Shown: positions 1 through 64,000 of the stretch, one piece after another
How positions within the stretch are numbered: position 1 is the stretch's first letter
Layout of the letters: each line of letters opens with the position of its first letter
NCBI GenBank assembly: GCA_030765485.1
Contig: JAVCCR010000014.1
Coordinates: 14,332-78,331, forward strand
Length of the DNA stretch: 64,000 bases
Reading direction: 5' to 3'
From: Candidatus Gygaella obscura
GTDB lineage: Bacteria > Omnitrophota > Gorgyraeia > Gygaellales > Gygaellaceae
Translations under genes and position numbers: made by a program
The notes under the pieces: generated by a model
What the model saw: only the letters and a program-made list of their open reading frames with translations
Database searches by the model: none
Told to the model about the DNA's origin: nothing

Positions 1-1734
1 TCAATCAATAAGGGAATAGAAAATCTCCAAAAATTAGGAAGTAATGTTTATAGACAGGGTGTTCATATGCTGCCGGGTGTATCTTTAATGATGGCAGAGG
101 GGGTGCTTAATTCTGTAAAAGATTTAAAAAAGCCTTTTATAACTATTATAAATTCCTACACTACACAGATTCCCGGTCATGCCCATTTGGATAAGATTGG
201 TCAAGTTGTAAAAAAAGAGTTAGAAGGCATGGGTGTCAATGTCTGGTATGCTAATATCGGAGGGGCTATTTGTGACGGTATTGCTATGGGGCATTTCGGG
301 ATGAAGTATTCTTTGGCCTCGCGTGAGCTGATAACCGATCAGATTGAGACGATTATCGGTGCTCATCCTTGTGATGCTTGGATTGGAATTGGCAATTGCG
401 ATAAGATTGTTCCGGCTATGTATAATGGCATGGTTAGGCTTAATATCCCTGCGATTTATGTAAGCGGTGGACCAATGCTCGCAGGTAAATGTAATACTGA
501 TTTAATTTCTGTATTTGAAGGTGTAGGTAAAAATAGTGTAGGTAAGCTTTCAAGGAAAGCTTTGGAAGACTTGACTGAAGTTGCCTGTCCGGGTTATGGC
601 AGCTGTTCAGGTATGTTTACGGCTAATTCCATGAATTGTCTGGGAGAGGTTTTAGGTTTTGCGTTATCTGGTAACGGAACAATCCCGGCAACAACTAGGA
701 TTAAAGGTAAAAAGAGACAGTTTACGATAAACCCTCAAAGGATAAAGTTGGCTAAGAAAGCTGCTAGGACCTTGATAGATTTGATGAAAAAAAATATCCG
801 TCCTTTGGATATTTTAACTAAAGATTCTATTGATAATGCTTTTGTGCTTGATATGGCTATGGGAGGTTCAACTAATACAGTTTTACATGTTTTGGCCTTA
901 GCGCATGAAGCAGGAATAGATTATGATTTAAAGCGGATAAGCTATATTGCCAAAAATACACCTAATGTAATAAAAATTGCCCCTTCAAGACTAGAGGTTC
1001 ATTTAGAACACGTGCATAAAATCGGAGGTATGGGTGCGATTTTAAAGTCTGTGGCAAAATCTAAAAGGACCCCTTTAAAGCTAAACGCAAAGACTGTTTA
1101 TGGAAAGCTTAAAGATTATGTTTTAAACTCTGCTGAGCCTGACGAAGATATCTTGCGCAGTATTGATAATGCCTTTTCTCAGCAAGGCGGTTTGGCTGTT
1201 CTTTTCGGTAATATTGCCAAGAAAGGTGCAGTGGTAAAGACAAGCGGTGTCGAATCTGATATGATGAGTTTTACTGGACCTGCCAGGATATATAACTCTC
1301 AGGAAGAATCTTTAGATGGGATTTTAAAAGGAGAGGTTAAAGACGGTGATGTAGTAATAATTCGTTATGAAGGCCCTAAAGGGGGTCCAGGTATGCAGGA
1401 GATGCTTTCTCCTACAGCGGCAATCAAAGGAGCAGGTATAAGAGCAGCCTTGGTAACAGATGGAAGATTCTCTGGGGGTACACGCGGGTTATGTATTGGT
1501 CATGTTTCACCTGAGGCGGCTTCTGGTGGTGAGATAGGCTTACTTAAAAATAAAGATATCATCGAAATCGATGTTAAAGAAAAGTCATTAAATGCAAAAG
1601 TCTCCAGTAAAGAATTTAAAAAAAGAGCCAAAGATAAAAAACCGTTCAAATCCAAAGTGCAGGGTGGTTGGCTGCGTAGATATTCTTATTTTGTAACCAG
1701 TGCAGATACCGGTGCTGTTTTACGCAACCCCTAA
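1..1734 (+). CDS. ilvD: IlvD/EDD-family dehydratase, most likely dihydroxy-acid dehydratase; 5'-partial, the ORF is open to the window edge
   Basis: Frame 1 is open from nt 1 (SINKGIENL... precedes the ATG at 67). The translation carries the family signature '[19 protein letters not shown]' and the N-terminal '[20 protein letters not shown]' block. Length of ~577 aa is typical. Confidence 0.85.
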
Positions 1735-1746
1735 AATTATATTAGA

Positions 1747-2877
1747 ATGAAAAACGCTTTTAAGCGTAATTTCAGGATTTTAAGTGTAATAACACTGCTC
1801 TATTTATTTTTAGTAAGCATAAAATTAATAGGTAGTTCTTTTAAGATGTTTGGCTCTGGTTTTGCCGAGAATCTTATCTGTTCCTGCAGCAATCCAATTG
1901 TTGGTCTTTTTATCGGGATTTTAACTACTAGCATCATACAGAGTTCTTCTACCACCACTTCTTTGGTTGTTGGTTTTGTTGGCGGAGGTATGCTTCCGCT
2001 AGATTATGCTATTCCTATTATCATGGGTGCTAATATCGGCACAACTATAACCAACAGCCTTGTATCATTGTCGTTTGTAACCAGAAGAGAGGATTTTAGA
2101 AGGGCTTTTTCCGGTGCGACCATGCATGATTTCTTTAATCTTTGTTCAGTAATACTGTTTTTACCTCTGGAACTAAAATTTCATTTTCTGCAACGGTCAG
2201 CCATTTTTTTAACAAAGATATTCGAGACAGTCGGCGGAGTAAAACTTACTAGTCCTTTGAAGCTGATAATTGATCCTGTAATCGGGATTATCAAACATTT
2301 TTTAAAAGATATAATTAATACCCCGGATATGCTCTGTGGTATTATTATGTTTTCGGTTTCTGTATTTGTTATGATTTTTTCACTTGTTTACATCGTTAAA
2401 GTAATGCGTTCGTTGGTGATTTCTAAGACTGAAGGATTTATCCATAAATATCTTTTCCGTAATGATGCCACTGCATTTATTCTTGCTTTGTCACTCACGG
2501 CGATTATGCAGAGCAGTTCTGTTACCACAGCTTTAGTTGTGCCTTTAATCGGTTCGGGTATCCTTACTGTATATCGGGCCTATCCATATGTTTTAGGCGC
2601 CAATCTGGGCACCACCCTTACCGCACTTCTGGCATCGTTAGCTACAGTATCCATTGTAAACGGTAAGGCAGTTAATACTATCGGGATAACCGCAGCCTTT
2701 GCCCATTTTATGTTTAATATTTGTGGAATTGCTGTTTTTTATCCTTTGAGAAAAATCCCCATATATTTTTCAACGAAGATTTCTGATTTGGCTTATCGTA
2801 AGAGAAGATGGGCCCTTATTTATGTATTGGGGTTTTTTATCATAATTCCTTTAGCTGTGATATTTTTTATTAGGTAA
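1747..2877 (+). CDS. Na+/Pi-cotransporter family (NptA/YjbB-like) membrane protein
   Basis: Polytopic membrane protein with two 'QSSSTTTSLVVGFVGGG' / 'QSSSVTTALVVPLIGSG' Na_Pi_cotrans repeats. ATG follows the ilvD stop. Confidence 0.75.
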   Translation: MKNAFKRNFRILSVITLLYLFLVSIKLIGSSFKMFGSGFAENLICSCSNPIVGLFIGILTTSIIQSSSTTTSLVVGFVGGGMLPLDYAIPIIMGANIGTTITNSLVSLSFVTRREDFRRAFSGATMHDFFNLCSVILFLPLELKFHFLQRSAIFLTKIFETVGGVKLTSPLKLIIDPVIGIIKHFLKDIINTPDMLCGIIMFSVSVFVMIFSLVYIVKVMRSLVISKTEGFIHKYLFRNDATAFILALSLTAIMQSSSVTTALVVPLIGSGILTVYRAYPYVLGANLGTTLTALLASLATVSIVNGKAVNTIGITAAFAHFMFNICGIAVFYPLRKIPIYFSTKISDLAYRKRRWALIYVLGFFIIIPLAVIFFIR

Positions 2878-2901
2878 ATCTTAAAGAAAGAGGTGGTTTA
2901 A

Positions 2902-3573
2902 ATGTTAAGAGAAATAATTGCTGTTTGGAAAGGCGAAAGTTTTATGAATAAGGTGGTTGAGGAGTTTGTTCAGATGTTAAAAGATGCAGATAGTGTCTTT
3001 GAAAAGGCCTGGAATATATTTAAAGATAGCGGGGTCAATGAACAGACAAAGAGCGAGATTTATGAAAAGGATAAATCTGTCAATAAAAAAGAGCGTAAAA
3101 TAAGAAGGATGCTTCTTGAGCACTTGAGTATAAATCCGCAACAGGATGTTTCTGGTTGTCTTGCGATGATAAGCCTGGTTAAGGATGCAGAGCGTATCGG
3201 CGATTATGCTAAGAATATCTTTGAGGTTGGTATCCTTATGGGTGATAAGTTGAAGGATATGCAATATATCACAAGGCTTAGCGATATTCAGTCTAGAATT
3301 AATAGGCATTTTATTACCCTTACCAAGGCCTTTACCGAATCTGATGATACCTCTGCAAAAAAAGTCTTGGAAGATTATAAAAGCATAAAAGAAGAGTGTA
3401 ATAACGTGTTAAACGATTTATTAAATGATTCTATGTCTAATAAGGAGGCGGTTTCAACTGCCCTTTTGTCCAGGTATTTTAAGAGAATAAACTCGCATAT
3501 CAGCAATATTGCTTCAGGATTGGTTTATCCTTTGGATAGGATTGATTTTGTCAGGGGTGATCTTTTAGAGTAG
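2902..3573 (+). CDS. PhoU-like domain protein, a split partner of the Na/Pi cotransporter
   Basis: RBS 'agaggtgg' precedes the ATG. Helical protein with a PhoU-like 'ERIGDYAKNI' motif. In YjbB-type proteins this domain is fused to the transporter. Confidence 0.6.
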   Translation: MLREIIAVWKGESFMNKVVEEFVQMLKDADSVFEKAWNIFKDSGVNEQTKSEIYEKDKSVNKKERKIRRMLLEHLSINPQQDVSGCLAMISLVKDAERIGDYAKNIFEVGILMGDKLKDMQYITRLSDIQSRINRHFITLTKAFTESDDTSAKKVLEDYKSIKEECNNVLNDLLNDSMSNKEAVSTALLSRYFKRINSHISNIASGLVYPLDRIDFVRGDLLE

Positions 3574-3670
3574 TCTAGTTTTATTGACTAATCATTCTCG
3601 CCGTACTATAATTGTATATAGATAAATCTACTGTTTGTTGGTTTTTTATAATAATCCAAAGTATCTTTAC

Positions 3671-6600
3671 ATGAGCCGAACTATTCCTAAAAACCCACAG
3701 TCAAAAAAACATAATTTCTTAGGTTCTAATAGTATGTATAAATCAACTATAGATTCTATGGCTGATGCCATACATGTTATTGATAAAGATTTTAAAATAA
3801 TTATATTCAATAAAAAATTCAAGAATTTTAACCGTAAGATAAAACTACAGATAGATGTTATTGGAAAAAGTATTTTCGATGTTTTTCCTTTTTTGTCAAA
3901 GGATATTTTGGAAGAATATAAGAAAGTATTTGAAACAGGCAAGCTTTTGATTACAGAAGAAAGTAATATTATAAACAAAAAAGAATATTTTACTGAAACT
4001 CGCAAGATCCCCGTGATGGAAAAGGGTAAGGCAATAAATATTATAACTGTAGTAAGGGATATTACTGAACGCAAGAAACAAGAAAAAGAGCTTGTTTTGA
4101 ATAATATGGCAGTGGAATCTTCCGTTGCTGCTTTTGCTGTAGCAGACATCAAAGGTGGGATTATTTCCGTAAATAAAGCATTTTTAAAAACCTGGGGTTA
4201 TAGAAGCAAAAAACATGTTTTAGGAAAGCCGGTTAGTCAGTTTTGGTTAATGGAAAAACAAGTTTTTTATGTTTTAGGGCAATTGAAAAAAAATAAAAGT
4301 TACTTTGGTGAGCTACAAGCAAGAAAAAAAGACGGCTCTTCTTTTGTTGCCAAGGTCTCAGCCAGTATTATTAGAGATAAGCAGGATAATCCTATTGCTA
4401 TGATGGCTTATTTTATGGATGTTACTAAGGAAAATCAGACAAAAGAAAGTCTAATAAATTCAGAAGCAAAGTATCGTTTGGTTATGGAGAATATGCACGA
4501 TTTGGTGTTTCAGGTTTCACCGCTTGGTTTTATTCAGTATATCAGCCCAAAGGTAAAAGATTTTTACGGTTATACTCCTAAGGAGTTAATTGGTAAACAT
4601 ATAAAACAGACTACTGTTTTAAGCCAGCTTCCCAAGGCTTTATTGGTATTGAAACGCGTTTTAAGTGGTGAGAATATCAGGGATTTTGAAATCAGGCTGA
4701 AGAATAAACAAGGTAAGCCTACGGTTATGGAGGTCAATATATTCCCTGTAGTAAGTAACGGTCGTATAATAGCAGTACAAGGAGTAATGAGAGATGTTAC
4801 TAATATTAGAAGAATCCAGCTTACTGTCAGAAAAAATGAACAGCTTCTTAAGGCCATAGTAAACAGCAGCCCCAACTGTGTTTATGTAAAAGACGATAAA
4901 GACAGATTTATTCTTGTGAATAAGAAGATGACTTCGCTTTTTTCGCTTAGGGCAGAGGATTTTATTAATAAGACTGTAAAACAGGTTTTTGCTTCTTTTG
5001 ATAAAAAGCCGGGATATGCGTTTAAGAAGATTTTTGAAGGTGATAAGGATGTAATCATAAGCAAAAAGATTAAAGTTGTCCCTGAAGAGAATTTGGTTTG
5101 TCCGGATGGCAGTAAAATCTGTTATCGGTTAAACAAAATTCCTTTAGATACAGCTGATTATAGAAATTGTGTTTTAGGTATTGCGATTGATCTAACAGAT
5201 TATAAAAAAGCAATAGAGCAAGTAAGGTTGTTAAAGGAAAGAATTGAATTTATTTTAGGAGCAACAAATACAGGCTTGGATATTATCGACAGCAATTTTA
5301 ATATTGTCTATATAGATCCAATCTGGGCCAGTAAGTATGGGAAATCAGTAGGTAGGAAATGCTACGAGTATTTTATGAAGCGCAATGAACCCTGTCTGGA
5401 TTGCGGGATAATCAAAGCTAAACGTACTAATAAACCGGTTGTTTCCGATGAGGTGTTGGTAAGGGAGAAAAACAGACTTGTACAGATAACTACAATTCCT
5501 TTTAAGGGCAAGACAGGTAATAGTTTATTTGCTGAAGTTAATGTTGATATCACTGAAAGAAAAAAAGCAGAAGAAAAAATCGCTGATACGGAAAGAAGAT
5601 TAGTGGATTTTTATGAGAGTAGCCGCGATGCGTATGTATTTGTGGATATGAAAGGTAATATTAAGGAGTTTAATAAAGCCTATAAGGATATGCTTGGCTA
5701 TACTGATAGCGAGTTGGTAAAATTGACTTATAAAAAACTAACTCCCAAAAAATGGCATGCCATGGAGGAGGAGATTGTAAAAACGCAGATTTTAAAACAT
5801 GGTTTTTCTGAGCTTTATGAAAAGGAATATGTTAGAAGTAATGGTAGTGTAATTCCTGTTGAATTAAGGACTTGTCTTGTAAAAGATGTTTTTGGTAAGC
5901 CAGAAGGGATGTGGGCTTTTATTAGGGATATATCTATTAGAAAGGAAACCGAAAATAATCTCAAGCAGGTTTATCAAAGGCTTAAGGTAACCCAGGATAA
6001 CCTTATTCTTTCTGAGAAGCTTGCTGCTTTAGGAAAATTTTCATTAGGTATTGCCCATGAAGTAAAAAATCCTTTAGGTATTGCTTTAGGCGGGGTGGAG
6101 TTTTTGAATCAGAAGCTAGCAGATAAAGATGAAGAACTTGTTCTTACTGTAGCTAAGATAAAAGATGCGCTTATGCGGGCGAATAAGATACTTTATTCTC
6201 TGTTGCAGACGGCAAGGCCAACTAAGATGAATATTGTCGAATCAGACATAAATGAGCTGATTGATGATGTTTTAAGTCTGGTGCAATTTAAGATTGATCC
6301 TCAAAGAATTACAATAGAAAAGGATTTTGTTTTAGGTTGCGTTAATGCTAAAGTTGATAAATCCCAGATTCATCAGGTTATGTTCAATGTTTTTATGAAT
6401 GCCATAGAGGCTATGCCTAAAAAGGGGAAACTATTAGTAAAGACATATATAAAAGAATTAAAAGAGAATAAAAAACAATGTGTAATAGAGGTAATTGATA
6501 CTGGTAAAGGAATAGAGAAGGATAATCTTTCTAAATTGTTTGAGCCTTTCTTTAGTACTAAGGATAAGGATAAAGGCTTGGGGTTGGGTTTAATTATTGT

Positions 6601-6694
6601 AAAGGATATAATTGACAGGCATAAAGGCACCTTTTCCATAAAGAGCCAGCCCAAAAAGGGTGCGTGTGCAGTGATTACTCTTCCAATGGATTAA
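3671..6694 (+). CDS. Multi-PAS sensor histidine kinase (~5–6 PAS/PAC modules + HisKA + HATPase_c)
   Basis: Repeated PAS-like blocks. H-box 'LGIAHEVKNPLGIA'. G-box 'GLGLGLIIVKDIIDRHKGTFSI'. The ORF-track start at 3635 is a TTG; the first ATG at 3671 is more plausible, but the start is uncertain. Confidence 0.85.
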   Translation: MSRTIPKNPQSKKHNFLGSNSMYKSTIDSMADAIHVIDKDFKIIIFNKKFKNFNRKIKLQIDVIGKSIFDVFPFLSKDILEEYKKVFETGKLLITEESNIINKKEYFTETRKIPVMEKGKAINIITVVRDITERKKQEKELVLNNMAVESSVAAFAVADIKGGIISVNKAFLKTWGYRSKKHVLGKPVSQFWLMEKQVFYVLGQLKKNKSYFGELQARKKDGSSFVAKVSASIIRDKQDNPIAMMAYFMDVTKENQTKESLINSEAKYRLVMENMHDLVFQVSPLGFIQYISPKVKDFYGYTPKELIGKHIKQTTVLSQLPKALLVLKRVLSGENIRDFEIRLKNKQGKPTVMEVNIFPVVSNGRIIAVQGVMRDVTNIRRIQLTVRKNEQLLKAIVNSSPNCVYVKDDKDRFILVNKKMTSLFSLRAEDFINKTVKQVFASFDKKPGYAFKKIFEGDKDVIISKKIKVVPEENLVCPDGSKICYRLNKIPLDTADYRNCVLGIAIDLTDYKKAIEQVRLLKERIEFILGATNTGLDIIDSNFNIVYIDPIWASKYGKSVGRKCYEYFMKRNEPCLDCGIIKAKRTNKPVVSDEVLVREKNRLVQITTIPFKGKTGNSLFAEVNVDITERKKAEEKIADTERRLVDFYESSRDAYVFVDMKGNIKEFNKAYKDMLGYTDSELVKLTYKKLTPKKWHAMEEEIVKTQILKHGFSELYEKEYVRSNGSVIPVELRTCLVKDVFGKPEGMWAFIRDISIRKETENNLKQVYQRLKVTQDNLILSEKLAALGKFSLGIAHEVKNPLGIALGGVEFLNQKLADKDEELVLTVAKIKDALMRANKILYSLLQTARPTKMNIVESDINELIDDVLSLVQFKIDPQRITIEKDFVLGCVNAKVDKSQIHQVMFNVFMNAIEAMPKKGKLLVKTYIKELKENKKQCVIEVIDTGKGIEKDNLSKLFEPFFSTKDKDKGLGLGLIIVKDIIDRHKGTFSIKSQPKKGACAVITLPMD

Positions 6695-6709
6695 AAATGG
6701 AGATTAAAG

Positions 6710-7078
6710 ATGAAAAGAATAATGATAGTAGATGATGAAAAGGACTTTTGTTTTTTTATCAAAAAGAATTTAGAGCTTACCAAACTGTTTGAGGTTTTGG
6801 TTTGTATAGATGCAAAAGAAGCGTTTCAAAAGATCAAGAATGAAAAGCCTAATCTGGTGATTCTTGATGTGGCTATGCCGGATAAAGATGGAAGCCAGAT
6901 TGCCCAGGAAATAGAAGAAGACGAAGAGCTTAAACATCTTCCTTTTATATTTTTAACCGCTTTAGTTACAGAAGAAGAAGCCAAAAGGCAAGCCAGTCAG
7001 AGTAAGCGTCAATATATATTTTCTAAGCCTGTTGAGATTCAAAGTCTTATTAACACAATTAATAAATTGCTTGTATAA
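6710..7078 (+). CDS. Stand-alone response-regulator receiver (CheY-like)
   Basis: 'IMIVDDE', 'LVILDVAMPDKDG' and 'FSKPV' motifs. GGAG RBS. Lies 16 nt after the kinase stop. Confidence 0.85.
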   Translation: MKRIMIVDDEKDFCFFIKKNLELTKLFEVLVCIDAKEAFQKIKNEKPNLVILDVAMPDKDGSQIAQEIEEDEELKHLPFIFLTALVTEEEAKRQASQSKRQYIFSKPVEIQSLINTINKLLV

Positions 7079-7115
7079 TTTTTAATTGAGTAGAAAAATA
7101 ATTTATTTTCTGCTC

Positions 7116-7145
7116 TTGACAGAAGATAAGATTTTATGTTATACT
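7116..7145 (+). promoter_or_regulatory. Sigma70-type promoter with extended -10 upstream of the fur-family gene
   Basis: TTGACA (7116-7121), an 18-nt spacer, then TGtTATACT with -10 at 7140-7145, about 40 nt before the ATG at 7187. Confidence 0.5.
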
Positions 7146-7156
7146 CTAATTGGAAA

Positions 7157-7171
7157 TGAAAACCATTTTCA
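7157..7171 (+). promoter_or_regulatory. Perfect 6-3-6 inverted repeat TGAAAA-cca-TTTTCA between the -10 and the RBS; candidate autoregulatory operator
   Basis: Read directly: 7157-7162 TGAAAA, 7166-7171 TTTTCA (the reverse complement of TGAAAA). It sits where a repressor would block transcription initiation. Confidence 0.3.
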
Positions 7172-7186
7172 ATAAGGAGAGATAGA

Positions 7187-7648
7187 ATGCCATTTAGAAA
7201 AAGAGGTTTTCAAAAGGCGTGGCAGGGGCAGATTAAAGATGCGGGATTTCGTTGGACTATGCCAAGACAGGTTATTTTGAATGTATTGGCAAATACTAAA
7301 GATCATTTAAGCGCCGAAGATATCTATTTAAAGGTACATAATATATATCCGCAGGTGGGCTTGACAACTATTTATAGGACTTTGGATCTATTGGTTAATA
7401 TGGGGCTTGTTTTAAAAAGTGATTTTGGTGATGGGCGGGCGCGTTTTGAGATTAAAAGACAGGATAAAAAACATCATCATCATCTGATATGCACGAAATG
7501 TTCTCGGGTTATAGACTATACGGATTTTATTGATAAAGAAGTTAAATTGCTTAAAGAAACCGAAAAAGGTTTAAGTGAAAAGTTTGACTTTGATATAACA
7601 GGTCATTTGATTCAATTTTATGGAGTCTGCAAAGATTGCAGAAAGTAA
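7187..7648 (+). CDS. Fur-family metalloregulator (Fur/Zur/PerR-like)
   Basis: Winged-helix N-terminus. 'HHHHLICTKCSRV' and C-terminal 'CKDC' form the two CxxC metal sites. RBS 'aaggagag'. Confidence 0.85.
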   Translation: MPFRKRGFQKAWQGQIKDAGFRWTMPRQVILNVLANTKDHLSAEDIYLKVHNIYPQVGLTTIYRTLDLLVNMGLVLKSDFGDGRARFEIKRQDKKHHHHLICTKCSRVIDYTDFIDKEVKLLKETEKGLSEKFDFDITGHLIQFYGVCKDCRK

Positions 7649-7663
7649 AAAAAGGAGGATATT

Positions 7664-8026
7664 ATGCCTAGAGGAGATGGAACAGGTCCAGCAGGACAGG
7701 GACCAACGACAGGAAGAGGCTTAGGCTATTGTGCTGGTTTTTCCGCATCTGGTTATGCTAACTCGGGTTTTGGAAGGGGATATGGCATGGGTGCAGGCCG
7801 TGGTATGGGGAGAGGCAGACGTAATTGGTTTTACCAGACAGGTATGCCTGGTTCGGTAAGGGCTGGTTATGGTATGCCTGCTTATGGTAATCCTAATCAG
7901 TTTTATGCTGCGCCTTCAAAAGAAGAACAGTTGGATATCCTAAAAAATGAGGCTGAAAGTCTAAAGGTAAGATTAAAGGATATTGATTCTCAGCTGGATA
8001 GTTTAAGCAAGGAAGAAAACAAGTAA
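7664..8026 (+). CDS. DUF5320-family Gly-rich protein
   Basis: Begins with the characteristic 'MPRGDGTGPAGQGPTTGRGLGYCAG'. C-terminal coiled coil. Perfect RBS 'aaaggagg'. Confidence 0.7.
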   Translation: MPRGDGTGPAGQGPTTGRGLGYCAGFSASGYANSGFGRGYGMGAGRGMGRGRRNWFYQTGMPGSVRAGYGMPAYGNPNQFYAAPSKEEQLDILKNEAESLKVRLKDIDSQLDSLSKEENK

Positions 8027-8045
8027 ATAAACACAAGGAGATAAT

Positions 8046-8423
8046 ATGCGTTTTGCAATATCTACCGATAAGAGTGAAGTGTCTGCTCATTTTGGCAGAT
8101 GTCCATCTTTTACTATTGTTGATATTGAGGAAGGTTCAGTAAAGACCAGGCTTTTAGTGGCTAATCCAGGGCACCATCCGGGTTTTATTCCTCAGTTTTT
8201 GCATGAAAAAGGAGTGGAGTGTGTTATTACAGGTGGGATGGGTATGAATGCAACAAATTTATTTAATCAGCATCAGATTAAAACAGTCGTAGGTGTTACC
8301 GGAAGTATTGATGATGTAATCAATGCAATATGTGAGGGTAAATTGGCCAGCGGTGAAAGTCTTTGCAAGCCAGGCCAGGGTAAAGGATATGGTTTGGATA
8401 AGACTGTTTGTGATCACGAATAA
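8046..8423 (+). CDS. NifX/NafY/NifB-C-terminal-like dinitrogenase FeMo-cofactor-biosynthesis domain protein
   Basis: 'MRFAISTDKSEVSAHFGRCPSFTIVD' is a typical Nitro_FeMo-Co domain start. ~125 aa. Confidence 0.75.
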   Translation: MRFAISTDKSEVSAHFGRCPSFTIVDIEEGSVKTRLLVANPGHHPGFIPQFLHEKGVECVITGGMGMNATNLFNQHQIKTVVGVTGSIDDVINAICEGKLASGESLCKPGQGKGYGLDKTVCDHE

Positions 8424-8447
8424 GGAAAGTTAATAAAAGGAGAGATA

Positions 8448-8813
8448 ATGAGAATTTGTGTTACTTCACAGGGTGATAATTTAGATTCAAAAGTTGACCC
8501 GCGTTTTGGCAGATGTCAGTACTTTATTATTGTAGATTCAGATACCTTGGAATTTGAGGCTGTAAAAAACCCTAATATTGATGGTATGGGTGGAGTAGGG
8601 GTACAGTCTGCACAATTTGTCATCTCCAAGGACTTAGCAGCTGTTTTAACCGGTAATGTTGGGCCCAATGCGTTCTCAACCCTAGGGGCAGCGAATCTCA
8701 AGGTTATTACCGGAGTGTCCGGTACAATAAAAGAGGTAGTGGATAATTATAAAAACGGAAAATACAATTCTATAAACGGTCCTAGCGTAGATTCTAAATT
8801 TGGGATGTCTTAA
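8448..8813 (+). CDS. Second NifX/NafY-like FeMo-cofactor-domain protein
   Basis: 'MRICVTSQGDNLDSKVDPRFGRCQYFIIVD', a paralogue of the preceding gene. Confidence 0.75.
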   Translation: MRICVTSQGDNLDSKVDPRFGRCQYFIIVDSDTLEFEAVKNPNIDGMGGVGVQSAQFVISKDLAAVLTGNVGPNAFSTLGAANLKVITGVSGTIKEVVDNYKNGKYNSINGPSVDSKFGMS

Positions 8814-8824
8814 ACTTTCATACT

Positions 8825-9685
8825 ATGATAATATCAGTTGCAAGCGGCAAGGGTGGGACAGGCAAAACAACTGTTGCTGTTAATTTAGCCTTATCTTTAG
8901 ATAAAAAACTGCAGTTTCTAGACTGTGATGTTGAAGAACCCAATGCCCATTTATTTTTAAAACCTACAATAGAGAAAATTGAGCCGAGTTTTATCAAGGT
9001 GCCTAAGATTGATGAGTCTTTGTGTAATCTATGCGGCAGGTGTTCGTCAATCTGTGAATATAATGCTTTGGCTGTTATTCCCAAGACAGAAAAGATAGCT
9101 GGCAGGGTAATGGTTTTTCAGCAGCTTTGTCATGGTTGTGGTGGGTGTATGTTGCTTTGTCCTCAGAAGGCAATTACAGAAGTCGATCGTAAAATAGGTG
9201 TAGTGGAAATCGGAAGACATAAGGATATCCAGTTTATTCATGGAAAGATTGATATTTCCGAACCAATGGCGCCACCTTTGATTCGTCATGTCAAAAAATA
9301 TATTGATAAAGATGGTTTAACTATCAGTGATTGTCCGCCAGGCACATCTTGTCCGGTAGTTACTTCTGTTAAGGGCAGTGATTTTTGTATTTTAGTGACC
9401 GAACCAACTCCTTTTGGTCTGCATGATTTAAGTTTAGCCGTAGAGCTTTTAAGGAAAATTAATATTAAATTCGCTATTGCACTGAATAAATCAGGTCCAA
9501 CGGATAAAATCATTGATGATTACTGTAAAAAAGAAAATATTTCTATTCTTATTAGAATTCCATTTGATAAAAAAATAGCCAGTGCGTATTCTAAAGGTGA
9601 AAATATCGTTGAGGTATTTCCTGAATACAAAAACGATTTTAAAGATTTATTTAATAAAATAATTTCAATAGTTAAAAAGCAATGA
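8825..9685 (+). CDS. MinD/ParA-superfamily P-loop ATPase with inserted 4Fe-4S ferredoxin domain
   Basis: Deviant Walker A 'SGKGGTGKTT'. Two Cys clusters, 'CNLCGRCSSICEYNA' and 'CHGCGGCMLLCPQKA'. Confidence 0.8.
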   Translation: MIISVASGKGGTGKTTVAVNLALSLDKKLQFLDCDVEEPNAHLFLKPTIEKIEPSFIKVPKIDESLCNLCGRCSSICEYNALAVIPKTEKIAGRVMVFQQLCHGCGGCMLLCPQKAITEVDRKIGVVEIGRHKDIQFIHGKIDISEPMAPPLIRHVKKYIDKDGLTISDCPPGTSCPVVTSVKGSDFCILVTEPTPFGLHDLSLAVELLRKINIKFAIALNKSGPTDKIIDDYCKKENISILIRIPFDKKIASAYSKGENIVEVFPEYKNDFKDLFNKIISIVKKQ

Positions 9686-10536
9686 AACAGATACTTGTAA
9701 TCAGTGGTAAAGGCGGTACAGGTAAAACAGTGCTATCGGCTTCTTTTGCAGCGCTAGCAAAAAAATGCGTGGTTTCTGATTGCGATGTGGATGCAGCGGA
9801 TTTACATCTTTTATTGCGTCCGAAGATAAAACAGACAGAAAAATTTAAAAGTGGCAAGACTGCCTATATTGACGAAAATATATGCATAAAATGTGGTAAA
9901 TGCATTAATTTTTGCAGGTTTGATGCCATAACCAAAGATTTTAGAATAGATGATGTATCCTGCGAAGGATGCGCAGCCTGTAGTTATCTGTGCCCTGTTT
10001 CAGCGATAAAGATGAGAGAAAATGAATCCGGAGAGTGTTTTGTTTCTGATACTGATTACGGCACTATGGTGCATGCCAGGCTTGGTATTGCAGAAGAAAA
10101 CTCCGGCAAGCTGGTAAGCCTGGTAAGAAAAAAATCCCAGGAGATAGCAATTGCTCAGCAGTGCGAGTTTTTAATAATTGACGGACCTCCAGGAATAGGT
10201 TGTCCTGTTATTGCTTCACTTGCTGCGGTGGATATTGCAGTTGTGGTGACTGAACCTACCATTTCTGGCTTGCATGATGCTAAAAGAGTTATTGAACTTG
10301 CAAATCATTTTAAGGTTCCAGTTAATTTAGTCATAAATAAATTCGATCTTAATTTGGAAATGAGTGAGAAAATTGAAAATTACTGTAAGGATAGTAACAT
10401 TAAAGTATTAGGTAAGATTGGTTTTGATCAAACGTTTATTAAAAGTCTTGTTGAGGCAAAGCCCATTGTAGAATGCAGTTATGCCAAGGTAAAAAAGGAT
10501 ATTGTGGATATTTGGCAAAAGTTGATTTATAATTGA
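9682..10536 (+). CDS. Second MinD/ParA-type ATPase with ferredoxin insert
   Basis: 'SGKGGTGKTV'; 'CIKCGKCINFC' and 'CEGCAACSYLCP'. Overlaps the upstream stop by 4 nt (ATGA). Confidence 0.8.
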   Translation: MKQILVISGKGGTGKTVLSASFAALAKKCVVSDCDVDAADLHLLLRPKIKQTEKFKSGKTAYIDENICIKCGKCINFCRFDAITKDFRIDDVSCEGCAACSYLCPVSAIKMRENESGECFVSDTDYGTMVHARLGIAEENSGKLVSLVRKKSQEIAIAQQCEFLIIDGPPGIGCPVIASLAAVDIAVVVTEPTISGLHDAKRVIELANHFKVPVNLVINKFDLNLEMSEKIENYCKDSNIKVLGKIGFDQTFIKSLVEAKPIVECSYAKVKKDIVDIWQKLIYN

Positions 10537-10543
10537 TTTTAAG

Positions 10544-11335
10544 ATGAAACAAAAAGATTTTAAATATATATACGGACCTGTATCAAGCTGGCGTTTGGGC
10601 AGGTCTTTGGGGGTTGATCCCATAGGCACTTCGGGTAAGATCTGTTCTTTTAACTGCATATATTGCCAGATAGGCAAAACAACAAAACTAAGCAATAAAA
10701 GAGAAGTGTTTGTGGATACAAAAAAGCTCATCAAGGAAATAAGTTTAGTGCCGCATAAGGGTATTGATTATATTACTTTTTCCGGCATGGGCGAACCAAC
10801 CCTGGCAAAGAATTTAAAAACGCTGATAAAAAAAATACAAAAAATACGTAAAGAAAAAATCGCTGTTATTACCAATTCTACGCTTATAAGCAAAAAAAGC
10901 GTAAGAGATGATTTATTATCGGCTGATTTTGTGATTGCCAAGCTCGATGCGCCGAATGAAAGTATATATTCTAAAATAAATAGACCATTTGGATTGATAA
11001 AGCTTGATGGTATTGTCAAAGGCCTTAAGGATTTTAGAAAGGTATTTAAGAAAAGACTTGCCATACAGATAATGTTTACCGTTGTTAATAAAGATTTTGC
11101 GTATGAATTGGCCAGTTTGGTTAATTCGATTAATCCTGATGAGGTCCAGATAAATACCCCTCTAAGGCCTTCAAAGACAAAACCGTTATCAAGACCTCAG
11201 ATAGAGCGCATAAGCAAGGTTTTTGTCAAGATCTGTAAAGATATCCGTGTGGTAAGCGTATATAAATCAGCAAAGAAAAAAGTGATCTCAATCAGTCAGC
11301 CAGATACCATCAGGAGAAGAGGGAAGCCTTTTTAA
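10544..11335 (+). CDS. Small radical SAM protein
   Basis: 'YGPVSSWRLGRSLGVDPIGTSGKICSFNCIYCQIG' contains CxxxCxxC (CSFNCIYC). ~263 aa. Confidence 0.6.
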   Translation: MKQKDFKYIYGPVSSWRLGRSLGVDPIGTSGKICSFNCIYCQIGKTTKLSNKREVFVDTKKLIKEISLVPHKGIDYITFSGMGEPTLAKNLKTLIKKIQKIRKEKIAVITNSTLISKKSVRDDLLSADFVIAKLDAPNESIYSKINRPFGLIKLDGIVKGLKDFRKVFKKRLAIQIMFTVVNKDFAYELASLVNSINPDEVQINTPLRPSKTKPLSRPQIERISKVFVKICKDIRVVSVYKSAKKKVISISQPDTIRRRGKPF

Positions 11336-11343
11336 CTATTCTT

Positions 11344-12234
11344 ATGCAGACTTATCTAGAATGCATTCCTTGTTTTTTTAAGCAGGCGATAGAATCTTCT
11401 CGTATGATCGGCGCTTCTTTAAGAGAGCGCGAACAGATTGTAAGAAAGGTAGCAGCTTTATTAGCTCGTTCTTCATTTAAAAAAAGCCCTCCGGAGATTG
11501 CAAGTTCAATACACGCAATAATAAAATCAGTAACTAAAAATCCTGACCCCTATAAGGAAATAAAGTACTATAGCAACAGGCAGGCTTTAAGAATATACCC
11601 ATATCTAAAAAAAATAATAAAGAGAAAAAATAATCGTCTGCTTATTGCTGTTGAGCTGGCTATTGCTGGTAATATTATCGATTACGGCGTAAAGAATTCA
11701 CTTAATGTTGAGCAGGAACTGCAGAAAATCTTAGCGCAGGAAGAGCAGAATCTAAAGAAAAAGAAAAAGTTTTTTGATTTTATTCATTTTAAAAAAGACC
11801 TGCAAAAGGCCAAGACCATACTTTATCTGGCGGATAATGCAGGGGAGACGGTTTTTGATCGAGTTTTGCTGGAAGAGATAAAAGTACTTTATCCTAAAAA
11901 GCATATTCTTTATGCTGTGAAAGAAAAGCCGATTATAAATGACGCATTAAAGGAAGATGCCTTTCTGTGTAAAATAGATAAAAGCGCAGAGATTATTACT
12001 TCAGGCATGGAAGCCCCTGGAACAATCATCAAAAAATGCAGTAAGCAATTTTTAAGGATTTTTAAAACCGCAGATATGGTAATCAGCAAGGGCCAGGGTA
12101 ATTTCGAGTCATTAAGCGGCAATAAGAGAAAGATCTATTTTTTGTTCATGGCAAAATGTCCTGTGGTTGCTAATAGTATCGGTTCTAGCGTAGGAGATAT
12201 CAATCTGGTGTATAATTACCTAAGAAAATTATAA
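11344..12234 (+). CDS. DUF89 (ARMT1-like damage-control phosphatase) family protein
   Basis: N-terminal 'ECIPCFFKQA' motif. ~296 aa. Confidence 0.65.
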   Translation: MQTYLECIPCFFKQAIESSRMIGASLREREQIVRKVAALLARSSFKKSPPEIASSIHAIIKSVTKNPDPYKEIKYYSNRQALRIYPYLKKIIKRKNNRLLIAVELAIAGNIIDYGVKNSLNVEQELQKILAQEEQNLKKKKKFFDFIHFKKDLQKAKTILYLADNAGETVFDRVLLEEIKVLYPKKHILYAVKEKPIINDALKEDAFLCKIDKSAEIITSGMEAPGTIIKKCSKQFLRIFKTADMVISKGQGNFESLSGNKRKIYFLFMAKCPVVANSIGSSVGDINLVYNYLRKL

Positions 12235-12245
12235 TTTAGAGCTAA

Positions 12246-12959
12246 ATGCATAAGATTTTACTTATTAAACAGGGTTCAACTAAGAAAGAACGCGCTTTAA
12301 GAAAGTGGGGTTTAAGTTTTTTAATTGATGAGGATATTATTTTTGACACCTTTGGCGCTAGAGATGATTTTATGCAGCAGGTAGATAGTCTGAAGATAGA
12401 TTTAAGGAAAATCCGCCACATTGTTATTTCGCACGATCACTGGGATCATATAGACGGCATATTTTCTATTCTGGCAAAGAATAAGGACTTAACAGTATAT
12501 TTACCTGTTCATGTAGATAAAGACTTAAAAGATAAAATTAAAGCCTCTGGGGTAAAGTTAAAAGAGGTTAGTGCTTCTTTAAAGCTTAAGGATGATATTT
12601 ATATCAGCAAAGAGATGTTTGAGAAAAAAGATAACGGTTTGATCTTTGAACAGTGTTTAGTGATTGATTCTGCCTCAGGAATAACGCTTATTGCAGGCTG
12701 TGCGCATCCGGGAATTGATTATATGGTCAGCGAAGTAAAAAAAGATTTTAAAAAGGATATTAAGCTATTGATTGGTGGGTTTCACTTAAAAGATACGCCG
12801 GAAAATAAAATAAAACTGATTATCGATAGCCTCATCAAATCAGGAGTAAAAGAGGTTGCGCCAATGCATTGTACGGGAAAAGAAGCTGTAGGTTTATTTA
12901 AAAGCTGCTTTAAGGATAAGTTTATCGATATGGATAAAATCCGCCAGATTGTTGTTTAA
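12246..12959 (+). CDS. Metallo-beta-lactamase-fold hydrolase
   Basis: 'HIVISHDHWDHIDG' (HxHxDH) motif. Confidence 0.65.
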   Translation: MHKILLIKQGSTKKERALRKWGLSFLIDEDIIFDTFGARDDFMQQVDSLKIDLRKIRHIVISHDHWDHIDGIFSILAKNKDLTVYLPVHVDKDLKDKIKASGVKLKEVSASLKLKDDIYISKEMFEKKDNGLIFEQCLVIDSASGITLIAGCAHPGIDYMVSEVKKDFKKDIKLLIGGFHLKDTPENKIKLIIDSLIKSGVKEVAPMHCTGKEAVGLFKSCFKDKFIDMDKIRQIVV

Positions 12960-13041
12960 TTTTACAAAAGGTTTATTTGCGATTATTTTTATTAAAATTT
13001 GTTCGCAATAGTTTATAGTTTCTGATAGAATAGATTTTATC

Positions 13042-13785
13042 ATGAAAGTTTTTAAAAATATCTTTATTGTTTTAGTTTTGAGCGTATTTTTATCTTCTTG
13101 CGCTTCCGCAGTGGTCAGGCCGATACCTGGGCCGATCTATAAACCAGCAGTGCCTGCTGTAAGAGCTAATATTACACATACAGTTGCACCCGGAGAAACC
13201 ATTTGGCGAATAAGTAAGATGTATGATGTGTCTATGGACAATATTATTGAATATAATAATATCAAAAGAGTAGATGATTTAAAGATGGGTGAAAGATTGG
13301 TCATTCCTCATGCCGCACCGATAAAACCGGTTATAACCTTATACCCCTCGCGAAAATGGAAATATATAATCATACATCATAGCGCAACAGATGAAGGAAA
13401 TGCTTTTTGTTTTTATAATTCCCATAGGAAAAGAGGCTGGAAAGATATAGGGTATCATTTTGTGATCGATAACGGCACCAAAGGAAAAACTAATGGTCAG
13501 ATTGAAACTACCTCACGTTGGCTTAAGCAGCAAAATGGTGCGCATTGTAAGGCCAATAGCATGAATTCAAGAGGGATTGGAGTTTGTCTTGTAGGTAATT
13601 ATAGCGAGGAAAGACTTTCTACCAAACAGCTTGATTCTTTGGTCTATCTGGTTAATACGTTAAGAAAGTATTATAAGGTTCCCATGAGTAATATCCTTGG
13701 CCACGGGCAGGTCAAAGGAGCAAGGACAGAGTGCCCGGGTAAGCTTTTCCCTTGGGCTGAATTCAGAAGAAGATTAAGTGAATGA
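13042..13785 (+). CDS. Lipoprotein with LysM domain + N-acetylmuramoyl-L-alanine amidase (Amidase_2/PGRP) domain
   Basis: Signal peptide with lipobox 'LSSCAS'. LysM 'HTVAPGETIWRISKMYDVSMDNIIEYNNI'. Amidase_2 'IIIHHSATDEG...KDIGYHFVI...ECPG'. Confidence 0.8.
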   Translation: MKVFKNIFIVLVLSVFLSSCASAVVRPIPGPIYKPAVPAVRANITHTVAPGETIWRISKMYDVSMDNIIEYNNIKRVDDLKMGERLVIPHAAPIKPVITLYPSRKWKYIIIHHSATDEGNAFCFYNSHRKRGWKDIGYHFVIDNGTKGKTNGQIETTSRWLKQQNGAHCKANSMNSRGIGVCLVGNYSEERLSTKQLDSLVYLVNTLRKYYKVPMSNILGHGQVKGARTECPGKLFPWAEFRRRLSE

Positions 13786-13811
13786 TTTTTATTCAATAAA
13801 AGGAGGCTGTT

Positions 13812-14270
13812 ATGAAGGCAAAAGAGATAATGTCAAAAAATGTTATTACAGTCTCGCCCAACGATGACGCACAAGAGGCTTTGGGTCTTCTGCAGCGCAA
13901 GCGCATAAGTGCCCTTCCGGTTGTTGATGATAAGGGTGAGGCAATCGGGATGTTTAGTGAGAAAGAAATTCTTTCCTTTGTTTTTCCCAGCTATATCCAG
14001 CATGTAGGTAAATTCGTCTACGAAGAAAATCCCAAGTCCATTAAGAAGAAATTCAACGAGCTCAAAGGGGTACCGGTAAGAAAACTCATGCGTGAGGGTG
14101 TTTTAACTATTAATGAAAATGTCACTCTTTGTGAGATAGCCCGTATCATGATGACGGAAAAGTCCCGCAGGATCTGCGTTATAGATGATAGTAAAAAGCT
14201 TTTAGGCATTGTCGGCAGATGTGATGCAATAGCTGCTTTAATCAAAGAAGCAGAAGAGGGCAAAGAATAG
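13812..14270 (+). CDS. CBS-domain pair protein
   Basis: Two CBS repeats ('VITVSPNDDAQEALGLL...ALPVVDDKGEAIGMFSEKEIL'). Strong RBS 'aaaggagg'. Confidence 0.75.
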   Translation: MKAKEIMSKNVITVSPNDDAQEALGLLQRKRISALPVVDDKGEAIGMFSEKEILSFVFPSYIQHVGKFVYEENPKSIKKKFNELKGVPVRKLMREGVLTINENVTLCEIARIMMTEKSRRICVIDDSKKLLGIVGRCDAIAALIKEAEEGKE

Positions 14271-14273
14271 TTA

Positions 14274-15656
14274 ATGATAAAGAAATTTATAATTCTTTTC
14301 AGCCTTGCGATAAGCGCCGGTATAATCGCCTCCAAGATCGGCCTTAACCGCCAGCAGGTAATTGCCATATCCATATTTTCCACCTCCATATTAGGTACGC
14401 TTCTATTTTGGGATTTTCGCTTAAGTTTTGCATTTTTGGGTACATCAATTCTATTGATTACCCGTACGATAAATATAGAAAGCGTAATTAAGTTTTCATC
14501 GTTAGAGGTAATCCTATTTTTGGTAGGGATGATGGTTTTGGTGGGTTTATTAAAAGACACAGGATTTTTTGCCTGGATTGTCAGTCTTATTCTTAGAATA
14601 AAAAATCTTAATGCTAATAGGTTTCTGATTGCGATTTCATTTCTTTCGGCGCTTTTAGCCTGCGCGGTGGATGAGGTAACTTCAATTATATTTGTGGTAG
14701 CGGCAATTTTTGAGATCTGTGATTATTTTGAGGTAGAGCCTACGCCCTTTTTGATTATATCAATTCTGGCAACCAATATCGGTTCAAGTGGTACGGTTTT
14801 AGGTAATCCTATAGGAATACTTATTGCAGCAAAATCTGGCCTTACCTTTGAGGATTTTATCCTTAAGGCATTTCCGGTGATGCTTCTTTGTCTTGGGGTA
14901 ACAGTATTAGTGGTAAAGCAGTGGTTTAAGAAACCTTTAAAAGAGCTGGATGAGAAAATAAAAGAATTCGGTTATAACGATATGCTGGTAAAGTTAATTT
15001 CTGTCCCTCCGGAAAGAGAATTAAAGATAAGTTTAGGTATTTTTGGCGTAACGCTTTTTTTTATCGCTTTGCATCATCGTTTTGAATTGCTTTTAGGTCT
15101 AGAACCCAATACGATACTTCTGATTATGCCTTTAATCTCAAGTGGGTGCGTAATGATTTGGAAACATAAACGTGCCAGGGAATATATTGAAAAGGATGTT
15201 GAATGGTGGACATTGTTATTTTTTATGCTTCTTTTTGCTCAGGCAGGCACTTTAAAATATACTGGTGCAACAGATGTTTTGGCAGAAAAATTAGTTAGTT
15301 TTGCTGGCAGCAGCGTTACTTTTTTAACAGGAATAGTTTTATGGGTTTCAGCAATCGGTTCGTGCATGCTGGATAATGTTGTTTTAGTTGCTGCATTTAT
15401 TCCGATTATACAGAGTTTTGAGGCTCTTAATATAAACATACAGCCGTTATGGTGGGCGCTTTTATTCGGCGGGTGTTTTGGCGGCAATATAACTATAATC
15501 GGCTCCACTGCCAATATTGTTGCTTTGGGGATATTAGAGAAAGACAAAAACATAAAAATAACCTTTTTTAAATGGTTTTGGATTGGCTCTACTATTGGGT
15601 TGATGACTACTACTATTGTCTGGATTGTATTAAGCATATTTCCATTTTATAAATAG
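14274..15656 (+). CDS. Ion-transporter-superfamily permease (ArsB/NhaD/CitMHS-like)
   Basis: 460 aa, ~12 TM segments. Shows the internal repeat architecture typical of ArsB/NhaD permeases. The family call rests on pattern recognition only. Confidence 0.5.
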   Translation: MIKKFIILFSLAISAGIIASKIGLNRQQVIAISIFSTSILGTLLFWDFRLSFAFLGTSILLITRTINIESVIKFSSLEVILFLVGMMVLVGLLKDTGFFAWIVSLILRIKNLNANRFLIAISFLSALLACAVDEVTSIIFVVAAIFEICDYFEVEPTPFLIISILATNIGSSGTVLGNPIGILIAAKSGLTFEDFILKAFPVMLLCLGVTVLVVKQWFKKPLKELDEKIKEFGYNDMLVKLISVPPERELKISLGIFGVTLFFIALHHRFELLLGLEPNTILLIMPLISSGCVMIWKHKRAREYIEKDVEWWTLLFFMLLFAQAGTLKYTGATDVLAEKLVSFAGSSVTFLTGIVLWVSAIGSCMLDNVVLVAAFIPIIQSFEALNINIQPLWWALLFGGCFGGNITIIGSTANIVALGILEKDKNIKITFFKWFWIGSTIGLMTTTIVWIVLSIFPFYK

Positions 15657-15666
15657 CGAGGTATTT

Positions 15667-16113
15667 ATGAATATAGTCGAATATATTAAAAAAGACTGCT
15701 TAGTAATGGATTTAAAATCTACTGCAAAAGAAGAAGCGGTAAATGAGATTGTTTCTTGTTTTGATAGTGAAAGCATTAAGAATAAAAAATTATTTATTAA
15801 AGAGATCTTGCAAAGAGAAGAAGAAGGTTCAACCGGCATTGGTTTTGGTGTAGCTATTCCTCATGCCCGCGCCGATCAGGTGAAAGACTTTGTAATTGGT
15901 TTTGGCCGTTCAAGAGAGGGAATTGAATTTAATTCAATTGATAAAAATAAAGTCCATATTGTATTTGTGTTAGGGGCAAACCCTAATTATATGAGCCTGT
16001 ATTTAAGGATGCTGGCGGAGTTAGCCAAGTATTTGATGTATGAGGATGTAAGAGAAAAGCTTTTGGCTGCAGAAAATGTTGATGATGTATTAGGGGTATT
16101 TAATAAGAGCTGA
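15667..16113 (+). CDS. PTS EIIA type-2 (PtsN/EIIA-Ntr-like) protein
   Basis: 'GIGFGVAIPHARAD' active-site His motif. ~148 aa. Confidence 0.75.
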   Translation: MNIVEYIKKDCLVMDLKSTAKEEAVNEIVSCFDSESIKNKKLFIKEILQREEEGSTGIGFGVAIPHARADQVKDFVIGFGRSREGIEFNSIDKNKVHIVFVLGANPNYMSLYLRMLAELAKYLMYEDVREKLLAAENVDDVLGVFNKS

Positions 16114-16136
16114 ATTCAGAATATTTTTAAATTAAA

Positions 16137-17537
16137 ATGAATAAATACGCACTAGTTTTAGCCGGAGGTAAAGGAGCGCGTCTTTGGCCGCTTTCTCGGG
16201 CCAATTATCCCAAGCAGTTCATTGATTTTATCAATGAACAGTCGCTGTTTCAGCTTACGATAATCAGGCTTTTAAGCTTTTTTAAGGCCAGTGATATTTA
16301 TTTTATCTCCCAGGATGATTACGAGTTCACTATTAAAAATCAGATTGATCAGATAAAAGGCCTAGATAGCATTAAGAAAAAAACTCTAAAAAACAATCTT
16401 ATATTTGAGCCTTGTGCGAAAAACACCCTTGCAGCAATAAGTTTGGGCATCAGGCATATCCAGGAGCATAAAAATTTAGCTGAAAAAGATCTGTTTTATG
16501 TATTTCCTTCAGATCATGTTATTGAGCCAGCGTTTAAATTCAAAAAGGCGCTTAAACAGGCAATAGATACAGCAGGCAAAGATAAGATTGTTATTTTTGG
16601 TATTAAGCCAAAGTCTCCTAAGCAGGGATACGGTTATGTATTAACTAGGGGAAGATTTGATAAAGGCTATCTAGTGGAGCGTTTTGTAGAAAAGCCTTCT
16701 TTGTCTAAGGCGAAGGCGTTATTGAAAAAAAATGCTTATTGGAATTCAGGAATATTTTGTTTTAACAAAAATCATTTTTTAAAAGAGCTTCAAAAGAACG
16801 CTCCAAAGCTACATAGGTTATATAAATGCTCTTTAAAGAAGATGCAACAGGATTTTGATAAATTAGAATCTATTTCTATTGACTATGCGATTATGCAGAA
16901 GAGTAAGGATATAGTCTTGGTAAGATTTGATCTTAACTGGTCGGATTTGGGCAGTTGGGATAGTTTTATCGAGTTTTATAAAAAAGATAAAGGCAATGTT
17001 AGTATTGGTAGGGCGGAGTTTATAGATTCAAGGGGGTGTTTTGCGCGCTCTGACAAAAGGCTTATCTCCTTTGTGGGAATTAATGATGCTATTGTCGTAG
17101 ATTCATCTGATGTGGTATTAATCGTAAAAAAGGGGTATTCCGATAAGGTAAAAGAACTTACTAGCCAAGTTGAAAAGAAAGGTCTGACCCATTTTAAAGA
17201 TAGTCTTACTGTACACAGGCCATGGGGGTATTATACGGTTTTGCATGAAGAGCCGCATTACAAGGTAAAGGAAATTGGTATTTATCCTAAAAAGGCGATA
17301 TCCTTACAGACTCATAAATACAGAAGCGAGCATTGGAATGTGGTTGAGGGCGAGCTTATTGTATTTGTTGCTGGTAAAAAGAAGAAAATTAGGCTCAATC
17401 AGAGTGTATTTGTTAGTAAAAGCACTAAACATAAAGTATATAACCCGGGTAAAAAGATTTCCAAGATAATCGAGGTGCAGATAGGTACTTACGTAGGTGA
17501 AGATGATATCAAAAGATTTGATAAATATAAAGCCTAG
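16137..17537 (+). CDS. manC: Mannose-1-phosphate guanylyltransferase / mannose-6-phosphate isomerase (type II PMI, cupin C-terminus)
   Basis: N-terminal 'LVLAGGKGARLWPLSR' NTP-transferase motif. C-terminal cupin 'HRPWGYY...HKYRSEHWNVVEG'. Confidence 0.85.
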   Translation: MNKYALVLAGGKGARLWPLSRANYPKQFIDFINEQSLFQLTIIRLLSFFKASDIYFISQDDYEFTIKNQIDQIKGLDSIKKKTLKNNLIFEPCAKNTLAAISLGIRHIQEHKNLAEKDLFYVFPSDHVIEPAFKFKKALKQAIDTAGKDKIVIFGIKPKSPKQGYGYVLTRGRFDKGYLVERFVEKPSLSKAKALLKKNAYWNSGIFCFNKNHFLKELQKNAPKLHRLYKCSLKKMQQDFDKLESISIDYAIMQKSKDIVLVRFDLNWSDLGSWDSFIEFYKKDKGNVSIGRAEFIDSRGCFARSDKRLISFVGINDAIVVDSSDVVLIVKKGYSDKVKELTSQVEKKGLTHFKDSLTVHRPWGYYTVLHEEPHYKVKEIGIYPKKAISLQTHKYRSEHWNVVEGELIVFVAGKKKKIRLNQSVFVSKSTKHKVYNPGKKISKIIEVQIGTYVGEDDIKRFDKYKA

Positions 17538-17674
17538 CTTGACAATCAAATATTTATTAAGTATGTTTGTTTTTATAAATAATCATTTATGATTACATAA
17601 AGTAATAAAGCTGTTTAATTAAGATTTATGAATACGCGGGGAGTTTATTCTTCCTGTTTTTTCTTTTTAACTCT

Positions 17675-18697
17675 ATGAACGACATAAAACAATATTCGTT
17701 AAACGAATTAAAATCCGTATTTAAAACGATGAACCTGCCGTCATTTGCTGCTGTACAGGTATTTGACTGGGTTTATAAAAAAAGAACAGAAGATTTTGAC
17801 AAGATGAGTAATCTTTCAAAAGCAACAAGAGGATTGCTTAAGGAAAATTTCTTTTGTTCATATCATAAAATAGTCGAAAGAATAAAATCAAGAGATAATA
17901 CGGAGAAATTCCTTTTTAAGCTTGATGATAGCGCTTTGATTGAGATAGTTGTGATTCCTGAGAAGACGCGTACTACTTTATGTGTTTCCACCCAGGTGGG
18001 ATGCAAGTTTAATTGTAAGTTTTGTATGAGTGCTATCGGTGGCTTTAACAGGAATTTAACTGCTGCTGAAATAATAAACCAGTTTCTGGTTGTGCTTGAT
18101 TTGATTAGGCCAGAAAGAATTACCAATATCGTTTTTATGGGAATCGGCGAGCCATTAGATAACTATAATAATTTGACTAAGGCTATTGATATTCTACAGG
18201 AACCTTTGGGCTTGGGTTTAAGTAAAAGAAGGCTGTGTGTTTCAACTTGCGGTATAATACCTAATATAGAAAGACTCGCTCAAGGTTATCCTTTGATAAA
18301 ACTTTCAGTCTCACTGCATAGCGCTTTTTCAGATAAAAGAACTCAGATTATGCCGGTAAATAAAAAATATCCTCTTGATAGATTGATAGAGAGCTTAAAG
18401 TCAGTTGCGAGAATTCAAAAATTCCCCGTAACATTTGAGTATGTGTTGTTGGATGGTTTTAATGATTCAAAGGAAGATGCATTAGAGCTTACCCGGATTT
18501 TAGATAGGTTAAGATCTAAGGTAAACTTGATTGTCTATAATCGTTCCAGTCTTAGTTTTAAGGCATCTAAAGAAAAGGCAATAAAAGAGTTTACTTTAGT
18601 GTTAAAAAATAAAGGGGTAGTTTTTACCTTGCGTCGTTCACGCGGTGAAGATATAGATGCCGCCTGTGGTCAATTAAGGGCTTCTTGGAAAAGGTAA
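17675..18697 (+). CDS. rlmN: 23S rRNA/tRNA adenine-C2 methyltransferase RlmN (radical SAM)
   Basis: 'CVSTQVGCKFNCKFCMS', 'GIGEPLDN' and C-terminal 'DAACGQL' motifs. Confidence 0.85.
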   Translation: MNDIKQYSLNELKSVFKTMNLPSFAAVQVFDWVYKKRTEDFDKMSNLSKATRGLLKENFFCSYHKIVERIKSRDNTEKFLFKLDDSALIEIVVIPEKTRTTLCVSTQVGCKFNCKFCMSAIGGFNRNLTAAEIINQFLVVLDLIRPERITNIVFMGIGEPLDNYNNLTKAIDILQEPLGLGLSKRRLCVSTCGIIPNIERLAQGYPLIKLSVSLHSAFSDKRTQIMPVNKKYPLDRLIESLKSVARIQKFPVTFEYVLLDGFNDSKEDALELTRILDRLRSKVNLIVYNRSSLSFKASKEKAIKEFTLVLKNKGVVFTLRRSRGEDIDAACGQLRASWKR

Positions 18698-18775
18698 TAA
18701 AATATATTGTCGAGAGAGTTTTTTTATGGTAAAAATCATTTTTTTCATAGGAAATTATCAAAGAAGTAATTATCT

Positions 18776-18994
18776 ATGAAAAAGATATTTAAAAAGATGA
18801 AAACGTAGGTTAACAAGAGCAAAAAGAATTCATTAAGCGGGGATGAGTTTTTCTTAAAGGTACAGCAGAAAGCCTATGAGTTGTATGAATAAAGAGGCTA
18901 CACTTCTGGTAATGAGTAGACAGATTGGTTTGAGGCGGAGAAACTTGTAAAAACAGGTAAACATAATCTAAGATTAAGAAAAATTCAAAGATAA
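18776..18994 (+). pseudogene. DUF2934-like small ORF disrupted by three in-frame stop codons (TAG 18806, TAA 18890, TAG 18917), no frameshift
   Basis: One frame reads MKKIFKKMKT*VNKSKKNSLSGDEFFLKVQQKAYELYE*RGYTSGNE*TDWFEAEKLVKTGKHNLRLRKIQR*. The 'AYELYE.RG...GN...DWFEAEK' core matches the DUF2934 pattern (AYxLWexGxxxGxdxxDWxxAE). Confidence 0.5.
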
Positions 18995-19055
18995 ATTATT
19001 TAATAACAAGTAGTTACATAATAAGGGCAAGCAAAAAAGCTTGTTCCTATTTTTA

Positions 19056-19084
19056 TTGAATTTAAGAGTTATTTGAGTTAAAAT
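19056..19084 (+). promoter_or_regulatory. Candidate sigma70 promoter for the glycan locus (TTGAAT-17-TAAAAT)
   Basis: -35 at 19056-19061, -10 at 19079-19084. The -10 ends 8 nt before the ATG at 19093, so the mRNA is leaderless or the start is mis-set. Confidence 0.3.
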
Positions 19085-19092
19085 ATTAAGCA

Positions 19093-20253
19093 ATGCAATT
19101 AATCAATTCTTTGTTGATTTTTTTAAGGCCTTTTGTTTCTGAGTTTATCTTGCCCGGGTTAACCTCCGTTTTAAATATTACTTTAGGTCTAAGTATTTCC
19201 ATATCAATTTTATTTCTGCATAGATTTAAAAAACGCAGTATCGATAATCTTTTTATCGTTTTTGTTATTGGGCTCGTATTATCTTTTATATTCTCAAAGA
19301 ATATATCTAAAAGTATTTATGCGTTGTATCAGTATTTATTGGGGATTATTATTTTCTACTGGATATTGCATAAACAAAACAAGGAAAGATTAGTTCCTTT
19401 GCTTTTGATAGCCGGTTGTATTATTGCGTTTTATAGTTTATTCCATGTTTTTTTTATAAGAGAAAAAGTAATTGAGTTTTTAACTCAGAATTCGATTAAT
19501 TATGGTTTTGCAAGAGAGTTTTTATCAAGGCAAAGGGGGTTTGTGCCCTTTGTATCGCCTAATCTTTTAGCGGGTTATCTCTCTATGCTGATTTTCATCT
19601 GTGGAGGCTGCATATTAAAGACAGTTAAGCAACGACAGTTTAATTTAGAGGCAATTATTTATTGTTTGTATTTTTTGGTTATGATTATTGCTTTATTTTT
19701 TACCAGATCTATCGGTGCATGGTTTTCAGTCGTGGGAGCACTTGTTTGTTATTTCTTAATTAAAGGCAGATCCAGTAGAAAAAGTATGTTTATATTTATT
19801 GTTTTGATCGTGGCATTTATAATAATATTTATAGTTCGTATTGGTTCAAATACTGAATTTGCTAATCCATTTTTTTCATTCGATAAGAGATTGGTTTATG
19901 TCCAGGATACGTTAAAGGTGATAGCAGCAAATCCTTTATTCGGAACAGGTGCAGGAAATTTTAGCTTAAAGGATTCACTATTCGCGCACAATTCTTATTT
20001 ACAGATATGGGCAGAACTAGGTATAGTCAGTTTTTTATCATTTTTGGGTATTGTTTATATTTTTATAAAAGAAGGGATAAGATCTGTTAGGAGGGATAAT
20101 GATTATTTAACAACTGGTTTTTTACTTGCCGGATTAAGTTTTCTTATTCATAATTTTGTTGATTTCAGCTTTTTTGTTTTTCAAGTATCCTTCCTTTGGT
20201 GGATAGTGCTAGGGTTTATCTTAAGTTCCAAAATTAATTATGCCGAAAAATAA
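19093..20253 (+). CDS. O-antigen ligase/polymerase-family (Wzy_C) membrane protein; could equally be a PglL/PilO-type O-oligosaccharyltransferase
   Basis: ~10 TM segments and a periplasmic loop with 'LFAHNSYLQIWAELGIVSFL' (Wzy_C-like). Confidence 0.6.
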   Translation: MQLINSLLIFLRPFVSEFILPGLTSVLNITLGLSISISILFLHRFKKRSIDNLFIVFVIGLVLSFIFSKNISKSIYALYQYLLGIIIFYWILHKQNKERLVPLLLIAGCIIAFYSLFHVFFIREKVIEFLTQNSINYGFAREFLSRQRGFVPFVSPNLLAGYLSMLIFICGGCILKTVKQRQFNLEAIIYCLYFLVMIIALFFTRSIGAWFSVVGALVCYFLIKGRSSRKSMFIFIVLIVAFIIIFIVRIGSNTEFANPFFSFDKRLVYVQDTLKVIAANPLFGTGAGNFSLKDSLFAHNSYLQIWAELGIVSFLSFLGIVYIFIKEGIRSVRRDNDYLTTGFLLAGLSFLIHNFVDFSFFVFQVSFLWWIVLGFILSSKINYAEK

Positions 20254-21562
20254 AAAAAGGGTTTTTATTTTAGGAGCCGGTCTCTGCGGGTTAAGCGCAG
20301 CATGGTATCTGCAGAAACAGGGTGTTGATTGCACTGTGTTAGAAAAGAATTCTAGCGCTGGTGGTTTATGCCGTTCAAAGATAATCAAAGATTTTACCTT
20401 TGATATAGACGGGCATTTGCTTCATTTTAAAAGCCGTTCAATATTTAATTTTATTAAAAGCCTGCTGGGGGATAATTTTGTTGAACATAACCGCAGTTCT
20501 TGGATTTATTTTAAAGGAAAGTATTTTCGTTATCCTTTCCAGGCAAATTTATACGGTTTTCCTCCTGATGTTGCCAGGGAATGTCTTTTGGGATTTATCA
20601 GGGCAAATTCAGATAAGGAATCTTGGATTAAGTGTAAAAACGTTTCTTTCTTGGATTGGATAAAACATACTTTTGGAGATGGCATAGCAAGATATTTTAT
20701 GATTCCTTACAATGAAAAATTCTGGAGATATCCACTTGCTAGAATGAATTGTGGTTGGCTTGATGGTTTTATTCCGGTTCCCTCTTTAAGTGAGTTAATT
20801 GACGGTACATTAGAGGAAAGTAAGGTTGATTTTGGCTATAACAAGACGTTTTGGTATCCTAAAAAAGGGGGTATTTGTCAGATTGCCGATTCTTTATCCG
20901 GCAAGATAAAAGATATTCGTTTTGATTCCAATGTCATTCATATTGATTTTAAAAACAAAGAAATTACCTATGGTAATAATCAAAGAGAGCAGTTTGATTA
21001 TCTTATATCGACTATTCCCATGCCGGAATTATCTGGCATAATAAGCAGTATTCCTAAAGGCGTTAGGAATGCGCTTAATAGACTCAGCTGGAATTCTGTT
21101 TTAAACGTTAATCTCGGGTTTAACCGCCGTTTTATGCCGGATAAGCATTGGGTGTATTTTCCCCAGAAAGATATCAGTTTTTTCAGGGTGGGTTTTTTTG
21201 ACAATATTTGCCCAAGTCTTTCTCCGAAAAATAAACAGTCTGTTTATGTAGAGATTTCTTATCCTCAGAGCGTATCTATTAATAAAAGGTCATTAATAAA
21301 AAAGGCAAAAAAAGACATGTTAAAGGTAGGGTTGATTAAAAAAGTCCATAAAGTCATTGCGGAAGATGTAAATGATATTAAATATGCTTATCCTGTTTAT
21401 GACGATAAGTACTATTTTTCACGTAATATAATTTTAGATTTTTTAGGCAAAAACGCTACTTTTTGTGTCGGGAGATACGGTTCTTGGCAATATTTTTCTA
21501 TGGAAGATAGTATAGCTGATGGGATCAAAGCAGCAAATAAACTAGCAGATATCCTCAAATAA
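20240..21562 (+). CDS. FAD-dependent oxidoreductase (amine-oxidase/UDP-galactopyranose-mutase-like fold)
   Basis: N-terminal Rossmann 'RVFILGAGLCGLSAAWYLQKQGVDCTVLEKNSSAGG'. 440 aa. Located in a glycan cluster. Confidence 0.65.
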   Translation: MPKNKKRVFILGAGLCGLSAAWYLQKQGVDCTVLEKNSSAGGLCRSKIIKDFTFDIDGHLLHFKSRSIFNFIKSLLGDNFVEHNRSSWIYFKGKYFRYPFQANLYGFPPDVARECLLGFIRANSDKESWIKCKNVSFLDWIKHTFGDGIARYFMIPYNEKFWRYPLARMNCGWLDGFIPVPSLSELIDGTLEESKVDFGYNKTFWYPKKGGICQIADSLSGKIKDIRFDSNVIHIDFKNKEITYGNNQREQFDYLISTIPMPELSGIISSIPKGVRNALNRLSWNSVLNVNLGFNRRFMPDKHWVYFPQKDISFFRVGFFDNICPSLSPKNKQSVYVEISYPQSVSINKRSLIKKAKKDMLKVGLIKKVHKVIAEDVNDIKYAYPVYDDKYYFSRNIILDFLGKNATFCVGRYGSWQYFSMEDSIADGIKAANKLADILK

Positions 21563-21575
21563 AACTATTCGTAAA

Positions 21576-22466
21576 ATGATTTCAATTGTAATTGTTAGTT
21601 TCAGCAGTAATGATATGCTTAAGCGTTGTCTAGAGTCTGTCCAGGCGCAGCGTTATAAGGATAAAGAGATTATTGTAATTTTGAATAATCCTAAGGCTAT
21701 TAATGTCGAAGAGTTTAAGATAAGATTTAAGGAGATAAATTTTATATATAACGATAAAAATGAGTATTTGGCCTCTTCTTACAACAAAGGCATACTGAGC
21801 TCAAAGGCAGAGTATGTATTATGTATGAACGATGATGTTATTTTAGAAAATAATTATTGTAGCGTTGCTGTAGACAGGATTGCCCGTAATGACAGAATCG
21901 GTATGTTTATCGGTAAAATAATGAGGTTTGATCATAAAACAATTGATACTACAGGTTTGTTTCTTTCCGGGGCAAGAACCCCCCTAGAGAGGGGTTTTGG
22001 AAAAAAAGACAACGGACAATATGGTAGAGCTGGTGTAATTTTTGGAGTAAGCGGCTGCTGCGGTATGTATAAAAGGTCTATGCTTGAAAATATTAAGGAT
22101 GAATTTGGTTATTTTGATAAAAGGTTTAAGATGTTCTATGAAGATCTAGATTTGTGTTGGAGGGCCAATAACAATGGGTATAAGGCCTATTATGACCCAT
22201 GTGCAGTTGCATACCATAAAAGATCATTAAGCGCAAGCCAGCGCATGCCTAGGTTAAGGTTTCTTCAGAAGTATTATTTTACGCATTTAACTAACCAATT
22301 GCAGGCTCAATTGATAAAAAATAGGGTTTTTACTATATTAAAAAATGACAGTATCTTGGCTTTTATAAAGAATTTCTTGTTTATATTTTATTACGACCTG
22401 AAACTATGTTTATACATATGTTTATTAAACCCAAAGCTATTTATTTTTATCATCTTTAAAACATAG
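21576..22466 (+). CDS. Family-2 glycosyltransferase
   Basis: 'ISIVIVSFSS...LESV' N-terminus, DxD region 'CMNDDVIL', 'YEDLDLCWRA'. Hydrophobic C-terminal tail. Confidence 0.8.
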   Translation: MISIVIVSFSSNDMLKRCLESVQAQRYKDKEIIVILNNPKAINVEEFKIRFKEINFIYNDKNEYLASSYNKGILSSKAEYVLCMNDDVILENNYCSVAVDRIARNDRIGMFIGKIMRFDHKTIDTTGLFLSGARTPLERGFGKKDNGQYGRAGVIFGVSGCCGMYKRSMLENIKDEFGYFDKRFKMFYEDLDLCWRANNNGYKAYYDPCAVAYHKRSLSASQRMPRLRFLQKYYFTHLTNQLQAQLIKNRVFTILKNDSILAFIKNFLFIFYYDLKLCLYICLLNPKLFIFIIFKT

Positions 22467-22528
22467 TAGAAATTATATAACCCCTTTATTACAAAGATTA
22501 TACATTTCAGAATAAGAAAATTAATCTC

Positions 22529-22557
22529 TTTATATTGGTGGTTGATTTTGTTATAAT
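22529..22557 (+). promoter_or_regulatory. Extended -10 promoter upstream of wzm (TTTATA-17-TGtTATAAT)
   Basis: Perfect TATAAT at 22552-22557 with TG at 22549-22550 and a weak -35 at 22529-22534, about 55 nt before the wzm ATG. Confidence 0.35.
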
Positions 22558-22610
22558 TAAACAATATAAATCCTACACATATTGTTAATTTTAAAGATAA
22601 TCAGCTGTAG

Positions 22611-23432
22611 ATGAAAAAAATATTCACTTCTTTGGATAACATATTAAAATACCGCAGTCTAATTTGGCAGCTTACCCTTAATGATCTAAAGATAAGATAT
22701 AGAAATCCTGTTCTTGGATTCTTATGGTCGATTATCATGCCCCTTGTGATGAGTTTGATTTTCAAATTTGTTTTTTCCAACCTTTTACGAAGTCAGATTT
22801 CAGATTACCCATTTTATATATATCTAATTGTTGCTATATTCCCCTGGAGTTACTTTTCTAGTAGTGTTTTTTCTTCCGTGGAGTCAATCGTAAACAATAG
22901 AGAGTTGATTAAAAAGAGTTATTTCCCCAGGGAGATAATCCCTTTTTCGATAGTTTTGGCAAATCTTATTAATTTTATTCCTGTTATATTGATAATGTTG
23001 TTAATTATAATGTTTTATGGTTTGAATTTCAGTCTTTTAGTTTTTTTGTTGCCTTTTGTTGTTTTGCTTGAAACAGTTTTGTTATTAGGGGTATCTCTAC
23101 TTGTTTCCAGCCTGCAGGTTTTTTTAAGAGATATAAAATATATTGTTCAGCTTGTTTTGACTGCATGGCTTTATTTTAGTCCGGCATTTTACTCGCTGGA
23201 TTTAGTGGTTGATATATCAGATTGGCTTTTGAGAGTATATATCCTTAATCCTTTTACGGGGATTTTTACTTTATATAGAATTGTACTTTTAGAAGGGTTT
23301 ATGGATAAGCTACCAACAGAATTGAATCTATTGATGCTTATAATCTGGACAATATTTGTTAGTTTTGCAATTTTCTTTATTGGTTTTTACGTTTTTAGGA
23401 AAAATGAGTCGAAATTCGTGGATCTACTATAA
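22611..23432 (+). CDS. wzm: ABC-2 type polysaccharide export permease (Wzm/TagG-like)
   Basis: 273 aa, 6 TM segments, ABC2_membrane pattern. Immediately followed by the ATPase gene. Confidence 0.8.
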   Translation: MKKIFTSLDNILKYRSLIWQLTLNDLKIRYRNPVLGFLWSIIMPLVMSLIFKFVFSNLLRSQISDYPFYIYLIVAIFPWSYFSSSVFSSVESIVNNRELIKKSYFPREIIPFSIVLANLINFIPVILIMLLIIMFYGLNFSLLVFLLPFVVLLETVLLLGVSLLVSSLQVFLRDIKYIVQLVLTAWLYFSPAFYSLDLVVDISDWLLRVYILNPFTGIFTLYRIVLLEGFMDKLPTELNLLMLIIWTIFVSFAIFFIGFYVFRKNESKFVDLL

Positions 23433-25157
23433 ATGAGTAAAGTATTCTTAGAAAATTTGGGTAAAAGCTTTATTTGTACTGATCATGTTATAAGACATAG
23501 TGGTTTGTTTCATAATTTGGTTAACCGTAAAGTGAATTCTCAATTCTGGGCATTACGTTATATTGATTTAAAGCTTGATCAAGGTCAAGTCTTGGGAGTC
23601 ATCGGCAGAAACGGTTCAGGTAAAACAACGCTTCTTAATATAATTGCCGGCATTATTCCCCATAGTGAAGGAAAGCTTGAAATCAACGGAAAGGTTTCCA
23701 GTCTTATATCTTTAGGCGCTGGTTTCCAGGATGAACTTACCGGAAGGGAGAATATCTATCTTAATGCATCGATATATGGTATGAGCAAAAAGGAGATAGA
23801 TAAAAAGATAGACCAAATTATAGAATTCTCCGAATTGGAAGGTTTTTTGGATTCCCCTCTTTATACATACTCTCAAGGCATGCGAATTAGATTGGGTTTT
23901 AGTATTGCCATATATGTTGATTTTAATATTTTATTGCTTGATGAGATAATTGCAGTAGGTGATATTGCATTCCAGAAAAAATGTTTTGCAAGTATTGATA
24001 ATTTCAAGAATCAAGGCAAGGCAATGATTATTACGACTCAAAATATGGATATTATTAACAGGCTTTGTGATAGAGCTATTTTATTAGAAAGCGGTAATAT
24101 ACTTGAAAAAGGAAATCCTGCTAAGGTGATTGCTCGCTATCTGGAGGTTTTGAATGAAAAGAAGCTTTCGCAGACATTTTCAAGGTATAACAATCCTTTA
24201 AAATGGTGGGCGGATAAACAGTCATGGGGTAAATTCGAAGGTAGCAAAGAAGCAAAGATAACAAGTATTGAGATTTGTAATTCAAAGGGAAAACTTACTA
24301 ACCGGCTTTATCCTTGCGAGAAGGTGAGGATAAAAATAAATTTTGACGTTGCAAAAGATATAGAATCCCCTCATTTCGGAGTTGCGATATTTAGAGAAGA
24401 TGGACTCTATTGTTATGGCCCTAATACACGTTTTGATGGGCACGAGATTGATAGAATCCATAAAGGCAAGGGCTTTTTTCTTATAGAATACAGGTCATTA
24501 TCATTAATGCCTGGCAAATATAGAATATCAGTTGCCATTTGGGATAAGGATGAAGTATGGGCATATGATTACCATGTGGCTTCGTATAGATTTGAGATTT
24601 TAGGAAAAAACGAATACAACCAGCTTGCGGATTTTGCCTACAGCCTTTCATTATTATCCTGGAAAGAGAAGTTTTTCAAAAAGCCAACAGTGGATTTAAG
24701 TTTATTATTTAACAGAGAGATATCTAACAATAAGGATGATAGTTGTAATGGTATAAAATTCTGTGACTTGACACTGTCTGATTCGTCAGGAAATGTAAAG
24801 GATGAGTTTTGTACAAATAGTAATCTGAGTCTTGAACTGAAGTTTGATTTCGGTAAGCTTAAACCTAGATTTAATCTTTGGGCAGGTATTTTTCGCGAAG
24901 ATGATGTTTATTTTCATGGTGTATTTAGTCCTCTTACAAAGAATAAGGTTGTAATTCTTTATCCTAAGCTGAGCTTGCTATCCGGCAGGTATTATATCTC
25001 TGTGGCAGTGTATGATTCTAAGGGCAGCAAAGTGTTATTTTTTATGAAAAAAGCAGTTTGTTTTAGTGTTAAATTTCCTAGAGAAGATCATGGGGCAATA
25101 TATCTGGATCATTCTTGGAGTTGGTTGCTACCTGTAAGTCAAAACAATGAAGAATAG
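23433..25157 (+). CDS. wzt: ABC transporter ATP-binding protein (Wzt/TagH-like) with two tandem C-terminal glycan-binding-like beta-sandwich domains
   Basis: Walker A 'GRNGSGKTTL', signature 'YSQGMRIRL', Walker B 'LLLDE'. The C-terminal ~300 aa contain two similar modules ('...HFGVAIFREDGLYCYG...GKYRISVAIWD' and '...NLWAGIFREDDVYFHG...GRYYISVAVYD'). Confidence 0.85.
   Translation: MSKVFLENLGKSFICTDHVIRHSGLFHNLVNRKVNSQFWALRYIDLKLDQGQVLGVIGRNGSGKTTLLNIIAGIIPHSEGKLEINGKVSSLISLGAGFQDELTGRENIYLNASIYGMSKKEIDKKIDQIIEFSELEGFLDSPLYTYSQGMRIRLGFSIAIYVDFNILLLDEIIAVGDIAFQKKCFASIDNFKNQGKAMIITTQNMDIINRLCDRAILLESGNILEKGNPAKVIARYLEVLNEKKLSQTFSRYNNPLKWWADKQSWGKFEGSKEAKITSIEICNSKGKLTNRLYPCEKVRIKINFDVAKDIESPHFGVAIFREDGLYCYGPNTRFDGHEIDRIHKGKGFFLIEYRSLSLMPGKYRISVAIWDKDEVWAYDYHVASYRFEILGKNEYNQLADFAYSLSLLSWKEKFFKKPTVDLSLLFNREISNNKDDSCNGIKFCDLTLSDSSGNVKDEFCTNSNLSLELKFDFGKLKPRFNLWAGIFREDDVYFHGVFSPLTKNKVVILYPKLSLLSGRYYISVAVYDSKGSKVLFFMKKAVCFSVKFPREDHGAIYLDHSWSWLLPVSQNNEE
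24240..25112 (+). other. Tandem duplicated Wzt C-terminal carbohydrate-binding-like domains (within wzt)
   Basis: Two ~130-aa segments share a conserved 'IFRED.(L/V)Y..G' ... 'G(K/R)Y.ISVA(I/V).D' core. Confidence 0.45.
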
Positions 25158-28100
25158 ATTTCCTAAAGTAAGTATAATTACGGTAAATTTTAACGGGAAG
25201 AAGTTTCTTAAAAACCTGTTAGATGGATTATTTTTTTTGAATTACCCTAAAGACAAGACAGAAATAATCTTTATAGATAATGGTTCTAGCGACGGCTCTG
25301 TAGCCTTTGTAAAGAATAAGTATCCTAAGGTTAAAATAATAAGAAATAAGCTTAATAATTACTGCGTAGGGATAAATTTGGGAATTAAAGCTTCCAAGGC
25401 AGAATTTGTAGCGTTACTGAATAATGATACTAAGGTTGATAAGGATTGGCTTGTTGAGCTTGTGAGTTGTATTCGCACAGGCAAAAATATTGCTGCTGTG
25501 GGAAGTAAGGTATTAAAATATGATGGGCTAATTCAAACTGCCGGTCATTATGAATTGCCGAATTACTACTGGGGAGAGCGACATTCTGGTAAAAAGAGCG
25601 CATCGCTGTCAAAGCGAGAGCAAGTTGATAGTCTCTGCGGTGCCTCCGTGATTTATAACCGGGCTTTAATTTTTAAATTAGGTCTATTTGATGAAGATTT
25701 TATTATGTATGGTGAAGACGTTGATATAAGTTATCGGTTAAGAAGTGCCGGTTACAGATTGTTGGTTGAACCTAAAAGCATTGTTTATCATACGTTTCAT
25801 GGTACGGCTTCAGTTGAGTTAAGTAATTTTTATATTGAAAGAAACCGTTTATTGTTTATAGCAAAACATATGCCTGATAGACTACCAGGAGCTTTATTAG
25901 GGAATGGTTATTTTGTTACTACAAAAAACCAGCATAACAAATCAGGGATATATGAAGTTTTATCTATTGTACTTCGTAAGCTTATAGATAATAGCTCTTT
26001 AGAAAAGGTAAATTATTTAATGCCGCAGATATTCGCAGAGTTAAGAAAGATTATTGCTTACGAAAACGATTATTTATCAAATGAGATCAATAAACTAAGA
26101 GACAATCTAGATAAAACCTATAAGACTTATAAGAAAATCGATAAAGAGCTTTTTGATAAAAAGGATGAATTAGCCAGAAAAGATGAGCAGAAACAAAAAC
26201 TCGATAGGCAAATTAAGGAAATAAGAATAAATGATCTGGCAAATCTCAAGAGGATTAATAACCAGCAGAATCTTTTATTAAAGCAGCAACAGAAAGAGAT
26301 TGTTTCAGTCAAAAAAGATGTTAGCAAATTATCAGATTCGGTAAATGATAGAGAAAAGCAAATTATCAAAAGGGATTCAGAGTATTCAAAGCTAAAAGAA
26401 AGTATTGAGAGTTTAAGAGATTCGATTCGATCGAAGGATTCTCAATCAAATCAGCATTTATTTAGTATAAAACGGCTTGGTGAGGAACAGCAGACTTTAA
26501 ATTCACAGCTTGAGAAGAAAAAGAGCGAAATTGTCGCCAAAGACTATGAAATTTCTAAGTTAAAAGAAAATCTTGCTCACTCTAGAGACATTTTGGATTT
26601 AAAAGAGGCTGATTTGAAAGAAAAATCTAATTACATTGATCAATTCAGCGATAGCCTGCGTAATGTAAATACCCAGTTAGAGATAAGGATTGAAGAGCTT
26701 TCTAAGCAGTTTGCTTTTATTCAAGAGGAATATGATAAAAAGTTAAAAGAATTACATGACAGCAATATTAATACCGAAAAGCTTAAGGCTGAGATAGCTG
26801 GTTTAGATAGCGGTCTTAAAGATAAGAGAAATCAACTTATAGATAAAGATAAAGAGCTAAAAGCTTCCATAGAACAAATTGTTTGTTTAAGGAATGAAAT
26901 TGATTGTATCTATTCATCAAAAGGTTATAGGTTTATTTTATCACCCATATGGAAAACGATATTCTTGTTTAAGAAGTTTTTCTCTAGCCTAAGACAATTA
27001 TTGTTGAAGGTTAAGCAAATTTTAACTTCTCTGGTGCTTAAGCCGGTTGCATTGATTAAAAAGATAGCAAGGATAATCCTTTTAGTGTTTAATAGGACTT
27101 TTTTAGCAAAATTATTTTGGTTTGGAGTGAGTGCTGTTTGTTCGTTTTTTGTTTTGTTACTTTTTTTGGGATTATCGGCAGAATATTTACTATGGAATTT
27201 ATTAAGGCCAGTATTGTCTAGAATTAAGCCCAAAAGAAACCCGATTAAAGTTAATGATTCAGTTAAGATAAGCCTGGTAATGCCTAATTACAATGGAATT
27301 GACATTTTAAAAGAGGCGCTACCTACAATATTCAGTATTGAAAGATTCGCCAATGGCAATGATGAGGTATTAATCGTAGATGATGCCAGTAAAGACGGCA
27401 GTGTTAAATTTATAAAAGAAAATTATCCAAAAATAAAGCTTATTAGGAATTATCGTAATAAGGGTTTTGGTTATACTTCTAATAGGGCGGTTAAATCAGC
27501 GAAGCATGAAGTTGTTGTGCTTATCAATAATGATATTAAACTTACTAAAGATTTTTTAAAGCATCTAGTGGATAGCCTTAAAGATAAAAATGTTTTTTCC
27601 GTTACACCTAAACTTTACGGATGGGACGAAAAGACATTTGCCTGGGGCATGCATATGGGGCATTTTGAGAATGGTTATATAAGGCTTTGGAATGAATGTG
27701 AAACTGGAAACGGGGATCGCATCAATAGGCCTTCACCGTCACTATTTGCCATAGGCGGGGCAATGGTTTTTAGAAAGTCTGATTTTATCTGGCTGAAGGG
27801 TTTTGATAGTATCTATAAGCCTAATTGTTGGGAGGATATTGATATTTCCTATCGGGCATGGAAACGAGGATTAAAGGTAATCTATGAACCAAGAAGCTTA
27901 TTGTTCCATAAGGCAAGGGCTACTTTGACATATGAAAGGCCAAAGGAAATTAAAAACGAGCTTTTATTTACCTGGAAGAACATAACAGATAAGAATATTC
28001 TTTTAAATCATATCAATCTGCTTCCTGATAATTTCTATCGTTATAGAATGAGTTTTTTAAAAGGATTCTTATGGGCATTGTTGTTTTTGCCAAGGGCGCT

Positions 28101-31100
28101 TCTACATAGATTGATGGAGAGGCCGTTTATAAAGCAAGATGATAGTTTGATTATCAATCATTGCATGAATTATTACAGGAATTTTAGATTGAGAGGTTTT
28201 AAGCATCTTTTACCGCAGGAGAAAAAGACGATTCTAATGGTTACTTCTTTTTTGCCTTTTCCTCTGAATATTGGCGGGCGAATTAGAATATATAATTTGG
28301 CTAAGCAATTAAGCAAGAAATACAACGTTATGCTTCTATCATTAATAGATAAGGAGGAAGAGCTTAATTGTGTGCCAGAGCTAAAAAAGGTTTTTAAGGA
28401 AGTTTTTACTGTTTTTCCAAAAAGCCCTTTAAACTTGAAATTATTCCCAGAACGATATAAATTCTCTTATAGCCAAATTCTTATTGAGAAGTTGATAGAA
28501 TTGAATAATGAATATGCTATAGATTTTATCCAAATAGAATCAAATGAGCTACTTTATCTCCAGCCTTACATTGACTACACGCCAGTTGTGTATACGGAAC
28601 ACGATTGCAGTTCTTTATTTTATAAAAATTCATATTATAAACGTAATGGTTTTCTAGCGGATTTCTTTGATTACCTAAAAAGGGTAAGATTCCATATTCT
28701 GGCTTTATCTAAATTAAAACATATCATTGTGCTTTCAAAAGAGGATCGCAGTATTCTGCGTAGCTTCTTACCAGAAAAAAAGTTTTCTTTGATTCCTACA
28801 GGTGTTGATCTCGAGCATTTTAAATTCAGTGAAACTATCAAAAGCCGAGGCAATAGGCTTATTTATGTTGGTCATTACCCCCATTATCCTAATGAAGATG
28901 CGGTTGTTCATTTTGTTAAAAAGATATTTCCATTAATAAGAAAACATGTTCCTGATATTGAATTTCATATCGTTGGTTCTGGAGTAACAGATGCAGTAAG
29001 CAATCTTGCACATTCTAAGGGGGTAAAGGTTATTGGTGAAGTTGAAGATGTTTATGATTATCTTAGGTTTGCAGATATATTCGTTAATCCCATTAGGATT
29101 AGTTCTGGAATAAAAGGCAAAGTTCTAGAGGCAATGGCAGTAGGGTTGCCGGTTGTTTCTACTAAGATTGGTTCATCGGGCATAACTGCTTTAGGCGGCA
29201 AAGAAATAATTTTAGTTAATTCAAATATTAATTTTGCTAGGCAGGTAGTGCGTTTGGTTAAAAACAGTGAGCTTAGGCTAAAGATAGCAAAAGATGCTCG
29301 TTTATTTGTAGAGCACAACTATGACTGGCAAAGAGTTTATACAATGCTGGATTCTTTTTTTGAAGATATCTATACTTTGTCTCTTCCTGAGGAAAGAGCG
29401 AATATGGATTTGGCAAATTTAGTCAATACGCTTAATGAGAACCTGCAGGATTCTATTGATCAGGGTGATATAAGTTATGATTTTCAGAATGGACCAAAGG
29501 AACTTCATATAGAACTTGATTATCATTGTAATAGTCGTTGTATTATGTGTGATTTATGGGATTATTCTAAAAGGAATAATTCTAAAGAAGTTTTGACTAA
29601 GAACGATATAAAGAAATTGCTTGATACTTCAAATAAGCTTGAGCATATCGATACAGTTGTTTTATCAGGCGGAGAACCTTTTTTAAAAAATGATTTATTC
29701 GATATATGCAGAATTTTATTGCAAAAGTATCCGCACCTATCTTTAGGAATACTTACCAATGGTATAGATACTCAGCGGATAATAGATATATCTGTTCGTG
29801 TAAAGAATGAACTCAGGCCAGCTAATTTCTGGCTCGGCACTTCTTTAGATGGAGTAGGTCAAGTCCATGATTATGTACGAGGCAGAAAAGGAGCGTATGA
29901 TGCTGTTATTGCCACAATAGCGCAGTGCCGTAAAAACAATATAGAAATTACAGCTACTTTTACTATTACAGCCGAAAATTTTGATTGTCTTTTGCCGGCA
30001 AAGAAAGTTGCTGATTCTTGTGGTATAGATTTCTATATCCAGTTTGTTGTTCCGAAACAGGAACGCAGTACCAGCGTATTTAAATTTAGCAATAAGGCGC
30101 TTTCTCGGATAGAAAAAGATTTATTTGAGTTGATCAGGCAAGAATTGGAAAAGACAGGTTTTAAAGATCAAGCATCTGCTAGTGAAATTGAAAAAAATCC
30201 AGGGCTTTTAGCAAAGATATATTATCTTTCTCATTTGAAGAAATATCAAACTGACCCCAAAAGATATTTTAGAAAGTGTGTTGCTGGATCAAGGTTTGCT
30301 ATGATTGATCCGTTGGGCAGGCTTTATTTTTGCCCAGGATTAAAAAATGCAGCTATAGGTAATATTAAGAAAGAGAAGTTCGATGATTTATGGATGTCTG
30401 ATAAGGCTAACAATACCAGAAAGTTTATATATAAACAACTATGTAATTGTTGGTTGGTTTGTATTGTTTTTCCGGTAATTGATAAATTTCTATTTGAGAA
30501 AGAAGAGGATGTTAAGATTGCCAATAGTAAAAACAGCTCTATCCTTAAAGTTGAAGATAAGAGAATTTCTTTTTGTAATGAGCATAAAAGTCTTCAGGAA
30601 TACAATAGGAGAGTTAATAAAGATGAGTTTGATAAGGGAGAGATTATCCTAAAGTCTACACCTCGAGGTATTGGTTTGGGGGTTCATTGGAAATGCAATG
30701 CGAATTGTGTTTTTTGTCTTGGGGGGCATCCTAAATTGTTTAATATGGATACTTACAGGAAATTCTTTGAGGAAAAACTTTTTGATATCCTGCCTCGCGC
30801 TGATTATTTGAATCTCTGCGGATTTGGAGAATTGTTATTGATGCCACAATGCAATGAGTTATTAACATATTTGAATAATTCTTTACCTCACATAAATAAA
30901 ATCATCACTACTAATGGTTCTACCATTACTGATGAAGTTATTGGTTATTTGACTTCCGGTAGGTATAGTCTGCAGGTTTCTATGCATGCCTCTAATCAGA
31001 AGCTGCATAATATGATTACAAACTTAAATAATTTCGATTTTATTGTTGGTCAGATAAAGAAGATGTTAAGACAACGAAAGGATAAATCTTCGCCTTCTGT

Positions 31101-31638
31101 CAATCTTGTGTTTGTTTTAAATACGTTTAATGTAGAGAATTTACCTGATTTTATTGAGTTTGCAGCTAGGCTTGGTGTAGATAGCGTAGTATGCAATTAC
31201 ATGACGATTTATTCTCAGAGTCATTTAAAATCTTCTTGCTTTTTTAAGCAAGATATCACTAATTCTATGATAGAAAAAGCTAAAGCAACTGCTTTAAAGC
31301 ACAATCTAATTGTTAATTTACCAGCGATGTTTAATGAAAACAGTTATCCTCGGGTTAAATGTTCTGATCCCTGGGAATATATCTATATAGAGACTGAAGG
31401 GTCAGTTTTGCCTTGCTGTTTTGCTGGGTCACATATAAGTTATTTATATCGTGATGATTTTAAGGAGATTTGGAACGGGCAGGTTTATCAGGAATTAAGA
31501 CGTTCTTTAAATAACGGCGGTCAGGCCCTATGGTGCAAGCATTGTATTAAAAATAATGCTTCAAATGTAAATAATTTGCGTTCTCACGTAAGTTTTCGAG
31601 AAGATATACAGAAGAATATCTTAGAATTCAATAAATAA
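25147..31638 (+). CDS. 2163-aa multidomain fusion: GT2 – ~290-aa coiled coil – TM hairpin – GT2 – GT4 – radical SAM/SPASM-like – radical SAM/SPASM-like
   Basis: aa 1-250 GT2 ('VSIITVNFNG...DNGSSDGS...NNDT'). aa ~300-590 continuous heptad-rich K/E/L/S sequence. aa ~600-690 two hydrophobic helices. aa ~700-950 second GT2 ('SLVMPNYNG...VDDASKDGS...INNDIKL'). aa ~1010-1340 GT4 with 'GIKGKVLEAMAVGLPVVST'. aa ~1370-1760 rSAM 'CNSRCIMC' (29527-29550) + 'SGGEPFL'. aa ~1790-2163 rSAM 'CNANCVFC' (30694-30717) with C-terminal 'PCCFAG...WCKHC' Cys cluster. Confidence 0.85.
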   Translation: MKNRFPKVSIITVNFNGKKFLKNLLDGLFFLNYPKDKTEIIFIDNGSSDGSVAFVKNKYPKVKIIRNKLNNYCVGINLGIKASKAEFVALLNNDTKVDKDWLVELVSCIRTGKNIAAVGSKVLKYDGLIQTAGHYELPNYYWGERHSGKKSASLSKREQVDSLCGASVIYNRALIFKLGLFDEDFIMYGEDVDISYRLRSAGYRLLVEPKSIVYHTFHGTASVELSNFYIERNRLLFIAKHMPDRLPGALLGNGYFVTTKNQHNKSGIYEVLSIVLRKLIDNSSLEKVNYLMPQIFAELRKIIAYENDYLSNEINKLRDNLDKTYKTYKKIDKELFDKKDELARKDEQKQKLDRQIKEIRINDLANLKRINNQQNLLLKQQQKEIVSVKKDVSKLSDSVNDREKQIIKRDSEYSKLKESIESLRDSIRSKDSQSNQHLFSIKRLGEEQQTLNSQLEKKKSEIVAKDYEISKLKENLAHSRDILDLKEADLKEKSNYIDQFSDSLRNVNTQLEIRIEELSKQFAFIQEEYDKKLKELHDSNINTEKLKAEIAGLDSGLKDKRNQLIDKDKELKASIEQIVCLRNEIDCIYSSKGYRFILSPIWKTIFLFKKFFSSLRQLLLKVKQILTSLVLKPVALIKKIARIILLVFNRTFLAKLFWFGVSAVCSFFVLLLFLGLSAEYLLWNLLRPVLSRIKPKRNPIKVNDSVKISLVMPNYNGIDILKEALPTIFSIERFANGNDEVLIVDDASKDGSVKFIKENYPKIKLIRNYRNKGFGYTSNRAVKSAKHEVVVLINNDIKLTKDFLKHLVDSLKDKNVFSVTPKLYGWDEKTFAWGMHMGHFENGYIRLWNECETGNGDRINRPSPSLFAIGGAMVFRKSDFIWLKGFDSIYKPNCWEDIDISYRAWKRGLKVIYEPRSLLFHKARATLTYERPKEIKNELLFTWKNITDKNILLNHINLLPDNFYRYRMSFLKGFLWALLFLPRALLHRLMERPFIKQDDSLIINHCMNYYRNFRLRGFKHLLPQEKKTILMVTSFLPFPLNIGGRIRIYNLAKQLSKKYNVMLLSLIDKEEELNCVPELKKVFKEVFTVFPKSPLNLKLFPERYKFSYSQILIEKLIELNNEYAIDFIQIESNELLYLQPYIDYTPVVYTEHDCSSLFYKNSYYKRNGFLADFFDYLKRVRFHILALSKLKHIIVLSKEDRSILRSFLPEKKFSLIPTGVDLEHFKFSETIKSRGNRLIYVGHYPHYPNEDAVVHFVKKIFPLIRKHVPDIEFHIVGSGVTDAVSNLAHSKGVKVIGEVEDVYDYLRFADIFVNPIRISSGIKGKVLEAMAVGLPVVSTKIGSSGITALGGKEIILVNSNINFARQVVRLVKNSELRLKIAKDARLFVEHNYDWQRVYTMLDSFFEDIYTLSLPEERANMDLANLVNTLNENLQDSIDQGDISYDFQNGPKELHIELDYHCNSRCIMCDLWDYSKRNNSKEVLTKNDIKKLLDTSNKLEHIDTVVLSGGEPFLKNDLFDICRILLQKYPHLSLGILTNGIDTQRIIDISVRVKNELRPANFWLGTSLDGVGQVHDYVRGRKGAYDAVIATIAQCRKNNIEITATFTITAENFDCLLPAKKVADSCGIDFYIQFVVPKQERSTSVFKFSNKALSRIEKDLFELIRQELEKTGFKDQASASEIEKNPGLLAKIYYLSHLKKYQTDPKRYFRKCVAGSRFAMIDPLGRLYFCPGLKNAAIGNIKKEKFDDLWMSDKANNTRKFIYKQLCNCWLVCIVFPVIDKFLFEKEEDVKIANSKNSSILKVEDKRISFCNEHKSLQEYNRRVNKDEFDKGEIILKSTPRGIGLGVHWKCNANCVFCLGGHPKLFNMDTYRKFFEEKLFDILPRADYLNLCGFGELLLMPQCNELLTYLNNSLPHINKIITTNGSTITDEVIGYLTSGRYSLQVSMHASNQKLHNMITNLNNFDFIVGQIKKMLRQRKDKSSPSVNLVFVLNTFNVENLPDFIEFAARLGVDSVVCNYMTIYSQSHLKSSCFFKQDITNSMIEKAKATALKHNLIVNLPAMFNENSYPRVKCSDPWEYIYIETEGSVLPCCFAGSHISYLYRDDFKEIWNGQVYQELRRSLNNGGQALWCKHCIKNNASNVNNLRSHVSFREDIQKNILEFNK
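26044..26914 (+). other. Long predicted coiled-coil segment inside the giant fusion protein; candidate chain-length 'molecular ruler'
   Basis: ~290 aa of uninterrupted charged, heptad-like sequence ('SKLKESIESLRDSIRSKD...ISKLKENLAHSRDILDLKEADLKEK...') between two GT2 domains. Confidence 0.55.
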
Positions 31639-31653
31639 TAATAAACAGATTAT

Positions 31654-34356
31654 ATGAAAATTGCTTTAGTGCAGTGTCCTGGTTGGGGTAGAGATTGTCC
31701 GCCTTATGCAATGGTTTTATTAGGTGCAATTTTAAAAAAAGCAGGTCACAAAGTTGATTATCTTGATATCAATAATGCTCTTTTTTGCAGTGGACCTGAT
31801 AAATATAGAAAATTTTGGGATGATAAAGATTTATATAGTTTTTGGTCATCAAAAAAAATGGTTGATGAGTTCATAAAGGACAACAAAAGGATGCTTGATT
31901 ATCAGGTGGATAGGATTTTATCTTCTGGTGTAAAGATGGTAGGTTTTACAGTACAGTTTAGTTCTTTGATTCTTAGCCTTGAGTTGGCCAAACGTATAAA
32001 GCAGCAGGATAATAGCCGTATAATTGTTTTTGGCGGGCCGGATTGCTCAAGGGAGCTTCGTGGTTTGGAAATAGCCAGAAATAAGTTTGTGGATATAGTT
32101 TGTGTTGGGGAGGGGGAAGAGGTTATAGTTGATGTTGCTTCGCTTATAGAAGGGGAAAATCGATTAGAGTTTATAAAGGGAACTTTGATAAAAGCTAAGG
32201 ATTCTTTTATTGATTGCGGTGATAGGAAGGTTATCAAGGGTTTAGACGATTTGCCTTTTCCGGATTATAAGGCGTTTGAGGAGGATATATCCTGTCGGCT
32301 TTATGCCCAGCCCGAACGTTTAGATATTTTTGATAGTCGGGGATGTCCGAGGCAGTGTCATTTCTGCAGCGAGTGGCAGTATTGGAAGAATTTCCGTTTT
32401 ATGAGCGGAGATAAGATGTTTTCTGAGGTTTGTAATGGGGTGAAGAATTTTCCTGGTGTAGATTATTTTTATTTTATCGGATCTTTGTTAAATGGTAACC
32501 TAAAGGCGCTTTCGCGTTTTTGTGATTTAGTGATTGAACACGATTTAAATATAAGATGGGCCGGACAGGTAATTATAAGGCCGGAAATGGACAAGGAGCT
32601 GCTTCAGAAGATGAAGTTAGCTGGGTGTGAGTGGTTAAGCTATGGAGTGGAAAGCGGGTCACAGAGGGTTTTAAATAAGATGAATAAAAGGTTCAGCCTT
32701 CAAGTAGCCGAAGAGGTAATTAGGAATACTCATTTGGCAGGGATTAATCAACAGGTTAATTTTATGTTTGGTTTTCCTACGGAAACAGAAGTTGAAGCAG
32801 ATGAAACAATTAATCTCTTGAAGAAAATAAGGAAAAATATCGATTCTGTATTGGCTAGCCAGTCTTTTTGTGTTATTGATAAAGGCACATATATTTATGA
32901 ACACCCAGAGGAGTTTTCACTTATCGATAAGGAACACCATCTTTTTTGGGAAAGCAAAGACAACACCTATCTTATTAGGTTTAATAGATATGAGAAGTTT
33001 TGTAAAGAAGCCTTGGCTTTGGGCCTGCCTGAAACCTCAGGACTTTTGAGAAATAAACCAGATAAATGGAGTCTTTTGGGCGAGTACCATTTATACAAAA
33101 AAGATTATGAAAATGCTATAGTTTGTTTTAAGAAAGCTTTTGACAAAGAATTTTTAAAGGAAAACATCCAAGAAAAAATAAATAAGTGCCGTGATTTATT
33201 AAGTCAGGAAACACTAGTTATCGAAAAGCCGAGTTTAGTTTCGTTTGAAGTTAAAAAAGATCAAATATTGCAGGATCATTCTTTTTTAAGCGATAGGTAT
33301 AAAGATATCGCGTGTTATCTTCTTAACCACGGCTTGGATTTAAAGCTGAAGAATTTTCTTTTGGTAGAGAAGGAAAAGATGCAGAGAAAAGAGGTTTTAT
33401 CCGGCTATCCTTATTGGTGTGTAATTGACCCAGCGAATTACTGCAACCTTAAGTGCCCATTTTGTCCTACCGGTCAAGGACGAAACTCTCGTTTTAGATC
33501 GATCTTATCACTAGATAATTATAAACGAATCATTGAAGAGATCGGACCTTATCTTATACATATTGATTTTTGTAATTGGGGAGAACCTTTTTTAAACCCG
33601 AATATTTTCGAGATGATCAGGCTTGCTAAAGAATATGATATTGATACAAAGGTTGATTCAAATTTTAATTTACTTACAGAAAATGATTTGGATAGGTTGA
33701 TAGCATCAGGTCTTGATAAGGTTATAGTATCGATTGATGGAGTTAGCGAAGAAACTTATTCAAAATATAGAGTAGGCGGTAATTATTATAAGGCAATGGA
33801 TAATATGAAGAAGCTGATTGAGAAAAAAAGACGCTTGAATAGTTTAAATCCGCAGGTTCATTGGCAATTTCTGGTATTTAGGCATAATGAACATGAGATA
33901 GAACAGGCCAAAAGAATAGCCGATAATCTGGGCGTTGATCATCTAGGCATAACTAAAGCATTTATTGGTAACAAAGATTGGTTCCCTGAGAATAAAGAAT
34001 ATAGTAATTATCACGGTGATACTTTAAAGGATGTTGATAGCGCTAAGGATACAGCTTTGTTATTTAAGGATAGTAGTTCAAAGATTTGTTATTGGCCGTG
34101 GGAGGCGATAGCTATTAATCCTAATGGTTCAGTATCAGTCTGTTGCTCGGTAGAGGAAGAAAAAGATGATTTTGGCAATATTTTTAATCAGCCTTTTAAT
34201 AAGCTATGGAATAACGATAAATACGTTTCTGCAAGAAGATTTTTGGTAAACAGAGGCAATAATGGACATAAACATTCCGAGGATAATATATGTTTTAGGT
34301 GTAAACACATAGGAATGATTAATATCAGTTTAGCTTCTATGAGCAGTTTTCAATAA
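31654..34356 (+). CDS. Two-module radical SAM fusion: B12-binding (class B) radical SAM + TPR-like linker + radical SAM/SPASM-like
   Basis: N-terminal 'MKIALVQCPGWGRDCPPYAMVLLGAILKKAGHKVDYLDIN' B12-binding-like domain, then 'RGCPRQCHFCSEW' (CxxxCxxC). Second module 'NYCNLKCPFCPTGQG' with C-terminal 'CCSVEEE...CFRCKH' cluster. Confidence 0.8.
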   Translation: MKIALVQCPGWGRDCPPYAMVLLGAILKKAGHKVDYLDINNALFCSGPDKYRKFWDDKDLYSFWSSKKMVDEFIKDNKRMLDYQVDRILSSGVKMVGFTVQFSSLILSLELAKRIKQQDNSRIIVFGGPDCSRELRGLEIARNKFVDIVCVGEGEEVIVDVASLIEGENRLEFIKGTLIKAKDSFIDCGDRKVIKGLDDLPFPDYKAFEEDISCRLYAQPERLDIFDSRGCPRQCHFCSEWQYWKNFRFMSGDKMFSEVCNGVKNFPGVDYFYFIGSLLNGNLKALSRFCDLVIEHDLNIRWAGQVIIRPEMDKELLQKMKLAGCEWLSYGVESGSQRVLNKMNKRFSLQVAEEVIRNTHLAGINQQVNFMFGFPTETEVEADETINLLKKIRKNIDSVLASQSFCVIDKGTYIYEHPEEFSLIDKEHHLFWESKDNTYLIRFNRYEKFCKEALALGLPETSGLLRNKPDKWSLLGEYHLYKKDYENAIVCFKKAFDKEFLKENIQEKINKCRDLLSQETLVIEKPSLVSFEVKKDQILQDHSFLSDRYKDIACYLLNHGLDLKLKNFLLVEKEKMQRKEVLSGYPYWCVIDPANYCNLKCPFCPTGQGRNSRFRSILSLDNYKRIIEEIGPYLIHIDFCNWGEPFLNPNIFEMIRLAKEYDIDTKVDSNFNLLTENDLDRLIASGLDKVIVSIDGVSEETYSKYRVGGNYYKAMDNMKKLIEKKRRLNSLNPQVHWQFLVFRHNEHEIEQAKRIADNLGVDHLGITKAFIGNKDWFPENKEYSNYHGDTLKDVDSAKDTALLFKDSSSKICYWPWEAIAINPNGSVSVCCSVEEEKDDFGNIFNQPFNKLWNNDKYVSARRFLVNRGNNGHKHSEDNICFRCKHIGMINISLASMSSFQ

Positions 34357-34364
34357 TAGGTAAT

Positions 34365-37310
34365 ATGGAAAAAGAAAAAAGAATAAAGTTTGTTTGGAAT
34401 CTGCATTATGCCTGTAATTACAGGTGTAGTTACTGTAATTTTAATGGTAGCTGGGATGAGCTTTCAGTAAAAAATAAGAAAATTAGCAAGAATGATTGGA
34501 TTAAGGCATGGGATAGGATTTATGATTTATATGGAAGCGTTGATATTCATCTTGTTGGTGGAGAGCCTTGCATATATCCTGATTTTACTGAGATTGTTTG
34601 TAGAATCTCAAAGAAGCATTTTTTAGGTCTTACTACTAATCTTTCAGTTGATTTTAAAAGGTTTGCTGACAGTGTTTCGCCGAAAAGATTTGAGTTTGGT
34701 ATAGGGGCTAGTTTTCATCCGCAGTACGTTAAATTTGAAGACTTTCTAAGTAAGGTGATTGAATTGAAGAATAAAGGGTTTAAAATCTGGGTAAATTATG
34801 TTGCCTATCCGCCCCAGATTGATAAAATGAATTTTTTTAAAAGCACACTTCAAAAACACGGTATTCCTTTTGTCGTACAGCCGTTTCGTGGGACATATAA
34901 TGATAAAATTTACCCTGAGGCTTATACCGATAGTGATCGGTCTATTATTAAGGATATTGCCGGTACGGATTCAAGTATTCAGCAAGACATGCAGTATCAG
35001 TTGGATCGCAAGAATACAAAAGGAGTGCTTTGTAGGGCAGGGCAGATCTTAGCACATATAGAACCCGATGGCACAGTTAAAAGATGTGGTTTGATTGAAA
35101 AGCCTATTGGTAATATATTCGATGCAAACTTTCGATTATTAGATAAACCTTTACCTTGCACTGAAGAACATTGTCCTTGTGATTATATATATTTGGTAGA
35201 TTCGAATGAAAAATTAAATGAGTATTCTGCGAAAAGACAAGATAATATCTCGGAAAAAGAAGCAAGCGCACATGTGGTTGTTGATTTGATTGAAGAGGCT
35301 GAATTTTGTCTGTTTAAGCTGGAGGATTTTGATACCGCAGAGGCATTGATAAAAAAGGCACTTGCAAAAGATAAAGATAATATTTGGGGGCTAAGGGTTT
35401 TAGCTAACATTTTTAGAAGAAAAGCTGAAAGTAATAATAATGATAATCTTTTGCTTCAAAAGGCAAGAGAAGTTATTGATGATGCGTTATTTATAAGCAA
35501 AGGGGATTCATGTGTGCTTGCTGAATCAGCGCGGATTTATCTTGCGCAGAATCAATATAGAAAGGCAGATTTTGAAATTGTTAAGGCGATTAAAAAAGAT
35601 TCGGAAAATACATATTTTCAGGAGGTGAATCAGAAGATAAAAGATACGGCCTTGTCTTCTATTGATAAGAATTCTTTATCCGTTTCTAATGATCATTTAG
35701 ATATGATGCTTGTTTTGACTCCGGGGTGGGGTAGGGAATCGGCTCCGTTTGCTCTGGCGTCTTTGACAGGTCTTTTGAGGAAGCATAATTTTATAGTTAA
35801 ATCGTTTGATATTAATAATTTTATTTTTCATAGACTTTCTTCTGATAAAAGCAGTGTACAGTTGTGGGATTGGGAGCAGTGCGGTTTTTGGGACGATCGG
35901 CCGTCTGTCGAAAATTTTATCAATAAAAATTCTATTTTAATAGATTCTATAGTTGATTCTATCCTTAAGCAAAAACCAGAGGTTATCGGTTTCTCGGTAT
36001 ATCTGACAACTAAAATAATGAGTCTTGAGTTTGCAAGACGCATAAAAGCAAAAAATCCTAATATTTTAATAGTGTTTGGTGGTTCGCAGTGTCGCCGAAA
36101 AGAAAACTGGAGAGAGCTTATTGAAAATGATTTTGTCGATGCAATTATTTTAGATGATGCAGAAGCAACAATTATCGATTTTTTGAATATTTTTAAGAAA
36201 GAAAAAAAGATTAAATATTGTCCTGGTCTTATTTATCGTGATGGTACTGATATTATAGATTGTGGTGATAGGTCTGTTGTTGATTTAGATGATTTGCCTT
36301 TTGCCGATTTTAGTGATTTTGATTTTAAAAGCTATAAATGCCCGCATATTATCAAAATTGCTTTTAGCCGTGGTTGTACAGAAGGTTGCGCTTATTGTAG
36401 TGCTCGTACAGTATGGCGGGGTTTTAGGACAATGAATGGAGAGAGGATTTTTAATGAGATAAAGTTTCAGGTCGAGAATTTTCATAAGAGAATGGATTAT
36501 TCAATGATCCCTCATTTAATTTTCCTCGATTCTTTAATCAACGCAAATATGCTTGTATTGAAGGATTGGCTTATGCGGTTAGTGGAAGTACGCAAGGATA
36601 AAAATGGTCCGCTTTTTAATTTTATCTGGAGAGCGCAAGCGATTATACGACCGGAAATGAATGAGGAGATTATATCCTTGATCAAGGATTCAGGGTGTGT
36701 AGAGATAAATTATGGGATAGAAAGCGGTTCTGCAAAGGTCTTAAAAGATATGCGAAAAAGATATACGCCTGAGATTGCAGAAAAGGTAGTTCGTTGTATT
36801 TACAAATATGGTATACCGGCAAAAGCTAATTTTATGTTTGGTTTTCCTACCGAAACAGAAGAAGATTTTAAAGGTACACTAAATTTTATTCAAAGGAATG
36901 CCCGATTTATGACAGAGGTTTATCCTAGCAGGACATTTTGTGCTATTGAGAGATTCACTTATCTGTTTGAAAATAGGGAAAAATTCGGAATTTTACCGCA
37001 AAAGCAGGAAAACCATCTTTTTTGGCAATCGCAGAACGGAAAGAATAATTATCTTGTAAGAGTGGAAAGATATTTTGCCTTCTGTAAGCTACTTGCAAAT
37101 CTTGATCATAAGCCTTTGGTGACGGGGGTTGATAATATTGAACGGGACAAGTGGCTTTCTCTCGGACAGTATTATCAGTATGAACAGGATTTTACCAAGG
37201 CGTTAGAGTGTTATGATAATTATATTAAGTTAAACGGAGTTATTGATTCAGTGGAAGAGTCTATGAATATATGCAAAGCCTATTTATCCAAAAGAGAGAC
37301 GAAAATCTAA
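34365..37310 (+). CDS. Two-module radical SAM fusion: radical SAM module + TPR region + B12-binding (class B) radical SAM
   Basis: N-terminal 'NLHYACNYRCSYCNF' + 'HLVGGEPCIYP' + C-terminal 'CRAG...RCG...PCTEEHCPCD'. After the TPR region: 'MMLVLTPGWGRESAPFALASLTGLLRKHNF' (B12-like) and 'RGCTEGCAYCSART'. Confidence 0.8.
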   Translation: MEKEKRIKFVWNLHYACNYRCSYCNFNGSWDELSVKNKKISKNDWIKAWDRIYDLYGSVDIHLVGGEPCIYPDFTEIVCRISKKHFLGLTTNLSVDFKRFADSVSPKRFEFGIGASFHPQYVKFEDFLSKVIELKNKGFKIWVNYVAYPPQIDKMNFFKSTLQKHGIPFVVQPFRGTYNDKIYPEAYTDSDRSIIKDIAGTDSSIQQDMQYQLDRKNTKGVLCRAGQILAHIEPDGTVKRCGLIEKPIGNIFDANFRLLDKPLPCTEEHCPCDYIYLVDSNEKLNEYSAKRQDNISEKEASAHVVVDLIEEAEFCLFKLEDFDTAEALIKKALAKDKDNIWGLRVLANIFRRKAESNNNDNLLLQKAREVIDDALFISKGDSCVLAESARIYLAQNQYRKADFEIVKAIKKDSENTYFQEVNQKIKDTALSSIDKNSLSVSNDHLDMMLVLTPGWGRESAPFALASLTGLLRKHNFIVKSFDINNFIFHRLSSDKSSVQLWDWEQCGFWDDRPSVENFINKNSILIDSIVDSILKQKPEVIGFSVYLTTKIMSLEFARRIKAKNPNILIVFGGSQCRRKENWRELIENDFVDAIILDDAEATIIDFLNIFKKEKKIKYCPGLIYRDGTDIIDCGDRSVVDLDDLPFADFSDFDFKSYKCPHIIKIAFSRGCTEGCAYCSARTVWRGFRTMNGERIFNEIKFQVENFHKRMDYSMIPHLIFLDSLINANMLVLKDWLMRLVEVRKDKNGPLFNFIWRAQAIIRPEMNEEIISLIKDSGCVEINYGIESGSAKVLKDMRKRYTPEIAEKVVRCIYKYGIPAKANFMFGFPTETEEDFKGTLNFIQRNARFMTEVYPSRTFCAIERFTYLFENREKFGILPQKQENHLFWQSQNGKNNYLVRVERYFAFCKLLANLDHKPLVTGVDNIERDKWLSLGQYYQYEQDFTKALECYDNYIKLNGVIDSVEESMNICKAYLSKRETKI

Positions 37311-37315
37311 TTTTT

Positions 37316-37996
37316 ATGGATAGATATGATAATGTTTCAATAATTATAGCATTTAAGGAAGAAAACGATTCCATTAAACAGGTTGTAAATGGTCTTGATG
37401 GTTTTAATTCCGAAAAGATTTTAATTGGAAAAGGTTTTTCTAAAGAAACACTTATGTTTTTGCAATCAAAAGGTGCAAAAGTTCATATTGTTGATGACCG
37501 GGGAAAAGGGCATGCTCTTCGCATTGGAGCAAAGATTGCTACTCGTGATATTCTGCTTTTTATTGACGCTGATGGTTCGCATATTCCTAGCGAAATCCCT
37601 TCTCTTGTAAGCCCGATTCTGGAGAATAAGGTTTCTTTGGTGGTTGCTTCTCGAGTATTAGGCCATAGCGAAGAGTATCATAATAATACAATTGAGAAAA
37701 TAAGACTTTTTGGTAACGTGATTGCAACAGGTATTATTAATTTTAGATGGAGTATCAGGTTGACTGATTCACAAAATGGTTTTCGGGCGATTAAAAGAAA
37801 TGTTTTTCAGAAACTTGATTTAAGAGAAGACGAATTTGCCATTGAGCAGGAAATGATTATGAAGTGCTTACGGATGAAAGAAAAGGTTTTGGAAGTGCCT
37901 AGCCATGAATTGCGTAGGGTATCAGGTTGTTCGAAGTTGAATACAATCACTATGTTACCCAAGTACATTTTTTGCCTGATTAAAAACATCATATGA
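37316..37996 (+). CDS. GtrB/Dpm1-like family-2 glycosyltransferase (polyprenol-phosphate sugar synthase-like)
   Basis: 'NVSIIIAF', 'ILLFIDADGSHIPSEI', 'ASRV'. The ORF-track start at 37271 overlaps the upstream gene. The ATG at 37316, just after that stop, is preferred, but the start is uncertain. Confidence 0.7.
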   Translation: MDRYDNVSIIIAFKEENDSIKQVVNGLDGFNSEKILIGKGFSKETLMFLQSKGAKVHIVDDRGKGHALRIGAKIATRDILLFIDADGSHIPSEIPSLVSPILENKVSLVVASRVLGHSEEYHNNTIEKIRLFGNVIATGIINFRWSIRLTDSQNGFRAIKRNVFQKLDLREDEFAIEQEMIMKCLRMKEKVLEVPSHELRRVSGCSKLNTITMLPKYIFCLIKNII

Positions 37997-39066
37997 TACG
38001 GACTATTCATTTATTAAAAAGCATAACTCTTTCTAATTTTTTAAGATTAAAATACCCTTATAAACTTACTTATGCCGTAACTTACAGGTGTAATTTGAAA
38101 TGTAAGATGTGCGCTATATGGAAAAAAGATTTATCTCAAGAACTATCTCTTGATGAAATTAACCGGTTTTTTAACAAATCGGGATTTTTTTCATGGATTG
38201 ATCTTACTGGAGGAGAGATTTTTTTAAGGGAAGATATATTTGATATATTAAGCATAATTTTAAATAATTGTTCTCGATTGAAGATAATCCATTTTCCAAC
38301 TAATGGACAGTTTCCCGAAGAAGCTCTGAAGTTTTTAATGATTGTTAATAAAACTAAAGGTGTTGTTCCCGTTGTGACTGTGAGTATTGATGGTGAGGAA
38401 GCTTTAAGCGATGACATAAGAGGGGTTAAAGGAGCTTGGAGAAACGCAGTAAACACTTTCAAAATTATCAAAGAATCAGGTTGTTCTTTTTGTTCGTTTG
38501 GCATTACTATCTCCCGCTATAATGTTCATTATTTAAGCCTTGAGCGTATTATATCTCAGGTTGTTAAAATTTATCCTGATATAGATAAGTCTGATTTTCA
38601 TTTTAACATTGCCCATTCATCTGAACATTATTACAGCAATCCATCAGAGGAAAATATGTTTAATGATTCTTATAGAGTTAAATTGTCTAATTTGTTACTT
38701 TTGAATAACAAAAACAGAATAAAAGGATTTTTACAAAATAATTATCTTTCTGGAATTAACAAGATTCTTAGAAATGGTGAATTTATGCCTTGCCAATCTC
38801 TTTCTGGTACATGTTTTTTAAATCCAGAGGGGTATTTGTATCCTTGTTCTATATATAATAGAAGATTATCACATATTCAAGAGATTGATTATGATGTGAG
38901 GCAGTATTGGGAAAATAAAGATTTAATTTGCTTATATAGGGATTTACAGTCTGGTAAGTGCCCCAAGTGCTGGACACCATGTGAAGCTTTCCCTAGCATA
39001 TTAGGATCTATATTAAGAAAACCGAGTAATATTAAAAAAAATATATTATGCAGACAAAGCGAATAG
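37993..39066 (+). CDS. Radical SAM/SPASM-like protein
   Basis: 'YRCNLKCKMCAIW', 'LTGGEIFL', C-terminal 'CQSLSGTCFLNPEGYLYPCS...CPKCWTPCEAF'. Paralogous to the first rSAM module of the giant fusion. Confidence 0.8.
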   Translation: MIRTIHLLKSITLSNFLRLKYPYKLTYAVTYRCNLKCKMCAIWKKDLSQELSLDEINRFFNKSGFFSWIDLTGGEIFLREDIFDILSIILNNCSRLKIIHFPTNGQFPEEALKFLMIVNKTKGVVPVVTVSIDGEEALSDDIRGVKGAWRNAVNTFKIIKESGCSFCSFGITISRYNVHYLSLERIISQVVKIYPDIDKSDFHFNIAHSSEHYYSNPSEENMFNDSYRVKLSNLLLLNNKNRIKGFLQNNYLSGINKILRNGEFMPCQSLSGTCFLNPEGYLYPCSIYNRRLSHIQEIDYDVRQYWENKDLICLYRDLQSGKCPKCWTPCEAFPSILGSILRKPSNIKKNILCRQSE

Positions 39067-40721
39067 CTAAATTTTATCCTTTAATACTATTTATTTTATT
39101 TCTCTCTGTTTATTTAACTACTTTTACTCAGACCCACCGTTGTTTTAACCAGGATGGTCTTGAGAATATGCAGTTTATCTCCAGCGAAGACTTTCAAATT
39201 TTCAATGCGCGTGATATAGGTTATCGGATTACCGGTAGGTTTATATATGATGTATTTAAATTGTTAGGATGGCAGGGTTCAGCAATGATTCCACTGCAAT
39301 CCTTGAGTGCTTTTTTTGGGGCTATAGCAGTGGTATGTATTTACCTTATTATATTTAAAATAATTAATAACTATAGTTTAGCTTTTATAATTTCATTATT
39401 TTTTGGTTTTTCTCACTCATTCTGGTTTTTCAGTACTGAAGCAACAGGCAGGATATACTGTCTATTCTTTGGTTTGCTGTCATTGTTATTTTTGTTTTAT
39501 AGGTTTAATTTTAAACAGAGCTATATTTATTTGATGGTTTTTTCTTTCTCCGTATCTTCTGTTATAGATTCATCTTCGCTTTTGTTTTTGCCTTTGTTAA
39601 TCTTAGGAATAATTCTGATTAACGAAAATAGAAAACAGAGCTATAAGGACGCATTAATATTTGCTGCTTTTTCTCTTGCGATAATGGCGGTTTTTCATCT
39701 AGCGTTATATACTATTAAATATAGCTCTATATCTTTAAGTGGGTTGTTTGGTTTTATTTTTAATAAGTCTCCCTCTAAAGGATTAAGTTTTTCAAAGATG
39801 TTTTTTACTGCATGGGAATCACTCATCGCTAATGGCAACATTCATTCTGATTCGATAAGATTAATGTTTTTTCCTGGAAATATTTTAGAGCTTCATAGAG
39901 GTTTTATTGTTTTTTTCTCAGCTTTAGCAGGATTTATTATTATTAGTTTAGTGTTTTTAAGAAAAAAGGTAAGTTTTTTTCATCGTAAGATTATTATATG
40001 GATGTTACTTTTTTTATTTCTGCCCTTACCTTTTTTTGCTTATCAAGAGGCAAACGCTTTAGAATATTATATTATCAGTTTGGTGCCTTTTTGGATAATC
40101 GTTGCTGTAGTTTGCTACTATTTAATTAAAAGGTTTAGGGTAATCAACTATTTACTGCCTGTTGTTTTGGTTGTTTTTGTTTTTAATAATTTTTTATTCA
40201 GTATTTTTCCTCGCACAGACGCTAGAAATAGCTTTTACTACCCGCATTATAAATATCTAAAAAAAGATTTTAATTCTCAGGAGTTAACTATTGTGTTTAC
40301 ATTTGATTACATTTTTAGTCTTAATATGCGAATAATTGATTCGAGGCTAAAAACAAACATTCACAAACAAGCTATTTTCATCGATAATTACAGCAAGATA
40401 AACGATAAATACTATGAATATTTGCTTAAAGAAGTCGCTGCGTACGATAAGGTAAAGATTGTTTTTCTTTTATGCTCGCCAGTGAAATCGCCAGATAGAA
40501 TAAAGGTAATTAATGATCAAATAAATAGATACAAGTATATTTACTCAGATTTTATTTTTGATGTTGTTTTATTGAATAGGTGTCCGTGGATAAGCGAATA
40601 TATTGGAAGATACGTCGACTTTCAAGAATTTCTATTAGGGATTGGTAATTTAGGATTTAAACCATTGTTTATGAGTGAGGGTCCATTTGAAGATATTGTT
40701 AGTATAGAGTTCAGAAAGTAA
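39048..40721 (+). CDS. Polytopic membrane protein, GT-C-fold glycosyltransferase-like (ArnT/PMT/GtrC-like)
   Basis: ≥10 TM segments over ~380 aa, then a ~170-aa soluble C-terminal domain. Sits next to a GtrB-like GT2. The fold assignment is an inference. Confidence 0.45.
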   Translation: MQTKRIAKFYPLILFILFLSVYLTTFTQTHRCFNQDGLENMQFISSEDFQIFNARDIGYRITGRFIYDVFKLLGWQGSAMIPLQSLSAFFGAIAVVCIYLIIFKIINNYSLAFIISLFFGFSHSFWFFSTEATGRIYCLFFGLLSLLFLFYRFNFKQSYIYLMVFSFSVSSVIDSSSLLFLPLLILGIILINENRKQSYKDALIFAAFSLAIMAVFHLALYTIKYSSISLSGLFGFIFNKSPSKGLSFSKMFFTAWESLIANGNIHSDSIRLMFFPGNILELHRGFIVFFSALAGFIIISLVFLRKKVSFFHRKIIIWMLLFLFLPLPFFAYQEANALEYYIISLVPFWIIVAVVCYYLIKRFRVINYLLPVVLVVFVFNNFLFSIFPRTDARNSFYYPHYKYLKKDFNSQELTIVFTFDYIFSLNMRIIDSRLKTNIHKQAIFIDNYSKINDKYYEYLLKEVAAYDKVKIVFLLCSPVKSPDRIKVINDQINRYKYIYSDFIFDVVLLNRCPWISEYIGRYVDFQEFLLGIGNLGFKPLFMSEGPFEDIVSIEFRK

Positions 40722-40751
40722 AGCCGATATTTCAGAAGAATCAGTAAAGGG

Positions 40752-43700
40752 ATGATTAAAAAGATGAATTTAGTAAAGTATGCCGAGATTATTGTGAATA
40801 ATCAAAAGATTAATGAATCGGAATTTCGAAAAGGCAGAATAACGCTTAAATCTTATCCGCCAAATGTCTTTATGCAGCTCGATGGACCTTGTAACCATAA
40901 TTGCATATTTTGTTCTCGCCCTGAAAAATATGATTATTTTAATTTAGAAGAATTTAAGAAGCGTTTTGTTGATATTATGCCAGTTTTTTTAAATGCAAAA
41001 ATGATTTATCTTACAGGCGCAGGAGAATTTTTAATGCTTCCTGATAGTCTAGATATAATTAAATTCTTTGATAATAATTTTCCCGCCTCTGGCAAAAGCT
41101 TTGCTACAAATGCAACATGTTTTAATAACTATATTTTTAATTATTTAGAAAGCATCAAGAGTAATTTTAGTATTCAGGTGTCTTTGCATGCTAGTAACGC
41201 TGAGTTACATAAAAAACTAGTTGGTAGATATGATTTTGATCAAACTATTCAAAATTTAAGTAGATTATTGGCTATTTCGGAAAATAACCGTAATTTGGAT
41301 GTTTATGCCATGTTTGTTTTAAATACGCTTAATATTTCGGATTTGCCTGAATTTGTAAAGCTGTGTAGTTCTATGGGTATAAGAAAAGTGTGTTGTAATT
41401 ATAATTCTGTTTATAGATTGGATCAGAAAAAACTTTCTTTATTTTTTAATCAGGCAAAAGCTAACGATGTTCTTAATTCAGTGCGTTCTTTAGCTTCAGA
41501 TCTTTCTATTGAGATTAATTTACCTCCTTTATTTGCGAAAGATAATTCCTATTACAAATTCTGTAAGGATTATTGCAGTGATCCTTGGTATCAGATAATG
41601 CTTAATTTCAAGGGAGAAGTTATGCCTTGCTGTTTATTTGAGGGGGTTGCTCCGGGGAATATACTGGAACAAGGGTTTAAAAAGATTTGGAATGGGGAAG
41701 TTTATAAAGCGTTGAGGGAATCAATACTCAATAAGAAAAAAGCTATTTATTGTAATTATTGCATAGAAAACAATCCGGAATCTGTGAATCATATCAAATC
41801 TCATTTGATAATTCGAGGAAAGAACAAACAAGAACTTCAGGAATTTCTTAAGCCAGAGTTTGATACGAGAGTTACTATTGATGAAAATAAAATGATTCAA
41901 TTTGTTTGGCGTTTGAACTACGAATGCAATTTTAATTGTCCTTATTGTTCAGTGATGTATTGGGGCGAAGAAAAAATTACCAGAAAAGACAAAACAGTGT
42001 TTTTATCAGTCGATGAATGGATTGAGCATTGGGAAAAGATATACGATATATACGGAAGTGTGGAGATTCATATTGTAGGTGGAGAGCCAACTATTTATCC
42101 AGGGTTTTTTAAATTGGTGGAAAGATTATCTAAAAAGCATTATTTCGGTTTTGATACTAATCTTTCTGCTGATTTTACAGATTTTATAAAAACTATTCCT
42201 CCTGAAAGAGTTAGTTTTGGTATTGGGGCAAGTTTTCATCCTACGCAGACCAAATTCGAAGATTTCATAAATAAGGTTGATAGGTTAGCAAGGGCAAATT
42301 TTAAGATATGGATAAATTATGTAGCATATCCTGAGCAATTAAACGAAATAGCTTATTATAAAAACGAGGTAGAAAAAAGAGGGTATCATTTTGTGATGCA
42401 ACCTTTTTGCGGTAAATACAAAGATAAAATCTATCCTAAGGAATATATAGATAATGAAAAAAACATAATGAGAGGTCTTGCAAAAGGTAATAGCGTTCTA
42501 GAAGAGAATATGCAGTATCAGCTTGAGCAGAAGATAGTAAAAGGTAAGCTTTGTTATGCAGGTATGAAGTTTGCTTTTATACATGCAGACGGTACTATAA
42601 AAAGATGCGGCGAGGGGCCAAGTCCTGCTATTGGTAATTTTTTCGATAAAGAGTTTAGGCTTTTTGATAAGCCGTTGCCCTGTGATTGTGATACATGCTA
42701 TTGTGAGTTTAAATGGTTGGTGGAGAATGAAAGAAAGACCACGCAGCAAGAAGAAAATAAGAGCTTAATTGTAAAGCAAGTCAAGAATAGTGATTTTGGA
42801 GATAAATTCAAGAAGATCAATAGATTAATTATGGATGATGAGTTAGATGAGTCAAAAAAAATTGCTAGAGAGGTTTTGGATTGTGATAAAGACAACGGTA
42901 ATGGTTTTAGTGTTATGGCAAAAATATACCGTATGAAAGCACAGTCGATAGATTTGGTTTCGGCTAGGGAAGATTATGCTTATTTAGCCAAGTCTAATAT
43001 AAAACGGGCATTGGAATATGACCCTGATGATTTATCTGCACAGTTGGAAGCTATTCGTATTTTTATTATCGATAAGGACGTAATTGCAGCAAAAAAGATT
43101 TTTGATAATATAATGATTAAATATCCAGAATCTGAAGAGGCACATGCACTGGTTAAAAGAATAGAGCATTTAAATAGAGAACTTCATAGAAGTCATCAAG
43201 CTGTTGAGATTTTTCGTAAAGAAAAGAATATTTTTTCAAGAATAAAATCAAAGGTAATAGCAAAAGATATGAGATTTTCTTATCGAGTTATTTTCGATTG
43301 GGATATGCATTATGATTGTAATTATAGTTGCTCATATTGTTACTATAAAAATAAATGGAATGAGTTATCGTTAAAAAACATATATCCTGGTAACAGTAAA
43401 CTAATACGGATATGGAGTAATATTTATGATACTTTCGGTAAGTGTTTTATAAGACTTAATGGTAGAGAACCAAGTGTGTACCCTGATTTTTTCAATCTTA
43501 TAAAAGGTCTTTCTTTAAAACATACATTGGAATTAAATACGAATCTGTTTTTTGATTTTGAAAGATTGATAGAGACGGTTGCTCCTGAAAACGTAAGTAT
43601 TAAAGCAATTTTCCATAAAGAAAATGTGAGTTTAGAATCATTTTTGAATAAGGCAAGTTATCTTAACAGGCATGGTTTCCAGGTAAGCGTTGTTTGTTTG

Positions 43701-44147
43701 GCTCATCCGGATAATTTAAATGAACTTTATAGGATAAAACAAGCCGTAGAAGATATTAATCTTACTTTTCTGATTGAACCGTTTCAAGGAGTATATAAAG
43801 AATTAGAATATCCCCATGGGTATTCTTTTGAACAAATGAGAATTATTTCGGATATAGTAGCTTTTTCACCTGTGAATAAACTTATTTTCGAGCCAATTCT
43901 TAGGAAAGAAAAGATAATAAATAATGATAGGCGGTTATGCAGGATGGGCCAGCTTTATGTAAAGGTTTTTTCTGATGGTGAGATATATCGCTGTAGAGAT
44001 AATTTATCAGAGAAAATCGGTAATCTTTACAATGATGATAATCTTTTTGTTTGGAACGAACCTAGATATTGTGACAAGAAAAGCTGTTCTTATTGGAATG
44101 CAATGATTGTAGGTAAAGAAAAGAAATGGATTCGATATTGGAGATAA
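40752..44147 (+). CDS. Three-module radical SAM fusion (rSAM/SPASM-like + rSAM module + TPR + rSAM module)
   Basis: Module 1 'GPCNHNCIFCSRPE...SLHASN...CSDPW...PCCLFEG...CNYCIENN', paralogous to the giant fusion's C-terminal domain. Module 2 'RLNYECNFNCPYCSV...HIVGGEPTIYP...GIGASFHP...CGEG...PCDCDTCYC', ~60% identical to the N-terminal module of 34365. Module 3 'DMHYDCNYSCSYCYY...'. Confidence 0.8.
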   Translation: MIKKMNLVKYAEIIVNNQKINESEFRKGRITLKSYPPNVFMQLDGPCNHNCIFCSRPEKYDYFNLEEFKKRFVDIMPVFLNAKMIYLTGAGEFLMLPDSLDIIKFFDNNFPASGKSFATNATCFNNYIFNYLESIKSNFSIQVSLHASNAELHKKLVGRYDFDQTIQNLSRLLAISENNRNLDVYAMFVLNTLNISDLPEFVKLCSSMGIRKVCCNYNSVYRLDQKKLSLFFNQAKANDVLNSVRSLASDLSIEINLPPLFAKDNSYYKFCKDYCSDPWYQIMLNFKGEVMPCCLFEGVAPGNILEQGFKKIWNGEVYKALRESILNKKKAIYCNYCIENNPESVNHIKSHLIIRGKNKQELQEFLKPEFDTRVTIDENKMIQFVWRLNYECNFNCPYCSVMYWGEEKITRKDKTVFLSVDEWIEHWEKIYDIYGSVEIHIVGGEPTIYPGFFKLVERLSKKHYFGFDTNLSADFTDFIKTIPPERVSFGIGASFHPTQTKFEDFINKVDRLARANFKIWINYVAYPEQLNEIAYYKNEVEKRGYHFVMQPFCGKYKDKIYPKEYIDNEKNIMRGLAKGNSVLEENMQYQLEQKIVKGKLCYAGMKFAFIHADGTIKRCGEGPSPAIGNFFDKEFRLFDKPLPCDCDTCYCEFKWLVENERKTTQQEENKSLIVKQVKNSDFGDKFKKINRLIMDDELDESKKIAREVLDCDKDNGNGFSVMAKIYRMKAQSIDLVSAREDYAYLAKSNIKRALEYDPDDLSAQLEAIRIFIIDKDVIAAKKIFDNIMIKYPESEEAHALVKRIEHLNRELHRSHQAVEIFRKEKNIFSRIKSKVIAKDMRFSYRVIFDWDMHYDCNYSCSYCYYKNKWNELSLKNIYPGNSKLIRIWSNIYDTFGKCFIRLNGREPSVYPDFFNLIKGLSLKHTLELNTNLFFDFERLIETVAPENVSIKAIFHKENVSLESFLNKASYLNRHGFQVSVVCLAHPDNLNELYRIKQAVEDINLTFLIEPFQGVYKELEYPHGYSFEQMRIISDIVAFSPVNKLIFEPILRKEKIINNDRRLCRMGQLYVKVFSDGEIYRCRDNLSEKIGNLYNDDNLFVWNEPRYCDKKSCSYWNAMIVGKEKKWIRYWR

Positions 44148-45745
44148 AAACTGATAGTTCTAGGGTATTTTTGTATAGAAGAAATGTTTTTTTGCCTATA
44201 TTATTTGTTTTTTTAATCGTAGTTTTACATGCTGCTGTTAATTATTTTATTCTTGTCAGAAGTAGGTTTTGCTTATTAGGCGATTCAGCATTCCATTATT
44301 CGGAATCGTTTGTTTTTTTTAATCAGTTAAAACAATTCTTTAAAGCAGGCGATTTTATAGATTTTTTTAGAGATTATACAGCGATTGGTAGTAATTATCG
44401 TACACCCTTTTTAATGCTTGCAACAATCCCGTTTTATTTTATTTTTGGCGTTAGTCAGACCACTGCAATAATGTCTAATATGTTATTTTTTTTAGTGTTA
44501 GTTTCATCTGTTTACGGAATTGCCAGAATTTTATATAACCAAAAAACAGCTATTTTAGCAAGTTTAATTGTTTCGGTATTGCCGGGAATTTTTTCTCAAT
44601 CGAGAATATTCTTGCAAGATTTAGCTTTATCCGCAATGGTTGCATTATCTTTTTATCTTTTAATAAAATCAGACAATTTTAAGAATTTCAGGATTAGTTT
44701 AATTTTTGGTGTTATTTTTGGTTTAGGGTTACTTACAAAATGGTCTTATCCAATTTTTATGATTTTACCAATGCTGTTTATGGTTGATTGGAGAAGGGTA
44801 GTTGTAAAGAATCTATTTTTAGGGTTATCGATTGGGTTGTTAATTGCCTCGAGCTGGTATATACCAAATTTATCCAATATAATCTTAAGATTGCCAAAAT
44901 CGGCTTTTTCTATTTTAAACGTCAACAACGATAGATGGTATTATTATTTAGAGACTCTTTATGACTATCAGTTGTTACCTGTTTATTTTGCATTGCTTAT
45001 ATCTGGTATCACGTTTTTAGTTTTAAAAAAGGAATTTATTTTCCCATTGTTTGTGATTTTTCCAATTGTTTTGTTTTCTTTTTCTCACAATAAAGATGCA
45101 CGTTTTATTCTGCCAGTTTTTTTCGTCATTGCGATTATAATTGCCCGTTTTATAGTTTGGTTTGATAGAGAGCAGATATTGGTTAAGATTATAATTATTT
45201 TTTCATTAGTGCAGTTTATAGCTATTTGTTTTTTTCCAACCAAGACGCCTTGGATTAAGAAAATTATAAATGTTAATCGTGTGTATCCAGATAATATGCA
45301 GGGCCTTTATTTTGCTACAGATAGAGGAGATTGGAAGACAACACAGATTTTTGAAACGTTATCAGTGCACCTAAGTGATGATGCAGATAAAAAATATCAG
45401 GTTTTATCTATTCCCGCTTTGCCTGGTTTGCATTCACCGTTAATTATAGCGTCAGCAAAGGAGGCTTTGTCTGTTGAATTTATTTGTCCTGCTGAGTTTG
45501 ATCAGAGCTTAATAGATCAAGAAATAGATTTTGATAAAATTATTCATGATTCAGATTTTGTCATTACAAAAACCGGATATATGGGTATTTCATTCATAAA
45601 AGGCTTTTTGAATGAAACGAATAAGGCTTTTCTAAGGCACAAGCACGAATTTATAGTTTTAAAAACATTCAGCTTAGAACATGTTCCAGGAAGCGATATT
45701 GATGATTCTGTAGTATATCTTTATAAAAGGATTGATAAAAATTGA
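44126..45745 (+). CDS. Polytopic membrane protein, GT-C-like glycosyltransferase candidate (second copy)
   Basis: ~11 TM segments + ~170-aa C-terminal soluble domain. Same architecture as 39048. Confidence 0.45.
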   Translation: MDSILEIKTDSSRVFLYRRNVFLPILFVFLIVVLHAAVNYFILVRSRFCLLGDSAFHYSESFVFFNQLKQFFKAGDFIDFFRDYTAIGSNYRTPFLMLATIPFYFIFGVSQTTAIMSNMLFFLVLVSSVYGIARILYNQKTAILASLIVSVLPGIFSQSRIFLQDLALSAMVALSFYLLIKSDNFKNFRISLIFGVIFGLGLLTKWSYPIFMILPMLFMVDWRRVVVKNLFLGLSIGLLIASSWYIPNLSNIILRLPKSAFSILNVNNDRWYYYLETLYDYQLLPVYFALLISGITFLVLKKEFIFPLFVIFPIVLFSFSHNKDARFILPVFFVIAIIIARFIVWFDREQILVKIIIIFSLVQFIAICFFPTKTPWIKKIINVNRVYPDNMQGLYFATDRGDWKTTQIFETLSVHLSDDADKKYQVLSIPALPGLHSPLIIASAKEALSVEFICPAEFDQSLIDQEIDFDKIIHDSDFVITKTGYMGISFIKGFLNETNKAFLRHKHEFIVLKTFSLEHVPGSDIDDSVVYLYKRIDKN

Positions 45746-46791
45746 TTATTTTTAAAAGAGCCTTAGGAAGTCTTATTTGTATAATTTTGGGTTTAGTTGC
45801 TGCAGTATTGATAGCCGAATTTATATTAAGGATTGTGCCTGTATGTAAAGAAAAGTATTCTTTCGATAAGTATGTTAATAGATTTGTTCCCATTGTTTCC
45901 TCAGATGACCTTGGTTCTTTATATAGGTTCTCTTCTTCTTTAGGTTATGAAAGAGTTCCTGATAGAGAAAGGGGTGTAAATTCTTTTGGGTTTATCGGAG
46001 AAGAAATCCAGCTAAAGAAAAAATACGGTGTATTTCGCATTATGGTTTTAGGAGACTCGTTAGCAGAACAGAATTTTTTTGTAGATTATTTGAGAAAGTT
46101 TATCAATGATAGAAGTCTTAAAGAAACAGTTGAGATAATTAATGCCGGCGTAGGCGGATACAACGTATGGCATTATTACCGGTATGTAACCAGCAAGGCT
46201 TTGAAGTTTAAGCCGGATGCGATTTTACTTAGTCTATGCCTTAATGATTTTCATCCAGATGTACATGCTTTTTATGGACAAGAGGGAGAGATTATTGAAT
46301 TTAATATTGAATCTTTTGAAACAAAGAAGATCCTATTATTTAGCTACAGTTTTTTTAAGAATTCTTTTGTTTATCGAGCATTAATAATTACTTTAGAAGA
46401 AATTTTATCAAAGTCTAGCGATAAGTCAGCGTTAGATAATGTTAAAAACTTTGCTTATGCCAATGAAGGTTTGTTTTTTATGAAGAAGATCAAACAGGTT
46501 TGCGATAGAAATAATATTGCTTTAGTTTGTTTTATTTGGCCTTATTTTATGCCTAATTCTGAATATAGTAATCTTCAGATGTATGAATATAATGATATGG
46601 TTAAGATCTTGGATTATTTAAGTATTGATTATTTAGACCTGCACAAATTATTCCCAGATAATAAAAGAAAAAATTTAAGGCTTAGAGAGGTTGATTATAT
46701 TCATCCTAATGCAGAAGCACATAAATCGGTTGCTTTAAGTATATTGCCAACAGTAGAGCAATTAATAATATCTGAGAGGAACAATGATTAA
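45742..46791 (+). CDS. SGNH/GDSL-hydrolase-family protein with N-terminal membrane anchor
   Basis: Block I 'IMVLGDSLAE', block II/III 'NAGVGGYN', 'LSLCLNDF', block V 'DYIHPNAEAHK'. TTG start overlapping the upstream stop. Confidence 0.6.
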   Translation: MIIFKRALGSLICIILGLVAAVLIAEFILRIVPVCKEKYSFDKYVNRFVPIVSSDDLGSLYRFSSSLGYERVPDRERGVNSFGFIGEEIQLKKKYGVFRIMVLGDSLAEQNFFVDYLRKFINDRSLKETVEIINAGVGGYNVWHYYRYVTSKALKFKPDAILLSLCLNDFHPDVHAFYGQEGEIIEFNIESFETKKILLFSYSFFKNSFVYRALIITLEEILSKSSDKSALDNVKNFAYANEGLFFMKKIKQVCDRNNIALVCFIWPYFMPNSEYSNLQMYEYNDMVKILDYLSIDYLDLHKLFPDNKRKNLRLREVDYIHPNAEAHKSVALSILPTVEQLIISERNND

Positions 46792-47788
46792 TTGCATTAA
46801 TATTGTTAAAAGAATCGGAAGATTTTTTATAAAATTGCAACAGCAAAACGACGATTGCTTGAGTCAGAAAATTTTGTTAGTAGATAGTCCTCAGGTTTGG
46901 TTAGGTCATTTGAATTCCGCGATCATAAGGACAAAAAAGATTTTTCCCAATGGCAATATCTTTGTTTTGACTAATTTTGAAAGAAAGACAAGCTTAGAAG
47001 CGGAATTCGATGATTTAAGCTATATTCTTTTTGGACAAAATAATTGCCGTAGTATAGGGAATCTTATTAAACTAATTAGGGCGAAAAAATATAATTTTGA
47101 TTTTGTTTTGTTGATTTCTTTAGATTTTACGTTTATTGCCGCAAGCCTTATTTGTTTAAAGAAGATAATTTATTTATATAATCAGTGGGGACAGTGGTGG
47201 AAGGTAAGTTTTAGAGATGCATTGTTTATGTTTAAAAGAGCTTACTATGTTAAGAAAAAAAAGTCAATTTTAATAGAGTTTATTAGTAGAGTGGGTTTAT
47301 TTTTTGTTTGCATCAGGAAAATAAATGAAGATGATCTGTGCAAAAGTTATTTCTTAAGACCTGATAAAAAAACAGTTTTTAAAGATATAGAATGCGCGAT
47401 AAACAAAATTAAGCTGTATTCGCCTTATTCTAAGGTTTATTGTGAAGCAATTAAATATAAAAAGAATATATTAGAAATTCATCCTGATATCATTTTTGTT
47501 GATAAAAATACAAGGAAAAGCTTTCTTAAGGATGCAAGTAACATAATAGTTTTTAGCCTAAGTTTACCTATTATTTTTGATAGTTTTATTTCCAAAAAGA
47601 GCCGATTGCTGTTATTTAACCGTTGGCATCAATGGTGGAAGATTAGTTTTAAAAATTTAAGGGATTATTTGATTTCTCTTTTATCATTTCTGGGGGATGT
47701 TTTTATTTTTATCTTTCTTATTATGAGAGTAAGTATTATTTTTCTAAAAAGGATGTTTTTTACAGTCGACTATATTAATGAGGAGTAA
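46784..47788 (+). CDS. Hypothetical protein; N-terminus GT9-like, with internal duplicated 'N(Q/R)W.QWWK.SF' motif
   Basis: 'KILLVDSPQVWLGHL...IFPNGNIFVLT' resembles the heptosyltransferase N-domain. Repeats occur at aa ~133 and ~275. Confidence 0.35.
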   Translation: MINCINIVKRIGRFFIKLQQQNDDCLSQKILLVDSPQVWLGHLNSAIIRTKKIFPNGNIFVLTNFERKTSLEAEFDDLSYILFGQNNCRSIGNLIKLIRAKKYNFDFVLLISLDFTFIAASLICLKKIIYLYNQWGQWWKVSFRDALFMFKRAYYVKKKKSILIEFISRVGLFFVCIRKINEDDLCKSYFLRPDKKTVFKDIECAINKIKLYSPYSKVYCEAIKYKKNILEIHPDIIFVDKNTRKSFLKDASNIIVFSLSLPIIFDSFISKKSRLLLFNRWHQWWKISFKNLRDYLISLLSFLGDVFIFIFLIMRVSIIFLKRMFFTVDYINEE

Positions 47789-47790
47789 AG

Positions 47791-48849
47791 ATGGTTAATA
47801 ATGTAAGGCAATTTAGTTCAGATAAGATCCTTAAACACCTAGACAGGGTAGTTGATTGGTTTAATGGTAATAATCCTTATCCTGTTACGGTTGAACTTGA
47901 TTTAACAAACGTTTGTAATCATAAATGTCCTGCTTGTACGGGTTGGGTTAAGAAGCAAAGAGATTTATCTATGTTGCCAGTTAATTTGACAAAAAAAATT
48001 ATTAATCAGTTGGCTTACGTAAAGATACGTGGACTAATTTTTACCGGTGGTGGTGAGCCATTATGCTATCCTCATGTCAGAGAGATTCTTAACTATGCAG
48101 CTAAGGAGAATTTTGATATTGCTTTTATAACGAATGGTTCTTTGTTGAATAAGGAAATAGCAGATCAGCTATTAAGAGTTTGTACTTGGGTTAGGGTTTC
48201 TCTTGATGCAGCCACACCAATGGTTTTTAGGAAAACACACGGTCTAGATAGAAAGAACTTTTTAACGGTAACTGAGAATATAAGATTATTAGCTAAAAGG
48301 AAAAAAGAGCTTAAAAGCAATACTGCGGTAGGAGTTGGTTTTTTAACATGTCAATATTCAAAAGGGCAAATGTATAAAGCTACTCTTCTTTGTAAGTCGT
48401 TAGGTGTTGACTACATACAATTTCGTCCAATGCAGATTGTTTCAGAAGGTAGATTAACTTACGATTTAATGAATATAGATAGGCAGTTAGTTAAATGTAT
48501 GGAAGAAGAAACAGCAAATTTTAAGGTTCTTTATTCAAAACATAAATATGAAATGATGAAAGAACCAAAATTCGGTAGATATTATAAGAAATGTTTCGGT
48601 CAACAGTTTGCAACTGTCATCTCGGCTGATGCAAAAATGTATGTTTGCTGTCATATGCGAGGTAATAATAAATATTGTATCGGAGATTTGCATAAAAGTT
48701 CATTCAAGAAGATCTGGAATTCTAATAAAAGGAAAAAAGTTGTTGAGTCTATTGATTTTAAAGATTGTGTACCTTTATGTCGTGACAATACATTCAATCA
48801 GGTGCTTTGGAATATTAAAGAAAAACGAGAACACGTTAATTTTTTATAA
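47791..48849 (+). CDS. Radical SAM protein with C-terminal Cys-rich (SPASM/twitch-like) extension
   Basis: 'LTNVCNHKCPACTGW', 'FTGGGEPL', C-terminal 'CCHMRGNNKYCIGD...CVPLCRDN'. Good RBS. Confidence 0.8.
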   Translation: MVNNVRQFSSDKILKHLDRVVDWFNGNNPYPVTVELDLTNVCNHKCPACTGWVKKQRDLSMLPVNLTKKIINQLAYVKIRGLIFTGGGEPLCYPHVREILNYAAKENFDIAFITNGSLLNKEIADQLLRVCTWVRVSLDAATPMVFRKTHGLDRKNFLTVTENIRLLAKRKKELKSNTAVGVGFLTCQYSKGQMYKATLLCKSLGVDYIQFRPMQIVSEGRLTYDLMNIDRQLVKCMEEETANFKVLYSKHKYEMMKEPKFGRYYKKCFGQQFATVISADAKMYVCCHMRGNNKYCIGDLHKSSFKKIWNSNKRKKVVESIDFKDCVPLCRDNTFNQVLWNIKEKREHVNFL

Positions 48850-48852
48850 CTA

Positions 48853-49776
48853 ATGATAGATACTTCTATAATTATTTTGACTAAAAACGCTCAGAAAACT
48901 ATTTTTCGATTGTTACAGTCAATTTTCAATCAGGATATTGATGCGTCTTTTGAAGTTATCTGTTTGGACAGTGAATCAACAGATACTACATTGGAGATTA
49001 TAGATAAGTTTCCCGTAAGGTTAGTGAGTGTTAGCCGTAATGAATTTAACCATGGGCTTACACGTAATCTGGGAATGATGAATTCAAAAGGTGAAAATGT
49101 GTTTTTCTTAACTCAAGATGCTATCCCTATAGGAAAAGATTGGATGAGATATATTTTAAATATGGTTAATTCTGATAGTTCTATTGCGGGAGTTTATTGT
49201 GATCAGGTATTAAACGATAATGTATCCTTTTTTGAGTGTTGGCAACTTAGTAACTATCTGCCTGAAAACAGCCGGATTAGTTTTATAGACGATAAAGATT
49301 ATTATAATACTATTTCACCAAAGGAAAGATTAGAATTCTGCCGGTTTGATAATGTTTGTTCGTGCATTAGAAGATCAGTTTGGACGAAAGTGCCTTTTAG
49401 AAAAATGAGTTTTGGCGAAGATTTAGATTGGGGCAAGAGAATTATTGAGACAGGCCTTAAGATTGCTTTTTGTAAAGAAGCAAAGGTTTTGCATTTACAC
49501 AGTTATTCTTTAATTGGGATACTTACTAGGTCTTTTTATACTTACAGATTATATAATTCGCTTTTTGGCTTTAAGCCATTTTATTCCTTAAAAGATTTAT
49601 TTATTAATATGGTTATTTTTCCAATTAAGGCTGTAAGGCGCTATTTAAACACAAATAAAAAACTTTTTTTGAAGATAATAAATATACCTTTTATAGGCCT
49701 TTTTTCATTAATATTAGTTTTTGGACAATATTTAGGTTCGATTAAAAATGATGAAGATATTATTCATAGTACATAA
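48853..49776 (+). CDS. Family-2 glycosyltransferase
   Basis: 'TSIIILTKNAQKTIFRLLQSIFNQ', 'LDSESTDTT', 'TQDAIP'. Confidence 0.75.
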   Translation: MIDTSIIILTKNAQKTIFRLLQSIFNQDIDASFEVICLDSESTDTTLEIIDKFPVRLVSVSRNEFNHGLTRNLGMMNSKGENVFFLTQDAIPIGKDWMRYILNMVNSDSSIAGVYCDQVLNDNVSFFECWQLSNYLPENSRISFIDDKDYYNTISPKERLEFCRFDNVCSCIRRSVWTKVPFRKMSFGEDLDWGKRIIETGLKIAFCKEAKVLHLHSYSLIGILTRSFYTYRLYNSLFGFKPFYSLKDLFINMVIFPIKAVRRYLNTNKKLFLKIINIPFIGLFSLILVFGQYLGSIKNDEDIIHST

Positions 49777-51079
49777 TTTTTTGCCTTATTCATTTGCAGG
49801 AACAGAAGTGTATGCCTATAACCTTGCTAAAGAGTTGGCGAAAAAACATGAAGTTTTTATCTTTCATAGGGTAAATGATTCTTCAATAGCCGAATATGAA
49901 CTCAGCAAAGATTATTTTGATGGGTTGACTGTTTTTAAGATGAACAATACCTGCAGGAGTTATAATTCGTTTGAGGATCTTTATTTTAATAAGAACATAG
50001 AGAAGGTATTTTTAAATGTTTTTGAACAGGTTAGGCCTGATATTGTGCATATACAGCATTTACTTTTTTTATCAGTTGGAATAATTAACTTAATTAAAAA
50101 AAGCAATATTCCAATTGCGCTGACAGTTAACGATTATTGGTTGCTGTGTCCTCAGGGGCAATTATTAAAGAAAGATTTAACTAATTGCAGCAACGTAAAT
50201 AATTTGGAATGTATTAGTTGTATAAACGGATTGATAAACATAAAAGAAGGTGTTCTTAGGCGTTATTATTTTTTACGAAAAGTTTTGCCATCTTTTTTAC
50301 TAAAATTAATGCGTAAAGTTTATCTTTTTCTTCAAGGACAAGATTTACCGGCTGCATTAGATAAGGTATCTAAGAGACAGGAATTTATAAAAAATGCACT
50401 ATCTAATGTTGATTGTTTTATATTTCCGTCAAAGTATGTTTTAGATAAGTTCAATAAACATAAAATAGAAGGAACGAGATGCTTGCTATCAAATTACGGT
50501 ATTAATAAAAAAGGCTTAAAAGGATTAGTTAAAAAAGTTTCTAGTGTTCTCAGGTTTGGTTTTATTGGTTCTATCCATCCGGCAAAGGGATTGCATGTGT
50601 TGCTAGAAGCTTTTAAGAATATAACGGATGATGAGATAGAGCTAAAAATATACGGTAAGGATATAAGTTATTCTGGATTTGAAGATTATTCTAAACGTTT
50701 AAAGTTAAGGTTTAAAAAAGATAATATTCATTTTTTGGGTAGTTTTGACAATAGGCAGATTGTAGATATTTTATCCGAAATTGATATATTAGTTTTTCCT
50801 TCGATTTGGCAGGAAAATTATCCACTGACTATACTGGAAGCTCTGTCTGTTAACATTCCGGTAATTGCTTCAAGAATTGGAGGTATACCCGAAGTCATAA
50901 GAGATGGCGATAACGGTATTTTATTTACGCCGAATGATCATAATGATCTATTAAGGTGCCTGAAGATGTTTATAAATGATAGAGCGCTTATAAAAAGGTT
51001 TGCAAATAGTTCATCTAGTGTAAAAGCTATTGAAGAGGATGCTGTTGAGCTGGAAGAAGTTTATAGTTCGTTAAATTAA
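49748..51079 (+). CDS. Family-4 (GT-B) glycosyltransferase
   Basis: 'MKILFIVHNFLPYSFAGTEVYAYNLAKEL' and C-terminal 'ENYPLTILEALSVNIPVIASRIGGIPEVI' (EX7E-like). Confidence 0.8.
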   Translation: MMKILFIVHNFLPYSFAGTEVYAYNLAKELAKKHEVFIFHRVNDSSIAEYELSKDYFDGLTVFKMNNTCRSYNSFEDLYFNKNIEKVFLNVFEQVRPDIVHIQHLLFLSVGIINLIKKSNIPIALTVNDYWLLCPQGQLLKKDLTNCSNVNNLECISCINGLINIKEGVLRRYYFLRKVLPSFLLKLMRKVYLFLQGQDLPAALDKVSKRQEFIKNALSNVDCFIFPSKYVLDKFNKHKIEGTRCLLSNYGINKKGLKGLVKKVSSVLRFGFIGSIHPAKGLHVLLEAFKNITDDEIELKIYGKDISYSGFEDYSKRLKLRFKKDNIHFLGSFDNRQIVDILSEIDILVFPSIWQENYPLTILEALSVNIPVIASRIGGIPEVIRDGDNGILFTPNDHNDLLRCLKMFINDRALIKRFANSSSSVKAIEEDAVELEEVYSSLN

Positions 51080-51093
51080 CCTGAGGTTATTTC

Positions 51094-53028
51094 TTGATAA
51101 AGAAAATTATAATTAGATTTGGTTTAATTCTTCTCGGTATTTTCTTAAGCTTAGTTTTAGTTGAGGGAGCGCTCAGACTCTCAGGATTCATTTATCAATT
51201 TAATCAACAACGGCATAACCGTATTAAATATGAGCTTGATAGCGACTATAAGATTATCTGTATAGGAGAATCAACCACGGCATTAGGCGGTAGTATTCAT
51301 TCATATCCAGCTCAGTTAGAGCAGGTTCTTAATGATAAACAGAATAAATTAAAATTTACGGTTATTAATAAAGGAATTTGCGGGACTAATAGCTCTTATT
51401 TGGTTGCTTCAGTTGGAGAAATTATAGATGAGTATAAACCGGATATGGTTATTTCTATGATGGGAATTAATGATATCTGTGATCCGATTACTAGAGAAAA
51501 TGTCTCATTATCTTTAAAAAACGGTTTTTTAAATAATATGAGGATTTACAAATTAATAAAACTAATTTTTGCTAGAATTAAAGATTCTTATAAAAAGGAT
51601 AAATTTATTGATTTAGAATTATCTTCGTTCAGTGAAGATGTTAACTATATGTTAACGCAAGAAAAAAAATCTAGTTTTACAGATAAAGATAACGATATTC
51701 CTAATGAAGAAGAATCTTATTATCTTGATTTGGGTTTTGAATATTATGAATCGGACGATTTTATTAATTCAATTAAGATGTTTCAGAAGGCCAGCAATAT
51801 TAGTCCAGAGAATGATAAGATATATGTATACTTAGCAGAAGCATATAGGGAGATTTTAGATTTCGAAAATGTTTTTAAGGTTTTAGGTAAAGCTTTAAGC
51901 CTTAATCCATATAACGATGATGCGTATATAGAGTTAGGATGGTCTATCGCTCAGTTAGGAAACATTCAAAAGTCTTTTGAAATGTTTAAAAAAGCCTTTC
52001 AGATTAATCCTGAAAATGACGAAGCTTGTATTATGCTTGGGTATTATTGTTTAAAGAAAAATGATAAAGAGAATGCCGATATTTTTTTTAAGAAAGCTAA
52101 AGAATTAACCTTTGGTACTGATGAGGCGTATGTAAAAATCGCTGATATGTATATAGAGTTAGGTGATTACGATAATGCAGTTGTTATGTTAGAAAAGGCT
52201 TTATCGATCAATTCGAATAATCCAAATAGTTATATTGAGTTGGGTAAGATATTTTTAAATGGAGATTACAAAAAGGCTGCTTCTTTGTTTAAGCAAGCTA
52301 TTCAGATTGACCCTAAAAATGATGAAGCCTTTCAGGGTCTTGGTTGGACTTATAGAAAATTAGGCAAGTTGAATATGGCTGAAAATTGTTTTTTGAAAGC
52401 CATAGTACATAATCCTTATTCTGCGCATAGTTACTATTCTCTAGCTACAATATATGTTTTACTTGATGAAATTAGTTTAGCGGAGGAAATGTATCTAAAA
52501 TCGATAAATCTTTCAACTTCCGAGCCTTATTTTATTGTTGAATTGGCTGAGTTTTATTTATCAAAGGAAGAATATTCTAAAGCAGAGAAGTTGCTTAAGG
52601 ATATGATTAATTCCGGAAAATCAAATGGGAAGATAAAGTCTCTTTATGAGTTTGCTAAAAATGGTTCCCTAAGTGATGTTGAGTCGTTACCGATAAGTTT
52701 TAATACAGAGGTTAATTCTGATTTTCCCGATATTACCGAGTATAATTACAATAAGCTTTATGAATTATTAAAGAAAAAGAATATTAAGTTGGTGGTTGTT
52801 CAATATCCAATGAGGAATATATGGCCTTTAAAGATGATGTTTGAAGATAAAGAAGTTCTATTTGTTGATAATGAAAAGCCTTTTAAAGATGTTGTTAAAA
52901 AAGATGGCTATTGGCAATATTTTAATGATATATTTGGTGGTAATTTTGGTCATTGTACAGAAAAAGGCAACCGGTTATTGGCAGAGAATATCGCTGATGT
53001 AGTGATTAGATATTTTAATAGAGAGTAG
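51094..53028 (+). CDS. Membrane-anchored SGNH-hydrolase-like protein with inserted TPR-repeat block
   Basis: N-terminal TM segment, 'IICIGESTTALGG', 'ICGTNSSY', 'MMGINDI'. ~8 TPR units (aa ~230-520). C-terminal 'GGNFGHCTEKGNRLLAENI'. TTG start with GAGG RBS. Confidence 0.55.
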   Translation: MIKKIIIRFGLILLGIFLSLVLVEGALRLSGFIYQFNQQRHNRIKYELDSDYKIICIGESTTALGGSIHSYPAQLEQVLNDKQNKLKFTVINKGICGTNSSYLVASVGEIIDEYKPDMVISMMGINDICDPITRENVSLSLKNGFLNNMRIYKLIKLIFARIKDSYKKDKFIDLELSSFSEDVNYMLTQEKKSSFTDKDNDIPNEEESYYLDLGFEYYESDDFINSIKMFQKASNISPENDKIYVYLAEAYREILDFENVFKVLGKALSLNPYNDDAYIELGWSIAQLGNIQKSFEMFKKAFQINPENDEACIMLGYYCLKKNDKENADIFFKKAKELTFGTDEAYVKIADMYIELGDYDNAVVMLEKALSINSNNPNSYIELGKIFLNGDYKKAASLFKQAIQIDPKNDEAFQGLGWTYRKLGKLNMAENCFLKAIVHNPYSAHSYYSLATIYVLLDEISLAEEMYLKSINLSTSEPYFIVELAEFYLSKEEYSKAEKLLKDMINSGKSNGKIKSLYEFAKNGSLSDVESLPISFNTEVNSDFPDITEYNYNKLYELLKKKNIKLVVVQYPMRNIWPLKMMFEDKEVLFVDNEKPFKDVVKKDGYWQYFNDIFGGNFGHCTEKGNRLLAENIADVVIRYFNRE

Positions 53029-53053
53029 TTTGCTCATAGAGAAAGGAGATTTA

Positions 53054-54313
53054 ATGGAAAGAACACTTAAGAAAGTAAATAATCTTGGTTTTATATTGCT
53101 TTCTATTATGTTTATTTGGATTTCTTTATTTGCGCCGCTTTTTTTCGAATCAATCATGTTGTATTTTTTAGTAATTATAGCTACAGTACTATTCATTTTA
53201 ATGTATATAAAAAATAATCTTAAAATAATATTTTCTTTTGAAGATTTGTTTTTTCTTTTATTTTTTGTATTTTTATCTATGGGTATTGCAACAGCAATTG
53301 ATAAAACAATAGCCTTACGTTATTTTATGTTATTTGCGTTGCCGGTTCCGTTTATATATCTATTTGCTAAGATATCTTTCGATAAGAGCTACGGAATATT
53401 TTTATTCAGGATTATAAGTTGTTTGGGCTTTTTGGTAGTTGTTTATGGATTAATTGAGTTCTTTTTTAAAGTAAATCCTGTTTTTGAGTTAAATGATTCT
53501 TTGTACAGTTTTTATTATGGAATTTTTTCCGGTAAAAGAATGCTTTCTTTGCATATGCATCCTACTCCTTTAGCAACTTATCTAGTAGCCATCTTGCCTG
53601 TTTCTTTTGGTTTATTGATAAAAGAGAGTAAGCGTATTTATAAGGTTTTAGCAGGCATAAATTGTTTATTTATATTGTGTGCTATCGTACTGACTTTTTC
53701 AAGAGGAGGGTTATTGGGTTGTTTGGTTTCTCTTGTTTTGGTCATAGTTGCATTACGTAAAAGTATAAATAAAAAATTCCTATCAATATTAATTATATGT
53801 ATCGTTATGATTATTGTTACAGTCCTCGTAATGGATAGTTTAAATTTGTCCACAATAAATAGATTTTCAGTTGAAAGTTTAATTCATCCTCATTCCTACA
53901 TGGCTAAAATAAACCGTACTATAAAGGGTTTTAATATGTTTAAAGCGCATCCTTTTTTAGGAATAGGATTAGGTCAGTACAGGGTTCTGTTTGATAAATT
54001 TTGTCCATTCATAAGCACAAATTACGATGGTAAAGTAGCTGATCTTATGTTTGTTACTATATTGACAGAATTGGGGATATTTGGCTTTTTAAGTTTTATT
54101 GCTTTTTTGATTATAATTTATAATAAGTCGATAAAATCTCTTAAAGGCAAAATGAGCGCAAACCAAAAATTCATGATTGCAGTATTATTGGCTGGGCTTT
54201 CAGGAATTATCGTTACTTTCCTGACTTATGATGTGCTTTATTGGTTTACGCCTGCTGCATTATTTTGGATTTATTGTGCGTTTTTATCCGTGCTATCCAA
54301 AAGGTCAAAATAA
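53054..54313 (+). CDS. Second O-antigen-ligase/polymerase-family (Wzy_C-like) membrane protein
   Basis: ≥10 TM segments and a loop with 'NRTIKGFNMFKAHPFLGIGLGQY'. Perfect RBS 'gaaaggagatttaATG'. The ORF-track TTG at 53030 is rejected. Confidence 0.6.
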   Translation: MERTLKKVNNLGFILLSIMFIWISLFAPLFFESIMLYFLVIIATVLFILMYIKNNLKIIFSFEDLFFLLFFVFLSMGIATAIDKTIALRYFMLFALPVPFIYLFAKISFDKSYGIFLFRIISCLGFLVVVYGLIEFFFKVNPVFELNDSLYSFYYGIFSGKRMLSLHMHPTPLATYLVAILPVSFGLLIKESKRIYKVLAGINCLFILCAIVLTFSRGGLLGCLVSLVLVIVALRKSINKKFLSILIICIVMIIVTVLVMDSLNLSTINRFSVESLIHPHSYMAKINRTIKGFNMFKAHPFLGIGLGQYRVLFDKFCPFISTNYDGKVADLMFVTILTELGIFGFLSFIAFLIIIYNKSIKSLKGKMSANQKFMIAVLLAGLSGIIVTFLTYDVLYWFTPAALFWIYCAFLSVLSKRSK

Positions 54314-54322
54314 AAAAACATT

Positions 54323-55042
54323 ATGCTTGGAATTAATATCGCAGTGTTAACTAAACAGCAAATTGTTCAAAAGCTTATTGAATTCTCCAGGCCGCCAATG
54401 GTGAATACGGTTTTTTATTTAAACGCTCATTGTATTAATCTTGCTTCTGTAGATGCAGATTATCGTAAGATATTAATTAATAGCGATATTGTTTACTCAG
54501 GGGGATTTGGTGTAGTGTGGGCATCAAGTTTTTTGGGTAAATCACTGCCAGAGAGAGTCAACATTTTGGATTTTTTTGACGAGTTAACTAGTCATTTGAT
54601 TGAGAATAAGACTAAGGTTTATTTGCTTGGTGATGAAGATATTGTTATTAAAGCCTGCGAACTTGAATTAAAGGGAAAAGGAATAAATATAGTTGGTTGT
54701 CATAGTGGTTTTTTTGGCGATGGCGAAGAAAAATCCATTATTGAGAACATTAATCGGTTATCTCCTGATATTTTAATGGTTGGTATGGGCGTTCCAAGAC
54801 AAGAAAAATGGATTAGTAGAAATAAATCCAAAATTAAGGCGAATTTAATATGGGGTGTTGGTGGTGCATTCTGTTGGCTTTCTGGAAAACGTAAGAGAGC
54901 CCCACGCTGGATGATAAATAGTGGTTTTGAGTGGTTCTATAGGTTAATGCAGGAGCCAAAAAGGCTACGGAGCCGTTATGTATTCGGCAATATTGTGTTT
55001 CTTTCCAGAGTTTTATTCTGGAAAATAAGAAGAATTGATTAA
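54323..55042 (+). CDS. WecB/TagA/CpsF-family (GT26) glycosyltransferase
   Basis: 'GINIAVLTKQQIVQKL', 'FYLNAHCINLA', 'MVGMGVPRQEKWI'. Confidence 0.8.
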   Translation: MLGINIAVLTKQQIVQKLIEFSRPPMVNTVFYLNAHCINLASVDADYRKILINSDIVYSGGFGVVWASSFLGKSLPERVNILDFFDELTSHLIENKTKVYLLGDEDIVIKACELELKGKGINIVGCHSGFFGDGEEKSIIENINRLSPDILMVGMGVPRQEKWISRNKSKIKANLIWGVGGAFCWLSGKRKRAPRWMINSGFEWFYRLMQEPKRLRSRYVFGNIVFLSRVLFWKIRRID

Positions 55043-55043
55043 A

Positions 55044-56030
55044 ATGAATAGGAAGTTTAAGATAATTTTATTTTTATTCTTAATGATTGATTTAGCGATA
55101 ATTTTTTTATTATTTAACTCGCGGAGCTTTTCGCATTTAGCAATATGGAATATTGAGGAATCATTGTCACAAAAAGATTTTAATTGGTTCAAGGAAACGC
55201 CTGCTCCAAAATCTTATGTTATTCCGGATAAAGAAAAGCTTAGCTATTTCAACCAAGAGGCTAATAAAATTAACCTTAAGAATAAAAATGAACTAGAAGC
55301 CGTATTGTTTTTATCAGGAAGGTTAATAGGTGCGCTAAATGTTAATTATCAAACAAAAAAATATGTTACATGGGATCATCCTCAATCAATGGATAGATAT
55401 ATACAGGATGGCCACGGTGCAAATTGCATATATCGCTCTATTGTTTTATCAAGTTATCTTTCAAGTATGGGTATTTATTCTAGGTTGTGGAGTTTGGAGA
55501 ATATATTTTTTGAAGATATTCCGCATACGGTAATTGAAGTTTATGCAAAACATTTAGAAAAATGGGTTTTTCTTGATGTTATGCATGATTTTATGGTTTT
55601 GAAAGATGGAATTCCATTGTCATTGCTTGAATTTAGATCCCTAGTTTTAAGTGAAAGTGACGCTGATATAAAAATAATACGTATTTCTACACGCAAAGAG
55701 ATGGATAAGGATTTTCTGGATGGGTATAGGCACTTGTTAAATACCGTTTTTTTGAGGCTTGACAATGATTTTATCAAGGGATTTGAGAAAAGATACGGAA
55801 TATTGAATATATTTTCATTATCTATCGATCGTTTAAGCGATAAATTTAGAAGAGGTATTGATTATATTTTTGGCTCAAAGGAATATTTTATTCATTTTGT
55901 AGATAGATATAGTCCCAGTCTAAGTTCCGGTATTCTTTTTTCAAAAAGTGTTTATTTATTTTTCGTGTTTAGTTTTCTTTTATTTTTCATTATTTGTTTT
56001 GTATATTTAATGAAAAGAAGAAAAAGATAA
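55044..56030 (+). CDS. Hypothetical membrane-anchored protein (possible transglutaminase-like Cys-His-Asp core)
   Basis: N- and C-terminal TM helices. 'GHGANCIYRSIV' ... 'IPHTVIEVY' ... 'WVFLDV' ordering resembles a transglutaminase-like core. Weak. Confidence 0.35.
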   Translation: MNRKFKIILFLFLMIDLAIIFLLFNSRSFSHLAIWNIEESLSQKDFNWFKETPAPKSYVIPDKEKLSYFNQEANKINLKNKNELEAVLFLSGRLIGALNVNYQTKKYVTWDHPQSMDRYIQDGHGANCIYRSIVLSSYLSSMGIYSRLWSLENIFFEDIPHTVIEVYAKHLEKWVFLDVMHDFMVLKDGIPLSLLEFRSLVLSESDADIKIIRISTRKEMDKDFLDGYRHLLNTVFLRLDNDFIKGFEKRYGILNIFSLSIDRLSDKFRRGIDYIFGSKEYFIHFVDRYSPSLSSGILFSKSVYLFFVFSFLLFFIICFVYLMKRRKR

Positions 56031-56042
56031 TAATATAATTAA

Positions 56043-56960
56043 ATGCAATTAGAAATAAGAAACAAAAATAGATTATTTTACGAAATACGTTTAAAAATTA
56101 AAAAGATAATCTATTCAAACGAATATTTATTAAGAAAGTATTCTTTTCTCAAAAGTATTGTCATTAAATATTTTTCTTGTAACCAATTGAAAGATAATAA
56201 GTTATTTGAAAAGGTGTTTATTGAGACTATCTCATATTGTAATAATGATTGTGAATTTTGTTCTGTTCGCATATCAAGCGTTATAAAGAAAAGTTCCAAT
56301 TTGATGGAAGAGGGTATTTTTTTAAAGATAATTGAGGAATTAGTTAATTTATCTTTTAAAGGAAGCGTTGCTTTTCATTGTAATAATGAGCCATTTTTGG
56401 ATGAAAGACTACCGTATTTTATAAAGCTAGCTAGAAAAATGCTTAAAAAAAACTTCTTTTATTTATATACAAATGGAACATTACTTACGGATGAATTATT
56501 AAAAGATGTTTTTATTGTTGGGATCAATCGTATTATAGTTAATGATTATAATGGTTCGTTTAAATTAATGCAAACAGTTGAAAATTTTGTTAAACATAAT
56601 CGCGAACTAAATGGTGAGATAATATTTTACCATAGAAAAACAAATGAATTTTTAGGCAATAGATCAGGTGCAAGCCCCAATAAGAGGTTAATTTTAGAAA
56701 AACCATTAAAGGCAATATGCATAAGGCCGGCAAAAGAGATTGTTATTTGTTATGATGGTTCGGTTATGTTATGTTGCTGCGATAGTTTATGGAAAAATAA
56801 AATGGGTAATATTAATGAAAGTAGCTTAAAAGATATATGGGTAGGCCATGATTTTGCAAGTAAGCGTAAGGCATTGTTGAGGTTTAACCGAAATATTAGT
56901 TCAATTTGTAAAGTTTGCGATGCGGTGGATTTATCCGTTAAAAAAGGAGTCTTGTTCTAA
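56043..56960 (+). CDS. Radical SAM/SPASM-like protein
   Basis: 'ISYCNNDCEFCSV', C-terminal 'CIRPAKEIVICYDGSVMLCCCDSLW...CKVCDA'. Confidence 0.75.
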   Translation: MQLEIRNKNRLFYEIRLKIKKIIYSNEYLLRKYSFLKSIVIKYFSCNQLKDNKLFEKVFIETISYCNNDCEFCSVRISSVIKKSSNLMEEGIFLKIIEELVNLSFKGSVAFHCNNEPFLDERLPYFIKLARKMLKKNFFYLYTNGTLLTDELLKDVFIVGINRIIVNDYNGSFKLMQTVENFVKHNRELNGEIIFYHRKTNEFLGNRSGASPNKRLILEKPLKAICIRPAKEIVICYDGSVMLCCCDSLWKNKMGNINESSLKDIWVGHDFASKRKALLRFNRNISSICKVCDAVDLSVKKGVLF

Positions 56961-56962
56961 GG

Positions 56963-57415
56963 ATGAATAATAAAAAAGATAATGTTTTATCAGAAACTTT
57001 CTTTTATGAGGCGAATGGTTATAGCATGTGGCCTTTTTTAAAACCGGGTTATAAACTTATAGTAAAAAAAATATCTATTTATGAGATAAAATTAGGAGAT
57101 TTGGTTTTGTATAGATATAAGAATAAACTAATTTGCCATAGAGTTATCAGAAAGAGTTTAAAGAATGATGATGTTGTTCTTTATTTGAGAGCAGATAATT
57201 CCTGCTGTGGTAGTGAATGTATAAGTAGTGTTAATTATGTTGGTAAGGCAGTTGAATTATGTTTGGAAAATAAGGTTATAAGTCTTATTTCATGGCAAAT
57301 GATATTTGTTAATCGTTTGTTAGTAATATTTTCCCCATTTGTTTATTGTGTAATAAAGCCGTTGTGGCAAATTTTGCGAAAGGTAAGGAACTCTTGGCAA
57401 AAAAGAAGAAAATAA
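56963..57415 (+). CDS. S24/S26-family (signal-peptidase/LexA-like) Ser-Lys peptidase-like protein
   Basis: 'NGYSMWPFLKPGYKLIV...GDLVLYR' (Ser nucleophile motif) and 'CHRVIRK' (candidate general-base Lys). 150 aa. Confidence 0.45.
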   Translation: MNNKKDNVLSETFFYEANGYSMWPFLKPGYKLIVKKISIYEIKLGDLVLYRYKNKLICHRVIRKSLKNDDVVLYLRADNSCCGSECISSVNYVGKAVELCLENKVISLISWQMIFVNRLLVIFSPFVYCVIKPLWQILRKVRNSWQKRRK

Positions 57416-59592
57416 AGCTTTTATTTATTCAGTTACCTTCTCCAGAGTATGTTTTTCAGAAGTTTTGGGGAAATGTTCCTCTTGCCGCGGGTTATCTCAA
57501 GGCCATGGCTTATAAAAATAAACTACTTAAGTATATTGATATAGAAATTTTAAGGCCCATAGATACAAATCTATCTTCAGATTCAAGACTTGTTAATTTA
57601 ATAGTTAATAAATCTCCTGATGTATTAGCGGTATCTTTATATATCTGGAATTCTTTGAGAAGTCTCCATATGATTAATCAGGTAAAGAAGAAATTACCAA
57701 ACATTACTATACTTTGTGGGGGGTCAGAGGTATCGGATGATTCTAAATATATTCTTAATAATCCGAATGTAGATTTTGGTTTTCTTGGAGAAAGCGAGAT
57801 ATCATTCGTTAACTTTTTGAAGGAATTAATTAGTAAAAATAGAGATTTTAGTAAAGTAAAAGGTATTTTTTATCGCGAAAAAGATAGAATTATAATTAAT
57901 CCCAGAGAAGAAATTATGCATAATCTAGATGAAATTCCATCTCCTTTTGAATTAGGTTTTCTGGATGTGTCTGAATATAAAGTAGTATCCTATGAGTCCG
58001 TTAGAGGGTGTATTAATAATTGTTCTTATTGTGGTGTAGGAATAAGACCAATGAGGTTTTTTTCTGCAAAAAGAGTAGGTAACGATTTAAAAATTATTAT
58101 TAAAAAAAGAGTTATAGCAATTCGTTTTATTGATAGTGATATCTTACTTCATCCTTATTTTGAGCAAATTGGTGAACAGATTAAGGTTATTAATAGAAAT
58201 AAAAACACTGTATTCTTTGCTTTTTCATATCCAGAGAGGATAGATCAAAGAATAGCGAGGCTTTTTAAAGATTGTAATTTTGATTTTTTTGAATTAGGTT
58301 TACAGTGTTTAAAAACTAAGACATTTAGAAATATTAAAAGATCTATTATGAATAAACAAAAGTTTATTAAAGGAATTAGGTGTTTATCAAAAGAAGGAAT
58401 CAATTATGCTATTGATGTTATGATAGGTTTACCTGATGATACCTTGTCAGATTTGAAAAAGGTAAAAAAGTTTATAGATAATAATAGGATTCCTAAGATT
58501 ATCCCTGCAGTTTTGATGATACTTCCTGATACACCTTTAAGAAAACAAGCAAAGAAACGCAAGATAGTGTTTTCAAAAATTCCTCCATATTTTATTAAAA
58601 AAGCTCCTTATATTTCAGGTGATGAAATCAAAAAGGCTAAAGATTTGTTAGGAGTAAGAGAAGATTACGTTAAGTTACCAGATTTATTTTCTGAGAATTA
58701 TGATCTTCCATTTAGATCAAAGCTTCAAATAAAGACAAATAATCTAAATTTATCAAAAGTGGGTAATGGAAAATTACTAATAAATAAGTTGATTATTGAT
58801 TTAGACAATCTAAATTATTTGAGTTTTAAAAAAAAGATTAGTTTAGTCTTAAAAAATATTTCATCTCCATTTACTTTTTGGATAAAAACAAGAGATTTTG
58901 ATAGATCAGTTGGTTTATTTTACGAGATTGTTGATTTCATAGCATTGGATAATCCATATTTAATGTGGAATATAATTATTGAAAGCAAAAAGGTCTTTTC
59001 TAGGACAATACCAAGAGAAATTAGTAAAAAGGTTATTTGTAAAGAAAATGTCGTGGCGGATATCTGTAATTGTGTTAAACCTATAAAAATCTGTGCTGTT
59101 TTTGATTTTGGTTTGACTGAAGAAAAAGAAATCTCAGATTTAAATATGGAAATTCCAGTTTTTCGATCTATTTTTGCTAAGGATACTTTGAATTTTGAAA
59201 AAGATTGCTTAAAGGTTTTAGAATTAAATAATTCTAAAGGTATAATTGTATCATTCAAAAAAAACTTAGACCATAAAGATTTCATTATAATGTTAGATTT
59301 TATGTTTAGTTTATTTCATAAATCCTCCAAAGATGTTGTTTTTAGAAGTTACGTAGTAAGATTTCTTTGGAAGTTATTTACTAAGAAAGATAAGAATATT
59401 GTTATTTTTCCTGATGTTTTAGAGTCTATTTTAAAGTTAGGGCATAAAAATAATTATTTATTTATTGAGGCTAATACTAAGTTATTGTATTCTTTGCTAT
59501 GTCTACAGTTGGAATTCAATAAGTATATTAATAATAGTACTAAAGATTTAAATAATTCTTTATCTAATCATAAAAATGACTATTTTGTATAG
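57394..59592 (+). CDS. B12-binding (class B) radical SAM protein with long C-terminal extension
   Basis: 'KIKLLFIQLPSPEYVFQKFWGNVPLAAGYLKAMAY' B12-binding-like N-terminus, 'RGCINNCSYCGVG'. Start uncertain: TTG 57394 has an 'aggtaagga' RBS, and the ORF track offers TTG 57346. Confidence 0.7.
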   Translation: MAKKKKIKLLFIQLPSPEYVFQKFWGNVPLAAGYLKAMAYKNKLLKYIDIEILRPIDTNLSSDSRLVNLIVNKSPDVLAVSLYIWNSLRSLHMINQVKKKLPNITILCGGSEVSDDSKYILNNPNVDFGFLGESEISFVNFLKELISKNRDFSKVKGIFYREKDRIIINPREEIMHNLDEIPSPFELGFLDVSEYKVVSYESVRGCINNCSYCGVGIRPMRFFSAKRVGNDLKIIIKKRVIAIRFIDSDILLHPYFEQIGEQIKVINRNKNTVFFAFSYPERIDQRIARLFKDCNFDFFELGLQCLKTKTFRNIKRSIMNKQKFIKGIRCLSKEGINYAIDVMIGLPDDTLSDLKKVKKFIDNNRIPKIIPAVLMILPDTPLRKQAKKRKIVFSKIPPYFIKKAPYISGDEIKKAKDLLGVREDYVKLPDLFSENYDLPFRSKLQIKTNNLNLSKVGNGKLLINKLIIDLDNLNYLSFKKKISLVLKNISSPFTFWIKTRDFDRSVGLFYEIVDFIALDNPYLMWNIIIESKKVFSRTIPREISKKVICKENVVADICNCVKPIKICAVFDFGLTEEKEISDLNMEIPVFRSIFAKDTLNFEKDCLKVLELNNSKGIIVSFKKNLDHKDFIIMLDFMFSLFHKSSKDVVFRSYVVRFLWKLFTKKDKNIVIFPDVLESILKLGHKNNYLFIEANTKLLYSLLCLQLEFNKYINNSTKDLNNSLSNHKNDYFV

Positions 59593-59613
59593 AAATATAT
59601 TTTGTGGTATAAT
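59585..59613 (+). promoter_or_regulatory. Extended -10 sigma70 promoter for the small peptide gene (TTGTAT-17-TGgTATAAT)
   Basis: -35 at 59585-59590, TG at 59605-59606, perfect TATAAT at 59608-59613. Followed by AGGAGG (59632-59637) 7 nt before the ATG at 59645. Confidence 0.4.
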
Positions 59614-59644
59614 TAATTATTAATTGGATTAAGGAGGAGTGATT

Positions 59645-59881
59645 ATGAAGAAGAAAAAATTTATTTCACCGAAAATTTCTGTGATAAAACTTGCCCCTGA
59701 GCAGGCGGTTTTATCTTGTAATTGTTATAGTAGCGGGAGCCATGTTACTGGCAGTAGTGTACATAATGTTGGAATTGCTTCTGCGTCAAGAGGTTATTGT
59801 TGGGCAAGGGGAAATGCATTTCATTTAATTCATGCAAGTGGGGGAAGATGGGGTTCTGCAAGCAGTTCAAGTAGTTCCTAG
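59645..59881 (+). CDS. 78-aa Ser/Gly/His-rich peptide with basic N-terminal leader-like segment and poly-Ser C-terminus; candidate RiPP/glycopeptide precursor
   Basis: MKKKKFISPKISVIKLAPEQAVLSCNCYSSGSHVTGSSVHNVGIASASRGYCWARGNAFHLIHASGGRWGSASSSSSS. Has its own promoter and consensus RBS, and is flanked by modifying enzymes. Confidence 0.5.
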   Translation: MKKKKFISPKISVIKLAPEQAVLSCNCYSSGSHVTGSSVHNVGIASASRGYCWARGNAFHLIHASGGRWGSASSSSSS

Positions 59882-59961
59882 TCTATCTATAATATAATGT
59901 GGTTTCTATTCAATTAATAAACTAATAATATTATAACATTAGGTAAATATATTTGCTTTTT

Positions 59962-60915
59962 ATGAAAACGGGCAAATTAAAACATATATATAAATTCAAA
60001 ATAGCAGATATAATTGTTCATATATCAAGCTATATAAAATTAAGGGATAATTCATTTACCCTCCATAAGCAGAGGTTTTCCCGTTTTATGTACAGCGGTA
60101 AAAAACTCCCTTCTATCACAATCGATGTAAAAGTAGTAGATTCTTTTCCCGAAATAACCTTAAAGCCTATTTTTGTAGTTTATGATTTGGATCTAGATAG
60201 TGCAAATTGGAAATTATACAAGAAAAATAATGAGTACATCTACGCAATAAAATGCATAGGAACGGATATGGTCGCTTTTATAAATAGAAAGTTTGATAAA
60301 GCTCGTGTTTTTATCAGTAAGAAAGAAGAATGTAACTATCGGGGAGAATTTATTAGATTTGATTTTTCTTGGGAGATATACGACGTTGTTACATATCTAC
60401 TTCAATTTCTTATGACTCATTATTTGATTGAAAATAAATTAGGAGTGATAATACATTGTTGTGGTATAAAAAATCGTTTTAATAAAGGGTTTATTTTTGC
60501 AGGTAGTTCTGGATGCGGAAAGACAACAATTGCGAGAATAATGGAGAAATCAAAAGAAAATGAAGTTTTAAACGACGATAGGATAATTGTTAGAAAAAGT
60601 AAAGATAAGTTTAAAATGTATGCCTCTCCTTGGAGAGGGGAGTTTGAGAATTTTGTAAATTCAAATACAAATGGGATTGATTTAAATAAAATTTATTTTA
60701 TTTATCCTCACCAGGAAAATGTATTAGGTTTAATTGAACCCAAAAAAGCTTTTTACAAAATAAGTACTTTGATTTTAGCGTCATTTTGGAATAAAGAATA
60801 TATTAAGAGAGCTTTTGATTTCTGTAAGTATTTAGTGAAAGATATTTCTTGCTATGATCTTGGGTTTAAAAACAACAAATCAATAACAAAATATTTGTTT
60901 TCAAAAAAGAAATAA
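59962..60915 (+). CDS. HPr-kinase/phosphorylase C-terminal-domain-like P-loop protein
   Basis: 'GFIFAGSSGCGKTTIARI' matches the HprK-type GxSGxGK(S/T) P-loop. ATG at 59962 (the ORF-track TTG at 59953 is an alternative). Confidence 0.5.
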   Translation: MKTGKLKHIYKFKIADIIVHISSYIKLRDNSFTLHKQRFSRFMYSGKKLPSITIDVKVVDSFPEITLKPIFVVYDLDLDSANWKLYKKNNEYIYAIKCIGTDMVAFINRKFDKARVFISKKEECNYRGEFIRFDFSWEIYDVVTYLLQFLMTHYLIENKLGVIIHCCGIKNRFNKGFIFAGSSGCGKTTIARIMEKSKENEVLNDDRIIVRKSKDKFKMYASPWRGEFENFVNSNTNGIDLNKIYFIYPHQENVLGLIEPKKAFYKISTLILASFWNKEYIKRAFDFCKYLVKDISCYDLGFKNNKSITKYLFSKKK

Positions 60916-60922
60916 GTAAACA

Positions 60923-62146
60923 ATGAAATGGCTAAGAATTGAAGTAGCGAATTATTGTAATTTAGAGTGTAAATATTGTTTTTTTGCTGATTTAAGGAGC
61001 AAGAATAAAGATGATGTTATGAGTTTTGATGAGTTTAAAAGAATTGTTAGTCTTTGTCGTAAGGAAGGGATTAAGGAAATTTATATACAGGGCGGCGAGC
61101 CTATGCAGAATCCTAATATTGAAAAAATGATTAACTTATTGGTTTCTTATGATGATTTTAATGTAACTTTATTTACAAACGGGTTGTTTCCTATTGGTTT
61201 AACAGAGATTTTAAATTATCCAAGAATAAAAACGCTTTTAAATTATAATCACCCAAATAATTGTAATAATTATAAAGATTGGGAAGATATAAATCAAAAC
61301 ATAAAAAAACTGAAAAAAATTGGTGCAGATTTTTCTCTAGGTTTTAATTTTTATCAACATAAACCAGACTATGGATATTTTATTGACGCCATAAAAAAAT
61401 ATAAGTTTAAAAACATAAGATGGGATTTAGCAAGGCCTTCTGGTATGCTTAAAAATAGTTTTTTTTCTTTTAAAGAGATATTCAGTTTGCGTATCATCTT
61501 AGCAAAGTTTTTAAAAGACTGTCTTGATGCTGGAGCATTTCCTAATTCAGATTGTCCTCTGCCGGTATGTTTCACGAAAGATAAGATTTTTTCTTTTCTT
61601 CCCAGGGGACTATTTAGTCCTTTTTCGAGCTGTGATTCAATTGTTAATATTGGTCCAGGGTTGCGAATTTCTAGTTGTCCGGCATCAGTGATGTTTGATA
61701 AGATAAGACTTGATGATTTCGGTTCTTTAAATCAAGTAGCAGAATTTGTATCTTACTCTATAGATAAAATAAGATGGAGAATTCCTTCAAACGTTAAATG
61801 CAAAAAATGTTTTTATTGGGAAAATAGACTTTGTCAAGGTGGTTGTGTAGGTTATAAACGTATAAATAATAATAAAGTTATTGGACGTAGAGAGTTGCAC
61901 GATTTTTTTAAAGATAAGGATAATTATAAAAAGATATCTTCCAGGGATAGTTTCTATTCTAAGAAATTGAATAAAGAGAAAGATTTCTTTAAAAAAGGAC
62001 TTTTGTCGCTGAAAATTAGTGATAATGATCAGGCTTTTAAAAATTTCATTAAAGTAGATAAAAGAACGCTTTCTATAACAGAGAAAAAATGGTTAAACAA
62101 CTATTTGAATGATCAGATTAGTTTTATTGTAAATGAGAGAAATTAA
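60923..62146 (+). CDS. Radical SAM/SPASM-like protein
   Basis: 'NYCNLECKYCFF', 'IQGGEP', C-terminal 'CPLPVCF...SSCDS...SSCPAS...CKKCFYWENRLCQGGCVGY'. Confidence 0.8.
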   Translation: MKWLRIEVANYCNLECKYCFFADLRSKNKDDVMSFDEFKRIVSLCRKEGIKEIYIQGGEPMQNPNIEKMINLLVSYDDFNVTLFTNGLFPIGLTEILNYPRIKTLLNYNHPNNCNNYKDWEDINQNIKKLKKIGADFSLGFNFYQHKPDYGYFIDAIKKYKFKNIRWDLARPSGMLKNSFFSFKEIFSLRIILAKFLKDCLDAGAFPNSDCPLPVCFTKDKIFSFLPRGLFSPFSSCDSIVNIGPGLRISSCPASVMFDKIRLDDFGSLNQVAEFVSYSIDKIRWRIPSNVKCKKCFYWENRLCQGGCVGYKRINNNKVIGRRELHDFFKDKDNYKKISSRDSFYSKKLNKEKDFFKKGLLSLKISDNDQAFKNFIKVDKRTLSITEKKWLNNYLNDQISFIVNERN

Positions 62147-62165
62147 AGCATTTTCGTGGTTTTAA

Positions 62166-62894
62166 ATGAAAAAAGAAAGTTTGATTGTTTTGTTTTCCGG
62201 GGGGGTTGATTCTACTTATACCGCCATGAAAATGGCAGATATTTATAAGACTCTGCATTGCCTTACTTATGAAAGATTTGGTTTTATAAATGCAAGTAAT
62301 TCTGAAAAAAGTTTCCAGCAGGTATCTGAAAATAACAAAGACATCAAAGCAGTACATAAAATTATTAATATCGATAATTTTGTTAAGAAAGTTTCCTACA
62401 GTAATTATTTAATAAATCTTTGTAAATATGGTTTTGTTGTTCTGTCGAATTGTCTTATTTGCAAATTAGCAATGCATTGGAGGACAATAATTTATTGTAG
62501 AGAAAATAATTTGAAAGAGGTTTGTGATGGTGCAAATAAGGAAATGTATGGAGACCCATCCCAGAATAAAGTTATTTTAGAAAAGATTGTGAAGTTGTAC
62601 GAGTATTTTAATATTAGATATTTTAGTCCATTTTTTGATGAGTTAAGAAAAGAAAGAGAAGATTATCTTTTTGCTGTTGAAATAATTCCTGTGCAGTATG
62701 CGAAATGGAGTAGGTTTTCAAGGGAGAGACAACCTTTTTGTTGCCAAGAGCATCTATCTGTTTTATTTAAGCGGTTTAGAGAAAATATTTTAAATCAATA
62801 TTCTAATTTGAATATGAAAAATATCGAAAAAGATATTTGTGAGTATTGTGATGAAAAAATAAGCTGTATCAAAAATGAAATTGAAAGAAATTAG
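62166..62894 (+). CDS. PP-loop ATP pyrophosphatase family protein (QueC/ExsB-like)
   Basis: 'LIVLFSGGVDSTYTA' SGGxDS motif. C-terminal Cys pairs ('CEYCDEKISC'). Confidence 0.55.
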   Translation: MKKESLIVLFSGGVDSTYTAMKMADIYKTLHCLTYERFGFINASNSEKSFQQVSENNKDIKAVHKIINIDNFVKKVSYSNYLINLCKYGFVVLSNCLICKLAMHWRTIIYCRENNLKEVCDGANKEMYGDPSQNKVILEKIVKLYEYFNIRYFSPFFDELRKEREDYLFAVEIIPVQYAKWSRFSRERQPFCCQEHLSVLFKRFRENILNQYSNLNMKNIEKDICEYCDEKISCIKNEIERN

Positions 62895-63318
62895 ATTTTT
62901 GTCTTTGTGTTTGAATGTATTACGACATGGATTACTTTTTTTGAAGCTACTAGTTGCAGTATTTTTACCTTATAAAATTAGATGTTTTTATTCTGAATGG
63001 TTAATGAAACTGGAATTTGGTTTTAAAATTGATAAGAAAAATGGCATTATAGCAGGTGAAAAATTTGATAGAAGAAGAGAATATGATATTTTTGTTTCAA
63101 GAGGGATAGCTTACTATAATGATGGTTGTGTTGAAAAGGCATTAAAAAGCTTTAATAAAGCATTGGAGTTGTCTTTTAATAAAAAAAGCGCATTTTATGT
63201 TTATTCACTGCTTCAAGAAATATATAGCAAGAATGATATTACTGATTTATATTTTGAAACAATTTTGAGTGCTTATAAATCCAAAAAAGATTTAATTAAT
63301 AAGGAAGAGGTTTTGTAG
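62875..63318 (+). CDS. Small hypothetical protein with TPR-like helical repeat
   Basis: 'GIAYYNDGCVEKALKSFNKALELSFNKKSAFYVYSLLQEIY' is TPR-like. Overlaps the upstream gene by 20 nt. Confidence 0.4.
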   Translation: MKLKEIRFLSLCLNVLRHGLLFLKLLVAVFLPYKIRCFYSEWLMKLEFGFKIDKKNGIIAGEKFDRRREYDIFVSRGIAYYNDGCVEKALKSFNKALELSFNKKSAFYVYSLLQEIYSKNDITDLYFETILSAYKSKKDLINKEEVL

Positions 63319-63319
63319 C

Positions 63320-64000
63320 GTGGTAAACAAGAAGATTTTTTTAATTGAAAATCATGATAGTGCTTTGAAAGTTTGGAAAGACAATAGAATTAAATGTTGT
63401 AATTTGGTGCACATAGATGCTCATATTGACTGGAATTTCATTAAAGCAAGACCTTTAAAGCGCGTACTTAAAGAGTCTTGTTCTTTAAAAGAATTAAAGA
63501 CTAATCTTGAGTATAGCTATGCCTATTTGCGTTACGATCGTGATTTTAATAAGCAAGTCAATGAGGGCAATTATATTTTTCAGGCTTTTGAAGAAGGCAT
63601 AGTTAAAGATTTTTTTTGGGTTATTCCAGGAGATAAGAAAATATTTAAAGATTCAAGCAAGATTATAAGAGGATTACTTTTAAGAATTGGTAGGTTTTAT
63701 AGTAAAAAAAGCACTATAAGAATCGATAAAAAATCGTGCAAAGCGGAAATAAGATTCAATGGAAGAAAGATAGTATTTTGTACTTTGGACGGCCTTGATT
63801 TTATCAACAGAGATGTGCTTCTTGATATAGACATAGATTTTTTGGTGATTAAAAGCATTAAGCGGTCTCTTAATATTCAAGATATAGGAACACGGCAGCT
63901 ATGGATAAACCCTGAGAAATTAATTGTTTGTTTAAAAAGTAAAATTCGTAAATTCAAGATTGCAACAATTGCGTATTCTGTTAATGGGGGGTGGACTCCT
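63320..64000 (+). CDS. Hypothetical protein, 3'-partial (open to the window end); GTG start 2 nt after the upstream stop
   Basis: Frame 2 is open from 63320 to the window edge. 'IFLIENHDSALKVWKDNRIKCCNLVHIDAHIDWN' resembles a metal-binding DxHxD-type motif. Missing from the ORF track only because no stop falls inside the window. Confidence 0.45.
   Translation, partial: MVNKKIFLIENHDSALKVWKDNRIKCCNLVHIDAHIDWNFIKARPLKRVLKESCSLKELKTNLEYSYAYLRYDRDFNKQVNEGNYIFQAFEEGIVKDFFWVIPGDKKIFKDSSKIIRGLLLRIGRFYSKKSTIRIDKKSCKAEIRFNGRKIVFCTLDGLDFINRDVLLDIDIDFLVIKSIKRSLNIQDIGTRQLWINPEKLIVCLKSKIRKFKIATIAYSVNGGWTP

Follow-up and report, generated by a model that had tools for sequence, protein, structure and literature searches.

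A probable RiPP precursor in Candidatus Gygaella obscura and its family with a near-invariant leader, radical-SAM enzymes and an HPr-kinase-fold protein

We found that a small gene of Candidatus Gygaella obscura (Omnitrophota) probably encodes the precursor of a RiPP. The gene (59645-59881, + strand) lies in a stretch of 64,000 nt, here called the window, and its product is a peptide of 78 amino acids (MKKKKFISPKISVIKLAPEQAVLSCNCYSSGSHVTGSSVHNVGIASASRGYCWARGNAFHLIHASGGRWGSASSSSSS). The cluster to which it belongs begins at ~56 kb and extends at least 10 kb past the end of the window. The first-pass annotation of this DNA had proposed a precursor, and that reading is supported by the conserved Cys residues and terminal Ser or Thr of the homologues and by the co-occurrence of the gene with maturation enzymes. 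All of the ORFs listed in that annotation are present, on the + strand and where it placed them, as are the domains, the Shine-Dalgarno site and a TGnTATAAT motif. The unit that it drew (56043-63318) was too small, as the cluster continues beyond the window. We infer two kinds of modification of the peptide: cross-links at Cys residues and phosphorylation of the C-terminal Ser.

At least 110 unique members, mostly from Omnitrophota, make up the family of this peptide. A word-indexed protein search with the peptide returned the peptide itself and nothing else; the family surfaced only through an exhaustive phmmer search and a motif-based genome scan. The phmmer search, against 1.8 billion representative proteins, found ~40 small proteins (64-99 aa) that aligned from the N-terminus. 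Because the 110 homologues share a conserved N-terminus, we conclude that 59645-59881 is a real gene. There was no match of the peptide to Pfam or NCBIfam at E<=0.01, and we found no description of the family in papers or protein-family libraries. Literature searches on the leader motif found nothing, no paper found on Omnitrophota, radical SAM and RiPPs describes the family, and the cluster goes unmentioned in the genome papers on Gygaella and Omnitrophota.

Members of the family consist of a near-invariant leader and a hypervariable core. In the window peptide, the leader (residues 1-24) is followed by C25-x-C27-Y, a core containing the invariant C52, and a C-terminal Ser. The N-terminal ~27 residues of the family read M-x-[KR]-K-P-K-F-[KR]-P-x-[IV]-T-R-[VI]-K-L-N-P-E-Q-A-V-L-[SAT]-C-x-C. 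Pairs among the 110 members are on average 71% identical over the leader and 19% over the C-terminal part, which varies in length from 33 to 78 residues. The residues invariant in the alignment are K4, P9, L16, P18, E19, Q20, V22, L23, C25, C27 and C52. The Cys pair at the leader is C-x-C in 109/110 members, and 109/110 have a further Cys beyond it. Of the 110, 95 end in Ser and 13 in Thr; the two exceptions are truncated ORFs. A locus carries one to three copies of the gene; no second copy was found in the window or in the 10 kb downstream.

The homologues thus keep the positions C25, C27 and the third Cys as well as the C-terminal Ser or Thr, and the conserved features of the core are limited to these. 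Motifs suggested earlier as cross-linking sites (YCW, WAR, FHL and RWG) are not conserved. Neither is the C-terminal run of Ser that had been put forward for modification; the terminal Ser or Thr alone is kept. A Sec signal peptide was rejected since the leader has no hydrophobic stretch. Separately, residues 39-57 of the window peptide look like a single RCC1-type repeat as found in long repeat proteins. This is not a trait of the family: the window peptide scores 20.8 bits, the other 109 members at most 5.9, and shuffled controls up to 6.7.

The gene has a strong translation signal. A Shine-Dalgarno sequence, AAGGAGG (59631-59637, + strand), is located 7 nt upstream of the ATG; of the 31 genes on the + strand from 19 to 64 kb, none has a better match. 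Our reading does not rely on a promoter of its own. An extended -10-like motif, TGGTATAAT (59605-59613, + strand), is indeed present in the intergenic gap before the gene, but the motif lacks statistical support: the window has 6 copies of TGNTATAAT (6.9 expected), so that only the position of TGGTATAAT is suggestive. A promoter scan likewise gave no excess over chance (43 sites; 51.8 expected).

We found that related precursor genes occur with a recurring set of enzymes. The comparison took in 57 loci of GTDB species genomes, and 41 of these carry the label Omnitrophota. A PqqD protein is encoded beside the precursor in 41/57 loci, a conserved radical-SAM/SPASM enzyme is present in 43/57 (E down to 1e-113), a kinase of the HPr-kinase/PEPCK fold in 29-36/57 (E down to 1e-64), an ABC exporter of the MsbA/HlyB type in 31/57, and an NTP_transf_5 nucleotidyltransferase in 15/57. 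The usual order is S24 peptidase, UPF0489, PqqD, peptide, radical-SAM, kinase, radical-SAM, ABC, NTP_transf_5. Among the 36 related loci of at least 12 kb, 33 contain a radical-SAM/SPASM enzyme, PqqD or the kinase; in the remaining three (L010, L014 and L037) the peptide gene stands without any of these enzymes. One MAG has PqqD joined to the precursor in a single uninterrupted ORF at three full loci (L032, L039 and L053), and in a fourth, contig-end fragment (L034) the read-through recurs. The synteny with PqqD and the natural PqqD-peptide fusions point to recognition of the peptide.

Only some of the window enzymes named as partners in the first-pass annotation recur in this way; the peptidase and the kinase are family-wide, and the others are rare or absent in the 57 loci. 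The peptidase, a Sec11/SipW-type (S24/S26) membrane protein with Peptidase_S24 and sigpep_I_arch matches (56963-57415, + strand), has homologues in 23-26/57 loci (E down to 1e-34), and GxSMxP, HR and D are kept across 23 homologues. It is a candidate leader peptidase. Two SPASM-type enzymes had been described. The 305-aa protein at 56043-56960 (+ strand) has Pfam Radical_SAM and SPASM matches and is a lineage-specific accessory, with weak homologues in 4/57 loci only. The 407-aa protein at 60923-62146 (+ strand; weak homologues in 11/57) matches Radical_SAM and Fer4_12, with CxxxCxxC at residues 11-18; it has no Pfam SPASM match, only a SPASM-like C-x2-C-x7-C-x3-C motif near the C-terminus. 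A fused RRE/PqqD domain, considered earlier for both proteins, was found by Pfam in neither, including the N-terminus of 60923; only ~55 residues precede the cluster motif in 56043, and that of 60923 begins at residue 11. The RRE resides in PqqD, a protein of its own.

The remaining window genes are mostly restricted to this lineage. A 742-aa B12-binding radical-SAM enzyme with a long C-terminal extension (57364-59592, + strand; alternative start 57346; B12-binding and Radical_SAM matches) has homologues in 5/57 loci. Its sub-threshold matches to KedN5-like and RiPP C-methyltransferase models suggest that it is probably a tailoring enzyme of the C-methyltransferase type. A 242-aa PP-loop ATPase with SGGVDS and weak LarE/MnmA/QueC matches (62166-62894, + strand) has no homologue in the 57 loci; a paralogue, 46% identical, lies ~10 kb downstream. 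It is followed by a small lineage-specific TPR protein of 147 aa (62875-63318, + strand). Upstream of 56043, a membrane protein (55035-56030, + strand) has a weak match to the transglutaminase core (Cys-His-Asp; Pfam Transglut_core, E=8e-4, under the curated cut-off) and no homologue in the 57 loci, and its membership in the cluster is uncertain.

The last gene, which runs off the window end, encodes an arginase-fold UPF0489 protein with TPRs (63320-64000, + strand; N-terminal 226 of 487 aa; Pfam UPF0489 E=2.9e-5, 25 bits against a cut-off of 27). It is a conserved partner, located upstream of PqqD in the canonical cassette, with orthologues in 19-20/57 loci (E down to 1e-121). The orthologue in the canonical locus L043 matches NCBIfam NF052474 ('peptide arginase, FlmR/OhkR family') at 9.6e-13, with 48 bits against a cut-off of 350. 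The cluster is not treated in the 2025 paper on peptide arginases.

Genes downstream of the window end were read from L063, a locus of this genome that is 100% identical to the window across 11,126 bp. They are, in order, UPF0489, PqqD, radical-SAM/SPASM, YcaO, B12 radical-SAM, NTP_transf_5 (L063 16459-17523), B12 radical-SAM and PP-loop. PqqD (L063 11929-12219) is ~4.9 kb downstream of the precursor gene and so is not adjacent to it in this genome; among the models, it scores highest with the lasso PqqD model. The family-wide radical-SAM/SPASM enzyme follows directly (L063 12234-13313). Its best solved relatives are the thioether-forming SkfB, which is closest, and PqqE. No dedicated exporter was seen in this genome within the 74 kb examined. 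No NCBIfam model reached its curated cut-off for any protein of the cluster, so the enzyme functions given here rest on superfamily-level similarity.

The kinase (59962-60915, + strand) belongs to the ScmC family. The precomputed Pfam ScmC assignment (PF27840) is present on the window kinase (faint in one listing) and on all 21 profile matches, and fold comparison places the protein with HPrK/PEPCK. In the kinase family, the Walker A motif is invariant and an Asp-Asp pair lies 18 residues past its Lys. Searches by sequence gave less: a word-indexed search with the kinase alone returned three proteins, the family profile matched PDB sequences only at the level of the P-loop (HPrK E=0.13), and the NCBIfam hpr-ser model (TIGR00679) scored 20 bits against a cut-off of 240. 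The likeness to HPr kinase/phosphorylase is one of fold and catalytic motifs only. The lasso-peptide kinase PsmK phosphorylates the C-terminal Ser of pseudomycoidin, and its D158A/D159A mutant, altered at the residues corresponding to the Asp-Asp pair, is inactive (PMC6993621). By analogy, we predict that the kinase at 59962 phosphorylates the C-terminal Ser of the peptide.

These findings are consistent with the following pathway. The leader (residues 1-24, ...KISVIKLAPEQAVLS) of the strongly translated peptide would be bound by the stand-alone PqqD, as synteny and the fusions suggest. Radical-SAM/SPASM enzymes would then act on C25, C27 and C52, most likely forming cross-links of the thioether type; these enzymes would be the family-wide one encoded after PqqD and the lineage additions 56043 and 60923. 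Lineage-specific decorations might come from the B12 radical-SAM enzymes, from YcaO and from the PP-loop proteins, and the arginase-like UPF0489 protein may make ornithine from Arg. As PsmK does for pseudomycoidin, the kinase would phosphorylate the side chain of the invariant C-terminal Ser or Thr. The NTP_transf_5 protein may place a sugar on that phosphate, as its counterpart PsmN is required for the hexose on the phospho-Ser of pseudomycoidin (PMC6993621). The peptidase at 56963 would cut off the leader, possibly between V-L-[S/A/T] and C25, and in most relatives the MsbA/HlyB-type ABC transporter would export the product.

Parts of this cassette resemble known systems. A ScmC HPr-kinase-like protein, a small PqqD and two radical-SAM/SPASM enzymes are also found in the SynChlorMet cassette, which is defined by the models ScmC (TIGR04249; Pfam PF27840), ScmD (TIGR04248), ScmE (TIGR04250) and ScmF (TIGR04251). 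However, the scores fall well below the cut-offs (ScmC 16-35 bits against 125; ScmD 27-36 against 100; ScmE and ScmF 26-91 against 400), and the Omnitrophota cassette adds the Sec11/SipW-type peptidase, the arginase-like protein, NTP_transf_5, the ABC exporter and a defined precursor family. We found no mention of the SynChlorMet cassette in the literature searched and, to our knowledge, no precursor is named in its TIGRFAMs description. Two more distant ScmC cassettes, one at L067 and the other at L069 and L070, have shorter peptides of like build: the N-terminus is rich in Lys, ...A-x-L-x-C-C follows, and there is a third Cys and a Ser at the C-terminus. We considered L069 as a curated SynChlorMet system and rejected it, as it too is below the NCBIfam cut-offs.

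Kinase-type lasso clusters (paeninodin, with PadeK; pseudomycoidin, with PsmK and PsmN) share with the Omnitrophota cassette an HPr-kinase-family enzyme, a PqqD-family RRE, NTP_transf_5, an ABC exporter and a precursor ending in Ser (Ser or Thr in 108/110 members here). In contrast to these, the Omnitrophota cassette has no lasso cyclase; it has instead radical-SAM/SPASM enzymes and three invariant Cys residues, and its precursors are much longer. A transglutaminase-like B2 leader protease might be represented in the window by 55035-56030, with its weak Transglut_core match, but no such gene is conserved across the 57 loci. No asparagine-synthase domain was found in the window, L063 or L043. 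A lasso peptide was rejected for lack of a cyclase, the PP-loop proteins being only 242 aa and LarE/QueC-like, and a proteusin because the leader is neither nitrile-hydratase-like (NHLP) nor Nif11.

Sactipeptides and ranthipeptides (SkfB/SKF, AlbA/subtilosin, PapB/freyrasin) likewise combine radical-SAM/SPASM maturases with Cys-containing precursors, and the cluster enzymes have sub-threshold matches to the StsB, AlbA and PapB models. In those systems an N-terminal fused RRE is usual, but not universal. Here the RRE is separate from the enzyme, the leader motif is new, and the kinase, nucleotidyltransferase and arginase-like partners are extra. Prochlorosin-type systems also have a highly conserved leader, hypervariable cores and several precursor paralogues per enzyme set, but with LanM in place of radical-SAM/SPASM enzymes and with unrelated leaders. 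In general terms, the Omnitrophota cassette has the elements of an RRE-dependent radical-SAM/SPASM RiPP: a precursor with a leader and a variable core, PqqD, and a co-located radical-SAM/SPASM maturase.

The surroundings of the cassette might also indicate that the modified peptide forms part of a surface glycoconjugate or primes it, with the C-terminal phospho-Ser made by the kinase and NTP_transf_5 serving as the attachment point of a glycan from the neighboring glycosyltransferase, Wzy, Wzt, Wza and Wzc machinery. We consider this unlikely. Glycan genes on the same strand (GT2/GT4, Wzy_C, ABC-2/Wzt, PMT_2 and WecG) fill ~37 kb directly ahead of the cassette, a block that includes fusions of glycosyltransferases to radical-SAM/SPASM proteins, and in 24/36 of the larger loci glycan genes (GT4, WecA-like, Wza, Wzc and an ExeA-like ATPase) adjoin the cassette. 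The role of PsmN described above would also fit. However, surface-polysaccharide genes are common, and 24/36 is a raw count of co-location. Most relatives have the MsbA/HlyB-type exporter, which is typical of peptide export, and nothing links the peptide to a polymer.

A stand-alone PqqD with radical-SAM/SPASM enzymes is the architecture of the PQQ and mycofactocin systems, and the radical-SAM enzymes have sub-threshold matches to the PqqE and mycofactocin maturase models. The peptide, with its few invariant residues, could accordingly be read as a sacrificial scaffold for a small cofactor (compare PqqA/PQQ and MftA/mycofactocin), the product coming from conserved residues only (C-x-C-Y or the terminal Ser). 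We think this improbable. Cofactor precursors are short, single and conserved; here the core is long, hypervariable and variable in length, a locus may hold as many as three paralogous precursors, and the cassette includes an ABC exporter. The hypervariable core and the one to three copies per locus point instead to a diversified secreted product. Least probable, by a little, is that the peptide is an ordinary unmodified small protein (a single RCC1-like blade or a Cys metal-binding protein) whose neighbors act on other substrates such as glycans: many window radical-SAM enzymes are fused to glycosyltransferases, but the RCC1 likeness is confined to the window peptide, cores at 19% identity cannot share one fold, and the synteny and fusions with PqqD argue for recognition of the peptide.

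We therefore return to the reading of 59645-59881 as a RiPP precursor. Defined here are a precursor family of 110 or more members whose leader is near-invariant, its accompanying enzyme set, and two testable modification sites, the three Cys residues and the terminal Ser or Thr. The pairing of an HPr-kinase-type enzyme with NTP_transf_5, characterised so far only in lasso peptides, is extended to radical-SAM peptides, and the family gives an indication of the kind of substrate that the uncharacterised ScmC-type cassettes act on. For genome mining and heterologous expression, the leader motif and the separately encoded PqqD offer a direct way in. The Omnitrophota have not been cultured; these bacteria are often ultra-small and may depend on a host, and we know of no description of their secreted chemistry. 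At its most speculative, and at long odds in our judgment, the family could be a new, mostly Omnitrophota RiPP class in which a radical-SAM-cross-linked peptide is phosphorylated and then glycosylated at its terminal Ser and is joined to, or templates, the cell-surface polysaccharide of the surrounding genes. If that were true, the product would be a ribosomally encoded, diversifiable surface glycoconjugate, which might serve the cell-cell interaction of these ultra-small, often host-attached bacteria.

We found that the Ser-rich 78-aa peptide encoded at 59645-59881 (+ strand) belongs to a family with a conserved leader and a variable core. A word-indexed protein search with the peptide gave no match beyond the peptide itself. 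Exhaustive phmmer against 1.8 billion representatives yielded approximately 40 proteins of 64-99 aa that aligned from residue 2-3 on, with K4, P9, L16, P18, E19, Q20, V22, L23, C25, C27 and C52 invariant. Searching for the pattern PEQAVLxCxC in a single genome per GTDB species gave 57 loci. Of these, 41 were labelled Omnitrophota, the phylum of the Candidatus Gygaella obscura MAG (Ace Lake, Antarctica) from which the window derives. The pooled family had 110 unique members.

The leader consensus was M-x-[KR]-K-P-K-F-[KR]-P-x-[IV]-T-R-[VI]-K-L-N-P-E-Q-A-V-L-[SAT]-C-x-C-[YFW]-x-x-G, with several positions invariant in 110/110 members. Mean pairwise identity was 71% for the leader, against 19% for the next 33-78 residues. 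At least one further Cys was present in 109/110 members, a median of 23 residues past the C-x-C, and was often followed by G/K/R-rich positions. The terminal residue was Ser in 95/110 and Thr in 13/110; the remaining two members were truncated ORFs. Neither the aromatic motifs nor the Ser run singled out in the first-pass annotation was conserved across the family.

One segment of the Gygaella core, residues 39-57 (window 59759-59815; HNVGIASASRGYCWARGN), looks like one RCC1-type repeat (HTCGI..G.AYCWG.G) of long repeat proteins, and 17 of the 57 phmmer matches were long proteins of this RCC1-type repeat kind. The peptide scored 20.8 bits with an RCC1-repeat profile. Because the other 109 members scored at most 5.9 bits and shuffled controls up to 6.7, the likeness is specific to this one peptide.

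Members of the family lie in a conserved neighborhood, where syntenic genes encode an RRE, radical-SAM/SPASM enzymes, a protein with a kinase fold, a nucleotidyltransferase, an exporter and a peptidase whose catalytic motifs are intact. ORFs called in the 57 loci (many cut by contig ends) were clustered, and the Gygaella proteins served as queries against them. The recurrent order was Sec11/SipW-type peptidase (~145 aa), UPF0489+TPR protein (~490 aa), PqqD (~93 aa), 1-3 precursors, radical-SAM/SPASM, ScmC-like kinase, radical-SAM/SPASM, MsbA/HlyB-type ABC exporter (~580 aa) and NTP_transf_5. Matches were found to PqqD in 41/57 loci (best E 1.5e-26), the conserved radical-SAM/SPASM enzyme in 43 (1e-113), the kinase in 29-36 (1e-64), the S24-like peptidase in 23-26 (1e-34), UPF0489 in 19-20 (1e-121) and NTP_transf_5 in 15 (6.3e-35); clustering, which gives no E-value, placed the exporter in 31. 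At least one of radical-SAM/SPASM, PqqD or kinase was present in 33 of the 36 loci of 12 kb or more. Three orphan peptide copies (L010, L014, L037) had no cassette enzymes in the flanking 5-10 kb to each side, and a cassette elsewhere in the genome may serve them.

We checked domain identities at a canonical locus, L043, with Pfam and NCBIfam. Its PqqD matched PF05402 (3e-10), its NTP_transf_5 protein matched at 1.4e-54, and its exporter had no C39 peptidase domain. Its UPF0489 protein matched the NCBIfam 'peptide arginase, FlmR/OhkR family' at 9.6e-13, under the cut-off. The peptidase family retains GxSMxP, H-R and D, the Sec11/SipW Ser-His-Asp pattern. Accessory genes included pairs of peptidase-U32-family proteins in six cassettes (L006, L015, L019, L031, L038, L050; clusters c12 and c10), a family to which the oxygen-independent hydroxylases UbiU and UbiV belong. 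At four loci, including L008 (5065-5439), L021 and L029, a gene of the '23S rRNA-intervening sequence protein' family (PF05635, cluster c16) lay between radical-SAM genes.

The Gygaella cluster is larger than the range 56043-63318 first proposed, as seen from the genes downstream on L063, a Gygaella contig 100% identical to the window across 11,126 bp that adds 10 kb past its end. L063 completes the gene starting at 63320 (UPF0489+TPR, 487 aa). There follow PqqD (96 aa), the family-wide radical-SAM/SPASM enzyme (359 aa), YcaO, a 514-aa B12 radical-SAM enzyme, NTP_transf_5 (opposite strand), a 767-aa B12 radical-SAM enzyme and a second PP-loop protein. The recognition protein and core maturase thus lie beyond the window. 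The single-copy precursor gene has moved ~4.9 kb upstream of PqqD, beside the kinase (59962).

Within the window, every ORF named earlier was found, on the + strand, and Pfam and NCBIfam upheld the domain calls: radical SAM + SPASM (56043), S24/archaeal-type signal-peptidase-I-like (56963), B12-binding + radical SAM (57346/57364), radical SAM + Fer4_12 with a SPASM-like C-x2-C-x7-C-x3-C motif in its sequence (60923), an SGGxDS PP-loop protein with weak LarE/MnmA/QueC matches (62166), and a small TPR protein (62875). Of the enzymes named earlier, only the peptidase and kinase were family-wide partners of the peptide. The 56043 protein matched 4/57 loci, 60923 matched 11 (weakly), the 742-aa B12 enzyme matched 5, and the PP-loop (62166) and TPR proteins matched none. 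Neither 56043 nor 60923 carries a fused RRE by sequence or Pfam. The second PP-loop protein (L063 19872-20444) is 46% identical over 191 residues to that at 62166-62894, ~10 kb away, and also had no homologue in the 57 loci; one of the two genes sits directly behind a large B12 radical-SAM gene.

AAGGAGG stands 7 nt 5' of the ATG of the peptide gene. As claimed, this is a strong ribosome binding site: among 31 genes on the + strand from 19 to 64 kb it is the top Shine-Dalgarno match, and most of these genes lack one. The proposed extended -10 motif (TGGTATAAT) is present at 59605-59613; across the window, motifs of this kind are no commoner than expected by chance.

The recognition protein is physically linked to this peptide family at some loci. 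One marine Omnitrophota MAG (JAHJHM01) has a single ORF running from PqqD through a Lys/Arg/Glu-rich linker into the precursor at each of three full paralogous loci (L032 8868-9623, with Leu in place of the peptide's usual Met; L039 7151-7990; L053 10070-10792), and a contig-end fragment (L034 2-367) has the same read-through. These ORFs appear to be natural recognition protein-precursor fusions.

Comparative genomics thus backs the interpretation of the peptide as a RiPP precursor, which we consider well supported by sequence, with the chemistry predicted. The original finding was real; what changes relative to the proposal is the unit, which partners are truly conserved, and which residues are. 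Among described systems, the SynChlorMet cassette (NCBIfam/TIGRFAMs, ScmC to ScmF) comes closest. No Gygaella, L043 or L069 protein reached the curated ScmC-ScmF cut-offs, no NCBIfam or Pfam model matched the precursor, and a literature search found no mention of the SynChlorMet cassette, the leader motif or the Gygaella cluster. We rejected a lasso peptide because there is no cyclase, and a proteusin because there is no NHLP or Nif11 leader. The pathway resembles the sactipeptide/ranthipeptide route plus the kinase and nucleotidyltransferase tailoring of lasso peptides.

The three invariant Cys are probably targets of the radical-SAM/SPASM enzymes, which would form thioether-type cross-links; the nearest solved relatives of the conserved enzyme, SkfB and PqqE, are thioether-forming. 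The invariant terminal Ser/Thr is probably phosphorylated by the ScmC-like kinase. Invariant in the kinase family are H165, G-x-S-x-x-G-K187-[ST] and L-N-D205-D206-R, with spacings (His-to-Lys 22, Lys-to-Asp-Asp 18) that differ by at most one residue from the Lactobacillus casei HPrK/P spacings. An analogue is the lasso peptide pseudomycoidin, whose C-terminal Ser is phosphorylated by the HprK-family kinase PsmK (a D158A/D159A mutant is inactive); addition of hexose to the phosphate requires the NTP-transferase PsmN (PMC6993621). More speculatively, the peptidase may cut the leader after V-L-[S/A/T], where 88/110 members have a small residue at the last position.

The peptide might instead be part of a surface glycoconjugate, which we regard as unlikely. 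The cassette is preceded on the same strand by ~37 kb of glycan genes, among them glycosyltransferase-radical-SAM/SPASM fusions, and GT4, WecA-like, Wza, Wzc and ExeA-like genes adjoin it in 24 of the 36 larger loci, as a raw count. Genes of these kinds and for HD-domain proteins flank many related loci, the ExeA-like ones being AAA proteins. Very large fusion proteins in the window are of 2163 aa (25147-31638; two GT2, one GT4, radical-SAM, two SPASM domains), 900 aa (31654-34356; B12 radical-SAM and radical-SAM/SPASM modules), 981 aa (34365-37310; radical-SAM, TPR, B12 radical-SAM) and 1131 aa (40752-44147; SPASM, radical-SAM, TPR). The glycosyltransferase-radical-SAM/SPASM fusions appear unusual, a hint that a glycan or glycopeptide may undergo radical chemistry. 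A cofactor scaffold is hard to square with an exporter and with cores that are long, hypervariable and multi-copy. An unmodified small protein fits poorly with the synteny and the PqqD-precursor fusions, and the RCC1 likeness is restricted to the Gygaella member.

Similar but shorter peptides of 53-56 aa occur in more distant cassettes of ScmC, PqqD and radical-SAM genes. That of L067 (12189-12359) has 56 aa (...RIELNPEQAVLGCC...C...GS), and those of L069 (5022-5183) and L070 (3270-3431) have 53 aa (MEKKAKKRYEKPTLKGATAFEAAAALCC..C...DTS), in cassettes with S24, ScmC, PqqD, radical-SAM/SPASM, peptide and NTP_transf_5 genes. All three share a Lys-rich N-terminus, A-x-L-x-C-C, a third Cys and a C-terminal Ser. 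These peptides suggest that the Ser-kinase link extends past the 110-member family and, since they follow the same plan, that this type of precursor may be general for ScmC-family cassettes.

Follow-up and report, generated by a model that had tools for sequence, protein, structure and literature searches.

A putative peptide serine/threonine kinase of HprK/PEPCK fold beside a serine-tailed precursor in a radical-SAM peptide cluster of Candidatus Gygaella obscura

The window considered here, a stretch of 64,000 nucleotides from the metagenome-assembled genome (MAG) 'Candidatus Gygaella obscura' (Omnitrophota), ends in a gene cluster that directly follows a 30-kb glycan locus. The cluster has the following features within the window:

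56043..56960, + strand: radical SAM/SPASM enzyme, accessory maturase, 305 aa (Pfam Radical_SAM and SPASM)
56963..57415, + strand: S24/S26 signal-peptidase-like serine peptidase, putative leader peptidase, 150 aa (SMWP...HRV motifs)
57364..59592, + strand: B12-binding radical SAM enzyme, putative C-methyltransferase, 742 aa (Pfam B12-binding and Radical_SAM)
59631-59637: Shine-Dalgarno sequence AAGGAGG of the precursor gene, 7 nt before the ATG
59645..59881, + strand: precursor peptide gene, 78 aa (CxC core and one later Cys, C-terminal GSASSSSSS)
59962..60915, + strand: HprK/PEPCK-fold P-loop protein, divergent ScmC-like putative peptide Ser/Thr kinase, 317 aa
60454-60456: His165 of the 59962 protein
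60502-60528: Walker A GSSGCGKTT of the 59962 protein (G181-T189)
60574-60579: Asp205-Asp206 of the 59962 protein
60923..62146, + strand: radical SAM enzyme, divergent relative of the cassette rSAM/SPASM family, 407 aa (Radical_SAM E 9e-15)
62166..62894, + strand: PP-loop ATP pyrophosphatase-like protein with SGGVDS, 242 aa (weak LarE/MnmA/QueC matches, all below cut-off)
62875..63318, + strand: small TPR protein, 147 aa (TPR_1/TPR_2)
63320..64000, + strand: UPF0489/peptide-arginase-like and TPR protein, 5' part of 487 aa, running off the window (family HMM E 8.7e-86)

The original prediction had placed a peptide ending in GSASSSSSS directly upstream of the kinase-like ORF, and this was confirmed. 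The 78-aa precursor (MKKKKFISPKISVIKLAPEQAVLSCNCYSSGSHVTGSSVHNVGIASASRGYCWARGNAFHLIHASGGRWGSASSSSSS), with the leader MKKKKFISPKISVIKLAPEQAVL and the C-terminal peptide HASGGRWGSASSSSSS, has SASSSSSS as its last eight residues, and the kinase-like gene starts 80 nt downstream of it. Both genes are called identically in the public assemblies of this MAG (P9L96_03175 and P9L96_03180); the kinase-like ORF runs from an ATG to a TAA, with an alternative TTG start at 59953. The six terminal Ser codons are mixed (AGC AGT TCA AGT AGT TCC), so that the tail is not a slippage repeat, and no second run of five or more Ser occurs among the window's stop-to-stop ORFs of 60 aa or longer. The precursor matched no Pfam or NCBIfam model, and it was recognised at E 3e-16 by a peptide-family HMM built from other loci. 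The RNA structure of the intergenic segment 59860-59975 was not significant (z 0.17) and no terminator-like site was found after the peptide gene.

The AlphaFold (AF2) model of the 59962 protein (pLDDT 93.4) had two kinds of significant match in the PDB according to Foldseek, namely PEP carboxykinase (PEPCK; E 2e-7 to 2e-4) and HprK/P (1knx, 1ko7 and 3tqf; E 6e-4 to 5e-3), the next match being at E 0.2. A family profile compared with PDB sequences returned the same two, PEPCK at 4e-5 and HprK (1jb1/2qmh) at 3.5e-4. The best structural match is the ATP-dependent PEPCK, which aligns over both domains with a TM of about 0.47 (query-normalised) and has the same P-loop context ('lHA...G.SGtGKTT'). 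Nevertheless, PEPCK is some 200 residues longer and its gene context is unrelated; moreover, the 59962 protein does not reach the threshold of PF01293 (15.6 versus 26.5 bits), only the surroundings of the P-loop being aligned. The relation to HprK was seen in a profile-profile comparison: hhalign related the family to Lactobacillus casei HprK (reference sequence 100 % identical to 1jb1_A) at 91.5 % and E 8.6e-7, and superposed His165, GSSGCGKT and Asp205-Asp206 on the HprK segments MHGV, GDSGVGKS and IADDR. Among 69 diverse relatives, His165, Gly186, Lys187, Asp205 and Pro223 are invariant, and across the family the catalytic His, the Walker A motif and the Asp-Asp pair are invariant or nearly so.

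These comparisons bear on two points made beforehand. The reading of GSSGCGKTT as an HprK-type motif held in part: it does align with the HprK motif GDSGVGKS, whereas the nine residues alone match DnaX and ABC transporters best. In fact, the DnaX, ABC transporter and AAA+ matches obtained in single-sequence searches of the 59962 protein reflect a generic P-loop similarity that is limited to the motif. Since the nine-residue P-loop by itself is not diagnostic, the kinase assignment rests on the whole fold together with the His and Asp-Asp motifs. An unrelated P-loop fold, for example of the shikimate/gluconate-kinase type, had been named as the outcome that would speak against the prediction; Foldseek and the hhalign comparison revealed similarity to HprK and no match to folds of that type. 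Thus, as judged from the predicted model and the alignments, the 59962 gene product is confirmed as a protein with a PEPCK-like P-loop fold in which the HprK catalytic motifs are aligned and conserved. The fold alone leaves the class of substrate unfixed, as the best structural match is PEPCK and not HprK.

By sequence, the 59962 protein falls into the uncharacterised group annotated as ScmC or 'HprK-related kinase', of which it is a divergent member. Precomputed Pfam annotation gives PF27840 (ScmC); the match is only 'faint' for the 59962 protein itself and unmarked for relatives in minimal cassettes. The protein scored below the curated cut-offs of ScmC (TIGR04249; 16.5 versus 125 bits) and HprK_rel_B (22.8 versus 200 bits). 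Its 69 relatives matched ScmC in 54 cases, HprK_rel_B in 50, HprK_rel_A in 22 and hpr-ser in 10. Word-indexed homology searches yielded two kinase relatives and no peptide relatives; an exhaustive profile search and a locus scan built on the 11 closest sequences gave the rest. At E<=1e-30 at least 653 representative kinase clusters belong to the family, whose members come from many phyla of uncultured anaerobes. A further homologue (98.1 %, E 7e-14 in hhalign) is a Halopiger ORF (L094, 8223-9122), itself uncharacterised and kinase-like, that adjoins an NTP_transf_5 gene in an annotated haloarchaeal lasso cluster with asnB, B2 and PqqD. The 290-aa 'hypothetical' Halopiger gene upstream of the nucleotidyltransferase showed no kinase homology, the homologue being the ORF downstream.

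Kinase relatives were found in 80 genomes, mostly of Omnitrophota, and their genomic context revealed a conserved cassette of a PqqD protein, a radical-SAM/SPASM enzyme, a precursor, the kinase and an S24 peptidase, to which an NTP_transf_5 nucleotidyltransferase is often added. The gene family clustered around the S24 peptidases is present in 49 loci, a number that includes NTP_transf_5 genes single-linked to the peptidases via fusion proteins. In many phyla the kinase gene accompanies that of the precursor, often directly 3' of it. A peptide homologue was present in 75 of the 81 kinase-centred loci (80 fetched through kinase relatives, and L001, which duplicates the locus of the window itself), and the pairing is thus not a matter of chance, although the co-occurrence is partly built in because almost all loci were sampled via the kinase. 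From the side of the peptide, the combination of PqqD, rSAM enzyme, peptide, ScmC and S24 peptidase was found in 4/4 complete contexts examined.

The peptides form a family without annotation, in which a conserved leader (KLxPEQAVL) is followed by a hypervariable, Ser/Thr-rich core with about three (3-4) Cys. The terminal residue of 91 non-redundant full-length members is Ser in 77, Thr in 13 and Arg in one, where other ORFs end in Ser and Thr in 8.6 % and 3.7 % of cases, respectively. The best 120 database-wide peptide matches all end in Ser. The internal Ser/Thr positions, unlike the terminal residue, are not conserved, and a run of six Ser was found within the family in this genome only; the conserved part of the tail is the last residue alone. 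The original proposal of Ser-tail phosphorylation is supported but to be narrowed: the terminal Ser/Thr (90/91 and 120/120) lends it independent comparative support, whereas the eight-residue Ser/Ala tail as such is not conserved. It should be added that the requirement for the invariant terminal Ser/Thr could come from an enzyme other than the kinase, for instance from the nucleotidyltransferase or an rSAM/SPASM enzyme.

In Candidatus Gygaella obscura the cluster continues past the end of the window. A stand-alone PqqD or NTP_transf_5 gene is absent from the window, and both are located just past its end. The locus L082, which shares 11,126 nt with the window at 100 % identity and reaches about 9.3 kb beyond it, carries PqqD, a canonical rSAM/SPASM enzyme, YcaO, two B12-rSAM enzymes, NTP_transf_5 (L082 16459-17523, minus strand; about 9 kb downstream of the kinase-like gene) and a QueC-like gene. 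For PqqD the best match was the lasso PqqD model of Bacillus type (E 4e-11), and ScmD was matched at E 7.5e-9; the rSAM/SPASM enzyme matched ScmF (E 3e-18) and ScmE (E 1e-15), the Scm scores of both proteins being under the equivalog cut-offs. Within the window, the 56043 enzyme matched NCBIfam models of peptide and metalloenzyme maturases, all under cut-off. The peptidase was recognised by Peptidase_S24 (E 6.6e-6), sigpep_I_arch (E 2.7e-11) and the HMM of the cassette family (E 1e-30). The B12-rSAM enzyme, which has 742 aa in the public assemblies and would have 748 aa from a TTG at 57346, matched the KedN5 family (E 1.5e-39) and the RiPP rSAM C-methyltransferase model TIGR03975 (E 2e-22). 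The 60923 enzyme matched the cassette rSAM HMM at E 5.6e-14. At E<=1e-3 the 80 related loci that were fetched contained no homologue of the PP-loop protein, and none of the TPR and transglutaminase-like genes apart from a weak TPR match in one locus (L039, E 8e-5).

A close parallel is provided by the kinases of certain lasso-peptide clusters, PadeK (paeninodin), ThcoK and PsmK (pseudomycoidin). The original prediction stated correctly that HprK homologues in such clusters phosphorylate the C-terminal Ser of the precursor; they recognise little else, and in the pseudomycoidin pathway PsmN then puts hexoses on the phosphate (PMC8498205, PMC6993621). The Asp-Asp pair of PsmK is essential, as was established with D158A/D159A (PMC6993621). 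PsmN is termed an 'uncharacterized NTP transferase' in that work, and our likening of it to PF14907 follows this description alone. The HprK-superfamily P-loop and the Asp-Asp motif are common to the three kinases and the 59962 protein, and their precursors, which have little else in common among the lasso peptides, end in Ser like the one described here. The partners are alike as well: the lasso kinases work with a leader-binding protein of the PqqD type and, where the cluster is of pseudomycoidin type, also with a nucleotidyltransferase that decorates the phosphate. However, the similarity to PadeK, ThcoK and PsmK is remote and the homology is indirect. Moreover, the present cluster is not a lasso cluster. 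It has a core of radical SAM/SPASM enzyme and S24 peptidase in place of a lasso cyclase and B2 protease; searches of the window and of L082 revealed no homologue of either, and the PP-loop protein resembles LarE/QueC, not AsnB. The same architecture is found in the SynChlorMet cassette, in which ScmC (TIGR04249; PF27840) occurs with ScmD (PqqD) and ScmE/ScmF (rSAM/SPASM) as in the cassette, whereas the cluster of the window adds B12-rSAM, YcaO and PP-loop enzymes and its kinase is far below the ScmC cut-off. A search for the SynChlorMet-type cassette found no paper mentioning it in the literature collection covered, and searches on HPr kinase combined with SPASM and on PF14907 found nothing relevant.

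Considering these associations, we regard it as fairly probable that the 59962 protein is an ATP-dependent peptide kinase of HprK/PEPCK fold acting in RiPP maturation, with the hydroxyl of Ser78 of the adjacent precursor as its likeliest substrate. The last residue would be the most likely site because the peptides of related clusters end in Ser or Thr. The locus would thus best be read as a radical-SAM peptide pathway, distinct from lasso biosynthesis, in which the C-terminal Ser is phosphorylated. From the analogy with the lasso systems we infer the kinase activity and its site, the functions of the partner enzymes and the subsequent decoration. More specifically, the PqqD protein would bind the conserved leader, the radical-SAM/SPASM enzymes would act on the approximately three core Cys, and the B12-rSAM, YcaO and PP-loop enzymes would introduce further modifications. 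The kinase would phosphorylate the side-chain hydroxyl of Ser78; the five preceding Ser might serve as extra sites, or one Ser might receive several phosphates as in the lasso systems. The phosphate would then probably be decorated by the NTP_transf_5 nucleotidyltransferase, and the S24/S26 peptidase would remove the leader. The earlier suggestion that the tail may be a handle for further modification finds comparative support in this respect, as NTP_transf_5 occurs both in the cassette and in the cluster of this genome.

It is rather unlikely that the 59962 protein is not a peptide kinase at all and functions instead as a scaffold or chaperone that assists the rSAM/PqqD complex in an ATP-dependent way, as a phosphorylase, or as a sugar- or lipid-linked kinase of the adjacent polysaccharide pathway. 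Such a role would agree with the top fold matches, PEPCK being a small-molecule kinase, with the fact that ScmC has no assigned function, and with the common polysaccharide and c-di-GMP neighbourhoods, here exemplified by the glycan locus that precedes the cluster. Nevertheless, the gene stays linked to that of the precursor across many phyla and is kept in a minimal five-gene cassette (L087) without glycan genes. In addition, the near-invariance of the HprK-type His and Asp-Asp and the homology to the kinase-like gene of a lasso cluster argue for a peptide kinase.

We consider it quite unlikely that the kinase targets internal Ser/Thr of the core, with the phosphate leaving to give dehydroalanine or dehydrobutyrine that reacts with the core Cys in a lanthipeptide-like manner. 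Phosphorylation by a kinase followed by elimination is established chemistry in class II-V lanthipeptides, and the cores are indeed Ser/Thr-rich with 3-4 Cys. However, neither the window nor L082 nor the conserved families of the cassette yielded a homologue of a lyase or cyclase, the terminal Ser/Thr is conserved but the internal ones are not, and the rSAM/SPASM enzymes already explain cross-linking of the Cys. Finally, a genuine HPr kinase/phosphorylase of carbon regulation with a coincidental peptide neighbour is effectively refuted: the 59962 protein has the P-loop domain fold and the His, GxSGxGK[ST] and Asp-Asp motifs in common with HprK/P (L. casei 1JB1), but it differs in N-terminal domain, substrate and context, matches neither TIGR00679 (none at E<=0.1) nor PF07475, has a low fold similarity to full-length HprK (TM 0.23-0.30), and resides in a conserved peptide-maturation cassette and not in a pts or lgt neighbourhood, no pts genes being found within 10 kb.

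Ribosomal natural products seldom carry phosphorylated side chains; a paper of November 2025 counts only a handful of phosphorylated ones, none of the radical-SAM/SPASM type. If C-terminal phosphorylation does take place here, the module of kinase and nucleotidyltransferase known from a few lasso peptides of Firmicutes would be portable and would operate also in a much larger peptide family. The ScmC-type cassette would at the same time gain a candidate substrate, in the form of unannotated precursors that are easily recognised by their conserved leader, their three Cys and the Ser or Thr at their end. More tentatively, the cassette might represent a class of modified peptides that is widespread but uncharacterised and occurs in Omnitrophota, Aminicenantes, Desulfobacterota, Nitrospirota and others. 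The terminal Ser/Thr of these peptides would be phosphorylated and then joined to a sugar or nucleotide by a phosphodiester bond, and the product could be a peptide that serves a surface polysaccharide as primer, anchor or signal, and not an antibiotic; taken as a whole we deem this scenario unlikely. The idea of a surface-polysaccharide function stems from the genomic context: here the cluster comes after a glycan locus, and the cassette recurs in exopolysaccharide and c-di-GMP neighbourhoods with genes for polysaccharide export and Wzc-like, PilZ and HD_5 proteins.

The kinase-like protein (317 aa) is encoded at 59962-60915 on the forward strand, with its P-loop, G181-SSGCGKT-T189, at 60502-60528. 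Situated 80 nt upstream, ORF 59645-59881 (+) carries AAGGAGG 7 nt ahead of its ATG and encodes a 78-aa precursor peptide with the C-terminus GSASSSSSS. Its six serines have mixed codons (AGC AGT TCA AGT AGT TCC) and form the sole run of five or more Ser within the window. Both genes have identical calls in the public 'Candidatus Gygaella obscura' (Omnitrophota) MAG assemblies. The position of a P-loop protein directly 3' of a Ser-tailed peptide, as noted before, is confirmed.

Single-sequence searches with the kinase-like protein returned mostly generic P-loop matches (DnaX, ABC transporters), amid weak ones to HprK-related kinase B (E 4e-5), ScmC (the HprK-like protein of the SynChlorMet cassette), HprK-related kinase A and PEPCK. 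Thus the nine-residue motif GSSGCGKTT by itself is not diagnostic, and the HprK-type assignment draws on the fold as a whole together with the His and Asp-Asp motifs. For the AlphaFold model (pLDDT 93.4, pTM 0.91; 69-sequence alignment as input), Foldseek found just two groups of significant matches in the PDB: PEP carboxykinases, over both domains (E 2e-7 to 2e-4), and HPr kinase/phosphorylases (1knx, 1ko7, 3tqf; E 6e-4 to 5e-3). The first match outside these two has an E-value of 0.2. The HprK fold class proposed earlier was thereby borne out, and an unrelated P-loop kinase fold, named beforehand as the contrary outcome, did not occur in this search. Profile-profile alignment of the family with the catalytic domain of L. 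casei HprK (sequence 100 % identical to 1jb1_A) gave 91.5 % probability and E 8.6e-7; His165 pairs with the His in 'MHGV' of HprK, GSSGCGKT lies opposite GDSGVGKS, and LNDDR opposite IADDR. We take His165 and the Asp pair to correspond to His140 and Asp178/Asp179 in HprK numbering. His165, Gly186, Lys187, Asp205 and Pro223 are invariant in 69/69 relatives, and the lasso kinase PsmK requires the matching Asp-Asp pair (PMC6993621).

An exhaustive profile search placed 18,261 representative clusters in the kinase family at E<=1e-3 and 653 at E<=1e-30. Among 69 diverse members, 54 matched the ScmC model, 50 HprK_rel_B, 22 HprK_rel_A and 10 the genuine hpr-ser model. The precomputed Pfam family, PF27840 'ScmC', is already in databases; its match is labelled faint in the window protein and carries no such mark in the relatives. 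The window protein is similar to ScmC, yet below curated thresholds.

A locus scan with the 11 closest relatives as query and one genome per species yielded 80 loci, mostly from Omnitrophota MAGs and further from Aminicenantes, Desulfobacterota, Nitrospirota/Nitrospinota, Chloroflexota, KSB1, Clostridia and one archaeon. ORF clustering over the fetched loci, the sampling of which was mostly kinase-centred, revealed a conserved cassette.

Genes of the conserved cassette (product size; occurrence)
PqqD-like protein; ~98 aa; 50 loci
rSAM/SPASM enzymes, one or two per locus; ~361 aa; 79 loci
Small peptide; size variable; 75/81 loci
Kinase-like protein; ~307 aa; 74 loci by clustering, every fetched locus by phmmer
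S24/S26 peptidase; ~150 aa; 49 loci in all, counted jointly with NTP_transf_5 genes (one cluster)
NTP_transf_5 (PF14907) nucleotidyltransferase; ~390 aa; at least 36 loci
MsbA-type ABC exporter; ~560 aa; 36 loci

Among the variable accessories are B12-rSAM methyltransferases, glycosyltransferases and a TPR protein of the UPF0489/peptide-arginase-like type. When contexts were gathered from peptides instead of kinases, PqqD, rSAM, peptide, ScmC and Peptidase_S24 were present in all four complete ones, with NTP_transf_5 and a PilZ gene additionally in three. Recurrent flanking genes encode HD_5 (HD-GYP-like), AAA_22 (ExeA-like), PilZ, polysaccharide-export and Wzc-like proteins (loci L008, L014, L036, L043, L056, L057, L059, L062 and L086-L090), which hints at a tie to exopolysaccharide or c-di-GMP biology rather than antibiotic production.

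A word-indexed search with the precursor found no relatives, and no Pfam or NCBIfam model exists for its family; relatives were recovered by HMM searches of the fetched loci. They share the leader K-P-K-F-K-P-x-I-T-R-V-K-L-N-P-E-Q-A-V-L (KKPQINQVNLVIEEAVL in distant lineages), followed immediately by a Cys motif (CxC[Y], CC or xCK) and a hypervariable core of 18-65 residues, with three Cys in 50 peptides and four in 29. The C-terminus is nearly always a hydroxy amino acid: the last residue of 91 non-redundant full-length peptides is Ser in 77, Thr in 13 and Arg in one, against 8.6 % Ser and 3.7 % Thr for the remaining ORFs in these loci. The position before it is occupied by Ser (31) or Gly (29). 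Run against the whole database, the peptide profile retrieved 159 matches, all unnamed 'hypothetical' proteins; each of the best 120 has a terminal Ser, preceded by Gly ('GS') in 119. Since the terminal Ser/Thr run varies in length (one in 50 peptides, two in 26, three in nine, six in the window's peptide only), the conserved feature is the last residue, and the poly-Ser tail is a local elaboration. In other Omnitrophota loci the precursor has paralogues, two to six copies per locus, whose cores are unrelated (six in L040; three each in L003, L022 and L024). Truncated 38-aa copies ending soon after CxC (L005 2615-2731, L009 2576-2692) are probably decayed paralogues.

As the original prediction held, paeninodin-type lasso clusters encode HprK homologues that phosphorylate the C-terminal Ser of the precursor on its side chain. 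This residue is nearly all that these enzymes recognise, several phosphates are possible, and in pseudomycoidin the 'uncharacterized NTP transferase' PsmN puts hexoses on the phosphate (PMC8498205, PMC6993621). In a plasmid database, the cassette's NTP_transf_5 has its best match within a lasso cluster of Halopiger xanaduensis (plasmid NC_015658.1; locus L094) annotated with asnB, B2 protein, PqqD and ABC transporter. Directly downstream of this nucleotidyltransferase gene, a 299-aa ORF (8223-9122, +) matches the kinase family profile (98.1 % probability, E 7e-14) and also HprK_rel_A. A nearby unannotated 53-aa ORF (9142-9303, -) reaches the cut-off of the lasso-leader model and has Thr as its last residue. 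The top model for the PqqD of the window's genome is the Bacillus-type lasso PqqD (E 4e-11). Together these matches indicate that a module of PqqD, HprK-like kinase and NTP_transf_5 is common to lasso clusters and the rSAM/SPASM cassette. The Halopiger kinase-like gene is annotated merely as a shorter hypothetical protein (8568-9122). On two further plasmids NTP_transf_5 lies near a gene annotated 'HPr kinase' (Crinalium epipsammum, NC_019735.1, L092; kinase HMM E 7e-7) or adjoins a hypothetical protein (Bacillus toyonensis, NZ_CP087104.1, L093; E 6e-4); neither locus has annotated lasso or rSAM/SPASM genes, and the kinase-nucleotidyltransferase pair may belong to further pathway types.

The best explanation, and in our judgement a fairly probable one, is that the kinase-like protein uses ATP to phosphorylate the hydroxyl group of Ser78, the last residue of the precursor. 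Neighbouring serines may be extra targets, or one Ser may receive several phosphates, and NTP_transf_5 would probably next decorate the phosphate. Fold, catalytic residues, cassette, terminal-residue rule and homology with a lasso-cluster gene are observed here, and from these the activity, its site, the sequence of steps and what the partner enzymes do are inferred. A role that does not involve a peptide or is not that of a kinase, to which the PEPCK-like fold and the glycan neighbourhood lend some weight, is unlikely given the tight linkage with the precursor gene, which holds also in a minimal cassette of five genes (L087). Somewhat less likely again is a lanthipeptide-like logic in which internal Ser/Thr are phosphorylated for elimination, as no lyase homologue was found in the window, in the second assembly (L082) or among the conserved cassette families, and internal Ser/Thr positions are without conservation. 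The protein is a member of neither the HprK/P nor the PEPCK family proper, and that it is a genuine HprK/P is hardly conceivable.

Phosphorylation of Ser78 would resemble the action of the lasso C-terminal Ser kinases, compared here by published descriptions; those kinases are encoded in lasso clusters, whereas the cluster of the window protein is not one. A literature search of non-subscription titles found no paper on the cassette or on an HPr kinase paired with SPASM enzymes, and the phosphorylated natural products exemplified in a November 2025 paper include no radical-SAM class.

Genes of the cluster within the window (start or range)
56043, rSAM/SPASM
56963, S24 peptidase
57364, B12-rSAM
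59645 (+), precursor
59962 (+), kinase-like protein
60923, rSAM
62166-62894, PP-loop ATPase (SGGVDS; weak LarE/MnmA/QueC similarity)
62875, TPR protein
63320, arginase-like TPR protein, running off the window

Over 11,126 nt the second assembly of this genome (L082) matches the window at 100 % identity; past the window end it continues with PqqD, the canonical rSAM/SPASM (family HMM E 9e-125), YcaO (13400-14908) and B12-rSAM, and farther on with NTP_transf_5 on the minus strand, one more B12-rSAM and a second QueC-like gene (19872-20444). The window therefore contains the 5' half of a cluster of ~18 kb. The PP-loop ATPase, YcaO and QueC-like proteins suggest backbone thioamide/azoline formation or sulfur-insertion chemistry; the PP-loop gene has no detectable homologue in any of the 80 related loci that were fetched. 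At 57346-57415 the end of the S24 peptidase gene and the B12-rSAM start share ~50-70 nt, this start being ambiguous between TTG 57346 and 57364 (742 aa; public gene calls). Between a WecG glycosyltransferase and the first rSAM gene, a 331-aa ORF (55035-56030), whose only match is a weak one to a transglutaminase core (E 8e-4), may encode a Cys protease acting in the peptide pathway or belong to the glycan locus. This glycan locus, a polysaccharide locus of ~30 kb (23433-55042), lies entirely on the + strand and also has PMT_2, GDSL, Wzy_C and WecG genes.

Other genes of the polysaccharide locus (all +)
23433-25157, Wzt-type ABC ATPase
25147-31638, 2163-aa fusion of two GT2 domains with one GT4 and one rSAM/SPASM domain
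31654-34356 and 34365-37310, B12-rSAM/rSAM-SPASM fusions
40752-44147, SPASM-rSAM-TPR protein, 1131 aa

Glycosyltransferase-radical-SAM fusions of this size are unusual.
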